NCBI GenBank assembly: GCA_963707025.1
Contig: CAVPOM010000014.1
Location: 261,424-325,423, forward strand
DNA length: 64,000 bases
Reading direction: 5' to 3'
From: an uncultured Verrucomicrobiae bacterium
GTDB lineage: Bacteria > Verrucomicrobiota > Verrucomicrobiia > Limisphaerales > Palsa-1400
The position numbers were made by a program, and so were the translations under genes. Of this stretch, positions 1-64,000 are shown one piece after another. Within the stretch, counting starts at the first letter, position 1. Each line of letters opens with the position of its first letter. Under the pieces are notes generated by a model that saw nothing but the letters and a program-made list of their open reading frames with translations, had not been told where the DNA came from and made no database searches.

Positions 1-52
1 GCGGCCTTGTTCGACTCTTGCCGCCTGCGGCGGGACGTGCTAAATTGCCGGC

Positions 53-241
53 ATGAGCACTCTGGCTGAGATCGAAACCGCGGTGGGTGCGCTGCCACCG
101 CCGCAACAAGAAGAATTGTTGCGGCATTTGGCGGAGCGCCTGAGAACAGGAGGAGAACCCAAACGCCGCCTGCCGCTTGTGCCCGCCACAGGACACCCCA
201 TCACCCAAGAGGAAATTGACGATGCGCTCGATGCCGACTGA
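53..241 (+). CDS. small hypothetical protein, antitoxin-like
   Basis: 62-aa ORF (STLAEIETAV..L...QQEELL; acidic tail ITQEEIDDALDAD) next to a TA pair; no partner toxin seen downstream. Confidence 0.5.
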   Translation: MSTLAEIETAVGALPPPQQEELLRHLAERLRTGGEPKRRLPLVPATGHPITQEEIDDALDAD

Positions 242-288
242 GGGCGTGGAGGTCATTTTCGCCTCCGGTCATGCCGGGCGTGGCCGTC

Positions 289-703
289 CTAAGGATGACG
301 TGTCCGCCACAGAGCAACAAATTCGGCAGGGTTTACCACACGCATCCCTCGACATTTGGCCGGCGGATAATCGGCGATATTGCCCGTGACAAGATAGTCG
401 GCAGAAGCCGCCAGCGCGACGTCAAGAAATGGCTCGTCATCTCGATCTGGCAAATTCAGCGTTGTATTGGAGGGGGCAACCGACAAACCATCCACCTCAA
501 ATTTGATCAGCACTTCCCGAACGCGAATCGGGTCAAATTTGAAACGAGGCCGGGCCAGAACCTCCGAGGTACTCGGCAAGGATGCGCTTGTCATGGCAGG
601 TTTGGATGGCTCCTGTCAACGCAAGGGTCAGAATCGCGGCGGGATTTCCCTTGCTGTTCAATAAACCCGACACGACAACGTTGGTGTCGAGCACAACTTT
701 CAC
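289..703 (-). pseudogene. PIN-domain (VapC-like) toxin with one frameshift near 566 (possible sequencing error)
   Basis: GTG at 703 reads MKVVLDTNVVVSGLL...ILAEY; a different frame continues EVLARPRF...DRDDEPFLDVALAASADYLVTGN; start overlaps antitoxin stop (GTGA). Confidence 0.8.
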
Positions 704-991
704 TTCCGAAGATGAGTTTGACGGGTGGCCTTGATTTCGGCGTCAATATCGTCCATGGACAAACCGGAAGTGCCATTGGCCTCGGCGGTCTGTTGCAGGG
801 CAACCTGCGCTTGCACCGCGCGCACGCCGCGAAGCGCGGCAAGGGTGGGTTCCAAGCTCTTCGCATCAACGGGCAATAAAACCGCCACAGGCTTGCCTTG
901 AGCGGTGACAACCAAATCCTCTTTGTCCACTGACTTGAGCCACTGGTCGGCCGATTGCTTCTTCAGGTCGTTAATGCTTATAGTACCTCAC
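700..991 (-). CDS. Phd/YefM-family antitoxin (probable start 991, 1-nt insertion near 985)
   Basis: TISINDLKKQSA...EDLVVTAQGKPVAVLLP Phd-like pattern; directly upstream of the PIN gene. Confidence 0.75.
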
Positions 992-1211
992 GATTTATAA
1001 TCTACCGCATCTGTTCCTGGTTGGAAAGTCCCAATCACCCGGCAACCCAAATCTATTAAAGGTGTGCTCGCGGACTGACCCAAAAGGCAACCTGGTTTTG
1101 GATGAAGTTTTTCGCCGGCGAGACGCCGACGGAGGCGGTCGGGACGACCGCTCCCGAAGAAGCCGCCAAGGATTGGGATGGGCTGCCCTCAATCAGCAAT
1201 CCGCAATTGTA

Positions 1212-2084
1212 TCAGCTCATGGCCATGGCGGCGCTGGCGATTTCGAGGAGTTCCTTGGTGATGTTGGCCTGACGCAACTTGTTGTACTCCAGGGTGAGGT
1301 CCTTGATGAATTGCAGGGCGTTGTCGGTGGCGTTTTTCATGGCGACCATGCGGGCGCTGTGTTCGCTGGCCTTGGCTTCGAGGAGGATTTGGTAGATCTG
1401 AAAATTCAGGCTGTGCGGGAGCAGGGCGGCCAGCACATGCTCCTGGCTCGGCTCGAAGAGGAACTCGCCGGTCTGCCCGGGGAGCGAGCCGGCCTTGTCC
1501 GCGCCCATGCCGGCTTGGACGGGGGCGACTTCACTGATGGGGAGAAGCTGGCGCACTTCGGGCTTTTGCACCAGGGTGGAGACGAAGTTGGTGAAGACGA
1601 TGTCAACGCGGTCCACTTCGCCCTTGAGGAAGAGGTCGCCGGCGAATTTGGAAATGGCGCGGGCTTCGGCGAAAAGGGGAGCGTCCTTGAAGGTGAATTC
1701 GGCGACCATCTGGCGCTTGGTGCGGGCCAGGAACTGGGAGCCTTTGCGGCCGGCGGCGATGAAAACGGCGCCGTTGTCGAACTTGGCCGCCTCGCGCATG
1801 AGGTTGCTGTTGAGGCCGCCGCACAGGCCCTTGTCGGTGCTGACGAGGATGACGCCACGGCGCGCGCCCTCGCGTGGTTCCATGAAGGGATGGGTGACTT
1901 CCCTGGTCTCGGAGGCGACTTCGGCCAGGACCTTGTTCATGAGGCGGGCATAGGGGCGGCCGGCCAGGGCGGCTTGCTGGGCTTTGCGCATCTTGGACGC
2001 CGCCACCATTTGCATGGCCTTGGTGATTTGGGCGGTGTTCTTGACCGACTTGATGCGCCGGCGGATGTCGCGCGTGCTGGGCAT
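1212..2084 (-). CDS. atpG: F1 ATP synthase gamma subunit
   Basis: IRRRIKSVKNTAQITKAMQMVAASK, DKGLCG, SEHSARMVAMKNATDNA, YNKLRQANITKEL. Confidence 0.98.
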   Translation of the reverse strand: MPSTRDIRRRIKSVKNTAQITKAMQMVAASKMRKAQQAALAGRPYARLMNKVLAEVASETREVTHPFMEPREGARRGVILVSTDKGLCGGLNSNLMREAAKFDNGAVFIAAGRKGSQFLARTKRQMVAEFTFKDAPLFAEARAISKFAGDLFLKGEVDRVDIVFTNFVSTLVQKPEVRQLLPISEVAPVQAGMGADKAGSLPGQTGEFLFEPSQEHVLAALLPHSLNFQIYQILLEAKASEHSARMVAMKNATDNALQFIKDLTLEYNKLRQANITKELLEIASAAMAMS

Positions 2085-2090
2085 GGGCTG

Positions 2091-3625
2091 CTAACGGTAA
2101 GTCTGTTTGAATTCGGTGACGGCGGCCTTGAGATCGGCGATGAGGGGATCGCTCAAGGCTTTTTCACGGCGGATTTTTTCCATCAAGGCCGGCTTGCGGC
2201 CGACGAGAAAATCGGTGAGCTTGGCCTGGAAATCCTTGATCTTGTCCACGGCCACGTCGTCCATGAGGGCGTTTTGCACGGTCCACAAAGTGGCGGCCTG
2301 GACTTCGACGGCAATGGGGTTGTATTGCTGTTGTTTGAAGACTTCGACGATGCGCTTGCCGCGTTCCAGTTGGGCCTGGGTCTTGGCGTCGAGGTCGGAG
2401 CCGAACTGGGCGAAGGCGGCCAGTTCGCGGAATTGGGCCAGGTCGAGCTTGATGCGGCCGGCGACTTGTTTCATGGCCTTGACCTGGGCGGCGGAACCGA
2501 CGCGGGAAACGGAGAGGCCGACGGAAATGGCGGGGCGGATGCCTTGATAGAACAGATCGGTTTCCAAATAAATCTGGCCGTCGGTGATGGAGATGACGTT
2601 GGTCGGGATGTAGGCGGAAACGTCGCCGGCCTGGGTTTCGATGATGGGCAGTGCGGTGAGGGAACCGTTGCCGTATTTCTCGCCGACGCGGGCGGAGCGT
2701 TCGAGCAGACGGCTGTGGAGATAGAACACGTCGCCGGGATAGGCTTCGCGGCCGGAGGGGCGCTTGAGGACGAGGGAAACCTGGCGGTAGGCGACGGCGT
2801 GCTTGGAGAGGTCGTCGTAAATAATGAGTGCGTCCATGCCGTTGTCCATGAACCATTCGCCCATGGCCGCGCCGGCAAAGGGGGCCAGGTATTGGTTGGT
2901 GGCCGAATCGGAGGCGCAGGCGCTGACAATGATGGTGTAAGGCATGGCGCCGGCTTCTTCCAGGACGGCGATGACGCGGGCGACGTTGGATTGTTTCTGG
3001 CCGACGGCGACGTAGATGCAATAAAGCGGGCGGTAGGCGGCGTCGCCCGCCGCCAGGGCGGCTTTGTTCAAGCGGGCCTGGCTGATGATGGTGTCAATGC
3101 CAATGGTGGTCTTGCCCGTGGAGCGGTCGCCGATGATCAATTCCCGCTGGCCCCGCCCGATGGGAATCATGGCGTCAATGGCCATGATGCCGGTTTGCAC
3201 CGGCTGGCTGACCGGCTGGCGGCTGATGATGCCGGGGGCGATTTTTTCCACCGGATAATTGGTCTGGGCCGCGATGGGGCCTTTGCCGTCGATGCGGCTG
3301 GCCCAGGGAATCCACCACCCGGCCGAGCAAGGCCTTGCCCACCGGCACCTGGAGGAGCTTGCCGGTGGTGCGGACCTCCTGGCCTTCCTTGATGGCGGTG
3401 TAGTCGCCCAGGATGATGGCGCCGACTTCCGTTTCTTCCAGGTTCAAGGCCAGGCCGACGATGCCGTTGCCGAAGTCGAGCATTTCATTGAGCATGGCAT
3501 CGGAGAGGCCCTCGACCTTGGCCACGCCGTCGCCGATTTCGCGCACGGCGCCGACGTTTTGTTTGGCTGACGCCGGTTTTGAGGCCGGAGATTTGGGCTT
3601 CGATTTCTTGCAACAAGGTACTCAT
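2091..3625 (-). CDS. atpA: F1 ATP synthase alpha subunit, two apparent +1 insertions (~3565, ~3294)
   Basis: ATG 3625 [11 protein letters not shown]; fragments [14 protein letters not shown] and [39 protein letters not shown] lie in three frames. Confidence 0.95.
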
Positions 3626-3634
3626 AAAAATTGA

Positions 3635-4027
3635 CTAGGAACTTTCCCGCAACGCGGCCAGCCGCGCCCGGACGCTGCCGTCATAGACATCGCCGCCGAC
3701 TTGAATGCGGACGCCGCCGAGCAGGGCGGGATTGCCGGCAAAAACAAAACTCAACCCGGGGCCATAGGCCCGCGCCAAATCGGCGCGCACCAGCGCCTGC
3801 CAGGGCGCCGGCAAGTCGGCCGCGCTTTCGATTTTGGCCGTGTGCCGCGTCACGTCCAGTTTCACCAGGCGCTGGAACTGGGAGAGCACGGCCAGGTAAC
3901 CGCGGGGTTTGCGGGCCGCGAGCAACCCGACGGCCTGGCGCACCCGGTTATCATCGAGCAATCCGCCGGCCTGGCAGCTTTGGAACAACTGCCGGGCTTC
4001 ATGGCGGGCTTGTTTGGAAATTTTCAT
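3635..4027 (-). CDS. atpH: ATP synthase delta subunit
   Basis: C-terminal NPALLGGVRIQVGGDVYDGSVRARL; position between atpF and atpA. Confidence 0.92.
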   Translation of the reverse strand: MKISKQARHEARQLFQSCQAGGLLDDNRVRQAVGLLAARKPRGYLAVLSQFQRLVKLDVTRHTAKIESAADLPAPWQALVRADLARAYGPGLSFVFAGNPALLGGVRIQVGGDVYDGSVRARLAALRESS

Positions 4028-4043
4028 GTGGCCCTGTCAAACC

Positions 4044-4595
4044 TCAGGCGGCCAACTGGCGCCGGGTTTCCTCCGCCAGCCGTTGTTGATCGTCGGCGGT
4101 GAGGACTTTGCCCGTGACGGCGGCGGTGGTGCGCACGACCAGGGTGAGGACTTCCTGCTTCAACTCGGCCAGCATGCGGCCGTGTTCCATGGCGGTGGCT
4201 TGGCGGGCCTTGGCAATGATTTGCTCGGCCTGGGCGACGGCCTTTTGCGTTTCCTGTTCGTGGACGCGGGCGGCGGCGGCGCGGGCTTCTTCGATCATTT
4301 TGGTCGCCTGGACATTGGCCTTGTCCAGCACCTCGCTGCGCAGGGCCTGGGTGCGGGCCAGTTCCTGCTTGATTTTTTCGGCGTTGTCCAAGCCTTCGGC
4401 AATGAGCTGGCGCCGCTCGGCCAGGACTTTGAGAATGGGTTTGTAGGCGAACCTGGCCAGGAGAAAAGCGACAATGGAGAAGCTGATGACTTGGGCAAAG
4501 AAATGCGGCAAATCCCAGGCAAACTTTTCCGCGGTCTGTCTGCCGGTCTGGGCCAGATCGCTGCCGATGCCGGCAATTAAAATCAAATGATTCAT
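4044..4595 (-). CDS. atpF: ATP synthase b subunit
   Basis: single TM, then FAYKPILKVLAERRQLIAEGL and coiled coil. Confidence 0.95.
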   Translation of the reverse strand: MNHLILIAGIGSDLAQTGRQTAEKFAWDLPHFFAQVISFSIVAFLLARFAYKPILKVLAERRQLIAEGLDNAEKIKQELARTQALRSEVLDKANVQATKMIEEARAAAARVHEQETQKAVAQAEQIIAKARQATAMEHGRMLAELKQEVLTLVVRTTAAVTGKVLTADDQQRLAEETRRQLAA

Positions 4596-4652
4596 AAAAG
4601 GACTGAAAAAAGGCGGGCGCGCCAGCGGCCAGGCGGCGCGCCTGCCCCAGGG

Positions 4653-4862
4653 TTACTTCATGAGGATGGCGTAGAAGACGATGGCCTCGGCCAAAGCCAT
4701 GCCCAGAATGGCGATGGCAATGATCTTGCCGAACGCGCCGGGATTGCGCCCGACTGCTTCCGAGGCTTTCATGCCAACCAATCCTACTCCAATGGCCGAA
4801 CCCAAGCCGGCCAGGCCGACTTGAATGCTGCCATTCACTTCCGCCAACAGAGGCGTTACCAT
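4653..4862 (-). CDS. atpE: ATP synthase c subunit
   Basis: 69 aa, GLGSAIGVG, GRNP loop, LAEA conserved Glu. Confidence 0.95.
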   Translation of the reverse strand: MVTPLLAEVNGSIQVGLAGLGSAIGVGLVGMKASEAVGRNPGAFGKIIAIAILGMALAEAIVFYAILMK

Positions 4863-4939
4863 AATCTTGCCTTTCTTTACTTTGTTTTCTCCGGCGTCTC
4901 CCGCGATTGAACACGGTCAAGACGTCGAAATTGTTAATC

Positions 4940-5878
4940 TCAGTGATGCGCCTTTTCGTGCTCCTCCTCGTGCGTGCAAATCACCCCGGTGAAAACGGCG
5001 GTCAACAGCATGAAGACCAGGGCCTGCACCACACCCACCAGCAGTTCCATGAAATAAAAAGGCACCGGGAGCAACGCGCTGAAGACCGCCCTGGCCCAGG
5101 CGGGATGCTGCACCGTGCGCGACATGGCATCCAGCAGGCTTTCGCCGGCGAAAATGTTCCCGTAGAGACGCAGGCTCAAGGAAATCGGGCGGAAGGCGAT
5201 GGAAAGCAATTCGATAAAACCCACCAGGAAGAACACGACCACCATCAAGTATTTGAGAATGCCGGAAAGGTCCCCCTTGGGGCCGAAGATATGCTTGATA
5301 AACCCCCAAAGACCGTTGGCTTGCAAGGCCCAAACGAGCCAAAGCACCATGAATATCAGGGCCATGGCGGAGGTCATGTTCAAGTCGGCGTTCCCGCCGC
5401 GCAGCCACGGGTGGGTCACTTCCACGCCCTCCGGCGCAGACACGCCCCACCCAATCGTTCCCACGCCTGGAATCAGCCCAAACCAGTTGGTGAAAAAAAT
5501 GAAGATAAAAATCGTGGCAAAAAACCAAAATGTCTTCTTCACCAGGTCGGGACCGATCACGCCTTCGAGAAAGCCATAAAGGCTTTCCACTATCCATTCC
5601 CAGAAGTTCTGCGCGCCCTCGGGGACCCGTTTCATGTGGCGCGTGGCCAACCGGGCGAAGAGGATCACCCCCAGCGCCACAATCCACGTCACCAGCATGG
5701 AATTGGTCACCGGAAAGGCGCCGATGTGAAAAATCTTGCTCGCGCCCGAGGGCAATCCTTCCGGCCTGGCCTCCTGCGCGGCGGCGGCGGAGTCCCCGGC
5801 GCCGGGCGCCCCCTGTTCCGCGGCCCGCCCCGGCAGCGGCAGCAACAACAACATGACTGCAAATAAGACTGATCTCAT
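4940..5878 (-). CDS. atpB: ATP synthase a subunit with N-terminal signal-like extension
   Basis: FRPISLSLRLYGNIFAGE, ELLVGVVQALVF. Confidence 0.96.
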   Translation of the reverse strand: MRSVLFAVMLLLLPLPGRAAEQGAPGAGDSAAAAQEARPEGLPSGASKIFHIGAFPVTNSMLVTWIVALGVILFARLATRHMKRVPEGAQNFWEWIVESLYGFLEGVIGPDLVKKTFWFFATIFIFIFFTNWFGLIPGVGTIGWGVSAPEGVEVTHPWLRGGNADLNMTSAMALIFMVLWLVWALQANGLWGFIKHIFGPKGDLSGILKYLMVVVFFLVGFIELLSIAFRPISLSLRLYGNIFAGESLLDAMSRTVQHPAWARAVFSALLPVPFYFMELLVGVVQALVFMLLTAVFTGVICTHEEEHEKAHH

Positions 5879-6161
5879 TGAGAAAGAGTTCAGGAAAGTG
5901 CCTCATCGTGAAATTTTTCACAAGCGTTTTTTTAGCCTTTCCCGCACCCTGGTCGCATGCCGGCTTCGTCGAGCCTTCCTGCTGGCTCAACGGGGTCTGG
6001 GACCGATAATCAAAACCCGGAATCACCAATAACACATTCTCAATCGAAAACTCTCGATTTCCGCCCTGGAGCACTGCTTCGCGGGTTCTCAGAATTGAAA
6101 ATTGGTGATTGAGAATTGGCCATCGGTAATCTCGACAAAGGTGAGATGCGCCCCCGGACCG

Positions 6162-8840
6162 CTATGGCGGGGCCGGTCCCTGGGTGACTTCCACCAACTC
6201 ATCCGGCCGCAGCCATTTGGCGAAGGCGGCCCGGACATCCCTGGCCGTGAGTTTGACGTAACGCTGCGCCGCCAGCGTCGGCTCGTCCAGCGGCAGGTCC
6301 AGAATCGAGCGCGCAAGCCAGCCGGCGGCGACGCGGTCCACGCTGGATTCGGAAAGGGGAATGTCGCGCAGGAGCAGCACCTGGGCCTGGCGCAGCTCAT
6401 GGGCCGTCACATTCTTGGCGCTGATCTGCTTGAGGTTGCTCACGATCATGGCCCGGGCCTTGGCCACGTTGGGCGGATCGCAGGCATACTCCACCTGATA
6501 AACACTGCGCGTCAAACCGATGTTCAAAGAGGAGGAAACAAAATAGACCAGGCCGCTGTTCGCGCGCAGGTCGCGATACAACCGGGTGGCGTAAAACGCG
6601 CCGCCCAGCACATGATTGCCCAGCTCCAGGGCGTAGTAATCCGCATTGGTGCGGGTCACGCCCAGGGTTTGGGCCAGAGTGGTTTTATCCTGCACACGGC
6701 TGGCGTCGGGGACATCGGTGGTGGCGGTGGCATTGGTTGGGGCCGGCGGGAACAGGGTCCCGGGTTTGGGGCCGACCGCCCGCCAACCGCCAAAGTATTT
6801 GGAGATGACAGCCTGGGCCTGTTCCGGCGTGACGCTGCCGATGACGACCAGGGTGGTCAGATCGGGCCGGAAAACTTTTTGGTGATAATCCCGCACGTCC
6901 TGGATGGTGAGCGACTTGATCGTCTCGGGCGTGGTTTCGCGCTGCGCCGGATCGGTCTTGGGATACAAGGCCGCCCGCAGGGCGCGCCCCGCCAGGTAGT
7001 CGGGACTTTGCATTTCGCCGGCAACGGAGGCGGCCAGTTGGGGCTGAAGGATCTTGAAATCCTCCTCCGGCAGCGCCGGAGAAATCTCATTTTCGGCCAG
7101 CAACCGCACCCCGCGCTCGAATTGGCCGGCCAGCACCTGCAAGGAAAAATCGTCGCCGGGCGATTCGATGGCGCCGATGTCGTCCAGGGCCTTCTGGAAG
7201 GCCAGGCGATCCAGCGTGGCGGTGCCGTAGGAGAAAAGCTGCCCCAGGGCCTGGTCCACCCCGTCCTTGCCCTCCGGCGCCTCCATTTTCGCATTAGTCT
7301 TGACACGGCCATAAACACTGACGGTGTCGCTGATCGTCTCGGTTTGCACGATCAGCCTGAGGCCGTTGGGCAGGGTCGTCACCACCGGATGCAAGGTGGA
7401 GGCGGGAATGGCGAGCCGTTGCGTCGCGTTCCGCGCCCACGACGGCAGGCTGGCCCCGCTCGCCTTGGAGGACCCGAAGGATTCCTTGCCGCCGAAGCCC
7501 TTGGAGGAAACCGGCTTGCCGGAAGGCTGCGGCGTCAAAATCGCGGTGATGGCCTGATCGAAATTAAGGCAGGTCCCGGCCAGGCGATTGACCTCCGCGA
7601 CGGTGACCCGCCGCAGGGCTTCGATGTCGTCGTCCGGCGATTGCCGCCCTTCGCCCGCCACCGCCTGGGACCAGGTCATGGCCAGCCCCGAAACGGAATT
7701 CTTTTGAAATTCCGCCGTGGCGATTTCCCGGCGTTTGGCCGCCTCGACCAGCTCCGCCATCACGCCGTTGGTGATTTCCGCCGCGAGAATGCCGCGCACT
7801 TGTTGCGCCAGCAGCGCGGAATCGGCTCCCGCCGGAAAGGCGGCGACGGCGTAGCCCAGGCCGGCCTGCTGCATCCCCTCGTAGGAAAACCCGGCGTACA
7901 ACGCCTTGCCTTCCGGCACCAAGCCGTAGAGCTTGCCGCGCTGGCTGCTCAACACGTCGGACAGAATTTGCGCCGCCGCGTATTCCGGGCTGTCCGAGCC
8001 GGGCAAACGGAAGCTCAGCACGACCAGTCCGTAGGGCAGATCGGTATCCAGTTTCTCTGTTGCCGCCGCCACCGGTTGAAAGGAAAACTCCGGCCGCGGC
8101 GGAAGTTTGGACGGGGCAATGCCGCCAAAGAACTTTTTCACCTGCGCCAGCGCCTGGGCCGGCTGCACATCGCCGGCGATGACGAGAATGGCGTTGTTGG
8201 GCGCATACCAGGTTTGGTGAAACTGTTTCAGCATGGCCCCGGTGGTTTTATCAAAAGACGGCCGCGTGCCCAGGGCGTCGTGCTCGTAGGGCGTTCCCTT
8301 GAACATGGCCTGCAGGAGTTTCACTTCGAAAACATAGACCGGGTTCGACAAATCCTGCGCCACTTCCTGTTCAATCGCGCCCCGCTCCTTCTCCCACAAG
8401 GCCTCCGTGCTCAACAGGTCCCGCATCCGAATCGCCTCGATGCGCAGCGCCACGTCCAAATCCTCCGCCGGCGCGGTGAAAAAATACTGGGTGATGGCCT
8501 GCTGCGTGTCGGCGTCGAACTCCCCGCCCAAACCCGCCGTCACGTCGGCCAGTTGATCGGCCGACAAACCCGGACTGCCGCGAAACATCATGTGTTCGGC
8601 CGCATGCGCCATGCCGGGAAAATCGGCCGGGCATTCATCCGAGCCGACTTTATAGTTGATGACCGTCGTGACCACCGGCGCGAGCGGGTTCTGCACGATG
8701 ATGACGCTCAGTCCGTTGGAGAGCGTGGAGCGCACCACGTTCTTTTCCGCCGCCATTCCGGCGGCCCCGCCGCGCAGGTCGGCCCCCCACGTCAGCGCGG
8801 CCAGGCAGATAACAATTCTCAACTGGAAACGATTTTTCAT
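6162..8840 (-). CDS. M16 family zinc peptidase (insulinase-like), secreted
   Basis: GMAHAAEHMMFRGS (HxxEH), WYAPNNAILVIAGD, duplicated halves; start taken at MKNRFQ signal peptide. Confidence 0.92.
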   Translation of the reverse strand: MKNRFQLRIVICLAALTWGADLRGGAAGMAAEKNVVRSTLSNGLSVIIVQNPLAPVVTTVINYKVGSDECPADFPGMAHAAEHMMFRGSPGLSADQLADVTAGLGGEFDADTQQAITQYFFTAPAEDLDVALRIEAIRMRDLLSTEALWEKERGAIEQEVAQDLSNPVYVFEVKLLQAMFKGTPYEHDALGTRPSFDKTTGAMLKQFHQTWYAPNNAILVIAGDVQPAQALAQVKKFFGGIAPSKLPPRPEFSFQPVAAATEKLDTDLPYGLVVLSFRLPGSDSPEYAAAQILSDVLSSQRGKLYGLVPEGKALYAGFSYEGMQQAGLGYAVAAFPAGADSALLAQQVRGILAAEITNGVMAELVEAAKRREIATAEFQKNSVSGLAMTWSQAVAGEGRQSPDDDIEALRRVTVAEVNRLAGTCLNFDQAITAILTPQPSGKPVSSKGFGGKESFGSSKASGASLPSWARNATQRLAIPASTLHPVVTTLPNGLRLIVQTETISDTVSVYGRVKTNAKMEAPEGKDGVDQALGQLFSYGTATLDRLAFQKALDDIGAIESPGDDFSLQVLAGQFERGVRLLAENEISPALPEEDFKILQPQLAASVAGEMQSPDYLAGRALRAALYPKTDPAQRETTPETIKSLTIQDVRDYHQKVFRPDLTTLVVIGSVTPEQAQAVISKYFGGWRAVGPKPGTLFPPAPTNATATTDVPDASRVQDKTTLAQTLGVTRTNADYYALELGNHVLGGAFYATRLYRDLRANSGLVYFVSSSLNIGLTRSVYQVEYACDPPNVAKARAMIVSNLKQISAKNVTAHELRQAQVLLLRDIPLSESSVDRVAAGWLARSILDLPLDEPTLAAQRYVKLTARDVRAAFAKWLRPDELVEVTQGPAPP

Positions 8841-8922
8841 GGGCGCAAACCTAACCCCATCGCGCGGCTTCGACAAGAACGCGTTGCCTTGTCGAGGCAG
8901 CAAGGCGGTTAACGGCAGCTTG

Positions 8923-8951
8923 TTTGGAGTGCGGGAGCTTGCTCCCGCTTT
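8923..8951. repeat. REP-like palindrome (TTGGAGTGCGGGAGCTTGCTCCCGCTTT family)
   Basis: related copies at ~9858-9887 (inverted), ~27388-27416 and ~27562-27591 (inverted pair between cysD and cysNC). Confidence 0.75.
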
Positions 8952-9184
8952 TCGCAAACTGCGGCTGCCGAAACGGCTCTTTCCGCACCCGTTCCCTCCC
9001 GGCATGTAGCGTTGCGCCTGTGGCGCAAGGCCCGATGCTTCCCGCTTGCGGGGAGCGCGCGTCCCGATTCCGAAGCCCCTCCGCCTGGCCGCCGTCTTTT
9101 GCCCGCGCGGATGGAGCCGGCGGAAATTTCGGCTGGACAGATGCGCCAAATGGGTGTCTTTTGAGCGCAACGTTATTTACAGCC

Positions 9185-9733
9185 ATGATTGTCCAATTCA
9201 CCGGCCTTGCCACACTGGCTCTGCTTACGCAGACCACCACCATTTTTTTCGCCGACTCCTGGAAGGAAAAGTTGCAGAAGGCGCTGCCCTTGATCGGTCA
9301 TCGCAACTGGATCGTGGTCGCCGACTCGGCTTACCCGCTGCAGACGGCGCAGGGCATCGAGACCATTCGCGCCAATGCCGATCCGTTGACGGTGGTGCGG
9401 GAGGTTTTGGCCGAACTGGCCAAATCCAAGCACGTCCAGCCGGCGATCTTCACCGATGCGGAGTTGAAATTCGTGGCGGAGAAAAATGCGCCCGGCATCA
9501 GCGCCTATCGTGACGCGCTGGGCGCGATGCTGGCGGACAAAAGCGCCCAAGTCCTGCCGCACGAGCAGATCATCGCCAAGCTGGACGAGGCGGGAAAAAC
9601 CTTCAAAGTGCTGCTGATCAAAACTCCGCTGGCCCTGCCCTACACCTCCGTTTTCTTCCAGCTTGACTGCGGCTATTGGAACGCCGCCGCGGAGAAGGAA
9701 TTGCGCGGCGTCATGCGCGCGGCCGGGCAATAG
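9185..9733 (+). CDS. RbsD/FucU-like protein
   Basis: LIGHRNWIVVADSAYP and IKTPLALPYTSVFF resemble the RbsD/FucU fold; hydrophobic N-terminus. Confidence 0.7.
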   Translation: MIVQFTGLATLALLTQTTTIFFADSWKEKLQKALPLIGHRNWIVVADSAYPLQTAQGIETIRANADPLTVVREVLAELAKSKHVQPAIFTDAELKFVAEKNAPGISAYRDALGAMLADKSAQVLPHEQIIAKLDEAGKTFKVLLIKTPLALPYTSVFFQLDCGYWNAAAEKELRGVMRAAGQ

Positions 9734-10064
9734 GTGGTGCCGCCTGCCCTGTAGCGGCGGTCTATGACCGCCGCCAAAACGCTTCTTGTCGCCCCCGTCG
9801 CGGTCCTGCGTGTAGCCGTGAGCTTGTGGCGCAAGGCCCGATACGTCCTGCTTTTCCCAAAGCGGCGGCAAGCCGCCGCACTCCAAAGGAACCGAGAAAG
9901 ACCTTGTTTCCGCCGCCGCCATTTGGCTTACTGCGTGGTCAGGTTGCTCAAGATTATGAGGTTACGCATGCTCCGCACGCATTTCCGCTGTCAAGAAGGC
10001 CGCGCCAGGGCCGTGGCGGAGGCGGGGCCATTGTTCATTTTGCATTTTGCATTTTTCAATTGCC

Positions 10065-10751
10065 ATGACGCTGCTGGAAATCACGCGACTTAAGAAATCG
10101 TTCCTCACCCCCGATGGGGAGACCCACACCGTGGTGGACGTGGCCTCGTTTTGCATGGCGGACCAGGCGCACGTGGCGCTGAGCGGGGAAAGCGGTTCGG
10201 GCAAGACCACCCTGCTCAATCTCATCGCGGGAATTCTCAAGCCCGATTCGGGCTCGATCGTGCTGGCCGGGCGCGAGATGTCGGCCCTGGGCGAACCGGC
10301 GCGCGACCGGCTGCGGGCCACGACGATCGGTTACATTTTTCAAACCTTCAATCTGTTGCAAGGCTATACCTGCCTGGAAAATGTTCTTTTGGGGATGTCC
10401 TTTGGGCCGGGTGTGGACCGGGAGTTCGCCCGGTCGCTGCTGTCGCGGGTGGGGTTGGACAAGCGGCTGAAACATTATCCCCGCCAGCTTTCCACCGGGC
10501 AACAGCAGAGGGTGGCGGTGGCCCGCGCCCTGGCCAACCGGCCAAGGCTGGTGCTGGCCGACGAGCCGACCGGCAATCTGGACCACAAGACGGCGACCGA
10601 ATCCCTCGCCCTCATCCGCGAAGCCTGCCGGGAAAACGGGGCCGCCCTGCTCCTGGTCAGCCACGATCGCGAGGTGCTCGGCCAGTTCGAAACCGTCCAG
10701 CCCCTGCACCTGATCGACCAGGCCGCCGCCCAACCGGAGGGAATGAAATGA
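10065..10751 (+). CDS. ABC transporter ATP-binding protein (LolD/MacB-like)
   Basis: GESGSGKT, LSTGQQQRVAVARAL, LADEPTGNLD, VSHD. Confidence 0.93.
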   Translation: MTLLEITRLKKSFLTPDGETHTVVDVASFCMADQAHVALSGESGSGKTTLLNLIAGILKPDSGSIVLAGREMSALGEPARDRLRATTIGYIFQTFNLLQGYTCLENVLLGMSFGPGVDREFARSLLSRVGLDKRLKHYPRQLSTGQQQRVAVARALANRPRLVLADEPTGNLDHKTATESLALIREACRENGAALLLVSHDREVLGQFETVQPLHLIDQAAAQPEGMK

Positions 10752-10850
10752 GTCTTTGGCGGATGGCGCGGCGGCGCCCGCGCCGGCCGGCGTTGTCAAC
10801 CATTATTACGGCGCCTCCCGCCGGGCTGGGCGCGGAGTCGGTTTGTTTGC
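10748..10850 (+). pseudogene. degenerate 5' remnant of an ABC permease (MacB/FtsX-type N-terminus)
   Basis: ATGA-coupled start MSLWRMARRRPRRPALSTIIT..AGLG resembles permease N-termini, then decays. Confidence 0.45.
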
Positions 10851-10886
10851 AGTATGGACAGCCGCGGGGGAGGGCCGCGCCGGAAA

Positions 10887-13607
10887 TCAATTGTGGCCCG
10901 GGGAGGCGGGCTGGAGGGGGAGTTCGAGGGTGAAGGCGGCGCCCCGGCCGGGCCCGTCGCTGTGGACCCGGAGTTCGCCGCCCAGTTGCTTGGCGGCCAG
11001 GGCGCCGCTGTGCAGGCCAAAGCCGTGGCCGTCCTTGCGGGTGGTGAAGCCGTGGGCGAAGATCCGGGTCAAGTTGCCGGGCGAGATGCCGATGCCGTTG
11101 TCAATAACGGAAATTTTCACGCGATAGTTGCCGTTGAGGCCCACGCGCAAGATGATCCGCTTGTGGGCGGGGCCGCCTTCCTCGCAGGCGTATTTGGCGT
11201 TGCCGATCAAATTGACGAGGATTTGCAAGACTTTGTGTCTGTCCACCTGGACGGCGGGCACCGGGGCATAATCGCGCACGACCTGGATGCCATGCCGCTC
11301 CAAGCCGCCCAGATTCATGCGCAAGGCATCCTCCACCAGCCTGTCCGGCGGCAACTCCTCCACCAGGCCGGCGACCCGGCCGTAATTTTGCTGCATGGCC
11401 ACAATTTCGTTGATGTGCTCGATGTTGCGGCTCAACAACTCCAGTTCCTCCAGCATGGCGGCGTGGTCGCTGGCGAGCAAATCGGAGATGGCGCCCAGAT
11501 AAGCCGGCAACTGTAGGCCTTTGGGATCGTGGGCGAGAAAGGCCGGCAAATCATGGGCGTGATCCTGGAGCAGCGCGGCCGCCTTGCCCAGGTTAGCCAC
11601 CTTGGAATTGCGGACCTTGTTCATGATCATGCTGGTGGAGATATTGACGCTGGTCAGGACGTTGCCGACGTTGTGCAGCACGCTGGTGGCCACTTCCGCC
11701 ATCCCGGCCAGGCGGGAACTGAGCACCAACTGTTTATGGACTTCCTCCAACTCGGCCTCGCTCTGCCGGCGCTGGGTAATATCGGCGAAGGTGGCGACAT
11801 ATCCGGCTATCTTCCCCAGACTGCCCAGGCGCGGCGAGGCCAGACAGTTGACCCAGCAGATTTGCCCGTCCGGGCGCAACAGGCGGAATTCCGCGGACCA
11901 GGCCTTCCCGGCCGCCGCCGCCTCCGACCAGGATCGTGCCACCCCGGCGCGGTCGTCGGGATGAACCGCCTTGCTCCAACCCCAACTCGCCGGCCCGGCC
12001 GCATCCCGGCCCGAAATTTCCGTCCCGCGCGGGTTCACGTAAGTGCAGACGCCGAGCGCATCCGTTTCGACCACCCCCACCGGCAGACAGGCGGCGAGCT
12101 TGCGAAAGCGTTCCTCGCTGCGCCCCAGTTCCTCGGTACGTTGGGCCACGCGGCGCTCCAGCCGGGCATTGGCGCGCTGCAACACCCCGACCCACCCCAA
12201 CGTCAGGGCGGCCCCCACCAGCAATGCGCCCAGCACCCAAAGAACGCGGGTGGGCGTCCACCAGGCGGCGCGTTCCAACAACACCAGGCCCCCGGCGGAG
12301 CGCAGGCGCAGTTCAAAGGAGCGCACGTCAAGATTTTGATCCACCTCGATCAAGCAGACGCCCGTGACCTGCAGGCGGCTGCCCGCGGGAAATTCCTCGA
12401 TGTTTCTGGCATTGTTCAGCCGCGCTTTGAAGATGACATTATTGGCGCCCCGCAACAAGAGGGTTCGCTCCGAAGGCCCATGCCGCCACTCCAGCACGAC
12501 CGCTGGAATGGTCACCAACTCCGCGTCAATGCGGCCGCTGGCAATCTCTTCCATCGTCACCGCCAGAGGAAGCGGGGCCGGGCCGGCGGCCAGACGGCGA
12601 AAACTCCCGTCCTCAATGACCAGGGCGTGGTCGGTTTTCTCATAAAAGCCGATGACGTCCACCTGGTCGCCCGGTTTGGCCCCGCCCATCTCCGAGGTGC
12701 GCACCTCGATGCTGTTGGTTCCCTGGCGCACGAACAAGGCCTCGCCCGGCAGCAGCAAGGTCGCCACACCCTGGATATGAATTTGCTCGCCCGCCCGTTT
12801 CTCCGCCCTATGACCCAAAGAAGCCAGGGGGGTAATGGGGAGCGAATAGGGATCTGACCGGGCCGCCGCCAGCATCGTGACCTGGTCAATGGAGGGCACG
12901 AGCAATTCAGCGGTGATAAATTGCTCTTTGCTGTTGAAGGATCCACAGGCTACGCCATGGATGCGGACCCGCGAGTTGACCCAGCCGGACGCAGCCAGTT
13001 TTGTGGGCGGGGAAACCGAGACTTTCAGTCTCTGCGCCCGGCCCATGGCGACCTCCAAAACCAGGAAATCATTGGTCATCATCGTGGCCGAACGAACCAA
13101 CCCATCCACCTCGACCCATTGGCAATCGGCCCGTCCGGCCCGCAAATCGGGGAAGGAAACCTTGAGCGGCTTGGGAAACTCGCCCGGCCCGATGTGGTGG
13201 AAAACCGGCTGGCTGATGGTGGGGGCGTAAACATTGGCATCCGCTTTCCCTTCCAGCTCCACCAATTGTCCGGCGGCGGCGGGAGGCAGGCGATTGGTCC
13301 AAAACACGGCCACGCCGGCGGTTTCATCCTGCACGAAGCCGTACCTGGCGCCCGGGTCCACGAACGTCATCACGCCGCGCAGCCTCACATGGTTGGACAG
13401 CGCCAGTTGATCCGCCGGCAGTTCCAGCACTTGGATGGCGTTGGTGAGAACGGGGCGGGCAATGGCAACCGGGGCGGGAGCGATGGCCGGGGTGTCGTCC
13501 GCGGCCGGGCACAAAGGGGCCGCCAACAACAACGCCGCGGCCAGCGAGGCCGCCTTCCGCCGGGAATGGGCGCCATTCTCCGTGTTCAGTTTTTTCGACA
13601 TGGACAT
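10887..13607 (-). CDS. membrane sensor histidine kinase with PAS domain
   Basis: signal peptide, repeated extracytoplasmic domains, TM, PAS (VHPDDR), H-box VLHNVGNVL, QILVNLIGNA, DNGIGI, GHGFGL. Confidence 0.93.
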   Translation of the reverse strand: MSMSKKLNTENGAHSRRKAASLAAALLLAAPLCPAADDTPAIAPAPVAIARPVLTNAIQVLELPADQLALSNHVRLRGVMTFVDPGARYGFVQDETAGVAVFWTNRLPPAAAGQLVELEGKADANVYAPTISQPVFHHIGPGEFPKPLKVSFPDLRAGRADCQWVEVDGLVRSATMMTNDFLVLEVAMGRAQRLKVSVSPPTKLAASGWVNSRVRIHGVACGSFNSKEQFITAELLVPSIDQVTMLAAARSDPYSLPITPLASLGHRAEKRAGEQIHIQGVATLLLPGEALFVRQGTNSIEVRTSEMGGAKPGDQVDVIGFYEKTDHALVIEDGSFRRLAAGPAPLPLAVTMEEIASGRIDAELVTIPAVVLEWRHGPSERTLLLRGANNVIFKARLNNARNIEEFPAGSRLQVTGVCLIEVDQNLDVRSFELRLRSAGGLVLLERAAWWTPTRVLWVLGALLVGAALTLGWVGVLQRANARLERRVAQRTEELGRSEERFRKLAACLPVGVVETDALGVCTYVNPRGTEISGRDAAGPASWGWSKAVHPDDRAGVARSWSEAAAAGKAWSAEFRLLRPDGQICWVNCLASPRLGSLGKIAGYVATFADITQRRQSEAELEEVHKQLVLSSRLAGMAEVATSVLHNVGNVLTSVNISTSMIMNKVRNSKVANLGKAAALLQDHAHDLPAFLAHDPKGLQLPAYLGAISDLLASDHAAMLEELELLSRNIEHINEIVAMQQNYGRVAGLVEELPPDRLVEDALRMNLGGLERHGIQVVRDYAPVPAVQVDRHKVLQILVNLIGNAKYACEEGGPAHKRIILRVGLNGNYRVKISVIDNGIGISPGNLTRIFAHGFTTRKDGHGFGLHSGALAAKQLGGELRVHSDGPGRGAAFTLELPLQPASPGHN

Positions 13608-13733
13608 GACGCAAAGCCAGAGAGTCAGTGACTCTATATCGGCAAAATGGCGGTGCGACTTGAGCCGGAAAGGGCACCCCCTCGGCAGGGTGAGACATCT
13701 CCAATCCCTGGGAGGACTTAACGTGCGGAGCGA

Positions 13734-14540
13734 TTAAAAGTCGGCCCGAACGTCTGCGACAATGGTGCTTTCGATGGGTGGAACCGGAGCGACATGGCCG
13801 TCGCCAAAGGTGGCATCGGATTTGCCGCCATGCCGGATGCTTAAATAATTGTTGTCGCCCCCTGCCGGGGTCAGCGGTTGAAAGCGGCCGCATTCCAGCA
13901 CCCAGGTGCTGCCCGCCGCGACTTCCAACGGCGGCTCGTCGCTGGGTTTGAGCAGCGCCACCGGTTCGGCCAGCATGATCTTGTTGGCCAGCGCCCGCAC
14001 CTGCGTCAGCTTGAATGGATACTGCACCCCGGCGTCCATAATCGTGGTAAAACCATGATTGATCCCATTGTCCACGTTGAAACTGGTGAATTCGTAACTG
14101 AAATAATAAACCGGCGTCCCATTGGCGATCCGGCTGCTGTCATTCAGATCCAGCGGACAGCGGAAGATATTGGTGCTCGCCCTGGTGCCCAGTTGCTGCA
14201 GCATCGGGCTGTCCGACAGACTGTGGATGGAGCCATCGGGAAAGGGGTAGGCGTTGGTCGGCACCCGCCAATAAATCCAATCGGACAGTTCCGGTCCATA
14301 GTCGTTGCGCGAGGCCGAGCCGGCGAAAAGTTGCCGGTTGTCATCAATATAAAAAAACATGCCCAGGCCAATTTGCTTCATGTTGCTTTTGCAGGAAGCC
14401 TGGGCGGCCGCCTGTTTGGCCCTGGCCAGCGCGGGCAGGAGCAGCGCCGCCAGAATGGCAATGATGGCGATGACCACCAGCAATTCGATCAGAGTGAACG
14501 CCCTGCTCCGTGCCGATGCAAAATGAGGCCGGTTTGTCAT
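13734..14540 (-). CDS. prepilin-type N-terminal cleavage/methylation protein with H-X9-DG motif
   Basis: [25 protein letters not shown], Cx[21 protein letters not shown]. Confidence 0.9.
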
Positions 14541-14807
14541 GGGATTAAAGTGCCAGCTATGAACACTATAATACCGACCTTTCAATTTCTCACAAGTCAC
14601 CATAATTGGCGATGGGGAAAGCCTTGGAAGACCGCAGGAACAGGATGAAGCAAGGATTCAGCAAAGAAAACTCCCTTCTTGCGGCGTCTCAATCTTGGCG
14701 GGTCGCGCCAGCGCCGGGCGGGTGCTCCCCTGCCCTCCCGGCGCGACCGGAGTGGGCGTGCTGCCACCCTGGAATGAGGCGTGGCCTTGCAAATTTCCAT
14801 TACGCCC

Positions 14808-16736
14808 TCACTCCGCCGCCAGGGTCTTCTCGGCGGCTTGCTCCCATTGGCGGGAGAGAAGCTCGAGACGGGTGGAGTTATCCGACCACTCGCGGTTGAG
14901 GCTCATGGCCTGGCCCGGCTGCCGGTACACCTCGGGGGTTTCCAATGCGGCGGTCAATTCCTTTTGGCGGGTTTCCAGTTGGAAGATTTCCGCCTCCAAT
15001 TCGGCGACGCGCTCCTGCTGCGCCTTGCGCTGGCTGGAGCGGGCCTGCCGTTGTTCGGCTTGGATGCGCTTTTGCCCTTTGCGGCCGGCCTTGTCCGCCG
15101 GCGGCGCGGCCGCGGCTTTTTGCCCCGGCACGGCTCCGGCCGGCGGGGAGGCGGCGGCGGTTTTGTCCAAATAGTATTGATAGCCGCCGGGGAAATGGGT
15201 CAGCCGGCAGGCCTCGACGCGCACGACGTGGTTGCAGAGCTGGCGGATGAAATAAACGTCGTGGCTGATGAAGATGAGGGTGCCGGTGAACTGGCGCAAG
15301 GCGGCGAGCAGTGAGTCAATACTAGGAATGTCCAGGTGCGTCGTCGGCTCGTCCATCAGCAGCAGGTTGGGCGGATGGAGCAGCAGCTTGACCAGGGCCA
15401 GGCGGCTCTTTTCCCCGCCGCTCAGGACGGTCATCTTTTTGAAAACGTCGTCCCCGCGAAAGAGGAACGCGCCCAGCAGCGTGCGGATGGATTGTTCGGT
15501 GATGCGCTCGGGGGTGTCCAGCGCCTCTTCCAGCACGGTGCGGCCGGGCTGGAGCATGTCCACACGGTATTGGGAATAATAACCGGTTTTGGCATGGTGC
15601 CCCAGCTCGCGCAGGCCCTGCCGGGGATGGACCACCCCGGCCAGGATTTTCAGGAGGGTGGATTTGCCCGCCCCATTCGGGCCGACCAGCACGGTGCGCT
15701 GACCGCGTTCGGCCTGGAAATCCACGCCGCGGTAAATGACGTTTTGGCCGTAGGCGTGGTGAATGTCCTTGAGGGTAATGACCTTCAAACCGCTGCGCTG
15801 GGGTTGGGGAAAGCGGAAATGGATTTGCGGACCGGCGCTGGCGGGGGCCTCGATCTTTTCCATGCGCCCGACCTGTTTGAGCTTGCTCTGGGCCTGGGCG
15901 GCTTTGCTGGCCTTGGCGCGAAAACGCTCGACGAATTCCATGTGATGGGCGATTTCGCGCTGCTGGTTTTTGTAGGCGGCCAGCAACTGGATCTCGGCGG
16001 CCTGGCGCTGCACAAGGTAATCGTCATAGTTGCCGCGGTAGCGGATCAATTGGCGCTGGCGCAGTTCCCAGATCTGGTTGGTCAGTTGGTTGAGAAAAGC
16101 GCGGTCGTGGGAAATGAGGAGGATGGCGCCGGGATATTGGCGCAGGTAATCCTGGAACCATTGCAAGGATTCCAAATCGAGGTGGTTGGTCGGCTCGTCC
16201 AGCAGCAGCAAGTCCGGGGACTGGACCAGGAGGCGGGCCAGGTGGGCGCGCATGACCCAGCCACCGCTCATCTCGCGCAAGGGACGATGGAAATCCGGTT
16301 CGCGGAAACTCAAGCCGGCCAGGATTTGTTTGGCCCTGGGTTCGAGTTGATAGCCGCCCAATTGATCGTAGCGGGCGTGAATGTTGTCATGGTAATCAAT
16401 CTCATGGTGGGTGGCGGCCTCTTCCGACTCGGCGGCTTTGATCTTCTTCTGCAAGTCCGCAATTTCCGGATTGATGGCAACGGCCAGTTCCAACACGGTT
16501 CCATCCCCGGCGGGGGCGGTTTCCTGGGGCAAATGGCCGACGCTGGCATTTTTTTCCAGCGTGATGAAGCCGGCATCGGGGGACTCGGTTTGGAGAATCA
16601 TGGAGAAGAGGGTGGATTTGCCCGCGCCATTAGGCCCGACCAGGCCGATGCGGTCCTGGCGGCCGGCCTGGACGGAGACGTTCTCAAACAACGTCTGCGG
16701 TCCGTAAGATTTGGCAAGCTCTGAAATGGTCAGCAT
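14808..16736 (-). CDS. ABC-F family ATPase
   Basis: two GPNGAGKST cassettes, LDEPTNHLD, RGNYDDY linker, no TM. Confidence 0.93.
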   Translation of the reverse strand: MLTISELAKSYGPQTLFENVSVQAGRQDRIGLVGPNGAGKSTLFSMILQTESPDAGFITLEKNASVGHLPQETAPAGDGTVLELAVAINPEIADLQKKIKAAESEEAATHHEIDYHDNIHARYDQLGGYQLEPRAKQILAGLSFREPDFHRPLREMSGGWVMRAHLARLLVQSPDLLLLDEPTNHLDLESLQWFQDYLRQYPGAILLISHDRAFLNQLTNQIWELRQRQLIRYRGNYDDYLVQRQAAEIQLLAAYKNQQREIAHHMEFVERFRAKASKAAQAQSKLKQVGRMEKIEAPASAGPQIHFRFPQPQRSGLKVITLKDIHHAYGQNVIYRGVDFQAERGQRTVLVGPNGAGKSTLLKILAGVVHPRQGLRELGHHAKTGYYSQYRVDMLQPGRTVLEEALDTPERITEQSIRTLLGAFLFRGDDVFKKMTVLSGGEKSRLALVKLLLHPPNLLLMDEPTTHLDIPSIDSLLAALRQFTGTLIFISHDVYFIRQLCNHVVRVEACRLTHFPGGYQYYLDKTAAASPPAGAVPGQKAAAAPPADKAGRKGQKRIQAEQRQARSSQRKAQQERVAELEAEIFQLETRQKELTAALETPEVYRQPGQAMSLNREWSDNSTRLELLSRQWEQAAEKTLAAE

Positions 16737-16859
16737 GAGCGGCCCATTATAGCCCCGAAGGCAGGGCGAATGAAGTGCAAAATGCAGAAGGCGGAAAGCA
16801 CAATGGAGTGGTGGAGTTTTGGAGCGACGAACTGGCGGGGTAATGGGCATGCTTGTTCA

Positions 16860-16896
16860 AAAAAACACCTTGATTGGGCTTGATTGGGCCTAATCT
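16860..16896. repeat. dispersed TTGATTRGGC-repeat; unoccupied copy of the IME target site
   Basis: 32/37 identity to the reconstructed attB (46987-47021 + 63999-64000). Confidence 0.7.
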
Positions 16897-17617
16897 GGAA
16901 AACTCCTTTTTGAGCGCAAATGGTTCATGGAAAGGTACTTCCATTGATTTTCCGCAGAAATGCGCAAAAGGCCCGAGGCGGGTCCGAAACCAAAGGAATT
17001 CACCACGGATTTCGGGGATTTCACGGATAAGAAAGACCTTTCATCGCCAAGAGCCCAGGACGGCAAGACGCCGAGCCAGAAAAGACTCTTAGCGCCCTTG
17101 GCCTTTGCGTGAAAACAACACGGTGAGACACCATTGGGGGGGCCGTGGCGCATGGTTCCATCGTTGGTCATGGTTAAACAAGTGGTTTGACCGGTTTGAC
17201 CGGACGGAGACAACGGCAAAAGGCCGCCTGGGCGGAATCCTGGTCCCGTCGCCGTCCGCTGCCACTGTTGCCCTTCCCTGCTCACTATGCAAATTTTAGC
17301 ATGTAAATTCGGGCTGTCAAGGGATATATGCGGATTTTCGCAAGGCCCTGATCATCGCCCGCTGGCGCACTGATGCGGACTTGATTGAGGATAATGAGCT
17401 TTCCGCGGAACCAGGGCGCGGTGCAGGCACCGGCGACGTTGCAGCCGGCGCCCGGTACAGTTTCCTGAACATAGGCGGTTCCTGGTTCCACATTGCCGCG
17501 CGGTTCTCCATGCAATGGTAAATGCAAAAAGTCATGGGTGACAATTTTCCGTTTTCCAGGGCATCCTGTTTTGTTTCCTCAGTTGCCGCCGAGGCGATTC
17601 TCCTGTAGAAATTTCCC

Positions 17618-17818
17618 ATGCTTAAGGCCGCCAGCTTTGAATCATTCGAGAAGGAACTGTCGCGTCTGACCGGCATGTTCGAACGCAGTCTGGCCGAGCT
17701 TACAAGTTCCGGCTACGTGGAAGCGCAACTGCGCGACGATTTTCTGAACCCTTTCTTCCGCTCGCTGGGCTGGGATTTGGAGAATAGCGCCGGACTGATT
17801 CAAACCAAGCGTGAAGTT
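17618..17818 (+). pseudogene. 5' part of type IIG restriction-modification gene (IS-interrupted)
   Basis: YVEAQLRDDFLNPFFRSLGWD...REV; rejoins 20844 in frame once the IS is removed. Confidence 0.9.
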
Positions 17819-17935
17819 GGTAGTGGGCTACTTTGAATTCTGGCCCCGTTGACAGCCGAACGGAAGCCGTTTTGGATTTCCGAAAAAATCGGAAAAGCAT
17901 TGCCATTTTTGGGTTGGATGATGCACGCTTTGGTT

Positions 17936-18220
17936 ATGGAAATATTCAAAGTTGCTCACCTTCAGGAGCAGGGTCAGGACATGGTGATTGTTATTGTAGG
18001 CCCGGCTTTCGCGTCCATGTCATCCGCAGACCAAGATGATGGTCGGGATGTTTTACAGGTTTGTGCCGAAAGTGCCGGTCTTGCGGGTCTTGTTGTTCCC
18101 GTGTGGCGGGAGGGAAACCGGGCTAGGTTTGTCGCGCCACTTAATTGGCATCCCTTTTTTCAATCGCTTACGTGGGATGACATTATTCGCAATATAAATG
18201 GGGAGCTTCATTGCGGCTAA
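17936..18220 (+). CDS. IS passenger, hypothetical protein
   Basis: 94-aa ORF MEIFKVAHLQEQGQDMVIVIV...APLNWHPFFQSL, globular-looking. Confidence 0.7.
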   Translation: MEIFKVAHLQEQGQDMVIVIVGPAFASMSSADQDDGRDVLQVCAESAGLAGLVVPVWREGNRARFVAPLNWHPFFQSLTWDDIIRNINGELHCG

Positions 18221-18408
18221 TGCCGCGGAATTGGGGGTTGCAATATCCCCCAAAACCTTGGCTTTTTCCGCCTCTGACAGTTTGGGGATTTGCTGCTTTT
18301 TTTGTCTTTTCATAGTTTTGTTTTATGTTAAAATGGAGCCGTCTTAAAATTTAGCGTAGCGGTAAGGGTCGAGCGAAAACCTGACGACCCGGAACGGGAA
18401 AGGGCAAA

Positions 18409-18948
18409 ATGAAATGTTCCTGCATTCACTGCGAACAGCATTTGGAATTTTCCGAGGCTCAACTTGGCTTGGAAATTGAATGTCCGAATTGTGCCCAGAG
18501 AACCACCCTGTCGAGGCCACCGCGTCACGCGGGGGATCGTGGCAGTGTTGCCAGAGATCGGACTATAGAAGATGTAATTTTCCGTCGGTCGGGACTTGCA
18601 CCTCCTGCGCCCAGCCGGAGCGTGGAGGAGCAGAAGAGGGCGCCGCTCTGGTGGCTTGGGGGTGCTCCGCGTGATTCCCGCGAAGGCAGACTGTATCAGA
18701 GGATAGTGCTCTTGCTTGGGGGCGCGATGTTGATCGCCTACATGGTTTGGGGGATCGGACGTGACATCAAATATGGCCCGCTGCCGGATACGTCGTATGA
18801 TCCCACCGCCATGAGGGTTAGGGAGTTGGAAGGCAATTTACGGCATGGAGACATCGAAGTGAACGGCATGAGGACCGAAACCGATGAGGAAATCCACCGT
18901 CAGGCCGTGGAGTGGCAAAAGGAGGAGGCTCATGGTGTTCACCCATGA
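18409..18948 (+). CDS. IS passenger, Zn-ribbon + single-TM protein
   Basis: CSCIHC...ECPNC, TM IVLLLGGAMLIAYMVWG. Confidence 0.65.
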   Translation: MKCSCIHCEQHLEFSEAQLGLEIECPNCAQRTTLSRPPRHAGDRGSVARDRTIEDVIFRRSGLAPPAPSRSVEEQKRAPLWWLGGAPRDSREGRLYQRIVLLLGGAMLIAYMVWGIGRDIKYGPLPDTSYDPTAMRVRELEGNLRHGDIEVNGMRTETDEEIHRQAVEWQKEEAHGVHP

Positions 18949-19778
18949 TTCGTCATCAGCGCAACGATCTCCTCAATGTCCCAAACATGGTCCGCGATCT
19001 TCGCCTCCATCGCTGGCGTCACCCTCAGAGTTTGGTGAATACGGCAAAAGTTGTAGTGCATAAAGTGGAGCGCAACTTGATGCTTGTGGTTTTCGATTTT
19101 CTTCGAAAACGCATTCGTGAGTCGGGTGAACCGGCGGGCATTCATGCGGACGGTCAAGTTCTGGCGTTCGATATGGCTGGTGGAAACAAGGTGGGTTTCC
19201 GGCTGGCCGCTGATGCACTTTTTGCGCGCCCCAATGCAGACAGGCGGCGAATACCGGGCTTCCGTGACCGGGCCGTGTTCGTTGCCGTATAGTTTTATGA
19301 GTTGAGCGTAATCAATCTCTGACCCAAAAGCCCCCTCAACGGCTTCCACGTAACATTTCAGCCCGTCTGAGGTCAACTGGACACGGCTGGCCAGCCTTGG
19401 CGCGAGGTCGTTAATGAACTTGTAAGCGTCTGTGGCGTCCCGCTTTCCGACGTGGAAACAGGGGACTAATTTTGAGTCCGAAGCCAGCGCAATCCATGTC
19501 CATGTGTCGCCAATCCCCCCCACGCCTTTCAAATGTTCTGGCACGTTGGCTTGTTTGCACTTCGTAAACGTCCAGACCTCATCAACCTGCAAAACCTTGC
19601 AGGGCAGGTTCACCATGACCTTATCCATGTAATCCGCGCAAGCCTCACCACCGTCAATCAGCATCCGTTCAACGGTTTTCTTGGCCGCGCCGGTGAGCCT
19701 GGACGTTGCCCGCATGGAGCAACCCTCAACGAGATGGTGGAGGATTTTCGCCCTCTTGTCTGTTGCGAGAATGTTCAT
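18939..19778 (-). CDS. IS1-family DDE transposase (single ORF)
   Basis: HTH EGCSMRATSRLTG, LQVDEVWTF, LTSDG, TSHIERQNLTVR. Confidence 0.92.
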   Translation of the reverse strand: MNILATDKRAKILHHLVEGCSMRATSRLTGAAKKTVERMLIDGGEACADYMDKVMVNLPCKVLQVDEVWTFTKCKQANVPEHLKGVGGIGDTWTWIALASDSKLVPCFHVGKRDATDAYKFINDLAPRLASRVQLTSDGLKCYVEAVEGAFGSEIDYAQLIKLYGNEHGPVTEARYSPPVCIGARKKCISGQPETHLVSTSHIERQNLTVRMNARRFTRLTNAFSKKIENHKHQVALHFMHYNFCRIHQTLRVTPAMEAKIADHVWDIEEIVALMTNHG

Positions 19779-19854
19779 ATTTTATATTCGTTGACGGAGT
19801 GAGCGGGAAATCATTTGACCTCCGCCAAAACCTGTGGCACCTTCAAGGCGTAAA

Positions 19855-19924
19855 TGGTGGATATGGCGGGATTCAAACCCGCGCCGACGAATTCTACTTG
19901 TCGCGGCCCTTCACAGGCATACCC
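19855..19924 (-). ncRNA. tRNA-like (Ala/tmRNA-TLD-like) mini structure
   Basis: GGGTATG...GCGGG-TTTGAAT-CCCGC-CATATCC-A-CCA: 7-bp acceptor stem with G3:U70, T-arm, encoded CCA; no canonical D stem or anticodon arm. Confidence 0.55.
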
Positions 19925-20119
19925 CATCGCTTACGCCTACGGCGGTCAGGTTCTCTGTCACGAGATTATCACCTGACCGCCGTTGCCCATTTATGTCGGC
20001 CCTCCACGCACGGCGTTTCTAGTTTGCGCAAGGGCTATCGGTTTAGCCTCACATGTTGAGTTTCGCATAGTTTGGATTTTATGTCAACCCAACATGTTAA
20101 TAATCAAACACTTGCACAA

Positions 20120-20210
20120 TGCGTGACGCATATTGTTTTCTGCGTGATGCAAGTAACTTCCTGCGTGGTGCAGATTATTTCCTGCGTGGTGCAGGTTTTC
20201 TGGTGCGTAG
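20120..20210. repeat. 21-bp tandem repeat x4 (TGCGTG(A/G)(C/T)GCA core)
   Basis: units start at 20120, 20141, 20162, 20183, with a partial unit at 20204. Confidence 0.75.
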
Positions 20211-20618
20211 AGTAGATTTAACTTTTTTTGAAGATTTTTTTCGTGAGCGCCGTTTTTTCTCTCGATTTTCGCGGGCTTGCTCTGTCCAGCTTGCAGAAGC
20301 TAATTTCCGCATCCGAATCCGAATGTTCTCGCGCTTCCAATTGGGCAGGGACATTCCAATCCAGAGGCGTGTGTGATACGCGGTATTCTCGTTGAATAAA
20401 ATTCTGGAATGCGCCTCATATGCGATCTCAATCCAATCCGACGAGGCATCACAAATTACGTCGGGTATTTTACCTTGGTAATCCCTTAAAAACATCCGAT
20501 AGAACTTCGGGCGATCCTCTAGCCGCGTGGTTGGCATCGCATAAACAAGGAGGGCCTTAAAATCAATTGGCCAGACTGCTTTTTTGGGGCGGCCCACGCC
20601 ATGATTCAACCCCATCAA
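20175..20618 (-). CDS. IS passenger, hypothetical protein with basic C-terminus
   Basis: 147-aa ORF co-oriented with the transposase. Confidence 0.5.
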   Translation of the reverse strand: MMGLNHGVGRPKKAVWPIDFKALLVYAMPTTRLEDRPKFYRMFLRDYQGKIPDVICDASSDWIEIAYEAHSRILFNENTAYHTRLWIGMSLPNWKRENIRIRMRKLASASWTEQARENREKKRRSRKKSSKKVKSTLRTRKPAPRRK

Positions 20619-20641
20619 AGCCCGCGAGGAAAGCTCGAAAG

Positions 20642-20773
20642 TCAGCCCTTTTTCTTGGGCTTTTTGATTGGCGGGGCGATGATGGGCTTATTGCTGATGG
20701 CGATCACCTCCTGCATTACGGAGTACGCGACCTGGTTGGAGTCGCCTTTGCGCTTTTTGGCTGGTTTCATCAT
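20642..20773 (-). CDS. 43-aa basic peptide inside the IS end
   Basis: hand-translated MMKPAKKRKGDSNQVAYSVMQEVIAISNKPIIAPPIKKPKKKG; below the ORF-track cutoff. Confidence 0.55.
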   Translation of the reverse strand: MMKPAKKRKGDSNQVAYSVMQEVIAISNKPIIAPPIKKPKKKG

Positions 20774-20835
20774 CCCGGCAGATTATCATGGAGGGGATGA
20801 CGGATGGAAATCTTATTTCAAAGTAGCCCACTACC

Positions 20836-23636
20836 GTGAAGTTGAAATCGAGAGCCGCACGGAAATTGGCGGGCGGCAAAAGCGGGCCGATTATCTTTTC
20901 CGCACCGATGGTCATGACCGGTTTATTTGCGAAGCCAAGAAGCCTGCGGAGGAGTTGCACTCGGGCCAGGCTTTCCAAGCCAAACGCTATGCTTGGAACA
21001 AGAATCTGCCTCTGGCCATTCTGACCAATTTTGAGGAATTCAAAATTTACATCGTCGGCGGCAGGCCGTACATGGAGGAGCCGCTGGCCGGTCTTTGGAA
21101 AACATGGCGCTTTCGCGAACTCCCGCTGGTGGCGCAGGAGATTTGGAACCTGCTGGCCCGCGACAAAACCGCCGCCGGCAGCATTGACCAGTTGATTGAA
21201 ACACTGCCAAAGACCCCTGTGGGCAAAGGCAAGGCCCGCCAGCAATGGCTCCTCAAACCCGACCCTTCCCGCGCGATCGATGTGGAGTTTTTGAATTTTC
21301 TGGACCAAGCCAGGCGCGAACTTGGGTTCGACCTGATGCGCAATAACGACCGGGCGGACCTGCTCGAAGGCAACAAACTCAACGAAGCGGTCCAGCACAT
21401 CATGGACCGCATTCTCTTTCTCCGCATCTGCGAGGCCCGCGACATTGACACAGGAGTATTGCTGGAATCCATCGTCCAGACCTGGGAGAGGAATTACCAC
21501 AAGGAAGATGCTGTTCGCGCCCACCAAAAGCCTTTGGAACCGCACGAGGAACCGCCGGCTGGTTTCGGTTATGCCGGCCTGCGCGCTGCCAAGGATTCGC
21601 TCTGGCGCGCCATCGTGCGCCATTTCCGCGCGCTGGATCGCCGCCCGCCTTCCCACGTTCCCTTCTTCAACGGCAACCTTTTCAAGCCCCACTTTAGCGA
21701 GGAATTGGTGGTGGGTGACGGCTGGCTCGCCGGGTTCGTGGCGGATTTGAGCGACGAAGAATCGCCTTACCTTTTCAGCTACATCCCGGTCGAAATCCTC
21801 GGCACGATCTACGAGCGATTTCTTGGCAAGGTCGTCCGTCCGCAAGGACGCGGTGTGACCATCGAGGAAAAGCCCGAAGTCCGAAAGGCCGGCGGGGTTT
21901 ACTACACGCCGCGCTACATCGTCGAATACATCGTGGCGCAGACGGTTGAGAAGCTTCTGCAGCACGCCAAACCGGAAGCCACACTGAAACTTCACTTCCT
22001 GGATCCCGCCTGCGGTTCGGGCAGCTTTCTTCTGCGCGTTTTCGAGGTGGTGTGCGAACACTGGCAGCAATGGCTCACGTCCAAACCCGGCGACCGCAAA
22101 GGCAAATGGTGCTGGGTGGATGAACCAACCGGGGATGTCCACCTGACCATGGCGCTCAAGCGCCGGATTCTCGCCAGCAACGTCTTTGGGGTGGACCTGG
22201 ACCCCGGCGCGGTGGAAGTGACGCAACTCTCCCTTTACCTGAAGATGCTGGAGCACGAGAACCGCAACACCCTCCAGCGCCAGCGCGAGCTACTGCCGGA
22301 CGATGATGAGCCGCTTCTGCCGCCGCTGGAGAAGAACATCCAATGCGGCAACTCGCTCATTGCCTCCGATTTCTCGATGATACCCGACGACCTCGTGCGC
22401 GTGCGCGCCTTCGACTGGAAGGTGGGGTTCAAAGACATCATGAAAGAGGGCGGCTTTGATGCAATCGTTGCGAATCCGCCTTACGGAAGGCTGCTCGACC
22501 AACCGGGTGAAGATTATGCCTCGGTTCATTTTCCCTGCTGTCAAGGTCTTCCCGATGTTTATCTGGCATTCATTGAGAGGGGTCTTGGCCTCCTCAGAAT
22601 GAAGGGGCGAATGTCATTCATCGTGCCGTCGGCCTGGCTGGGCGGCCCAGCCTACCGTGCCTTGCGGGAGCGATTGCTGGAGGTTCAAGTTCAAGAGGTC
22701 ATCGCGTTGCCTTTCGATGTTTTTGCGGACGCCTACATTGACACCGCCACTTTTGTCTTGAGCAAACAAGCGGCTGATGCGAATGCAGCAGTCCGGTGCT
22801 TTGCCTTCGCCAAGAAAACAAAACTGGACTCCATTAAACTGACCGAGCGCCAATACAGTCTTGTCCCTCTGTCGGTGTGGAGAGATTCACCTGATCGGAA
22901 GTTCGTGCTGTCGGTTGGGCTGGCGAACTTGGTCTCGCGTTTATCCAGGGCATCCAAGACGCGCATTGCGGATTTTGTGGAAATGAAACGTGGAGTGTTG
23001 TTTGAGCGGAGCCTTCTGAAACCGACCAAATCGAACAAACAATCGCACCGCTACTTTGAAGGTGACGTTTATCGCTACGACCTGAATTGGGTTGCTCCGA
23101 GTTGGGTGGAATATGGCCCGAAGATGCGGGAATGGCCCAAGCAGTTCAGATGGTTTGAAGGCGAGCGTTTATTGATGAGGCGTCTGGTGAACCGCCAGCA
23201 GCGCCTGATGACTGCTTCGGCTGAGGAAACCTTCATTACGAACAAAAACCTTTACTCCCTGCTCCTTCGCACAGAGGCGGGGCTGAAGGATGCCGGACTT
23301 GGTTTTATGCTCGGGGTATTGAATAGTCGTCTCATCTCGCGACTTTATTTGAGTCAGGTACAACAGGCAACGAAAGACGATTTCCCGCAAGTCACCATTG
23401 CCGACGTTCTTGGTTTGCCGTGCCCTGGGCCGACAAGCAGTCTTCTGACGGAGATTTCGGAACTGGGCGGGAAGCTTTCGGCGTTGATGCCCAGGCTGCG
23501 GCAGGCGCGGAGCGATTCGGAGCGGCAGACGTTGCAGAACGCCGTCACCGCCGCCGACCAGCAAATAGACGCGCTGGTTTACAATCTCTACGGCCTGACC
23601 GAAAAGGAAATTCAACTCGTGGAAGGGAGCACATGA
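20836..23636 (+). pseudogene. 3' part of type IIG (Eco57I/TaqI-like) REase-N6-MTase-TRD gene
   Basis: ADY...EAKK nuclease, GVYYTP, FLDPACGSGSFL, NPPY, IDALVYNLYGLT tail. Confidence 0.92.
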
Positions 23637-23659
23637 GAACTTCCCGTCGGTTTCCCATA

Positions 23660-23892
23660 CGCGATTCGGTTTGTATCGGTGGCACATCCAGGACCCGGTC
23701 CGGTTTGAAAAGGATTTGAAAGTGACGATTCAGGCGCTGGGCTGGCAATCGGGGGGGCGATATTTGCCGTTGCAGAATGACATCGCCTCGGTGGCGTTTT
23801 GGTATCAAACCGAGCCGCACAAGAAGTTTCCCAAACTGCCTGAACGGGACGAACTGGAACTGCATTGCAGCAGGACAAATGAAAGGATTTGA
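23660..23892 (+). pseudogene. 3' fragment of a DUF2961/GH172-family glycoside hydrolase
   Basis: RFGLYRWHIQDPVRFEKDLKVTIQALGW...DIASVAFWYQTEPH is a C-terminal signature; no 5' part present. Confidence 0.75.
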
Positions 23893-23946
23893 CAGGGAGG
23901 GAAAGGTGGTGTTAAATGAAAGATAACTATTATTACCAAGTAGCTT

Positions 23947-25650
23947 ATGATTAACCCATCGGTTGAGCCGAAATTGAGTCGAAATGAGGGATTGAAAGAG
24001 GGATGCCCGACGCTGTGCGGCACGATCAGCCAAACGCTGGCGGATGGGGCGCTGGAGCGGTTTTCGGAGGATGATTATGAGTTTTTGAAGTTTCACGGGA
24101 TTTATCAGCAGGATGACCGGGACAAGCGCAAGACGGGCAAGGCATACATGTACATGGTGCGGGGCCGGTTGCCCGGCGGGGCGGTGCTGCCCAAGGTGTA
24201 TCTGGCGTTTGACCGGCTCTGCGGGGCCTACGGGAATAATACGCTGCGGATCACGACCCGGCAGGGATTTCAATTTCATGGTGTGACCAAAGGCAACCTG
24301 GGGCGGATGATGAGGGGCATCAACGAGGCGATGGGCACGACGCTGGCGGCGTGCGGCGACGTGAACCGGAATGTGATGGCGGCGCCGACGCCGGCGACCA
24401 GCCTGTTGGTGGATGAAGTGCAGCGGCAGGCGAAAACAGTTTCCGACGCGCTCCTGCCCAAGACGCGGGCTTATCACCAGATTTGGGTGGAGGGGGTGCA
24501 ATTGAAGCTGACGGAAGAGGACGCCAAGTTCGTGGACCCGCTTTATGGGAAAACGTATTTGCCGCGGAAATTCAAAGTGGCCTTCGCCATTCCCCCGCTC
24601 AATGACGTTGACGTGCTGACCAACGATTGCGGATTTGTTGCGATCATAGAAAATGGGCGGCTGGAGGGGTATAATCTGACGGCGGGCGGCGGCATGGGCA
24701 TGAGCCACGGGAACAGCGCGACCTATGCGCGGCTGGGCGATGTGATCGGATTTGTGGGGCCGGATCAGGTGATCGCGACGGCGCAGGCGGTGGTGACGAT
24801 GCATCGGGATTTTGGAGACCGGAGCAATCGCAAACATGCCCGGCTCAAATATGTGATTGCCGAGCGCGGGGTGGCCTGGTTTCGCGAGGAAATGCAGCGG
24901 CGGCTCGGGTTTAAATTCAGGCCGGCGCGTCCGTTTGAATTTACGCGCCAAGGCGATCTGTATGGATGGCAGGAGCAATTTGACGGGAGATATTTTCTGG
25001 GTCTGTTCGTGCAGAACGGGCGGATCAAGGACGAGGGGTCGTGGCGGATGAAAAGCGGGCTGCGGCGGGTGGTGGAGGAGTTCGAGCCGGAATTGCGGCT
25101 GACGCCGTGGCAGAACATATTGCTGGTCAACATCGAAGGGCAAAACCGCGCGGCCATCACCAAGATTCTGGCCGAGCACGGGGTGGCGGTGGAAAAGCAG
25201 GGAACGGTCATTACGCGGGCTTCAATTGCCTGCCCGGCGCTGCCGACCTGCGGGCTGGCGCTGGCGGAATCCGAACGGGCCATGCCCGAGGTGCTGCAGC
25301 GGATCGAACAATTGCTGGCGGAGACGGGGTTGAGGGAGGAGGAAATCATCATCCGCATGACCGGCTGCCCGAATGGTTGCGCGCGGCCGTTGATGGCGGA
25401 ACTGGCTTTCGTGGGCCGGGCGCCGGGAAAATACCAGGTTTACCTGGGTGGCAACGCGGCCAGCACGCGGCTGGGCCGGCTTTACAAGGAGAGCGTGAAA
25501 AACGAGGACATCGTCAACGAGTTGCGCCCCCTGTTCGAGCGTTTCGCCCAAGAACGGCTGGCCGGGGAACGGTTTGGAGATTTCTCCGAACGTGTGCTGC
25601 TCAAAGAGGCCGCCGCGGCACGGGAGCCTGGAGCGGCGGTAAAAGGGTGA
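23947..25650 (+). CDS. cysI: sulfite reductase, siroheme/4Fe-4S subunit
   Basis: LKFHGIYQQDDRD, ACGDVNRNV, LPRKFK, CPALPTC, TGCPNGC. Confidence 0.93.
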   Translation: MINPSVEPKLSRNEGLKEGCPTLCGTISQTLADGALERFSEDDYEFLKFHGIYQQDDRDKRKTGKAYMYMVRGRLPGGAVLPKVYLAFDRLCGAYGNNTLRITTRQGFQFHGVTKGNLGRMMRGINEAMGTTLAACGDVNRNVMAAPTPATSLLVDEVQRQAKTVSDALLPKTRAYHQIWVEGVQLKLTEEDAKFVDPLYGKTYLPRKFKVAFAIPPLNDVDVLTNDCGFVAIIENGRLEGYNLTAGGGMGMSHGNSATYARLGDVIGFVGPDQVIATAQAVVTMHRDFGDRSNRKHARLKYVIAERGVAWFREEMQRRLGFKFRPARPFEFTRQGDLYGWQEQFDGRYFLGLFVQNGRIKDEGSWRMKSGLRRVVEEFEPELRLTPWQNILLVNIEGQNRAAITKILAEHGVAVEKQGTVITRASIACPALPTCGLALAESERAMPEVLQRIEQLLAETGLREEEIIIRMTGCPNGCARPLMAELAFVGRAPGKYQVYLGGNAASTRLGRLYKESVKNEDIVNELRPLFERFAQERLAGERFGDFSERVLLKEAAAAREPGAAVKG

Positions 25651-25652
25651 GC

Positions 25653-26492
25653 ATGACTTCCTTGCCGCATTCCCAGGACAGCCAGCTTGCCCCACCGTTG
25701 CCGGCGCGGGCCGCTGCGCCCGGGGACGGGCGCACTCCTGGGGAGAGCAGGCTGGCGCCGCCGTTGCCGGCGCGGGAGTTGGCCGAATTAAACCGGCAGT
25801 TTGCCGGGCGCCCTTCCCTGGATGTCCTGGCCTGGGCGTGGGCCCGATTCGGCAAGAGGGCGGCCATTGGGACCAGTTTCCAGGGAGCCGGGTTGGTGAT
25901 GATGCATCTGGCCAAAGCCGCCGGGCTGAATTTTCCCGTATTTACCCTGGACACCGGCCTGCTCTTTGCCGAAACCCTGGCCTTGAAGGAGCGGCTGGAG
26001 GATTTTTACGGATTGAAAATCGAAGCCATCGAGCCGGACCTGACGGTGGAGCAGCAGGCGGATGTTCATGGGGCGGAACTGTGGAAGCGGGATCCGGACC
26101 TTTGCTGCACGGCGCGCAAAGTTCTGCCCTTGCGGGGCAAATTGGAGGAGCTGGCCTGCTGGCTGACGGGGCTGCGGCGGCAACAATCGCAGGCGCGGGC
26201 GGAGGTGCAATTTGTGGAACTGTATCATTTGGATGAAGAAACCGGCCGGGAAATCGTCAAGCTAAATCCCATGGCCCAGTGGTCGCGGGATCAGATCTGG
26301 GCACATATTCAGAAGTACAAAATCCCTTACAACCCGCTGCACGATCAAGGCTACCGCTCGATCGGCTGCATGCCCTGCACGCGCAAGATCACCGAGGGCC
26401 AGGATGAGCGGTCCGGGCGCTGGACCGGCTTCAAGAAGGTCGAGTGCGGCATCCACACCTTCCTGCCCAAAAAAGTTGACTTTCAAATCTGA
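25653..26492 (+). CDS. cysH: APS/PAPS reductase
   Basis: LDTG, CCxxRKV, YRSIGCMPCT, ERSGRW, ECGIH. Confidence 0.93.
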   Translation: MTSLPHSQDSQLAPPLPARAAAPGDGRTPGESRLAPPLPARELAELNRQFAGRPSLDVLAWAWARFGKRAAIGTSFQGAGLVMMHLAKAAGLNFPVFTLDTGLLFAETLALKERLEDFYGLKIEAIEPDLTVEQQADVHGAELWKRDPDLCCTARKVLPLRGKLEELACWLTGLRRQQSQARAEVQFVELYHLDEETGREIVKLNPMAQWSRDQIWAHIQKYKIPYNPLHDQGYRSIGCMPCTRKITEGQDERSGRWTGFKKVECGIHTFLPKKVDFQI

Positions 26493-26544
26493 GGGCGGAT
26501 TCTTCCCGCAACAATGAGCGTCCGGTCCTTCCCCAAAAAGCGAT

Positions 26545-27357
26545 ATGGATTACCTGTCAAAGCTGGAAAATCAAAGCATCTACATCCTGCGCGAGGCTTT
26601 CAACAAGTTTGAAAACCTGGCCATGCTCTGGAGCATCGGCAAGGATTCCACCGTCATGCTCTGGCTGGCGCGCAAGGCCTTTTTCGGGCATGTCCCCTTC
26701 CCGCTGGTCCATGTGGACACGAGCTACAAGATACCGAGCATGATCGAGTATCGCGACCGGCTGGTGCGCGAATGGAAGCTGCAACTGGTGGTGGGCAAAA
26801 ACGAGGCCGTGCTGAAAAGCGGGTTGACCTATCCCAACGGGCGCGCCACCCGGGTGGAATGCTGCGGCACCCTGAAAAAAGACGGCCTGCGGGCGGTGCT
26901 GGACAAGCATCATTATACCGGGGTCATCGTCGGGGTGCGGCGGGACGAGGAACCGACGCGGGCCAAGGAGCGCTACTTCAGCCCGCGGGACAAGAACATG
27001 GAATGGAACGTGGAAGACCAGCCGCCGGAGTTGTGGGACCAGTTCAAGACTGATTACGAGAAGGGAACGCACATCCGCATCCATCCCCTGCTCCACTGGA
27101 CGGAGTTGAACGTGTGGGAATACATCGAGCGGGAGAAGGTGCCGGTCATCCCGCTTTATTTCGCCAACGAGAAGGGCGAGCGCTACCGGAGTCTGGGTTG
27201 CGCGCCCTGCACCTTTCCCATCAAATCCAACGCGCGCACGGTGCATGAAATCGTGGAGGAATTGCGTCAGACCCGGACGGCGGAGCGCTCGGGCCGCGCC
27301 CAGGACAAGGAGAGCGAGGACGCCTTCGAGAAACTGCGGCGGGACGGGTATATGTGA
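26545..27357 (+). CDS. cysD: sulfate adenylyltransferase subunit 2
   Basis: [31 protein letters not shown]-terminus. Confidence 0.95.
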
Positions 27358-27594
27358 GAACCGCCATGAGCGCTTTTGAATTCAACCTGGAGCGAGGCGG
27401 CCTGCCGCTGCTTTTGCGGCGCAAACCATTTTCGAGACAGAGCAATTTCATGGAAACTACAGCGGCACGGAAGCCGGCCAAACGGCCACCTCTCCCCTGC
27501 CCTCTTCTCTTGAGGAGAAGAAGGCGCCACATTTTTGTTACATCATTTTTTAATCCGCTCTAAAAGCGGGAGCAAGCTCCCGCACTCCAAAACC

Positions 27595-29487
27595 ATGCAG
27601 CACCAAACCGTAGCGCCCGCCGAACAGTTGAAAATTGTCATTGTCGGGCATGTGGACCATGGGAAGTCCACTTTTGTGGGGCGGCTGTTTCATGACACCG
27701 GCTCGCTGCCGGAGGGGAAACTGGAGCAGTTGCAGGCCGCCGCCGACCGGCGGGGCGCGCCCTTCGAGTGGGCCAATCTGATGGACGCGCTGCAGGCGGA
27801 ACGGGACCAGAATATAACGATTGACACGGCGCAAATCTGGTTTCGCACCAAGAAGCGGCAGTATGTCATTATTGACGCGCCAGGGCACAAGGAGTTTCTC
27901 AAGAACATGGTGACCGGCGCGGCCAGCGCGGAGGCGGCGCTGCTGTTGATTGACGCCAACGAGGGGGTGCAGGAGCAATCGCGCCGCCACGGCTATCTGC
28001 TGAATCTGCTGGGCATCCGCCAGATGGTGGTGCTGGTCAACAAGATGGACCTGCAAAACTACAGCCAGGGGCGCTTTGAGCGGATTGAGGCCGAATACCG
28101 CGCCTTTCTCAAAACGGTGGGGGTGGAACCCCGCTGCTTCATTCCCATTTCGGCCAAACATGGCGACAACATCGCCACGCGCAGCGCCCGGATGACGTGG
28201 TGGAAGGGGGCGACGGTGCTGGAAACGCTGGATGAATTTCAAGTGGCGGAGCCGGCCACCGATCAACCGCTGCGGCTGCCCATCCAGGACGTTTACCGTT
28301 TCGACGACCGGCGGATTCTGGCGGGCCGGATCGAGTCGGGCACGCTCAAGACGGGGGACCGGCTGGTGTTTGCGCCAAGCGGCAAGGTCAGCACTGTCAA
28401 GACGATTGAGCGGTGGAACGCGCCGGCGGCGGAGCAGGCGGAGGCGGGGGAATCCATCGGCATCACGTTGAGCGAGCAGATTTTTGTGGAGCGCGGGTCG
28501 GTGGCGGCGCTGGAGACGGCGCCGCCCTACGAGTTGAGCCGGTTCAAGGCGCGCGTGTTTTGGCTGGGCCGGGAGCCTTTCCGCAAAGGGCAGAACTACA
28601 AGCTCAAACTGGCCACGCAGGAAGTGGACTGCGAAATTGACGCCATCGAGCGGCTGATAGATTCGTCCACCCTGGAAACCATCGCGCGCGCGGAAGCGTT
28701 TGTGGGGCGCAACGAAGTCGCTGAATTGTATCTGCGCACCAAGCGTCCGGTGGCCTTCGATGTCCATTCGGAAATCATTCCGACGGGACGATTTGTGATC
28801 GTGGATGGATATGAGGTGGCGGGGGGCGGGATCGTGGCGGCGGACAACTATCCGCGGCGCACGGCAGACAGCCTGCAAAAGAGCCACAATATTTACTGGA
28901 GCCTGGGCAAAGTGACTTCCGACCAGCGGGCCTTGCGCAACGGGCATCGCGGCCGGGTGATCTGGCTGACGGGCTTGTCGGCTTCGGGAAAAACCACCAT
29001 CGCGACCGACCTGGAGAGGGAGCTGTTCAATCTGGGCCGGCATGTCTATGTGCTGGATGGGGACAACATGCGCCATGGGCTGTGTTCGGATCTGGGCTTT
29101 TCGCCCAAAGACCGCAAGGAGAACATCCGGCGGGTCGGGGAGACGGCCAAGCTGTTTGCCGAAGCGGGGAACATCTGCATCACGGCGTTCATTTCGCCGT
29201 ATCGGTCCGACCGGGCCATGGTGCGGCAGATCATGGAGCCGGGAACGTTTGTGGAAGTGTATGTCAACGCGCCCCTGGCAGTCTGCGAGGCGCGGGATCC
29301 GAAGGGCCTGTACGCCCGGGCACGGTCGCATCAAATCAAGGATTTCACCGGCATTTCGGCGCCTTACGAAGCGCCGGAGGGCGCGGAGCTGGAGTTGGCG
29401 ACGGATCAATTGACGGTGGCGGAGTCGGTGGCCCGGATCATCGAGTATCTCCAGGCGCAGGACAGCGAGACGGGAATCAGCATTTAA
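27595..29487 (+). CDS. cysNC: sulfate adenylyltransferase subunit 1 / APS kinase fusion
   Basis: [18 protein letters not shown]; then [30 protein letters not shown]. Confidence 0.95.
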
Positions 29488-29539
29488 GCATCCGTGAACC
29501 AAGCTTGACGAGCCGGGCCATTTCCGGTCATTTAGGTTT

Positions 29540-30031
29540 ATGTATAAAATCATCGGAGCGGACGGAAATGAGTATGGACCGATCCCGGCCGAGCAGGTGC
29601 GCCAGTGGGTGGCGGAAGGGCGGCTCAACGGCCTGAGCAAGATTCAAGTGGATGGCTCCGGGGAATGGAAGGAGTTGCGGGAGATGGCTGAGTTTGCCAC
29701 GCTGGTGCCGCCGCCTCCGCCGCCCATCACGCTGGGCGCGGCGCCAAGGCCCGGTTACGCCGGCACTCTGCCGCCCGCCAACCCTCTGGCCGGCTGGGCA
29801 TTGGGGACGGGAATTGCGTCCCTGCCCTGTTGCTTTATGCTGATTTTAGGGCCCGTGAGCATCGTGCTTGGGGCGGTGGCACTTTCCCAAATCAACCAGA
29901 ATCCCAAGCAAGGCGGCAGGGGATTGGCCACGGCTGGGATCGTATTGGGCTGCATTTCCCTGGTCATGGGGATCATTTGCTGGGTGATTGTTTTGCTCGT
30001 CCCCGGGGATGGCAGCCCCTTTCACTTTTAG
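29540..30031 (+). CDS. GYF-like + DUF4190-like membrane protein
   Basis: MYKIIGADGNEYGP...W..EGR; LGAVALSQI...GRGLATAGIVLG. Confidence 0.8.
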   Translation: MYKIIGADGNEYGPIPAEQVRQWVAEGRLNGLSKIQVDGSGEWKELREMAEFATLVPPPPPPITLGAAPRPGYAGTLPPANPLAGWALGTGIASLPCCFMLILGPVSIVLGAVALSQINQNPKQGGRGLATAGIVLGCISLVMGIICWVIVLLVPGDGSPFHF

Positions 30032-30035
30032 GTTT

Positions 30036-30443
30036 GTGCCGGAATCATTGCCAATTCCGGGCTGGCGCAAGTGGCTGCTGGGAGGATTGATCGCGGCCAC
30101 CGCGGCTGGAACGGCGCTGTTGTTTTTTTTCGATCCGGCCCGGTGCCCGATTTACCCCGTTTGTCCCTGGCACACGCTCTTCGGCTGGTCGTGTCCGGGA
30201 TGCGGCACACTGCGGGCCGTGCATCAATTGACCCATGGAAATTTGGCCGCGGCGTGGCGGTTGAATCCATTGGCGGTGGCTCTGGCGCCGGTGGCGTTTT
30301 GGCTTGGTTTGCGGGAACTGGCCTGGCAAGTCAGCGGGAAAAAATGGCCCGGGCTGGTGACGCGGCCAATTTTTGGATGGGCGCTGGCGGCGATCCTGGT
30401 TTTATTTGGCATCGCGCGCAATCTGCCGGGGTTTCACATATAG
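30036..30443 (+). CDS. DUF2752-like membrane protein
   Basis: CPWHTLFGWSCPGCGTLRA...AAWRLNPL. Confidence 0.8.
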   Translation: MPESLPIPGWRKWLLGGLIAATAAGTALLFFFDPARCPIYPVCPWHTLFGWSCPGCGTLRAVHQLTHGNLAAAWRLNPLAVALAPVAFWLGLRELAWQVSGKKWPGLVTRPIFGWALAAILVLFGIARNLPGFHI

Positions 30444-30599
30444 TGCGACACAGAAATTCTGGAGCATGTGTCCGGCGGGACGCCGGACACGGCGGGCGAA
30501 GACGCCCGCGCTCCCCAACAAATTGCCAGAGGCGCCACGACATTTGATTGTTGCGATACCCGGCGGCTCGCTGGCATGGGGCAATGATGGTTTGCGTGC

Positions 30600-30995
30600 A
30601 TGAAATTACATTTGACACTGGCAAAACCCCGCCCGCTCAGCCGGGCGGAAGCGTGGGGTTGTGTGACGGCGAATCTGGCCGTGCCCGGCTCCGGCTCGCT
30701 GGCGGCGGGACGGGCGGTCGGTTATGTCCAAATGGCCGTGTATTTCGTTGGGTTCATCCTGACCATCGTTTGCGGGGCCGGTTTTTTTCATTGGTATTTT
30801 GCCAATGCCAGGCAAATCAATCAATTGAAGGAGACTGATGCGCGCGGGGCTTTGCTTTCCATCTGGCACGCCTCGCGCTGGGCGCTTTGCGGGATCGCTA
30901 TTTTTATCTTTGCCTTGAGCTGGTCGGTCATCACCAGTTTTCAAATCGTGCAGGCCCAGCGAAAGGATGCCGTCCCGCCGCGAATTGCAGAGTGA
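30600..30995 (+). CDS. hypothetical membrane protein
   Basis: NLAVPGSGSL..GR..GY motif and TM segments. Confidence 0.7.
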   Translation: MKLHLTLAKPRPLSRAEAWGCVTANLAVPGSGSLAAGRAVGYVQMAVYFVGFILTIVCGAGFFHWYFANARQINQLKETDARGALLSIWHASRWALCGIAIFIFALSWSVITSFQIVQAQRKDAVPPRIAE

Positions 30996-31027
30996 TTTTT
31001 GCAATGGGAAACCTCTGCAAAACGCCT

Positions 31028-31100
31028 GTAGCGGCGGTCTATGACCGCCGCCATACTGTTGTTTCCCCTGGACTGCGGCGGTCGCAGACCGCCGCTACAA
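31028..31100. repeat. REP-like inverted pair (TGTAGCGGCGGTCTATGACCGCCG)
   Basis: inverted copy CGGCGGTCGCAGACCGCCGCTACA; another copy at ~9750. Confidence 0.75.
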
Positions 31101-31292
31101 TCGTGGGAGCGCGTTTTGCAGAGGTCTCATCAGAGGGGTTGCCGGGAGGCCAAAAGCGGGTCAGGCGGAGGATACCGGCCAGGCCGGCGTCGGAAACGGC
31201 TCGAATTGCCCGAGCCAGAAGTGGCGGACTTGGCAAGCAGATTGGCGCGTTTTTGCCAGTGACAGATTTTTGAGCGGAGTTATGTTAAAGCC

Positions 31293-33814
<2,522 letters not shown>

Positions 33815-33906
33815 GCGCCAGCCACCAGTGAGGCCTGCTCTATCAACATTGTGCCGTGGCACATATCCTCTTTCACCAGGCGGGGTTTTGCTGTTTAATG
33901 GCGGGG

Positions 33907-35013
33907 ATGCGGATTGGTTCGCTCCAGTTGAAGTCTAATTTGTTCCTGTCGCCCCTGGCCGGTTACACCAACCTGCCCTTCCGCCTGACGCTGCGCGAAT
34001 TGGGCGGTCTGGACCTCGCCACCACCGATTTGGTCAACGCCCGCTCGCTCCTGGAAAAAAAACCCAAGGCGCTCAAATTGATCGAGACTTGTCCGGCGGA
34101 TCGTCCGCTGGCCGTGCAATTGTTTGGAGCCGTCGCCGAAGAGATGCGCGACGCGGCGGTGTATCTGGAATCCATCGGCGTCGCCGCGGTTGACATCAAC
34201 ATGGGGTGCCCGGTGCGAAAAGTGTGCCGGATCGGCGGAGGATCGGCCATGATGACGGAACTGGAGAAGACGGCGCAACTGGTGCGCGGCATGGTGGAGG
34301 CGGTCAAGATTCCAATCACGGCCAAGATGCGGCTGGGGTGGGACGACGAGAATTTGACCGCGCCGGAGCTGGCGCGGGTGCTGGAAGAGGCGGGCATCGC
34401 GGCCATTTTTGTGCATGGCCGGACGCGGGCGCAGGGTTTCGGCGGGGCGGTCAACCTGGCGGGCATCGGCGCGGTGGCGCAGGCGGTCCAACAGATTCCG
34501 GTGATCGGCAACGGGGACGTGACCACCCCGTCGGCCGCCAAAATGATGCTGGAGCGAACCGGTTGCGCCGGGGTGAGCATCGGGCGCGGGGCGTTTTACG
34601 ATCCCTGGATTTTCCTGCATACGAGTCATTTTTTGGCGACGGGAGAGTTGCCGCCCGAGCCGGGATTCGAGGAGCGGGTGAAGGTAATGCGCCGGCATCT
34701 GGAATTGATGGTGGAGGTATTTGGGGAAGAGCAGGGCTGCCGCATGTTTCGCAAAGTCGGGCCGTGGTACGCCCGGCGCTTCGGCCCGGCCCGGGAGTTC
34801 AACCAGCGGATTGTCACTCTGTCAAAGAAATCGGAATTCGAGGAGATCCTGGCGCGCTACGGGCAGTGGCGCGCGCAATTCCTGGACGAAAACGGGCGGC
34901 TCAAACCCAACTATCGGCCCGGGCCCATGGTGGCCTCCTTCATGGAGGAAAGTCCGCCGGCGGCGCCAGAGCGGCCCATCCCCGTGCCCAAAGGTCCCGT
35001 GGAAGTGTGGTAG
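33907..35013 (+). CDS. dusB: tRNA-dihydrouridine synthase
   Basis: SPLAGYT, DINMGCP, VHGRTR, GNGDV. Confidence 0.9.
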   Translation: MRIGSLQLKSNLFLSPLAGYTNLPFRLTLRELGGLDLATTDLVNARSLLEKKPKALKLIETCPADRPLAVQLFGAVAEEMRDAAVYLESIGVAAVDINMGCPVRKVCRIGGGSAMMTELEKTAQLVRGMVEAVKIPITAKMRLGWDDENLTAPELARVLEEAGIAAIFVHGRTRAQGFGGAVNLAGIGAVAQAVQQIPVIGNGDVTTPSAAKMMLERTGCAGVSIGRGAFYDPWIFLHTSHFLATGELPPEPGFEERVKVMRRHLELMVEVFGEEQGCRMFRKVGPWYARRFGPAREFNQRIVTLSKKSEFEEILARYGQWRAQFLDENGRLKPNYRPGPMVASFMEESPPAAPERPIPVPKGPVEVW

Positions 35014-35071
35014 CGGCAGGAATGGTGAATTTTGAATTTTGAATAGTGAAATTCTCAATTCACTATTCTAC

Positions 35072-35476
35072 TCATGGCTTTACGGAAACGGCCTCCCACT
35101 GCATGTTGTGTCGCTGGGCGTAGGCGGCCAGGACCTTTTCGTGCTCGGTGAGGACGGCGCGGACGACGGCGGAGTCGTTGGCAAAGCCGGGCTCGGGCAG
35201 AGCGTCGGGGATCATGCCAATCTGGCGGTCGGCATAGACCAGGGCAAAAGTGGCGGCGACCACGGTGGCATAAGGCAGATCCTCCTCCACCCCTTCGGCG
35301 AAGTCTTCGACCACATCGGCCAGGAATTCCAGTTGTTCGCTGAGGTGGGGAAAGGCGGGATCATCAAATTCGGTGAATTTGAGTTTGAGAAAGGGCAGGC
35401 GTTTGTGAACGCCCTTGAGGATTTGGGGCGTTATCAGTGCGGAGCCACGCTGAACAAACTTGGCGATCTCGGCCAT
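35072..35476 (-). CDS. YkvA/DUF1232-like protein
   Basis: FALVY...MIPDALPEPGFANDSAVV. Confidence 0.65.
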   Translation of the reverse strand: MAEIAKFVQRGSALITPQILKGVHKRLPFLKLKFTEFDDPAFPHLSEQLEFLADVVEDFAEGVEEDLPYATVVAATFALVYADRQIGMIPDALPEPGFANDSAVVRAVLTEHEKVLAAYAQRHNMQWEAVSVKP

Positions 35477-35555
35477 GGGTCGAGGATGGGCCAGGGCGCG
35501 GGGAAAGACAATACTGAATAGTTAATTTTGCGGGCGGAATGCTCAATTGTGAAAG

Positions 35556-37679
35556 CTAGACAATTTCCAGCGGGCATTTCGGGGCGGCGTCCAGAAAGGC
35601 CTGGCCATACCTTTTGGTCAGAACGCGGTTGTCCAGGACGGCGACGACGCCGGTGTCGGTTTTGGCCCGGATCAAACGGCCCACCCCCTGGCGGAATTTG
35701 AGGATGGCTTCGGGCAGGGAGAATTCCAGGAAGGAGTTGCCGCCGCGCGCTTCGATGGCTTCGATGCGGGCTTCGACCAGGGGATGGTCGGGCACGGCAA
35801 AAGGCAGGCGGGTGATGATGACGTTGGACAAGGCTTCGCCCGGCACATCCACCCCCTGCCAAAAGCTGTCCGCGCCAAACAGGACCGAATCAATGTTGGT
35901 CTTGAATTTTTCCAGCATGAGCGAGCGCGGGGTGCCGGTGCCCTGGACAAAGCATTGCAGGCCCAGCGTGTCAAAAAACGGTTCCATGCGCTGGCCCACT
36001 TCGAGCATGAGTTTGAAATTGGTGAAGAGCACGAAGGCCTTGCCGTGGGTCATGCGGACGAAGTGCTCGATCCAATGGATGAGGCTGACCTGATAGTCCG
36101 GGGCGCGCGGGTCGGGCATTTTTGCGGCGACGAAAATTTTCATCTGCCGCTCGTAATCGAAGGGCGAGCCGGCTTGCAACTGGCTGGCCGTTTCCGCGCC
36201 GACCTGGCTGGAAAAATAGGCCAGGGGAGACTGGGACGGGGATGGAACCTTGCTTGGGGAGGCGGCGGGGGCGGCGGACGGGATTTCCGCCGGCGGATTC
36301 TGCTGTTGACGGGTGGCCAGGGTGGCGCTGGTCATGATGACGGAGGTGTCGGCCCCGAAAAGGCGCGCGCGCAGGAAGTGGGCCACGTTGATGGGGGCGG
36401 CGTTGAGGGTGAGATTGCGCTGTCCTTTGCCGGCGCGCTCCACCCAATAGACGTGCTGCTCTGCGCTCTGGCTGAGGAACTGGGCCAGGCCGTCGCGCAA
36501 TTCGCCCAGGCGCCGGTTGGCCTCGGCCAATTCCCGGGCCGTGTCCTTGTCGCCCGCCAGCTTGACCAGCCCGGCGATCTCCTGGCGCAAATTTTGCATG
36601 GGGAGGGTGAGGTTGTCCGGAACGAGGTCGGGCTGGCGAATGCGCAGTTCGCTCCAGCCGCGCGCCGTGCCGCCTTCCCGGCTGCGCCCCGCGAAAATGC
36701 GGTCGCATTCCTGCTCGATGGCGGCGAAGAATTGTTCGCCTTCACGCAGGGCCTCCTCGACCAGGCCGGCGGCGCGGCCTTTGCGCAGAAGGCTCAAAAG
36801 GCCTTTGTTGGAGGCGGGATTCCAGAGGCGCTGCAGGCTGTACCGCAGTTGGGCGCTGGACAGGCTCAAGCCGATGTGGCGGGAGGCGACGCGCTCGACC
36901 GTGTGGGCTTCGTCAAATATAACAAAGTCGTTTTTGAAGAGCAGGCCGCCGGCCGCGTCCTCCCGGGCCAGGCCCAACTGCATGAAAAACAAGGTGTGGT
37001 TGAGCACCAGCACGTCGGCGGCCAGAACCCGGCTGCGCGCGCGTTGATAGAAACAGGCCTCGCCGCCATCCTTCACAAAATCGGATTGAAAGCCGCACAA
37101 TTTCGGGGAGCAGAGGCCGCGCTCGGAGCAGACCTGCTGCCAGACTTTGGCGTCCGGCTCCAGGTCGAAATCCGACAGGCTGCCGTCGCCGGTTTTTTTG
37201 GACCACTGGTGGATGCGTTGCAGCTCCTGTTCGTCGGAGGAGCTGAAGAGTTTGCCGGCCTGGGGCAGGGTGCGCGCCAGGCGGCGGGTGCAAAGATAAT
37301 TGTGGCGGCCCTTCAACATGGTGAAATCGAATTTCACGGGCATGATCCGCGCGAGCATGGGGAGGTCCTTTTCGATGAGTTGCTCCTGCAAGTTGATGGT
37401 GTTGGTGGAGATGATGGCTTTCTTGCGGGCGGCCACGGCGAACAAAATGGAGGGGATCAAATAGGCGAGGCTTTTGCCCACGCCGGTGCCCGCCTCGACC
37501 ACCAGATGCTGGCTGGCCTGCAAGGCCTGCGCCACGGCCACGGCCATGGTCTGTTGCTGCGGGCGGTATTCGAAATTCCTGGATTTGGAAAGCAGGCCGC
37601 CCGGCGCAAAAATGTGGGCGACCTGGGCCGCCAGCTCAGGGCCGTGGCGGGGCAGCGGGCTGTCAGGAACGCTGCTCAT
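35556..37679 (-). CDS. DinG/YoaA-family helicase
   Basis: YRPQQ, EAGTGVGKS, KGRHNYLC, DEAH, FWQGVDVPG, RLPF, QGVGRLIR. Confidence 0.93.
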   Translation of the reverse strand: MSSVPDSPLPRHGPELAAQVAHIFAPGGLLSKSRNFEYRPQQQTMAVAVAQALQASQHLVVEAGTGVGKSLAYLIPSILFAVAARKKAIISTNTINLQEQLIEKDLPMLARIMPVKFDFTMLKGRHNYLCTRRLARTLPQAGKLFSSSDEQELQRIHQWSKKTGDGSLSDFDLEPDAKVWQQVCSERGLCSPKLCGFQSDFVKDGGEACFYQRARSRVLAADVLVLNHTLFFMQLGLAREDAAGGLLFKNDFVIFDEAHTVERVASRHIGLSLSSAQLRYSLQRLWNPASNKGLLSLLRKGRAAGLVEEALREGEQFFAAIEQECDRIFAGRSREGGTARGWSELRIRQPDLVPDNLTLPMQNLRQEIAGLVKLAGDKDTARELAEANRRLGELRDGLAQFLSQSAEQHVYWVERAGKGQRNLTLNAAPINVAHFLRARLFGADTSVIMTSATLATRQQQNPPAEIPSAAPAASPSKVPSPSQSPLAYFSSQVGAETASQLQAGSPFDYERQMKIFVAAKMPDPRAPDYQVSLIHWIEHFVRMTHGKAFVLFTNFKLMLEVGQRMEPFFDTLGLQCFVQGTGTPRSLMLEKFKTNIDSVLFGADSFWQGVDVPGEALSNVIITRLPFAVPDHPLVEARIEAIEARGGNSFLEFSLPEAILKFRQGVGRLIRAKTDTGVVAVLDNRVLTKRYGQAFLDAAPKCPLEIV

Positions 37680-37689
37680 GGGGCCAGGC

Positions 37690-38376
37690 TCACAATCCCC
37701 GCGCGCGCCTGACCACCACTTCCTGCGCGGCGCGATTTTTCACGATCATGTTGTCCGGGAGAATGCCGCGCCAGACCAGGCTGGGGTAGATGACCGAAGC
37801 CCGTCCGATGATGCTGCCCGGACTGAGGACGGTGTTGCAGCCGATTTCAGAGCGGTCGCCGAGGAGGGCGCCGAATTTGCGCAAGCCGGTGTCGAAGGGG
37901 GCGCCGTCCAGGTCCACGGTGATGTTTTCGGGGAGGAATTTCAAATTGGAAAGGATGACGCCGGCGCCCAGATGGGCTTTGTGGCCGAGGATGGAGTCGC
38001 CCACGTAATTGAAATGGGGAGCCTGGGCGTTGTTGAAAAAGAGCGAGTTTTTCACCTCGGTGGAATTGCCCACCACGCAGTTGTCCCCGAGGATGACATG
38101 CTCGCGCAGATAGGCGTTGTGGCGGATCTGGCAATTCTTCCCGATGATGGCCGGCCCTTTGATCATGGCGCCGTCCTCGACCACGGTGCCGGGGCCGATG
38201 AAGACTTTTTCGCCGATGAAAGCGCGGCCTTCGCAGCGGTTATGGAGGGCGGGGCGGACGCGGGACTCCAGGAAGGCGGCAATTTTGGGCAGGGCCTCCC
38301 AGGCATACTTGCAGCCGGAAAAGATTTCGGCGTGCTCCGTCTGGCTCAAATCAAACAAATCGCTGGCGTTGAACAT
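37690..38376 (-). CDS. hexapeptide-repeat acyltransferase (GlmU C-terminal-like)
   Basis: IKGPAIIGKNC, APHFNYVGDSILG, TGLRKFGALLGD. Confidence 0.85.
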   Translation of the reverse strand: MFNASDLFDLSQTEHAEIFSGCKYAWEALPKIAAFLESRVRPALHNRCEGRAFIGEKVFIGPGTVVEDGAMIKGPAIIGKNCQIRHNAYLREHVILGDNCVVGNSTEVKNSLFFNNAQAPHFNYVGDSILGHKAHLGAGVILSNLKFLPENITVDLDGAPFDTGLRKFGALLGDRSEIGCNTVLSPGSIIGRASVIYPSLVWRGILPDNMIVKNRAAQEVVVRRARGL

Positions 38377-38499
38377 GAGGAAAGCAGGGTACGCCAAAGG
38401 GGCGTGACCGCAATCTCAAAGGCGGCTGGCGAGCAACCTTTCCACCAGAGGTTTACATCCCTCCAAGAATTTTCCGTGTTAACTGACCTTGACGGCTGC

Positions 38500-39975
38500 T
38501 TAATTGCGGGTGACCGGCGAATCAATAATTTTTTGCATCTCAGCCTTTAGCCGCGCAACCGTGTCCGGTTGTTCCAGGAAGAGATTGTGTTTTTCAGCAG
38601 GATCGTCGTGCAGATTGAAAAGTTGGCCGTTGGGATCGCCCGGTTTCGGTTCGATTCTGCTGGGGCGGGTGAAACCTCCTGAGCCGAGGGCGTTGATAAA
38701 GACCCAAGGGCCGTCACGGACCATCATGGCACCGGTTTGGGTGGACTTGATCACAATGGGGCCGCGGATGGGTTGCTTTTCCGGCTGGCGTCCTTCCAGA
38801 ACGGGTAGGAAACTGAAGCTGTCTGGCCCGGCCTGACCCTCAAGTTTTACGCCACAAATGTCGGCAAAGGTGCCAAGCAGATCGGTGAAACAAATCGTCT
38901 GATCAGTCAGCGTCGCGGCTGGCACGCGCCCCGGCCAGCGCACAATGAACGGCATGCGATGGCCCGCCTCCCACAAATCCGCTTTCATGCCACGCCATCC
39001 ACCCTCCGCGTCGTGGCCGAATTTGACGATATCATTCGGATACCAGACAGGGCCGTTGTCCGACGTGAAAATCAGCAACGTGTTCCTAACCATACCGGCC
39101 TGATCCAAGGCGGCCAGCACGCGGCCAATCGCCGTATCCACCATCATCACAAAATCACCATACATTCCTGCGCCGCTTTTGCCGACAAACTCCGCCGATG
39201 GCATCCAAGGGGTGTGCGGGGCGGTCAGAGCGAGGTAGAGAAAAAGCGGCTGTGTTTTGCCCTGGTGGGAGTGAATGATGTTGATCGCCTCATCCGTAAT
39301 CCGCGGGAGCACCTCGGAATGGACGAAGTCGGGTGCAATGTTCCCGCCGCCCAGAAAGGCTCCCTGGATTGACGACCACCCCTGGGAATGTCGCTCCGCG
39401 ATATGGTTGGTGGGTTCCATGACCGCACGATCGCCGCGAATCCAAAGATAGGGTGGAATATCGGCGGAAGCGCGAAGGCCAAAAAATGCATCAAATCCAT
39501 GGTCCATGGGGCCGCCGCGGAGCGGCTTGTCGTACCCCTTTTCCTCGAAGCCCAAATGCCATTTGCCGACCATCGCAGTCTGGTAGCCTTGGGATTCCAG
39601 CAGGGTTGCGACGGTGGTTTCGCCCTCGCGAATGAGCGGCTGGATGGGCCACTTGGAAACATCCGTGCGGAATGGATAACGTCCCGTAATCAGCCCATAG
39701 CGCGAAGGATGGCACAAGGCCCCCGGCGCATGCGCATCGGTGAACCTCATGCCTTCGCGCGCCAAGGAATCAATGTGTGGCGTGTCTATTTTGGAATGGG
39801 GATTGAAACAGCCGGGGTCACCATAACCCATGTCGTCGGCGAGAATGATGACGATATTGGGTTTGGCTTCGGTGCCGTCGCCAGCATGCAGTCTTGCCGC
39901 CGCCAGCACCAGAAGAGCGAGGGTGTTGGCAACGCGAGATTTTAAGGGGCTGTAGCAGAATCTGGTGGTGTCCAT
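38500..39975 (-). CDS. arylsulfatase
   Basis: PNIVIILADDMGYGD, CHPSRYGLITGRY, GKWHLG, SDNG; start approximate. Confidence 0.93.
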   Translation of the reverse strand: MDTTRFCYSPLKSRVANTLALLVLAAARLHAGDGTEAKPNIVIILADDMGYGDPGCFNPHSKIDTPHIDSLAREGMRFTDAHAPGALCHPSRYGLITGRYPFRTDVSKWPIQPLIREGETTVATLLESQGYQTAMVGKWHLGFEEKGYDKPLRGGPMDHGFDAFFGLRASADIPPYLWIRGDRAVMEPTNHIAERHSQGWSSIQGAFLGGGNIAPDFVHSEVLPRITDEAINIIHSHQGKTQPLFLYLALTAPHTPWMPSAEFVGKSGAGMYGDFVMMVDTAIGRVLAALDQAGMVRNTLLIFTSDNGPVWYPNDIVKFGHDAEGGWRGMKADLWEAGHRMPFIVRWPGRVPAATLTDQTICFTDLLGTFADICGVKLEGQAGPDSFSFLPVLEGRQPEKQPIRGPIVIKSTQTGAMMVRDGPWVFINALGSGGFTRPSRIEPKPGDPNGQLFNLHDDPAEKHNLFLEQPDTVARLKAEMQKIIDSPVTRN

Positions 39976-40080
39976 GGACATTAAACTGTGGGTGATTGTA
40001 AGGTCTTGCGAGACTGCCGCAAGTGTATTCGCGACTGGTGTATTCACGAGCAACCGGTCAGAATTGGGCCTTAGTGGAAA

Positions 40081-40178
40081 GGTAGGGCGGGCAGTCCCCT
40101 GCCCGCCGAGAAAAGGTGGCGCGATTTTGTCTGCGTTGCCGTTGCCAGACGGCGGGCAGAGGACTGCCCGCCCTGCCA
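40081..40178. repeat. REP-like inverted pair (GGTAGGGCGGGCAGTCCCCTGCCCGCCG)
   Basis: imperfect inverted copy ending at ~40178. Confidence 0.7.
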
Positions 40179-40213
40179 TGCGAGACTGAAACTTTGCTTC
40201 GCAGAATGTTTGA

Positions 40214-41389
40214 CTAATCCTGCTTGGCCGGCACACCGAGCGCGCTGCGCAACTCCGTCGCCATCCATCGCAATTCGGCGGCATCGCGGCCAAGCAACAG
40301 ACCAACCTTTTTGCCGGTGACCGGATCAATCTGCAACTCGGGAACGGGCCGATGGTTCACCTCGACCCTGCTGGCGCCGGCGCGAATCGCCGCGATGTCC
40401 GCCCGCCGGAACTCGCGGCGCTTGACGCCAAACAGCCCGCTCTGCACCACGGTCAGGCCGCTCTTCCCCGCTGTCAAAGTCGCCCGCCGTCGGCCCAAGT
40501 TGACCGCCACCGCCATCAGGCCCAAACCCACGGCCCAGAAGCCGGCAAGGAAAAGCAAAAGCGGCCAGAAGTCCTTCGCCGGGTGGTCCTGCTTTCCGAA
40601 GACCATGCCGGCTGTGAACACCACCATGAAGAGGCACCAGAGGATCGCGAAGAAGAAAAGCCCGAAGCTCCCTTTGCGCAAACCGGCTGGCGGCACCTCC
40701 AGGACAATGCTCGCGCTCTGTCGTTGAATGACAACCTTGCTCTCCGCCGGCTTTTCCAGAACATCCTGGAACTGCGGCGGATTTTCCCGGGCATCGGTCA
40801 CTTCGATCTGCGGCGGGGCCGACTGCGAACTGCCGGCGCGGGCCGACAAATCGGTCGCGATGGCTTCCAGCCACTCCCGCGGATAACCCACCGCCACGAT
40901 GCGCGGTTTGCCCTTCTCAAATTCCACCATCAGCATCGCCAGCGCGGCCAGCGGTCCGGCGGTCGCTTGCTGTCCGTTGCTTGATATGCCGACCTTGACC
41001 TCGAATTTGCGGATGGCGGCGCGAGGCATTCGCCGCGGCCAGCCGAATGGACCCACCGAATCCGATACTTTCAGCCGCCCGTCACGCCACATCACCCGGC
41101 AGCGTCCAAACATGAGCAGAAGCCCAAAACCGGCTGGAAAGCAGCCGACCGCAACAAACGCAAGAAGAAACACCATCATGAAAAGTTCGAAACCGGACGG
41201 CCCGCTTTTGGAGAATTGGCGGATCTCGCTCAGAAACGGGTTACCCACTCCCGAGAGCCAAACCACACTGAACCCGACCAGAAACAATCCAAGCCACCGA
41301 ATCTTCCCCAAAGGCCGCACGGGCAGCCAATAGGTGACTTCGTTCCCGGCGGTTTCGACGCGAATTTCCGGTATGGCGGGCAAGTCCAT
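40214..41389 (-). CDS. hypothetical membrane protein with two TM-pair/PH-like repeats
   Basis: start at MDLPAIPE; upstream part of the track ORF is antisense to the TolB-like gene. Confidence 0.7.
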   Translation of the reverse strand: MDLPAIPEIRVETAGNEVTYWLPVRPLGKIRWLGLFLVGFSVVWLSGVGNPFLSEIRQFSKSGPSGFELFMMVFLLAFVAVGCFPAGFGLLLMFGRCRVMWRDGRLKVSDSVGPFGWPRRMPRAAIRKFEVKVGISSNGQQATAGPLAALAMLMVEFEKGKPRIVAVGYPREWLEAIATDLSARAGSSQSAPPQIEVTDARENPPQFQDVLEKPAESKVVIQRQSASIVLEVPPAGLRKGSFGLFFFAILWCLFMVVFTAGMVFGKQDHPAKDFWPLLLFLAGFWAVGLGLMAVAVNLGRRRATLTAGKSGLTVVQSGLFGVKRREFRRADIAAIRAGASRVEVNHRPVPELQIDPVTGKKVGLLLGRDAAELRWMATELRSALGVPAKQD

Positions 41390-41680
41390 AGTCACATCAT
41401 GAGAAAGCGGCTTGGCGCGTCCAAGAATGCCGCCGCCCGCCAAGGCTGTCAAGTTTTCAACCACGGAGAATGGGAGCGAGGCGCACCAATTCTTCAAGGG
41501 TAGGGGCGTCGCGCTGCGACGCCCGGGATCCCGATTCCGAATCGGGACGCCGTCTACCAGGGGAAATGAAGCAGCTTGCGCGGCACAGATGGGAACGCCG
41601 TTTCGCGGAGTTTGCTTTACTTGGAAACTGTCGAACGGTAGAAGTTCAAGAAGCACCATCCAACCGACGGACAAAAAGTT

Positions 41681-43210
41681 ATGACGAACAGACGCTTCAC
41701 CACTTTGGCCGGCGCAATTCTTCTCGCCGGGACAACCTTTTCCCACGGGCAATCCACCGAGCTTGGACAATTTGCCGGGCACGGCGAGGTCGGCAAACCG
41801 GCCAAGGCGGGGTCGGTGCAATACGACGCGGCACGCGGCGCTTACGTCGTGGCGGGCGGCGGGGAGAACATGTGGGCCACCAACGATGCCTTTTATTATG
41901 TGTGGAAGGAGGCGACGGGCGACGTTGCCCTTGCGGCCGATATCCGCTGGGTCAGCACCAACGGCAATCCCAACGTTCACCGCAAAGCCTGCCTGATCAT
42001 CCGCCAGTCGCTGGATTCGGACTCGCCTTACGTGGACGCGGTGGTGCATGGCAACGGATTGACTTCGCTGCAATGCCGGGAAAGCAAGGGCGGCGCGACC
42101 ACGGAGATTGAAGCCAATTTTGGAATCACCGCCGCGCCGGCCCGGATTCAAATCGAGAAGCGCGGAGACTATGCCATCATGTCCGTTGCGGCGGAGGGCA
42201 AAGCGTTGCAGCCGTCGGGCGGTTCCTTCCGTTGCGAGTTCAAGGAGCCGTTTTACATTGGCCTGGCGGTCTGCGCGCACAACGACAACGCGACGGAAAC
42301 GGCGGAGTTCACAAAAGTCGAATTCGGCGCGCCGCCCGCTTCGGCCCGCCCATCGGCGGTGGGAGTGCGGAGCGCGCTGGAGGTGGTGCCGGTTCCGCCT
42401 TCGGATCGGAAGGTGGCTTATTTCACGAGCGAGCACATCGAAGCGCCCAACTGGTCGCCCGACGGCAAATTTTTCATCTTCAACAAGAACAACCGGCTTT
42501 ACAAAATGGCGACCAACGGAGAACCGGAACAGGTGGAGACCGGGGCCTGTAATCACATAAACAATGACCATGGCATTTCTCCGGATGGCACCATGCTGGC
42601 GATCAGCGACGGGACCAAGCCGGGCGGGTCGCGCATTTATGTGTTGCCCATCGGCGGGGGCGCGCCGCGGCTGGTCACTTCCAACGCGCCCTCCTATTTT
42701 CACGGCTGGTCGCCGGATGGCAAGACCCTGACTTTTTGCGGACAGCGCACTTTTGAAGTGGATGGCAGGCGCGCCGACAATTTTGACATCTACACCATTC
42801 CGGTCGAAGGCGGCCAGGAGAGGCGGTTGACGACCGATCCGGGGAAAGACGACGGCCCCGATTATTCCAGGGACGGACAATATATTTACTTCAACTCCGA
42901 CCGCACCGGCCACATGCAGGTGTGGCGCATGAACGCGGATGGATCCAATCAGGAACAAATCACGCATGACGAAACGGGGGACGTGTTCCCCCACCCTTCG
43001 CCCGACGGACGCTGGATCGTTTTTCTGAGCTATCCGCCCGGAGCACAGGATCATCCAGCCAACAAGGATGTGATCCTGCGGCTGATGCCCGCGGCAGGCG
43101 GAGCCATCCGGGATCTGGGGAAAATGTTCGGCGGCCAGGGCACGATCAATGTTTCCTCGTGGGCGCCAAACAGCCGGGCGGTGGCTTATGTCAGCTATTT
43201 GCCTTTTTAG
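41681..43210 (+). CDS. secreted TolB-like (PD40 beta-propeller) protein
   Basis: signal peptide; repeated WSPDG/SPDG units. Confidence 0.85.
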   Translation: MTNRRFTTLAGAILLAGTTFSHGQSTELGQFAGHGEVGKPAKAGSVQYDAARGAYVVAGGGENMWATNDAFYYVWKEATGDVALAADIRWVSTNGNPNVHRKACLIIRQSLDSDSPYVDAVVHGNGLTSLQCRESKGGATTEIEANFGITAAPARIQIEKRGDYAIMSVAAEGKALQPSGGSFRCEFKEPFYIGLAVCAHNDNATETAEFTKVEFGAPPASARPSAVGVRSALEVVPVPPSDRKVAYFTSEHIEAPNWSPDGKFFIFNKNNRLYKMATNGEPEQVETGACNHINNDHGISPDGTMLAISDGTKPGGSRIYVLPIGGGAPRLVTSNAPSYFHGWSPDGKTLTFCGQRTFEVDGRRADNFDIYTIPVEGGQERRLTTDPGKDDGPDYSRDGQYIYFNSDRTGHMQVWRMNADGSNQEQITHDETGDVFPHPSPDGRWIVFLSYPPGAQDHPANKDVILRLMPAAGGAIRDLGKMFGGQGTINVSSWAPNSRAVAYVSYLPF

Positions 43211-43255
43211 CAGTTCCTTAAAATGGTAGGGTGAGACTCTGTCGAACCGTGACTA

Positions 43256-44259
43256 GAGCATTTCCATAAATGATATAGCTTGACTGGGGCGAGAGGGCTG
43301 GCAGGCTTGAGCCATGCGAGCGATACCCGTGTCTGCGCGCGAGCGCATCCTGCAACTCTATGAACAAGGCAAAAGCACCCGCGAGATCGCGGACTTTTTC
43401 GGCTTTTGCGTGGCGGCGGTGCGCCGGGTCCGGCAGCAGTTCCAAGAGCGCGGCACGCTCCAGCCGCAAACCCATTTGTGCGGGCGCAAAACGCTGCTGA
43501 ACGCCGGACGCCAGGCTCGCCTGCAAAAGCTGGTGGCGGCCCAGCCCGACGCGACGTTGGCCGAGTTGGGGGCGCGTCTGGACCGCCCTTTCGGGACCTC
43601 CACTGTGGATTTGTGGCTGCGCAAACTGGGGTTGAGCTATAAAAAAAACGCTCTGCGCCGCCGAGCAGAACCGTCCGGACGTGGCCGAAAAGCGGGCCCA
43701 TTGGCATGAGCGTCTGGCAAGTGACCCACCTGCCCGACTGGTCTTCGTGGATGAAAGCGGGGCCAACACCAAGATGACCCGTTTTTGCGGGCGGTCACCC
43801 GTGGGCCGAAGACTGGCGGCCCACGTCCCGCAGGGACATTATCAGACCACCACCCTGGTCTGCGCCATTCGTCTGGCCGGGCCTGCGGCCCCCTGCCTCT
43901 TTGAGGGGGCCATGGACGGGGAAATGTTTTTGGCCTGGATCCAGCAGGGGCTGGTGGTGGAGTTGCGCAAGGGTAACTTGGTCATCATGGACAACTTGGC
44001 CACGCATAAGGTGACCGGAGTCCGCCAAGCCATCGAAGAGGCCGGGGCAACGCTGCTGTATCTGCCGCCCTATTCGCCAGACTTTAATCCCATCGAAAAT
44101 ATGTGGAGCAAGGTCAAACAAATTATGCGAGGTCTCGCGCCGCGAACCGCCAAGGAACTGCTCCAAGCGGCGAAGATTGCCTTTGAAGCCATCTCCACCG
44201 CCGATTGCCGGGGCTTCTTTTTAAACGCCCGCTACGCTACATGATTTATGGAAATGCTC
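43256..44259 (+). mobile_element. IS630-family insertion sequence, 1004 bp
   Basis: TIR GAGCATTTCCATAAAT(G/C)AT(A/G)TAGC; TA duplication at 43254-55 and 44260-61. Confidence 0.93.
43314..44244 (+). CDS. IS630 transposase in two ORFs joined at an A8 run (43641-43648)
   Basis: HTH orfA ending YKK; orfB VFVDESG, IMDNLATHK, YLPPYSPDFNPIE. Confidence 0.92.
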
Positions 44260-44322
44260 TAGATCCAACGAAATCGAGTGACGGCTCAACGGAGTCTTGC
44301 CCTACCGTTTTAAAATCACCGC

Positions 44323-45288
44323 TTACCCCAAGCGGTCGCCGGGGCGCATGGGATGGCCGGCGAGGAATTGGGCGGCGGGCAAACGGCGGGCGCCTTCTAG
44401 TTGGAGTTCGTGAATGCGCAAGGCGCCGCCGCCGCAAACCACGACGATTCCCGACTTGTCCGCCTGCACCACCGCGCCGGGCGCGCCGACTATGCCGGGC
44501 GCGGTGACAGGAGCTTGCTCCACCGAGGCGCGCCAGATTTTTATCGTCCGCGGTTTCGCTGCGCCCGGCAAAGAGGTGAACGCGCCGGGCCACGGAGTGA
44601 AGGCGCGGACGCGATTCCAGAGGGAGCGGGCGGGCTGGGACCAATCGAGGCGGCCGTCTTCCTTGGTGATTTTGCGGGCGTAAGACGCCTCCGCTTCGAT
44701 TTGCGGCCGGGCGATGATATTATTGTTGACAACGTTGTCCAGCGTCCCAAGCAGCAATTCCGCGCCCAGCCGCGCCAGGCGCTCGTGCAACGTGGCGGCG
44801 GTGTCGTCGGGAGCGATCGCGCTGGCGCGCTGGGCGAGGATGCCGCCGGTGTCGAGTTTTTCGGCCATGCGCAGGATGGTGACGCCGGTTGCGGCTTCGC
44901 CGTTGAGAATGGCCCATTGGATGGGGGCGGCGCCGCGGTATTTGGGGAGCAAGGAAGCATGGAGGTTGAAGCAGCCCAGCGGGGGAAGGGCCAGGATGGC
45001 GGGCGGCAACAATTGTCCGTAGGCGACGACGACGATCAGGCCGGGGTTGAGGCGGCGAAGTTCCTGCACAAAGGCGGGGTCGCGCGCGCGCTCCGGTTGC
45101 AGGACGGGCAGGCCGAGGCGGAGGGCCTCCGCCTTGACGGGGGAGGGCTGCAATTTCAAGGCGCGGCCTTTGGGGCGGTCGGGTTGGGTGACCACGGCCA
45201 GGAGCTGGAACTGCGGGGCCGCCGCCAGCGCCTGGAGGCTGGCACAAGCCAGTTCGGCCGTTCCCATGAAGACCAGGCTGCTCGTCAT
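44323..45288 (-). CDS. fmt: methionyl-tRNA formyltransferase
   Basis: VFMGT, VTQPDRPKGR, NLHASLLPKYRGAAPIQ. Confidence 0.95.
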   Translation of the reverse strand: MTSSLVFMGTAELACASLQALAAAPQFQLLAVVTQPDRPKGRALKLQPSPVKAEALRLGLPVLQPERARDPAFVQELRRLNPGLIVVVAYGQLLPPAILALPPLGCFNLHASLLPKYRGAAPIQWAILNGEAATGVTILRMAEKLDTGGILAQRASAIAPDDTAATLHERLARLGAELLLGTLDNVVNNNIIARPQIEAEASYARKITKEDGRLDWSQPARSLWNRVRAFTPWPGAFTSLPGAAKPRTIKIWRASVEQAPVTAPGIVGAPGAVVQADKSGIVVVCGGGALRIHELQLEGARRLPAAQFLAGHPMRPGDRLG

Positions 45289-45872
45289 CCCAACCGCTCC
45301 TCCACCACTTGCAGCATATCGCGCAAGACTTTGATGGGAGTTTGCGCCGAGTCTATGATGGAGCACAGGGCCGGCCCGTAAAAGTCCAGCACCGGCTTGC
45401 TCTCGGCTTCAAAAACCTGGAGGCGCTTGCGGATGATGGCGGGGTTGGCGTCGTCCAGACGGTTTTCCCGCAGGGCGCGGCGTTCGAGGCGCAGGACCAT
45501 TCTGTTCATGTCGGCACAACTGAAGTAAAGAACCAGCCGCACTTCCAAGCCCTCGCTCAGCATCCGCGCCTGGTTGGTGTTGCGCGGAATCCCGTCCAGG
45601 AGGAGGGTGTCGTTGGCGGGGTCGAAGGCGCCGTCGCGCGTGGCGGCTTCGATATGCTGGCGCCACAAGCGGATGGTCGGCTCGTCGGGCACCAATTCGC
45701 CCCGGCTGGAGTAGTCGAGAAAAATGCGGCCCAGTTCGCTTTCGGGAGTCAAATGGCGGAAGATGTCGCCGCAGGCGAAGTAATAGAAGTTGGGGATGGC
45801 GCCCAGGATTCTGCCCTGGGTGCCCTTGCCCGCGCCGGGCGCGCCGAATAACAGGATGGTGCGGTATTTCAT
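45285..45872 (-). CDS. adk: adenylate kinase family protein (short LID)
   Basis: GAPGAGKGTQ, GELVPDE, LDGIPR, RLDD. Confidence 0.8.
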   Translation of the reverse strand: MKYRTILLFGAPGAGKGTQGRILGAIPNFYYFACGDIFRHLTPESELGRIFLDYSSRGELVPDEPTIRLWRQHIEAATRDGAFDPANDTLLLDGIPRNTNQARMLSEGLEVRLVLYFSCADMNRMVLRLERRALRENRLDDANPAIIRKRLQVFEAESKPVLDFYGPALCSIIDSAQTPIKVLRDMLQVVEERLG

Positions 45873-45921
45873 AATGTTTTTCTGGCGGCCGCGCCAGGGA
45901 TGGCCGGCGGCAAGGATGGAT

Positions 45922-46911
45922 TCAGGTCAGATCTTTGTGCCGGATTTGCACTTCGAGTATTTCCACAAAGGGAATCATCTCGTCCGCCGTGGCGTTTTCC
46001 TTGAACACTTGCAGGTAAAGTTCGGCCGGGGTGATGCGGGTAATGCGTTTGCCAACGAAGTCGCCGCGGGTGGACTTGATGTGGATGAGCAGATCCTTGT
46101 CCGCCCCGCTCAAGACCACCCGGAAAAATCCAGCCAGCTTGGTTTCAAAAAAGCGGCGGTTGAAGGAGAAATCGCCGCGCGGAAACACCAGCGGCGCGGG
46201 CAATTCCGCCTGGGCGGGCGCGGCGGCGGCGGGGCTTGGGCCGGGCGCCTCCGGAGGGGAGAACGATGGGAAGCCCTCCGCCGCCATGGGCGCGGCGGTG
46301 GCAGGCGAGGCGGGCGCGCAGGACGGCGGAACCGCCTCGGCGCCGGAGGGGGAAGATGCGTCGTCCGCGGAGGAGCGCGTGGGCAGGGCCAGGAAATAGA
46401 TGGAACTGGCCACTCCGAAGACGGGGATGGCGGCCAGGCCGCAGACCGTGGCCAAGGGTTGATGGCGAAAAACGGCGATTTCGTAAGCGGCGAAAAGATT
46501 GGCTCCATAGAGAATCAGGAGCATCAACCAACCGAGGGGACTGGTCAAAATGGCCAGAATCCCCAGATGCCCGGAGGGCCGGACGGGGGTCTCAATCGGT
46601 TTAACGGTGATCTGGCGAAACTTGGCCTTCTCCGAAGGAGTCTCGTTCGGAACCATCGGTTCGACCACGGCCCGGTCATGGGGATTTTTGGCCTCGTCCC
46701 GCAGTTGCCGCAGGGCCTCGTCGGTGAATCTGCCCCAGGAAAGGCGCGGCAAGTAGGAGTCTTCCCCCGTTTTGAGCAAAACACCGGTGTCGTCGTAACT
46801 GATGGGCTCGCCGGAAACGCGGGTGCCGTCGGTCAAGGTATAGGTGCCGGCGTTGGCCCTGAGCCACAGCAGGCCCATCCACAGCCCGATAATGAATCCA
46901 ATCCTGCGCAT
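45922..46911 (-). CDS. hypothetical membrane protein
   Basis: signal peptide, TM pair, Pro/Ala linker, C-terminal domain. Confidence 0.75.
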   Translation of the reverse strand: MRRIGFIIGLWMGLLWLRANAGTYTLTDGTRVSGEPISYDDTGVLLKTGEDSYLPRLSWGRFTDEALRQLRDEAKNPHDRAVVEPMVPNETPSEKAKFRQITVKPIETPVRPSGHLGILAILTSPLGWLMLLILYGANLFAAYEIAVFRHQPLATVCGLAAIPVFGVASSIYFLALPTRSSADDASSPSGAEAVPPSCAPASPATAAPMAAEGFPSFSPPEAPGPSPAAAAPAQAELPAPLVFPRGDFSFNRRFFETKLAGFFRVVLSGADKDLLIHIKSTRGDFVGKRITRITPAELYLQVFKENATADEMIPFVEILEVQIRHKDLT

Positions 46912-47062
46912 GTCTGATGTAATGTGCGGTGAGCCGTGGCAAAGTTCAATCTGTAAAATAAAGCGATTCTCACCGCCAGCGAACATAAAAAATACCTTGA
47001 TTAGGCTTGATTAGGCTTCATTGAACGTGTGGTTTACATAAAACATAAACTATGCTATAATT

Positions 47063-48715
47063 ATGGATACGATAATGAAACGTAACGCTTACAGCTATAT
47101 TCGCTTCTCCAGTCAGGCGCAAGCCCAGGGGGATTCCTTCCGCCGCCAGATGGCCCGGACGGTGGAGTTCTGTGAAAAACACGATTTGATTCTCAACGAA
47201 ACCCGCTACGAAGATTTGGGGGTGTCGGGGTGGACGGGGGAGAACATGGAGCGCGGGGCGCTGGGGGATTTTCTCCACGCCGTCAAATCGAACAAAATTG
47301 AAAAGGGTTCGTTGTTGATCCTGGAAAATTGGGACAGATTTTCAAGGCTCAAGCCGCGCGTGGCGTACAACAAGCTGGCGGAAATCATTGAACACGGCGT
47401 TGACGTGGTGACGCTGGAAGATGGCAAGATTCACACGAAAGAGACGCTGGACGATTTCGCCACACTCGTTTCGTCCTTCGCAGTCATGCAGAGGGCGAAT
47501 GAAGAATCTTCCCGCAAAAGCGATGTGGTGGGTGCGGCCTGGGCTGCCAAGCGCAAAGCGGTGGCAGAGGGCAAAGAGATTCTGACGCGGCATTGCCCGG
47601 CCTGGCTGCGGCCCAAGGCCGACGGCAAAGGCTTCGAGTTGATACCGGAGCGTTTTAAGGTCCTCAAGCGGATATTCAGGCTGGTAAAAGAGGGCAAGGG
47701 CAAGCGGGAGATTGCGCGGACTCTGGACGGGGAAGGCGTACCGCCATGGTCGCGGGGCGAGCATTGGCGCGACAATTACATTTTGGAACTGATCAAGTCG
47801 CGGACGCTGTTGGGCGAGTTGCATCCGTTACGACGGAAGCAACCGGACAGCGAGCCAATCAAGGGCTATTATCCGGCGGCGATTGATGAGGAGACGTGGA
47901 CGGCCATCCAGCCGCGAAAAAGGGAATTCGCAGCGGGGCCGCAGTCCGTCGTGAATTTGTTTTCCGGGTTGTTGCACGATGGCTACCACCCGGATTACCT
48001 GATGAAGGTTACGGCGTCGAGCCGGGATAAGAACTACATTTACATGCAGAGCGATTATCATGCCGTTGACCCGCTTTTCACCCAGTGGCAAAAGGAGATC
48101 AAGGCAGGGCGCAAGGCCGGCCCGCGCCCGTTTTCGAGTGAGGGATTCCGGTATGGGGAATTTGAGAGGCATTTTTTGGAACATTTTGAAGACATTGACT
48201 TCCACGCAATTTTGCCGAATAAGCCGGTTGTCGAAACTGGCCGCGTTGAACATTTGCAAGCGGAAAAGAAAGCCAACGAAAAGGCGCTGGCGAATTTGCT
48301 CAAGGCGCTGGAAACGGGGGAAGAATCGGCGGTGGTGATGGGGCAAATCAAGAAACGGGAAGCGGCGGCGGGCCGGCTGGCGCGGGAAGTGGCGGTGGAA
48401 ACTCAACGATTGAAAGCGGAGCGTCACGCGGTGGACAGTTTCCAGGAGGAGCAGCAGCGGTTGACGGAACTGATGGCCGGATCGAGCCGTGAGGCCCGGC
48501 TGGCCTTGCGGGCGTTGTTCCACCGCATTATCGAGCGGATTGACTTTTTTGTTGCTGGATTGTTTGAAGTGCCGTCGGACATGAAAGTGCATGTTGACCC
48601 AAAGCACTACGGCATGACGTGCTACAGCGTGACACTGGTTGGCGGGTACAAGATGTGGATATGGTGGGATGGCTTGCAAATTTGGGAAGAGCCGAATCCA
48701 CCAAAGCCGGTCTGA
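47063..48715 (+). CDS. large serine recombinase
   Basis: YSYIRFSS (catalytic Ser), EDLGVSG, ENWDRFSR, YYPAAID, coiled coil. Confidence 0.93.
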   Translation: MDTIMKRNAYSYIRFSSQAQAQGDSFRRQMARTVEFCEKHDLILNETRYEDLGVSGWTGENMERGALGDFLHAVKSNKIEKGSLLILENWDRFSRLKPRVAYNKLAEIIEHGVDVVTLEDGKIHTKETLDDFATLVSSFAVMQRANEESSRKSDVVGAAWAAKRKAVAEGKEILTRHCPAWLRPKADGKGFELIPERFKVLKRIFRLVKEGKGKREIARTLDGEGVPPWSRGEHWRDNYILELIKSRTLLGELHPLRRKQPDSEPIKGYYPAAIDEETWTAIQPRKREFAAGPQSVVNLFSGLLHDGYHPDYLMKVTASSRDKNYIYMQSDYHAVDPLFTQWQKEIKAGRKAGPRPFSSEGFRYGEFERHFLEHFEDIDFHAILPNKPVVETGRVEHLQAEKKANEKALANLLKALETGEESAVVMGQIKKREAAAGRLAREVAVETQRLKAERHAVDSFQEEQQRLTELMAGSSREARLALRALFHRIIERIDFFVAGLFEVPSDMKVHVDPKHYGMTCYSVTLVGGYKMWIWWDGLQIWEEPNPPKPV

Positions 48716-49049
48716 GACAGGCCGCATAATTGGGAAGGGCGCGAAGGGTTAGCGGCATCGGAGTCCAGAGGGTGCGCCCTCTGGCGGGTGGGGTGTGGGG
48801 CGGAAGTCACCGCCCCACTGAAAACCAAACTGCGGGCACTCGGGCGGACCATTTTCCTTTCCGCCTACCGGAAAGGGGCGAAGCGTACAGGCCAGCGCGA
48901 GCGGAATTGGAGTCCATGAGGGCTTGCCCTCTGGCGCGGGTCTGGGCCGGCGTGAGGCCCGGCGCCGGGGTTTGGGGACGGCGCAAGTCCCCAACGACGG
49001 AAAAATGGCTGAACTGCTGCCAGTCCAGCCGTATGGGTGTTTCTGACGG

Positions 49050-49451
49050 TCAATCCTCCCCCAACATCATCAGGGTGATGGCGGGCTGCGGGTCGTCAAT
49101 GTCGAGCGGGCCGCAAACGGCGGTCAACCTGACAAGTCGAGGGGCGCGGTTGTCGTTGCGGACGTACAACGCAACCGGCAAGCGGTCGCAACCGGGGCGG
49201 CTGCGGAGGATGGCGAACCGTGTCATTGTCATTAGGTCCCAGAGGCGACCGGCTTCGTCCTGGCCGGCCACGCCTGGCGGCACGGTCACGTAAGCATCAT
49301 AAACGGCGCGGGTGAGAAAAACCGGAAAACGGATGCCGGCTTCCTGGGCGGTCTTGGAAACCTCAATCTGCACGCCGTCGGCAACGGCCTGTGAGCGGGT
49401 GTAAGAAAAGATGACTTCGCCAAAGGGCGAATTCTCGTTGTTCGTGTTCAT
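49050..49451 (-). CDS. DUF6573-like mobile-element protein
   Basis: VIFSYTRSQAVADG...QDEAGRLWD; family name from recall. Confidence 0.75.
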   Translation of the reverse strand: MNTNNENSPFGEVIFSYTRSQAVADGVQIEVSKTAQEAGIRFPVFLTRAVYDAYVTVPPGVAGQDEAGRLWDLMTMTRFAILRSRPGCDRLPVALYVRNDNRAPRLVRLTAVCGPLDIDDPQPAITLMMLGED

Positions 49452-49456
49452 GGTTT

Positions 49457-49678
49457 TTAGCGGTTAAGGATGGGGACTTCGGACTGTGGAGAGATACGAA
49501 CCAAACCGGGTTTGGGTTGAATGCGGACACGCACGCCCAAAAGCGTGGTGAATTCGCGGGGCTGCTTGGTGACGGCGACAACGGCGGAACAATCGCTGAC
49601 ACGGACAACGCGACACGGCTTGCCGTCCAGGCGGATGACATCGCCAGCATGGAGACGGAATAGATAAACGGTTTTCAT
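49457..49678 (-). CDS. small hypothetical protein (SH3-like beta pattern)
   Basis: LHAGDVIRLDGKPCRVVRVS; start overlaps upstream stop. Confidence 0.65.
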   Translation of the reverse strand: MKTVYLFRLHAGDVIRLDGKPCRVVRVSDCSAVVAVTKQPREFTTLLGVRVRIQPKPGLVRISPQSEVPILNR

Positions 49679-49884
49679 TTGGAATTTTGAGAAACAAACA
49701 AACGCGCTTGCGCGGATTCTGCGGCACGGTGGGCGCGGTCGGCTTCGGCTCGCTCTCGGGCAAGACGATCTCCGTCCAAACCGGTTTGGAGTGCGAGATT
49801 GAAGGTGGCCGGGGCAAACAAAAACTCATGCTGGGGGAGTGGCAAGCGCCGTCTGTTTCTTTTCATGGGGTGGTGTCCAGTCAA
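49675..49884 (-). CDS. small hypothetical protein
   Basis: overlaps both neighbours by 4 nt. Confidence 0.55.
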   Translation of the reverse strand: MTGHHPMKRNRRRLPLPQHEFLFAPATFNLALQTGLDGDRLARERAEADRAHRAAESAQARLFVSQNSK

Positions 49885-50276
49885 GCGGGTTTCGTGTCTG
49901 CCGGGAAGAAGGTCTGATATTTGTCGCGGGGGTCACGGTGGCTGCCGGTGACAAACTGGCCGCAAGGGTGCTGCCAAGCCTGGCGTTTCCGATTCCAATG
50001 GAAACCAAACTGAGACAGGGCGGCGGTAATCTCTGGCGGCTGGCGGTCGTCAAACTGAATCCAAACCCATTTGCCAACTACCTGCGCCAATTCCCAAAAG
50101 CGCGGGGTCTCGTGATAAAGCATGTCCAAGAGTTTTTCCGTGGAAAGTCCACGGTTCTTAAATCGGAGTTTGAAATCAATCCGATGCGGTTGTTCTGCAT
50201 CCGCAGTTTTTGAAACCGACGATGGCCGGACATTCGCCGGTGCTGACGCTTCAATTTTTAGATGTGTTGTTTTCAT
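49881..50276 (-). CDS. hypothetical protein with VGxWVW...GFxWxxKRxAW motif
   Basis: aromatic/basic motif recalled from plasmid/phage proteins; first gene of the operon. Confidence 0.7.
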   Translation of the reverse strand: MKTTHLKIEASAPANVRPSSVSKTADAEQPHRIDFKLRFKNRGLSTEKLLDMLYHETPRFWELAQVVGKWVWIQFDDRQPPEITAALSQFGFHWNRKRQAWQHPCGQFVTGSHRDPRDKYQTFFPADTKPA

Positions 50277-51177
50277 AGCTTTTTTTTTGAACCGCTGTCC
50301 GTCACCCTGCCGTTTGCTGCTCGCTTCACCTGATTGGGAGACAGCGATGCCGTGCGCGAAGTGCATTCAACCCCCAGCGAAAGCTAAAACCGTGACAGTG
50401 GCGAAAGGGCAAAGGGGAGACGCTGGCGCGGTTTTTGATCTCGCTCCTCGACTCGGCTCGGTGTCGGACAAGCGAGCAGCAAATGGCGGGGTGATGGCGT
50501 GCGAAAAAAAAGGCGCAGAAAACAACCTGAATGAGGCGGGCAGACGGGTAATTGCCTCACACTATCGCGGAGCGGCGGGGTTGGCGGGGTTCATGCCGGG
50601 GCCGGGGGCGGGCATGAAACATGACAGACGCGCGTAATCAGGATTCCCCGGCTCCGTTGTGAATTTCCAAAGCCGTGAGCGAAACGGAGCGTTTGGGCTG
50701 GCCGCCCGCGTAGGGGAAAGGGTCGCGGAGCGGACGGACCAAAAAGCGGAGTGGAGCGGCGGATTTGGAAATTCATCAAGGGAGCTTCAACGGGGGAGCC
50801 AAGTCTTGCCGGGTTTGGCGGCGTAGTCTCAACGAGGGGAAGCCAAAGCCGGCAAGTCTTGGCGACAGGGCGGGGCAATGGGGCGAGTAGGGGGCACGCG
50901 GGGGCCGCGATTTCTTGTCGCTCAACCTGAAAGGCCCGGAGTGGAGCGGTCGGCCATTTGCGTAGGCCCAGACGCGCAGTGCGAGCGGAGCGAGACCGAG
51001 CATCGTAGCCGGAGCAAATGGGCGAAGGAGCGGAACGGAGAGGCTTTCAGGCTGAGGGACAAGCTCGAATCGGGGGCGGCCTGAGTGCGTCGGTTTTGCG
51101 GAGCGTAGCCGGAGGGTGGCGGGGGAGCGGAGCGAAAGCGAAAGCCGCCGCTCTCAGGACGCTGGAAAAATGGTGAT

Positions 51178-54100
51178 TCACCGTTGAAGAGACTTCAATG
51201 CATCAAAGGAGCGACGAACTTCCGGCAGCGGGTCGGATGCGCACAAGCTTCGCCACAACAGTATAGGGGATGGCTCCGAAGCACCGGGATAGGATTTGCC
51301 ATACCAGAGCGCAAGCGATCCCGCCAGTGTGCCAACAAGCATGCGCAAATCCGGACGTTTGGTCTCCGGATAGTCGCCACTTTGTTCATCTTCAATGGGG
51401 ATCATTAGCGCATGGTGCCAAGTAACCAAACTGGCAGAAATCAGGGTGGCTTGTTGTAGATTGATTTTCTCTGGTTTCTCGACGATTAGATAAGACAAAT
51501 GATAAAGGCAATAAATGGCCCCGGCCTTACGACGAAAAACTACCCGTTCAATAAGAGTTTGGAGGAGAAGTGGCGGGGGAACGGGAACCCGCCCGGCGTC
51601 AGAAAGATGAATCCAGTGACGTGTAGCCTTAGCGGCAGCGGCAACCGCGTCTTCAATGTCTGAATTCAAGTCCTGTAAGATTGTGTCACCTATGTTTGGG
51701 GCATCACCTGGACGTTGTATCAAAATGTAGGGGAGCGCGACTGTCGGAAACGCACGAACATCGCGCATTTCCCGAAGCCAGTTGGTTAATTGTTGCCAGC
51801 GGGCATCGTTCGCTCGCTCCATGGTGGGGATAATCGCCCGCGCCAAGAATTGACCCATCTTTCCGAGCGTACACATGACTGCGTCTTTCCCGCTGTTTCC
51901 GAACGGCCCACTTGGAATTGCGATCTTGAATATCTCCTTATCATTTGCCCACCAATCTAGCGCCTTCAAATACAGGGAGTTTGATTCGTCAGGAGTCCAA
52001 TCCAATCCGCCAACCTCTTCCGATGCAAGCTGAATGATTGGTTTTGAGGCTGCTAACGCCTCCGTGATGAGGGGTTCAGCCTCGTTCCATTTAGCAGTAA
52101 TAGTGAGGCGACCTGCGGCATTTCGCGTGACCACACGCTGCGCAGGAAGTGACAAAATTCGACTCTTAACGGCAGCATGTACATCAATGCCTGCGGGTGC
52201 AGGAAGATGAAGGAATCCATACACGGCAAAGTTGGGCAGCGCAGGAAGATCGCTGCCGATTCTTCGGCTCCATAGCAACTCGCCAAATTGGATGCTTTGG
52301 GCGGCTGTCATTATGTTGATATGATAGACACTAATCAGCCGCATGATGGCCCTGATCCAGCCTTCACCGGATTCACTCGCGGCTCTCCTGAGAAGCCAGT
52401 CGGTCGCATCATTGATCTTTGGCACGAGGTCCGGGGTGTTATTTTTTGCTGCCTCCTCCAGGCCCCGTCTTGATAGGAAATGTTGCATCGGATCGGGCCA
52501 TGTTTGGTTTGGCGGCAAATATGGATGAATGCCCTTCTCAAGAAGCGGCGACTTGATCAAGGCTGGGAGCCACTCCAAAAGCAATACAGCATCAGCCGCC
52601 TCAAATAATCGCTTAAACCACGGTTCGCTGGATTTATGTAAGACATCGTGAGCTCGCACAAGCGGGTGTTCATGTAACTGAAGAACGATCGGGAAAGCAT
52701 TTCTGAGGTCCGAAGCTTCCACCTTGAAAGCCAGCCGCGATAACACCTCCGGCAGCAGCTCAAGTAGTGATACCTGTAAGGAGTCCATGGCGACATGTCC
52801 AGACAATGAAGCTATTTCCCGTTCCAAAATCCGCAAACACCAATGATACAGTCGTTTGGCGAGAGCGGAATCCATGGCTACCACACGAGGTCGACAGAGA
52901 AAGTCATCATTTTTAATGGCGCTTACCTTGCCTGCACGAATTAAAAGCGCTGGACTCCAAAAACCAATGAATGGCGCAATCCAGCGGCACGCGTTTTTTA
53001 GGGCGTCTCCTGCAATATCGAGATACGGAAGGCGCATTGGCAGTCCCACTTGTTCGTAGAGCCGAATGCAGGCAAAGGCCGGCAAATGTGATCCAATCGG
53101 GTCGGTAGGCCAGCGTCTTGAAATGCTGGCCTCTCCAGGATCGAAGCTTTGGACTTCTTCCTCCAACTTTTGCATTCGCGGAGGTGGTGCAGACAAAATC
53201 TGCTCGAAATAGTCTTTGTGAGGCCAAGGGTTGCAATCCCAAGCCTTGAGTTCGTCCCATCGGTCCCCGAACTCTTCACGGACAATTGGATGCCTTTCAA
53301 AATTGAGGGCAGTTTCGACCATATAAAGGAGATACGTACACCATCCTTCCAAGGAAAGGAGTTCGATGTTCCGCCCCTGATTTCGCAGAGACCTTCTTAT
53401 TTCCAGCAGTGCAGTTCGAAGAATTGTCCTCGATTCGCCTAATGCATCGGATTCCGCCAACAAGCCGGCTTTCCAAATGGCCGCAAGAGGCGAACCTGGC
53501 GAAGGAATCCATTGCGCCATGATCGCTTTAAGTGATTCGCGTTCGACGTTCCAAGTTGCCCAAAGTGCCTCCTCATAGCAGATCCTGTCCGCATATTTCG
53601 GATTTTCCTCCACCAGTTGGCGAATCTTTGTTTTCAACGCCTCCCATCGAGCACTATTGTAAGTTTCCCGTGCTTCCCTAAGCAAGCCAAACGCAATGCT
53701 AAACCAAGCATCAATGACCTCAAAATTCGGATCAGAACAATGCGCGAGATTTTCTACCAATGGGCTAAGTGGTCGCCCCGCGACGGCTTCTCCAAAAACA
53801 TCGTTGAACGCCCTTTCAAATGGCTCAATAATCTCCGGAAAGAGTGGTACAAAGGCAGTTTCAAACCGCCAATTGATCTCACGAAACAGTAATATCCTGT
53901 CAGCCGCAGCCCAATCTTTCGTGGTATGAACGAGCAGCCCCGTCCAGTATTTTGTATTTTGCCAAAGAGTGGACCGTTTGCCTTCGGGAGCAACAACCCA
54001 ACCTGGGTACTTCACCCGCTCAAATCGCCAGCGCGCCAGTATGTCTGCCACATTCTGCGATGTCAGGGGCGTTCGATGATCATGCGCTAATCCAATGGGA

Positions 54101-55077
54101 TCGGGGATGACATCTCCGAAATCAAGGATTGGAGGACTGTTCTTCGGAATGGCTACCGAAACACGCACGAAGTTGGGCCACTTCTCGGGTCTTGGCTTTC
54201 TTGCCGAGGCGAGATTCATTAAAAACCACTCAATCGAAGCTTCGTGAATTCCCTTTGTGGTGTGAACACCCGAAAATAAAGGCCCCAAATCAATCGGAGT
54301 CACACCGCGATGCATAAGCAGTGAACGTCCGCCATCGTTTAACATCAGCGGGCCGACTAAGTAGAAAGGGGAATGGTTTCCAACAAGTTCGTCTCGAATC
54401 CAACCTGTCCACGCCAAAAAGTTCGGATCGTTTCCAGAAAATCCAAGGAGCACAATTGAGTTCTCCAGTAATGATTGCTGGACCGAATTGACGAAAGGGG
54501 CAAATGCCCTTGGGTACGTCCGATAATCCTCCTCCGATATAATGAACGGGGTTTGCGAGGGAAATGAACCGTGGAGCTTGACTATTCGCGGAGCGAACGC
54601 CGTCGTCAACTCACTGGCCTTGATGACTGGTTGATATGTCCTACCATCAACTTCTGTTCGTTCAAGTAGGGTATCGTAGTTGGTGGTAAAAACGTCCGCC
54701 CATGGTAGCTGCAAAAGCAAACGGTGAAGCTTTCCGGGCTGATGGTCGGAATCAGGGATTTGACTGCGAATTAGGAGATGCAGTTTATGCTTACCGAACG
54801 CGGCTTCATACTCGCTCGCAATTCTAAGCGCATTTGCGTTGCTAAAATGCGCCTCTCTTGCTGTTTGCTCACTGCTGTCGCCAGGTAGGACGGGATGCAA
54901 TTCATCGAACATCGATCGGGTTAACTGCGGCCATGTGGGAAATCGTGTTGAGATACCCGGCAGTGGCTCTGCGTTGAGGCTAAATCCTGCACCGACCATG
55001 ACCGAGGCTCTGGATTTCGGCCAGAGCCAAAGATCCTGTTGCAGGTGCCGCAAATGTGTCGAGTCTGGGAATGTCAT
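51178..55077 (-). CDS. SIR2-domain protein, DSR-like (putative anti-phage NADase)
   Basis: VGAGFS, TTNYD, KLHGS, GFSGNDPNF, then ~1000-aa helical C-terminus; visibly lower GC. Confidence 0.88.
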   Translation of the reverse strand: MTFPDSTHLRHLQQDLWLWPKSRASVMVGAGFSLNAEPLPGISTRFPTWPQLTRSMFDELHPVLPGDSSEQTAREAHFSNANALRIASEYEAAFGKHKLHLLIRSQIPDSDHQPGKLHRLLLQLPWADVFTTNYDTLLERTEVDGRTYQPVIKASELTTAFAPRIVKLHGSFPSQTPFIISEEDYRTYPRAFAPFVNSVQQSLLENSIVLLGFSGNDPNFLAWTGWIRDELVGNHSPFYLVGPLMLNDGGRSLLMHRGVTPIDLGPLFSGVHTTKGIHEASIEWFLMNLASARKPRPEKWPNFVRVSVAIPKNSPPILDFGDVIPDPIGLAHDHRTPLTSQNVADILARWRFERVKYPGWVVAPEGKRSTLWQNTKYWTGLLVHTTKDWAAADRILLFREINWRFETAFVPLFPEIIEPFERAFNDVFGEAVAGRPLSPLVENLAHCSDPNFEVIDAWFSIAFGLLREARETYNSARWEALKTKIRQLVEENPKYADRICYEEALWATWNVERESLKAIMAQWIPSPGSPLAAIWKAGLLAESDALGESRTILRTALLEIRRSLRNQGRNIELLSLEGWCTYLLYMVETALNFERHPIVREEFGDRWDELKAWDCNPWPHKDYFEQILSAPPPRMQKLEEEVQSFDPGEASISRRWPTDPIGSHLPAFACIRLYEQVGLPMRLPYLDIAGDALKNACRWIAPFIGFWSPALLIRAGKVSAIKNDDFLCRPRVVAMDSALAKRLYHWCLRILEREIASLSGHVAMDSLQVSLLELLPEVLSRLAFKVEASDLRNAFPIVLQLHEHPLVRAHDVLHKSSEPWFKRLFEAADAVLLLEWLPALIKSPLLEKGIHPYLPPNQTWPDPMQHFLSRRGLEEAAKNNTPDLVPKINDATDWLLRRAASESGEGWIRAIMRLISVYHINIMTAAQSIQFGELLWSRRIGSDLPALPNFAVYGFLHLPAPAGIDVHAAVKSRILSLPAQRVVTRNAAGRLTITAKWNEAEPLITEALAASKPIIQLASEEVGGLDWTPDESNSLYLKALDWWANDKEIFKIAIPSGPFGNSGKDAVMCTLGKMGQFLARAIIPTMERANDARWQQLTNWLREMRDVRAFPTVALPYILIQRPGDAPNIGDTILQDLNSDIEDAVAAAAKATRHWIHLSDAGRVPVPPPLLLQTLIERVVFRRKAGAIYCLYHLSYLIVEKPEKINLQQATLISASLVTWHHALMIPIEDEQSGDYPETKRPDLRMLVGTLAGSLALWYGKSYPGASEPSPILLWRSLCASDPLPEVRRSFDALKSLQR

Positions 55078-57941
55078 ATCGGCTCCTGTTTGGATGTTGG
55101 AATAGTCTGTCTCGAGTATAACCGCAAATTACGCGACTTCGGTTTGGTGGGTAACAGCGGTGCGATCATCTTCTCGTAGAGGGAAAAAAGGAATTCGACA
55201 CGTTCCCGGTCAGAGCGGAAAGGTTCAGATCGGTAGCATTGCTCCACCGCCCGGTCCAGTTCTGCGTGGGCGCGAACAAGCATGGGCGGCATCCTCAAAG
55301 GATCGTAAATGTCTGCGAGCGTAGCCGTGCCGCGCGGCGGAAGGTGCGGCTCCCTTGCAGCGAGAACGGCGAGCGCCTTTTCCTCCACTCTATTGCGCTT
55401 GGCAGTGGTGACGTTCGGCCAAGGGAAATTGTTGTACACCAGACTATTTGAGTAGCGATACCGGGACTCCAACCGCCCACAGATTTGGCGCACCCATGCC
55501 ATGTGCATGGTGGATGACAGAATACCGAAGTGAAACGGCTCTGCGCCCTCGCAAAAATAAATCTCCGATGCTATGATTGTTTCAGACGGTAGAAAAGCAA
55601 TAGGAATATATTTTCTGCGTTCAGAGGATGTTTTTGGAATTGCGAGAAAGCGCTTTGTGGGTTGACGAAGTTCAGCGAAGACAGATGGTTCAGACGCCTT
55701 TTCTCTGGTCGGTGCCTTTTTGCTGGCAAGCCGGAAGTCTCGTACCGCCGAAATCCTCTCCATGACCCCAGCAAGGGCACCAAATTCGTGCGTGTTTGCA
55801 TCACGCAACCAGAGACAGTGGCGTTCAATTCCGTTGATAAAATCATCAGCACTCACATAAGGACGTATGAACTTTTTGGCGGCAGGCCATTTCTGGATAA
55901 AGCGCGCGGCCTCTCCCGGTGCAAAAATCAGATTTCCACCGTCAGTTGCTTTGCTGCCAAAGACCAGTTGGGGGACATCCGCAGAAATTGGCATTGACCT
56001 TGAGATGACAACACTGTCGCTGCCTTCGATCAAATAAGGACTGATATTTACTGCCGGTGAAATTGTGACCTTATCCGATTCGTAATCATAAATGCGCTTG
56101 CCCGGTGTATCGGAGGTCGCGAAACCAATAATGACCACATGGACATGGGCTTTACCCCGCGCCTCGCTGGCCCACGGAAATGTTCGATGCGCGAAGATAA
56201 TCTTCAGATGATATTTTGCAAAAAGCTCACCCCAGAGAATGCCGACTTGCTCCCCTTGGCTGATTGAATTTGTGGAAACGAATCCGACGTGGATTTGTGT
56301 GCCTTGGATATACTCAGCCGCTTTGAAATACCAGGCCGTAACATAGTCGAGGACACCATTTGATTTAACCTTCCCGCAAAGAACTTCCATGTCCGCCTTT
56401 TGCTCCACCGTCTGAAATTCTTTCCCAACAAACGGTGGATTGCCGAGGATGTAGCTGCATTGCTCCGGCGGCAGAATTGTTTTCCAATCGAGCCGGAGAG
56501 CATTGCCACAATGAATGTGTGGCGAGTTTTTGAGCGGCAGGCGTTGGTAAAGCTGGCCGAAAGCTTCAGACACTTTCAAGTTCATCTGGTGGTCCATGAG
56601 CCAGAGCGCCACTTCGGCAATGCGTGCCGGCCATTCGCCAATTTCGATGCCGTAGAATTGATCCACATCAACCTGGGAAAGTTTGGTGATTTCGTCCAGC
56701 GTAAGTTCCGTTTGTTTGCCGAAAAGTTCCTTGAGCGTTTGGAGTTCAAGCTGACGCAATTCGCGGTAGCCGATGACGAGAAAATTTCCACAGCCACAGG
56801 CAGGATCGAGGAAACGGAGTTTGCAGAGCTTGGCGTGGAATTCCTCCAGGCGCGCGCGGCGTCCAGTCGAGCGGTCGGCCTTGCGATTTTCAAATTCGGT
56901 GCGGAAGTCGTCCAGGAAGAGTGAGCGGATGACTTTGAGGATGTCGCGCTCGCTGGTATAGTGTGCGCCGATTTGACGGCGCTTTTTGTCATCTATGATG
57001 GATTGGAAGAGCGAGCCAAAAATGGCGGGCGAAATGCGCGACCAATCCATGCGGGTGCAGGCGAGCAGGGCGTTTCGCATGTCACGGTTGAAATCAGCAA
57101 AGCCCAGATGTTCGTTGAACAAATCGCCATTGACGTAAGGGAATTCCGCGAGTGTCTCATCAAGGTTCCTCTGGCGTTTTAGTGGCGGGGTGTTCAGGAC
57201 TTCAAAAAGCCGGGCGAGACATTGGCCCAAGTCTGAGCCGTCCGGCGCGGTGCGGTTTTCGATGAAAAGACGGAATGATTCGCGCTCGAAGATGCCGGTG
57301 TCCTCGGCAAATAGGCAGAAGAGAATACGGACAAGAAACCGTTCCAAGTCGTGGCCGGTGTAACCGCCGGCTTCAAGGGCATCGTGAAGCTCGCCCATGA
57401 TTTGGACGGCCTCAATGTTGATGGGGTCTTGTTCCTGAAATGTATGCTGCTTGTAGCCTGCGATGAACGCAAATTGATGGACATGGCGATGAAAATCGGC
57501 GAGCGGGAATTCGTACGTGACGCCACGCTTCTTGGGGGATAGCGGCAGATCGCGCTGTTCTTCCGGTTCAAGGTCATGCAAGGCAATCCGCGCAAAATCA
57601 GAAACAATGATGTACCGGGGGATGTCCTTTTTGCGGTTTTCATCGCGGGCCAGGTCTTGGATATATCGGAAGGCTTGGGATTCGGCTTTGCCCAGGTCTT
57701 TGCCAAAGCTTTTATGTTCGACAATCAGTATGCCCGGCCAGAAAAGATCAATGAAGCCGTAGTCGCCAGTAATCCGTTTGACCGGCTCCTCAAAACTGGC
57801 CACTGTGCGGCGGCGAATTCCAAAGACGGCAAAGAATTCGTCCCAAAACGATTTGCCTTCGGCCTCCTCGCGGGTTTCCCCTGCCCATTCTTTGGCAAAA
57901 CCGATGGCGTTATGGCGAATTTCATTCCATGAGATCGGCAT
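55074..57941 (-). CDS. MmeI-like type IIL restriction-modification enzyme
   Basis: FIDLFWPGILIVEHKS, GAHYTS, LDPACGCGNFL, GNPPF, SSERRKYIPI, VYNNFPWP. Confidence 0.93.
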   Translation of the reverse strand: MPISWNEIRHNAIGFAKEWAGETREEAEGKSFWDEFFAVFGIRRRTVASFEEPVKRITGDYGFIDLFWPGILIVEHKSFGKDLGKAESQAFRYIQDLARDENRKKDIPRYIIVSDFARIALHDLEPEEQRDLPLSPKKRGVTYEFPLADFHRHVHQFAFIAGYKQHTFQEQDPINIEAVQIMGELHDALEAGGYTGHDLERFLVRILFCLFAEDTGIFERESFRLFIENRTAPDGSDLGQCLARLFEVLNTPPLKRQRNLDETLAEFPYVNGDLFNEHLGFADFNRDMRNALLACTRMDWSRISPAIFGSLFQSIIDDKKRRQIGAHYTSERDILKVIRSLFLDDFRTEFENRKADRSTGRRARLEEFHAKLCKLRFLDPACGCGNFLVIGYRELRQLELQTLKELFGKQTELTLDEITKLSQVDVDQFYGIEIGEWPARIAEVALWLMDHQMNLKVSEAFGQLYQRLPLKNSPHIHCGNALRLDWKTILPPEQCSYILGNPPFVGKEFQTVEQKADMEVLCGKVKSNGVLDYVTAWYFKAAEYIQGTQIHVGFVSTNSISQGEQVGILWGELFAKYHLKIIFAHRTFPWASEARGKAHVHVVIIGFATSDTPGKRIYDYESDKVTISPAVNISPYLIEGSDSVVISRSMPISADVPQLVFGSKATDGGNLIFAPGEAARFIQKWPAAKKFIRPYVSADDFINGIERHCLWLRDANTHEFGALAGVMERISAVRDFRLASKKAPTREKASEPSVFAELRQPTKRFLAIPKTSSERRKYIPIAFLPSETIIASEIYFCEGAEPFHFGILSSTMHMAWVRQICGRLESRYRYSNSLVYNNFPWPNVTTAKRNRVEEKALAVLAAREPHLPPRGTATLADIYDPLRMPPMLVRAHAELDRAVEQCYRSEPFRSDRERVEFLFSLYEKMIAPLLPTKPKSRNLRLYSRQTIPTSKQEPI

Positions 57942-57977
57942 GACGGAGGAGTGTGCTCCGATGTGTCGCCGCCGTCA

Positions 57978-58011
57978 ATGCTCTTGGTTCTGTCATGCTC
58001 TTGGTTCTGTC
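57978..58011. repeat. perfect 17-bp tandem duplication ATGCTCTTGGTTCTGTC
   Basis: 57978-57994 and 57995-58011. Confidence 0.85.
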
Positions 58012-58919
58012 GGGTGGTGCGGCGGTTTCGTTGGGCACTCGCTGGCATTTCGGCTGCGGTGCGATGGGTGTGGGGGCGCGACACAGGCGATTTGCCCATA
58101 ATGAAGCGAAGCGAAATGACCCCAAAACCCCGCCGCTGATTCCCTCCCGATGCGGAGCGTCCGGCGTGGAATTGGGAGTGCAGGGGGATTTAGCAGTCCC
58201 GGTGACACGGCGGCGCGAAGCTGGTCAAGGCTGCTGGCCCTGGCCGGGGTGCGGGGCCGCGATGTTCCGACTTCTGAAGGCCGGGTGAGACGGGGGCCGT
58301 CGCCTGGTGGGTGGTGGGCAGGCGTAAGGCCACCGGCTTGCCCGGACCGGCCAGAGGTCGGATTGATGTTGGGGGCGTTGTGAGGGCGGAAGTTTCGGCA
58401 AGGCCCTGATGCGCGGCGTGCCGGCTGATGGGACTTGGCGAAAGCTTACGCGCTCATGGCGCCGGGGCAGCCTGTCTTCGACGATTTGAGACGGTGTAAC
58501 GGCGTGGAATGGAAGCGCGGGCCGGTGGAGAGGTTCACCGGGCGGCGCTGGAATGGAGCGGCGTGGAACCGGCTTGAATTGGCGAAGTCAGGCCGCTTCC
58601 CCAGCCGATGTGTCGTTGCGACTCATCGGCGGTTGCCTTCATGAAAAACATTGGAGGCTTGATTTCCGCCAGGGAGCAGCCATCCTCGTTTCAAAAGATT
58701 GGCTGCCGCCGATGCGGATGCGACGGTGCCCTTATCTGGAAACGAACCCAATTGAAAATTGATACCGAGCCGCCCAACGACGGCCTGACTGTACAAAAAA
58801 ATAGGGCAACCCTTTCGGATCACCCAATCGCAATTGCGAGAAGTTGCAATACATATCGGCCATTTGGCCCTGAAAATCAAGCCCTATTTTAAGAATTTTC
58901 GACCCCCTTTCACAGCCTT

Positions 58920-59594
58920 ATGTCCGAAGCCAACCCACCGCCCCAACTCAAAAAGCGCTGCACCATCTACGTGGATGGGTTCAACTGGTACTTTGGCATA
59001 TTCCAGCACCATCCGGCGTGGAAATGGCTGAATGTCCAGTCGTTTTTTGAGGCGTTGCGGCTGGACGAGGATGTTGTTGCCGTCAAATTTTTCACGGCGC
59101 TGGTCGATCCATTAAAGCATGTGAGTACCCGGCGTGACCGCCAGAAACGCTACATGAGGGCGCTCGGCACGCTGCCGAAAGTGAAGATCATTCTGGGCAA
59201 ATATCAGGAGCGCACTGTCACCTGCCGGGCGCATGATTGTATGCGCCGGCTGGAATACCAGGTGCCGGAGGAAAAAAAGACCGATGTGAACATGGCGGTC
59301 AATGTGCTGGAAGACGCCTTTCGGGGGCTGACCGACTCGATGGTGATTGTGTCCGGCGACTCCGATCTTGAACCCGCCGTCGAATGGGTGCGCCGGAATT
59401 ATCCGCAGATAAAAATTACGGTGTACATCCCGGTTTTGGAGGATGAGCGCGAAGAGCGCCGCAACCACAATTATCACCGGATGGGAGTGACCTGCAAACC
59501 ACTCCCGCTGGCAGACATCCCGCGCCATGTATTCCCGGCCACGGTTCGCGTGAACGAAAACGAAACGATCACCCGTCCTGACGAATGGATTTGA
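58920..59594 (+). CDS. NYN-domain (LabA/DUF88, PIN-like) nuclease
   Basis: IYVDGFNWY, EEKKTDVNM, VSGDSDL. Confidence 0.9.
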   Translation: MSEANPPPQLKKRCTIYVDGFNWYFGIFQHHPAWKWLNVQSFFEALRLDEDVVAVKFFTALVDPLKHVSTRRDRQKRYMRALGTLPKVKIILGKYQERTVTCRAHDCMRRLEYQVPEEKKTDVNMAVNVLEDAFRGLTDSMVIVSGDSDLEPAVEWVRRNYPQIKITVYIPVLEDEREERRNHNYHRMGVTCKPLPLADIPRHVFPATVRVNENETITRPDEWI

Positions 59595-59664
59595 ATTGCG
59601 CCAAGGCTCTGACGGTGGCAGCGGCAACGGTTGAGAGGCATTCCAAAGCCGCCTGATTTCCTCG

Positions 59665-61179
59665 TCACTCCCCCCGCTTCCGCATGGGAATGGCAACTAC
59701 TGTATGGCCCCGCAAGGTTGGTTCAAAATTATTCTGGTCAAAGCGAAGGCGCAAACCCGGCTTGCCGTTGCTAAATCTTTTGCCGGCCTTGGTCAGGATG
59801 GCCGTGACCTCAAAACCATTGGCCTGGCCGCCGGTTTTTAAATCTGTGGCGGCGTCGGGCGACACCCAGTATTCATCCGCCCAATGCTCGGCTTCGGAAT
59901 GGGTGGTTTTGCCGCGGCCAAATTGAGAGGTCGTGCTTACTTGCGTCACCCGGTGCTTGCCAATGCTGTCAGAAAAAGCTCTCCGGGTTTCTTCATGGCT
60001 GCACTGGCAGAGCACCTGGGTTTTCAAGCAGGCGCACAACGATTGCACCCGGTGCTGTCCGGCGCTCCCCGCCGACTCCGCAAGATAGTTGCTCCTGTTC
60101 TGAGTCAAATATACCGTGGCGCAATGGGCGCTCCGGGCCGTCGTTTGAAAAAGTTGGTCGTAATCCGTGACGAAGTAATGCGCCTCGTCCGAAAAAAGGA
60201 ACACGGGGCGTTTGCGGTCCGCCCGTCGCTGCAAGGCAAGCTGGACACAAAATTTCCAAACAATCGAAGCGAACCGCCCGGCGGCATGATAATCCAGGAC
60301 GGGCAGATTCACGATCACGATTTTGCCCCGGAAAATGTCGTCCGGGCTGACGGTCGTGTCGCCGCCAAACATCTGGTGCATGAGGCCGGTGCAAAAATGA
60401 TGCGCCACCCCTGCGCTGAACGTGGCGACAATGCTTTGGCGGGTTTTGTCGGGCAGCACGGGAAAGTCCCGGAGCCAATAGGTTTCAGCCATCCTAAAAT
60501 CATGACTGCCGTTTGCGTGGCCGTGCCTGCCCGCCTCAATCAGTTCCCAGCACTTCGATTGCGCCTGCCATTGCACGTCCTTCGCCTGGTCCCGCGAGAG
60601 TGGACCGGACTGAATGATTTCTTTGGCGAGCAACATGCCGGGCGTGGCTCCCGCCGCAACGATCAGGTCCAGCGTGTGACCGATCAGCACCTCGGCGGAC
60701 TGTTTCCAAAACGGGTCGCCGCCTGCCGCGTCATGCTGCGCCATGTTGACTAATTCGGTGAGGATGCGGGTGGCGTTTTTGCTGCCCACTTTCAACCGTG
60801 CGCCGTGCGCCAGTTCATACGCCAGAAAGTTAAAACAACCGCCATCCGGCCCAAAGAAAACGGCGTCTTCCATGCGCCCGTTCTCTGCGAGGTTGCGCCG
60901 CCATTCGTCCGTATCCTCCGGCTTCACCGTCAGCACCAGCCCGCCGTAGCCGGCCCGCAGCATCGCGGCGGCCGTCACCCGCGCAATGGTCGAGCTTTTG
61001 CCGGAGCCGATGTCGCCCCACACCTGCATTCCCTCGTATGATTCTTCGATAGTCCACACGTCCCGATTATTCCACCTTATGAGCGCCCGCCGTCCGTCCC
61101 ACGGCTGCATCGGCGGGGCGAGAAACAAGCTGCTGACGAAGGCAAGCAGCTTGCCAATATACTGCATTAACAAGTTCAT
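59665..61179 (-). CDS. VirD4/TraD-like coupling ATPase
   Basis: GDIGSGKS, FLFSDEAH, ARS...YLTQN. Confidence 0.8.
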   Translation of the reverse strand: MNLLMQYIGKLLAFVSSLFLAPPMQPWDGRRALIRWNNRDVWTIEESYEGMQVWGDIGSGKSSTIARVTAAAMLRAGYGGLVLTVKPEDTDEWRRNLAENGRMEDAVFFGPDGGCFNFLAYELAHGARLKVGSKNATRILTELVNMAQHDAAGGDPFWKQSAEVLIGHTLDLIVAAGATPGMLLAKEIIQSGPLSRDQAKDVQWQAQSKCWELIEAGRHGHANGSHDFRMAETYWLRDFPVLPDKTRQSIVATFSAGVAHHFCTGLMHQMFGGDTTVSPDDIFRGKIVIVNLPVLDYHAAGRFASIVWKFCVQLALQRRADRKRPVFLFSDEAHYFVTDYDQLFQTTARSAHCATVYLTQNRSNYLAESAGSAGQHRVQSLCACLKTQVLCQCSHEETRRAFSDSIGKHRVTQVSTTSQFGRGKTTHSEAEHWADEYWVSPDAATDLKTGGQANGFEVTAILTKAGKRFSNGKPGLRLRFDQNNFEPTLRGHTVVAIPMRKRGE

Positions 61180-61207
61180 AGTTTTTATCCTTTCGTGTTT
61201 AGTTGAC

Positions 61208-61549
61208 TTACAGGTTCACCGACGGCGTCAGGCGCGGCATCATCGGCTTGGCCGCTGCGCTCTCGTTGCCGGGGGGTTGCGCCTCGCCGCCCGTTTTCTT
61301 TGCGCGGGGGCTGCTGCGCTCCTTCTTCTCCATCCGCAAAAAGCGCCCCACCGTGTCTTTGCTGACCGCGACCTGGCACTGCGCCAGCATGGCCGCGATT
61401 TCCCCGGTGCTTGCGCCCTTCCTTTCAAGTTCAATAATTTCCTCCCGCAACGGCATCAAGAGCGCGAACTTGCCGCGCAAGGGCCGCTCATAATCGGCGG
61501 CGAGCGAGCGAAGCTGCTCCTTCACGGCGTCCATATTTAATTGAGTCAT
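61208..61549 (-). CDS. small wHTH-like protein, TraK/StbA-like candidate
   Basis: LREEIIELERKGASTGEIAAML...VSKDTVGRFL; lies in the relaxase operon. Confidence 0.6.
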   Translation of the reverse strand: MTQLNMDAVKEQLRSLAADYERPLRGKFALLMPLREEIIELERKGASTGEIAAMLAQCQVAVSKDTVGRFLRMEKKERSSPRAKKTGGEAQPPGNESAAAKPMMPRLTPSVNL

Positions 61550-61629
61550 ATCGTTTCCTTTCCATTGTCCTGCTCGCGGCTGCCGCGGCGGCGCTTTGCC
61601 GCCGCGCCAAGCAGTCCTAACGCCGTGCG

Positions 61630-61986
61630 TTAGGAGATGGTGTCCTCTCTTGTTCCCCGTCCCTGGAACACCCCCAACACCATCTCCTTCGCTTGGGCTA
61701 CCAGCTTCCGCCAGCCTTTGAGGTGGCGACGATTGATCAACTCAACATCAAACATGACTCCCTGGCTGGTGCAGTAGCAGATGAGGTAGGACAGCAGGAT
61801 GTCGCCCTCGTCCTGGCTGGCCGCAATGATGAGTTCCGTCAGCGCCCAGAGATTGGCTGGAGTCAACGGCTCCGTGCCAGCGACCATCGCCGCCGCCAAA
61901 GCCGCCATCTTTGGGTCGGCCCGGCGAGCGGTGGCACGCGCCAGCGCCAGGAAGTCGGCGTTAATTGTTAGATTTAATGTTTTCAT
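61630..61986 (-). CDS. hypothetical protein
   Basis: 118-aa ORF in mob operon. Confidence 0.6.
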   Translation of the reverse strand: MKTLNLTINADFLALARATARRADPKMAALAAAMVAGTEPLTPANLWALTELIIAASQDEGDILLSYLICYCTSQGVMFDVELINRRHLKGWRKLVAQAKEMVLGVFQGRGTREDTIS

Positions 61987-61990
61987 AGGA

Positions 61991-62335
61991 TTACTCCGAT
62001 TTTTGAGAGCCTTCCGCTACTGTGATTTCGCGGACGGCGGGGGTTGTTTGGGTGCCATTCGATTGCGATTGCCCGCCGCCCACTCGAATGACTTCTGCCC
62101 GCCCCTTCTGGATCACCAAAAGGAGCGGCAAAAGCTGGGTGCCCCGGATGGTCACGGTATGCGTGACGTAGAGCAGGGTGAGAGTGTCCAGACTGGCGCC
62201 CGCCGGCGTCGGGGCGTGATGCGCAAACAACAGCCCGGAATAGGGCAAAACAAACGCGCCGTGCTGGCCGGTCTCAAAGCGGGTGAACAGGTTTTGTTCG
62301 GCGGTCTCGTAACAGGATTTGGATTCGTCGCTCAT
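61991..62335 (-). CDS. hypothetical protein
   Basis: starts 4 nt after the relaxase stop (MSDESKSC..., LPYSGLL). Confidence 0.65.
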   Translation of the reverse strand: MSDESKSCYETAEQNLFTRFETGQHGAFVLPYSGLLFAHHAPTPAGASLDTLTLLYVTHTVTIRGTQLLPLLLVIQKGRAEVIRVGGGQSQSNGTQTTPAVREITVAEGSQKSE

Positions 62336-62339
62336 GGGA

Positions 62340-63512
62340 TTACCGGGCAAGGGATGGCCTGCCGCGTTGCTGGCCGTAACGCTGGGCCTTGCGAATAAAC
62401 CGGGCGGCGTAATAGATTCGCTGCGGGAAAGAGAAGGTCGGGCTGAATGTGTAGGGATTGATGCCCACGGCGCGGACTGCCAGCAACGCCAGACGCACGC
62501 CGGCAATCCAGTCCAACTCCGGGGCGGCGACAATGCCCGGTTGCCGGCGCGGGGCCAAAGGCCGGGTCAAGGGCAGGCGCGGGCCGGCCAGCGCCAGCGC
62601 CTTCACGCGCTCCAACTGCCGGCGCTCCTCGGCGGACAACTGCGCAAGCTGGATTTTCCGCAACGCCTGCGGGGCAATATGCCGTTGCTTTTTGGCCCGG
62701 TTTTGGTGGACAACCCTGGACACCTCGCCCTTGCTCAAGGGCCGCCCTAATTCCTGCGCCCGCAACGCCACCAGCGCGTCCCGTTGCGCGGCCCGCTTGG
62801 AAAACCGCGACATCACGGCGGCGTCAACGCCGCGTATTTGCACGCAACGGTGCCGGTCAAGGTAGGTGTCGTAACCCAGCGCATGCAGGGATTCGGCCAA
62901 GTGCGCCCGGTAAAGTTGCGTCAGGTCCTGGGCGTGGTCGTAAAATGGACGCGCTTCCAAAGCCTTCATCCGCTTCTCCACCGGGTCAAAGGTGACGTTG
63001 AAAACAACGCAATGATGGTGCAACTGCGGATCAAGGGCGCGGCTTTCGCGGTGCGGGAAAATGGCGCAAACCATGTTGCCCGTGACGCGGCTTTGCCTGG
63101 TGTCCGCCGCCGTGCCTTTGCGCACGCGCACGGCGGCCAGTTGCTCGGCGGCTTCCAAGGTGGCGGTTACGGCCTTATCGTGGGCGGCAATAAGGCGCTC
63201 GTCCCCGGCCACCAGCGCCATGACGGAGAGCGATTTTGGCGCGGAGATGGTTAAATCATACACACAGCGCCGGTGGGCCGCCATCCGCTGCGTCAACCGC
63301 GTGCCGTCACCGGGCCGCAACCCCCGGCAGAGGGCCACAAAGTCCGCCTGCCGCACCGGGGCCTGACGGTCAAGGCCCAGCGCCTCGCACCCCCGGCCAT
63401 ACCACCGCCCCGGCGTGTGCTGCTGCTCGTCGTAATAGTCGTCGCGCGACAGGTCCTCCCTAAAATAGACCTCCTCATTCGGGGACGACTTCTGTGCTTT
63501 GATCGCAAGCAT
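62340..63512 (-). CDS. mobF: MobF (TrwC-type) relaxase without helicase domain
   Basis: YF...DDYY, GRWYGRG, YDLTISAPKSLS, HRESRALDPQLHHH, FSKR. Confidence 0.93.
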   Translation of the reverse strand: MLAIKAQKSSPNEEVYFREDLSRDDYYDEQQHTPGRWYGRGCEALGLDRQAPVRQADFVALCRGLRPGDGTRLTQRMAAHRRCVYDLTISAPKSLSVMALVAGDERLIAAHDKAVTATLEAAEQLAAVRVRKGTAADTRQSRVTGNMVCAIFPHRESRALDPQLHHHCVVFNVTFDPVEKRMKALEARPFYDHAQDLTQLYRAHLAESLHALGYDTYLDRHRCVQIRGVDAAVMSRFSKRAAQRDALVALRAQELGRPLSKGEVSRVVHQNRAKKQRHIAPQALRKIQLAQLSAEERRQLERVKALALAGPRLPLTRPLAPRRQPGIVAAPELDWIAGVRLALLAVRAVGINPYTFSPTFSFPQRIYYAARFIRKAQRYGQQRGRPSLAR

Positions 63513-63522
63513 GGCTTTGACC

Positions 63523-63625
63523 GTGGCGCAGTTTCAAGCCGGGCAGCCCCACCAGGGAGCCTGCCAACTGTCGGCAAAACTGCGCCACTCTACCTATCAT
63601 TGTAGGGCGGGCAGGGTGTGTCGCT
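63523..63625. promoter_or_regulatory. candidate oriT / relaxase control region
   Basis: 12-bp IR GTGGCGCAGTTT (63523-34)/AAACTGCGCCAC (63577-88); GCGGGCAGGGTGTG resembles F-type nic. Confidence 0.4.
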
Positions 63626-64000
63626 GCGATCAAGCCGCTCATTTTTCTAAAAAAAGTGGCAAAACATGTGGAAATCTATATTGAAATTCCCCATCCTCCT
63701 CAGCAGACAGTCAAAATTGACCCGCTCAAAGCTGCCTTTCCTCTACCTTCAACTCGCGTGGCGGGGATGGCGGTGGATTCCATGTTGCAAAGGCGGCATG
63801 GGTGAGCGCCACCGCAATGCCTGGCAAGAAGTCGGAAAACGGCCAAAGCCCGCCAATAGTGTCAATACTATTGTTACCAGCATGGCCTGTGTCAGACGGC
63901 CCCAACCTGCCGTTTTATTTTGAAAAATTCGTCGAAATAATTCTTGTATTCAGTGGGCAGGTGTGCGAAAATACTATTCAGTAGATCGCACGTTCAATCT

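Follow-up and report, generated by a model that had tools for sequence, protein, structure and literature searches.

The usual description of a large serine recombinase (LSR) is that of a single-site enzyme or, in the DUF4368 clade, of a loosely specific one. The chromosomal repeat REP13E12 is a kb-size coding sequence present in few copies. The phiRv1 serine integrase (Rv1586c) has its site in this repeat in M. tuberculosis, according to the sections of PMC9317374 on which we draw, and shares with the system reported here an attB inside a repeated chromosomal sequence; phiRv1, however, is prophage-like, whereas our element is a relaxase-bearing integrative mobilisable element (IME), its target repeats are short, non-coding and present in tens of copies, and its clade appears to have switched both repeat and core. 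The multi-targeting LSRs Cp36, Pc01, Enc9 and MTI1 and the TndX-like clade (excerpts of PMC10083194 and PMC13137831) are similar in that one enzyme cluster occurs at several sites, some members use a TT core, and native hosts carry two copies per genome. In these excerpts 63% of the TndX-like multi-targeting clade carries DUF4368 and MTI1 requires little beyond TT, whereas DUF4368 is listed for none of our 61 clusters, whose targets are structured repeats and whose arms are long and conserved. Tn4451/Tn4453, as presented in part of PMC5704250, are also IMEs with a single serine recombinase, a 2-bp core, low site specificity and multiple copies, but our element differs in host phylum and in its MOBF relaxase, and that text mentions no target preference of Tn4451/Tn4453 for dispersed repeats. 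The REP-targeting insertion sequences ISPa11 and ISPpu9 (portions of PMC11187229 and PMC8450116) likewise use intergenic repeats, where landing sites are abundant and insertion does no harm, but they belong to the IS110/IS1111 family, small elements whose DEDD enzymes are RNA-guided, in contrast to an element of 17-42 kb that relies on a serine integrase. A literature search, outside whose reach most subscription papers lay, returned no paper on the clade or on an LSR that uses short intergenic repeats, and no LSR lineage retargeted among short non-coding repeats. Supplementary files of PMC10083194, which hold cluster representatives only, contain no "Verrucomicrobi" among the entries listed, and two clade peptides matched only an unrelated proteobacterial protein among these entries.

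The window (the whole stretch of 64,000 nt that was analysed) ends with an IME of ~17.0 kb, which carries an LSR, a MOBF relaxase, a coupling protein and defence cargo:

47033..47061, + strand: predicted sigma-70-like promoter, 11/12 with TG extension (consensus match only)
47063..48715, + strand: LSR, 550 aa, with Resolvase and Recombinase domains, a coiled coil and a cysteine-free zinc-ribbon region
49050..49451, - strand: DUF6573 protein
49457..50366, - strand: two small ORFs, 72-73 aa and 160-161 aa, without Pfam/NCBIfam family
51178..55077, - strand: cargo, Dsr2-like SIR2 anti-phage protein (PADLOC Dsr2, E 1.8e-205)
55074..57941, - strand: cargo, MmeI-like Type IIG restriction-modification enzyme
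58920..59594, + strand: NYN-domain protein (PADLOC HEC-09, E 1.4e-42)
59665..61179, - strand: TrwB/TraD-like coupling protein
61208..62533, - strand: three small ORFs, 113, 118 and 180 aa, without family
62340..63512, - strand: MOBF (TrwC) relaxase, 390 aa (NF041492 above cut-off)

The 12 element ORFs scanned (a subset of the ORF list) include an integrase, a relaxase and a coupling protein without mating-pair genes, the combination that characterizes an IME, and none of them matches a T4SS family; the 390-aa relaxase has no helicase domain match. The module of two small ORFs is also present in other elements of the same genome. The predicted promoter overlaps the outer part of the P' arm immediately upstream of the recombinase gene, and was the single hit of a scan that gave a mean of 0.6 (sd 0.8) in shuffled sequences. 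We found no convincing direct repeats around the cargo and no Rfam matches in the element or in positions 1-46500. Logan runs X1-X3 have no coverage of 51661-56217 and X9 is thin there, which reflects missing cover rather than absence of the cargo.

The LSR has a catalytic domain (PF00239, E 1.9e-16) with conserved YxRxSS and RFSR motifs and a Recombinase (RD) domain (PF07508, E 1.1e-11). A zinc ribbon with Cys ligands was not detected, as the protein gives no PF13408 match, and in the zinc-ribbon region of the alignment none of the 50 clade rows has CxxC, against 20 of the 27 outer rows. A structure model from a 77-sequence alignment (pLDDT 82.9), which supersedes a poor four-sequence fold (pLDDT 49.7), still predicts a beta-ribbon and long helices in this cysteine-free region. 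Foldseek ranks serine integrase-DNA complexes highest for the model (E 5e-16, TM ~0.43), and the predicted overall fold resembles that of serine integrases, including the coiled coil. DUF4368 has no match in the window LSR, is listed for none of the clade clusters and is absent from the 120 of 133 homologues listed, so that by this criterion the protein would fall outside the DUF4368/TndX-like clade.

The boundaries of the element and an unoccupied copy of its target, here termed repeat A, are as follows:

46987..47016, + strand: attL host side (B arm), the left part of a repeat A copy with an A-run and tandem 10-mers
47017..47018, + strand: attL crossover core dinucleotide TT, in the register given by G020, G319 and the empty L028 orthologue
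47019..47037, + strand: attL element arm P', 15/19 inverted with 63981-63999
63981..63999, + strand: attR element arm P, 14 nt of which are identical in attR of G020
64000, + strand: first base of the attR core and end of contig C14; the second base and the host flank would be the start of contig C5
16860..16974, + strand: unoccupied repeat A copy (C14:278283-278397)

An earlier note on this DNA had described an IME of the serine-recombinase type whose att sites could be read and whose attP had inverted-repeat arms, a description that agrees with the gene content and with the arms. The strings it quoted stand where it placed them, the 32/37 match of its rejoined site to 16860-16896 was reproduced exactly, and its count of 13/16 inverted arm positions is correct by inspection, rising to 15/19 in the corrected register. 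Sequence comparison nevertheless places the core three bases to the left of the AT proposed there, as TT at 47017-47018 / 64000-64001, so that the core is not palindromic. In this register attP is quasi-symmetric around the 2-bp TT, without a long direct repeat, and both relatives for which attL and attR were recovered, G020 and G319, are organized in the same way. In G020, a complete relative, a single contig carries the two junctions, with a common AC centred in inverted arms; in G319 the core is TA and the two junctions, located on different contigs, rebuild a gene start when joined. The empty orthologue of the L028 site in the genome of the window (G000; C15:~245464) agrees only under the TT register. 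The "CT" that had been taken for host sequence beyond the right core is actually the last arm base and the first core base, and hence its match to 16895-16896 is coincidental. A candidate attR in G361 was dropped because core and flank did not fit, and the flanks retrieved for the metagenome loci yielded no attR.

The window ends together with contig C14, and thus the sequence beyond 64000 is not directly readable. Gene synteny in three of four long-contig relatives (G015 differs) suggests that C5 follows, assuming a two-base gap. C17 begins like 16897 onward but finds no support in the comparison with G003; C15 fits base for base, but in G003 it adjoins C10, and C5 is preferred on gene synteny. 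As for the expectation that the sequence past 64000 would continue like 16897 onward, the presumed C5 start does belong to the same repeat family, but its beginning differs. The break between C10 and C15 in G000 falls at the TT of another repeat A copy, which suggests a fourth insertion site of a near-identical recombinase within the same genome.

Repeat A is ~128 nt long, tandem rather than palindromic, and occurs in 44 copies in G000 according to nhmmer (5,468 bp of 6.96 Mb), in agreement with the proposal of a multi-copy intergenic target. A 30-nt probe with up to 7 mismatches finds 26 places, versus 0, 0 and 0 in three shuffled genomes, and only 6 of 44 midpoints fall in ORFs of at least 250 aa, versus 1513 of 2000 random points. 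Repeat A has no Rfam match, and inspection by eye for a REP/REPIN-type RAYT association found no copy next to the 10 Y1_Tnp matches of G000. It is present in four of five congeners, none of which gives a match to the LSR clade. The target of AC-core enzymes is a different repeat, CCAC(A/G)GATnnnC|AC, whose exact pattern occurs 49 times in G020 (reversed control: 0), frequently as inverted pairs ~50 bp apart, and the L028 target belongs to a second family, unrelated to repeat A, with only 4 full copies. Copy numbers refer to G000, G020 and the genus set.

The clade comprises ~61 clusters without zinc-ribbon cysteines, for which we read 22 distinct left junctions, leaving distant homologues (28-40%) out of the att-site assignment. 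All 15 distinct AC-core junctions lie in the AC repeat, including those of enzymes only ~47-53% identical, and all three TT-core junctions lie in repeats. Two of three TA-core junctions lie in a Y1-transposase gene, in both orientations, and the third in a single-copy gene (the G319 target site is single-copy); the flank of L044 could not be classified. Multi-site integration had been suspected, and we indeed found recombinases 99-100% identical at three different sites: the L028 enzyme is 100% identical to that of the window but at another locus, and that of L032 (99% over 158 aa) occupies a further copy resembling repeat A. L020 and L021 are two copies in one genome, 95% identical and at different sites. 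The anticipated association of homologous recombinases with the same repeat holds for L032, but not for L028 with its unrelated repeat or for the TA relative in a single-copy gene; insertion in either orientation through a palindromic core finds no support for the window element, but does occur in the TA-core sister subclade. In terms of the Durrant definition of multi-targeting, the TT cluster has three read sites and a presumed fourth, all intergenic, so that its gene-cluster criterion is not directly applicable. Six viral-contig homologues (31-41%), two of which we inspected, fall outside the clade, and scanning viral contigs for the pattern returned 0 matches.

We consider it likely that the IME uses a multi-targeting but motif-driven LSR, and that the motif lies for the most part in dispersed repeats of the host. 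By analogy with established LSR chemistry, LSR dimers would bind attP and a repeat copy serving as attB, cleave on both sides of the 2-bp core and rejoin the ends after rotation; as TT is not self-complementary, orientation should be fixed relative to the repeat. Excision would yield a circle of ~16,983 bp, which the MOBF relaxase and the coupling protein could transfer through the mating pore of another element, a borrowed pore being proposed because no T4SS genes were found among the ORFs scanned. The recombinase might regulate itself via the predicted promoter overlapping the P' arm. Core and target would have switched together in the clade: TT with repeat A/C, AC with its own repeat, TA with the Y1-transposase gene and one ordinary gene.

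An ordinary relaxed specificity is a rather unlikely explanation, according to which the enzyme recognizes a short, degenerate sequence similar to a half-site of its own attP and has no adaptation to repeats, which are hit as motif carriers and accumulate surviving insertions because these are harmless there. It would account for the presence at every TT site of at least one half-site resembling the attP half-site, for the 634 occurrences in G000 of core plus right half alone (38 in repeat A), and for the TA subclade, which uses a short common motif in two unrelated genes. Yet a motif that all TT sites share is found at only 26 places in 6.96 Mb, of which 17 belong to repeat A (a circular argument, as these very sites supplied the motif), and the divergent AC-core enzymes keep to one repeat in 15 of 15 cases.

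Very improbable, in our opinion, is that the elements themselves made or spread part of the repeats, as att scars or co-mobilised pieces. The element arms of AC-core L041, L043, L088 and L090 begin like the right half of their repeat, and G019, G020 and G009 lack repeat A at the orthologous positions, as does G003 between the C10 and C15 genes; but at ~128 nt the repeat far exceeds an att site, no other copy has an element arm (the left arm gives 1 match, the right arm 1 plus one with 5 mismatches), and the congeners that have the repeat show no match to the clade. A palindromic AT core that allows either orientation is hardly credible, even though the arms are symmetric about AT if so rejoined and the 32/37 match exists, as AT is missing in the empty L028 orthologue and its three paralogues, G020 and G319 set the core three bases further left, and the AT register would not restore repeat or gene in the relatives.

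Beyond the motif-driven targeting that we favour, we tentatively propose, with slightly less than even confidence, that the clade is a lineage of serine integrases without zinc ligands, hitherto undescribed and specialised on dispersed host repeats as renewable landing pads, which has moved at least twice from one repeat family to another, unrelated one (and to a transposase gene), the core dinucleotide changing with binding specificity and the attP arms coming to resemble the repeat. If this specialisation is real, these enzymes are natural, orthogonal, orientation-controlled multi-copy integrases carrying 17-42 kb defence islands. The clade is intermediate between single-site and loose LSRs, as each genome offers it defined intergenic sites by the tens. 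It illustrates a way in which large elements with defence cargo can spread and accumulate in a genome while leaving genes intact. Its enzymes, 47-68% identical, each matched to its att sites and together covering three cores (TT, AC, TA), lend themselves to the study of target change, including in the absence of zinc ligands, and may be a source of multi-copy integration tools for Verrucomicrobia.

None of the 15 of 52 Logan joints listed is an attP circle junction. Two Logan contigs begin at 47016 (X1, X9) and one X1 contig ends one base beyond 64000; ends at the core are expected if several flanks have only the core in common. Three X1 loose ends lie behind 47018 (agreement 0.73) and may represent other repeat copies.

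Sequence comparisons point to a real multi-site IME of the serine-integrase type, largely repeat-targeting, at the right end of the window. An earlier note had proposed a multi-site serine-recombinase IME with a repeat as target; the large serine recombinase (LSR), the MOBF relaxase and the several sites, largely in repeats, agree with this proposal, and its AT core has to be replaced. The following genes lie between the junctions:

47063-48715: LSR
Transfer genes: TrwB/TraD-like coupling protein and MOBF relaxase
Other genes: small module genes, Dsr2-like protein, Type IIG RM enzyme and NYN protein

Only one copy of the LSR is found in the assembly of the window's genome (G000), and the predicted fold of this protein resembles that of serine integrases. 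Zinc-ribbon cysteines are absent from all 50 rows of its clade and present in 20 of the 27 outer rows. No T4SS family gave a match among the 12 element ORFs scanned. A strong match to a promoter consensus overlaps the element arm of the left junction, attL. Modules at 48850-51170 and 58040-58890 are shared at 77–94% with many places on C1, C2, C7, C9, C11, C12 and C16, with very high Logan depth; joints that skip ~7.4–7.7 kb suggest cargo exchange between module-sharing places. Related loci bearing taxon labels belong to Verrucomicrobia subdivision 3, and the public runs containing this DNA are mostly from peat.

The junction strings and the repeat copy at 16860 reported earlier are present at their positions, and recomputation returns the same 32/37 match. 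The claim of a multi-copy intergenic target was likewise supported: repeat A, which holds the element, has 44 nhmmer matches in G000, up to ~128 nt long, and is mostly intergenic, with midpoints in long ORFs for 6 of 44 versus 1513 of 2000 random points. It is a true family: a 30-nt probe matches at 26 places with at most 7 mismatches, against none in any of three shuffled genomes. Repeat A was found in four of five congeneric genomes. Further short tandem-repeat families sit next to the 16860 copy, at 16998-17030 and 17160-17210, and several kinds of repeat are interspersed in the intergenic DNA. Two adjacent ORFs at 43314-44244 may be an IS630-type transposase pair.

Three comparisons fix the crossover core as TT, in terms of sequence, rather than AT. 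In the related genome G020, a single contig holds a 67% LSR homologue together with both ends of its element, which are separated by ~41.7 kb. AC is common to the two junctions and lies midway between inverted arms; 14 nt of the attR arm are the same as in the window. This register places the window core at TT, 47017-47018 and 64000-64001, between arms inverted at 15/19 positions. Locus L028 carries a 100% identical LSR elsewhere, and its orthologous site in G000 is empty: divergence begins just after the TT register, and the proposed AT is absent from this empty site and its three paralogues. In G319, two junctions on separate contigs have TA in common in the same register, and joining them restores the start of a gene. 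Among the public-run contigs listed, some start at 47016 (X1, X9) and one X1 contig ends one base past 64000, as expected where different flanks have only the core in common. The sister element (G020:C3:713425-755186, ~41.7 kb) encodes a relaxase-helicase, a coupling protein, RadC and a 2453-aa gene.

LSRs integrate by attP x attB recombination through a 2-bp crossover. A TT core would set the orientation of insertion relative to the repeat, and a TA core would permit both; TA-core insertions are seen in both orientations. The suggestion that a palindromic core allows either orientation is not upheld for the element in the window, where the core is TT. The element would also be excised, form a circle and be mobilised.

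A profile search gave 61 LSR clusters at 394 bits or more, followed by a fall to 301 (7999 candidates scored; among the best 120 of 133), and the clade turned up in five out of 401 genomes belonging to the order. The left junction was readable in 19 of 26 metagenome loci, upstream DNA being absent in seven; merging duplicates and adding genome loci gave 22 distinct left junctions, to be read as counts, not statistics, since independence does not hold for kin or duplicate samples. Two of the three TT-core junctions lie in repeat A and the third in repeat C, with four copies. For the AC core, 15 of 15 lie in another repeat, CCAC(A/G)GATnnnC|AC (49 copies in G020 versus 0 in the control). For the TA core, two junctions are in Y1-transposase genes in opposite orientations and one is in a single-copy gene. 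One further junction, with an AA core, is counted as unclassified. The TA-core loci L038:9960 and L045:2293 have 94%-identical LSRs at apparently the same position of a Y1-transposase gene (by Pfam in L038 only), in opposite orientations. In a tree of 21 rows (L003 and L004 dropped as too short, L088-L090 left out), support is found for the TA pair and for the main group of AC loci, but not for the placement of L043 (AC) or for the deeper branching. A ~1.5-kb sequence at L086:15023-16539, with about 50 copies in G000, is probably an IS.

At every TT site at least one half is similar to an attP half. The motif shared by these sites has 26 matches in G000, 17 of them within repeat A, a circular figure as the motif was derived from those sites. 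The preference for repeats may be an adaptation to them, or it may reflect relaxed specificity filtered by survival. According to the portions of the literature consulted, phiRv1 is a precedent for an LSR in a repeat (PMC9317374), multi-targeting LSRs are known and the evolution of some toward multi-copy sequences is explicitly allowed (PMC10083194), two-copy elements have been demonstrated in native hosts (PMC13137831), serine IMEs of low specificity have been reviewed (PMC5704250), and IS1111/IS110 elements target REP sequences (PMC11187229). The element works like phiRv1, multi-targeting LSRs, low-specificity serine IMEs and REP-targeting IS, but we do not place it as a member of the DUF4368 clade. 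The clade was not found in the literature searched or in the supplement of PMC10083194, a scope beyond which subscription papers and bioRxiv supplements could bear on novelty.

The window forms the final 64 kb of contig C14, and the DNA to the right of the element is therefore missing from this contig. In G019, G020 and G009, though not in G015, the 45922-46911 gene is next to the YjeF/Nnr gene, which is found near the start of contig C5; intergenic DNA of G003 matches the start of C5 in four collinear blocks, and that start falls within repeat A. On this sequence evidence, C5 most likely follows position 64000, with two bases missing between. Contig C10 stops at the TT within one copy of repeat A, C15 starts inside the same copy, and the genes at these ends are neighbours in G003. 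A second copy of the element, or a strain variant that the assembly collapsed, would probably account for the breaks at C14 and C10/C15. An RVT_1 reverse-transcriptase gene (C5:441-1955) is inserted ~160 bp beyond the inferred attR, and G020 has a related ORF immediately to the left of its attL. Many of the ends of C1, C6, C7, C12, C13, C18, C4 and C14 break within tRNA-like sequence (tRNA-Gly/Ser by eye), which suggests further elements integrated at tRNA sites.
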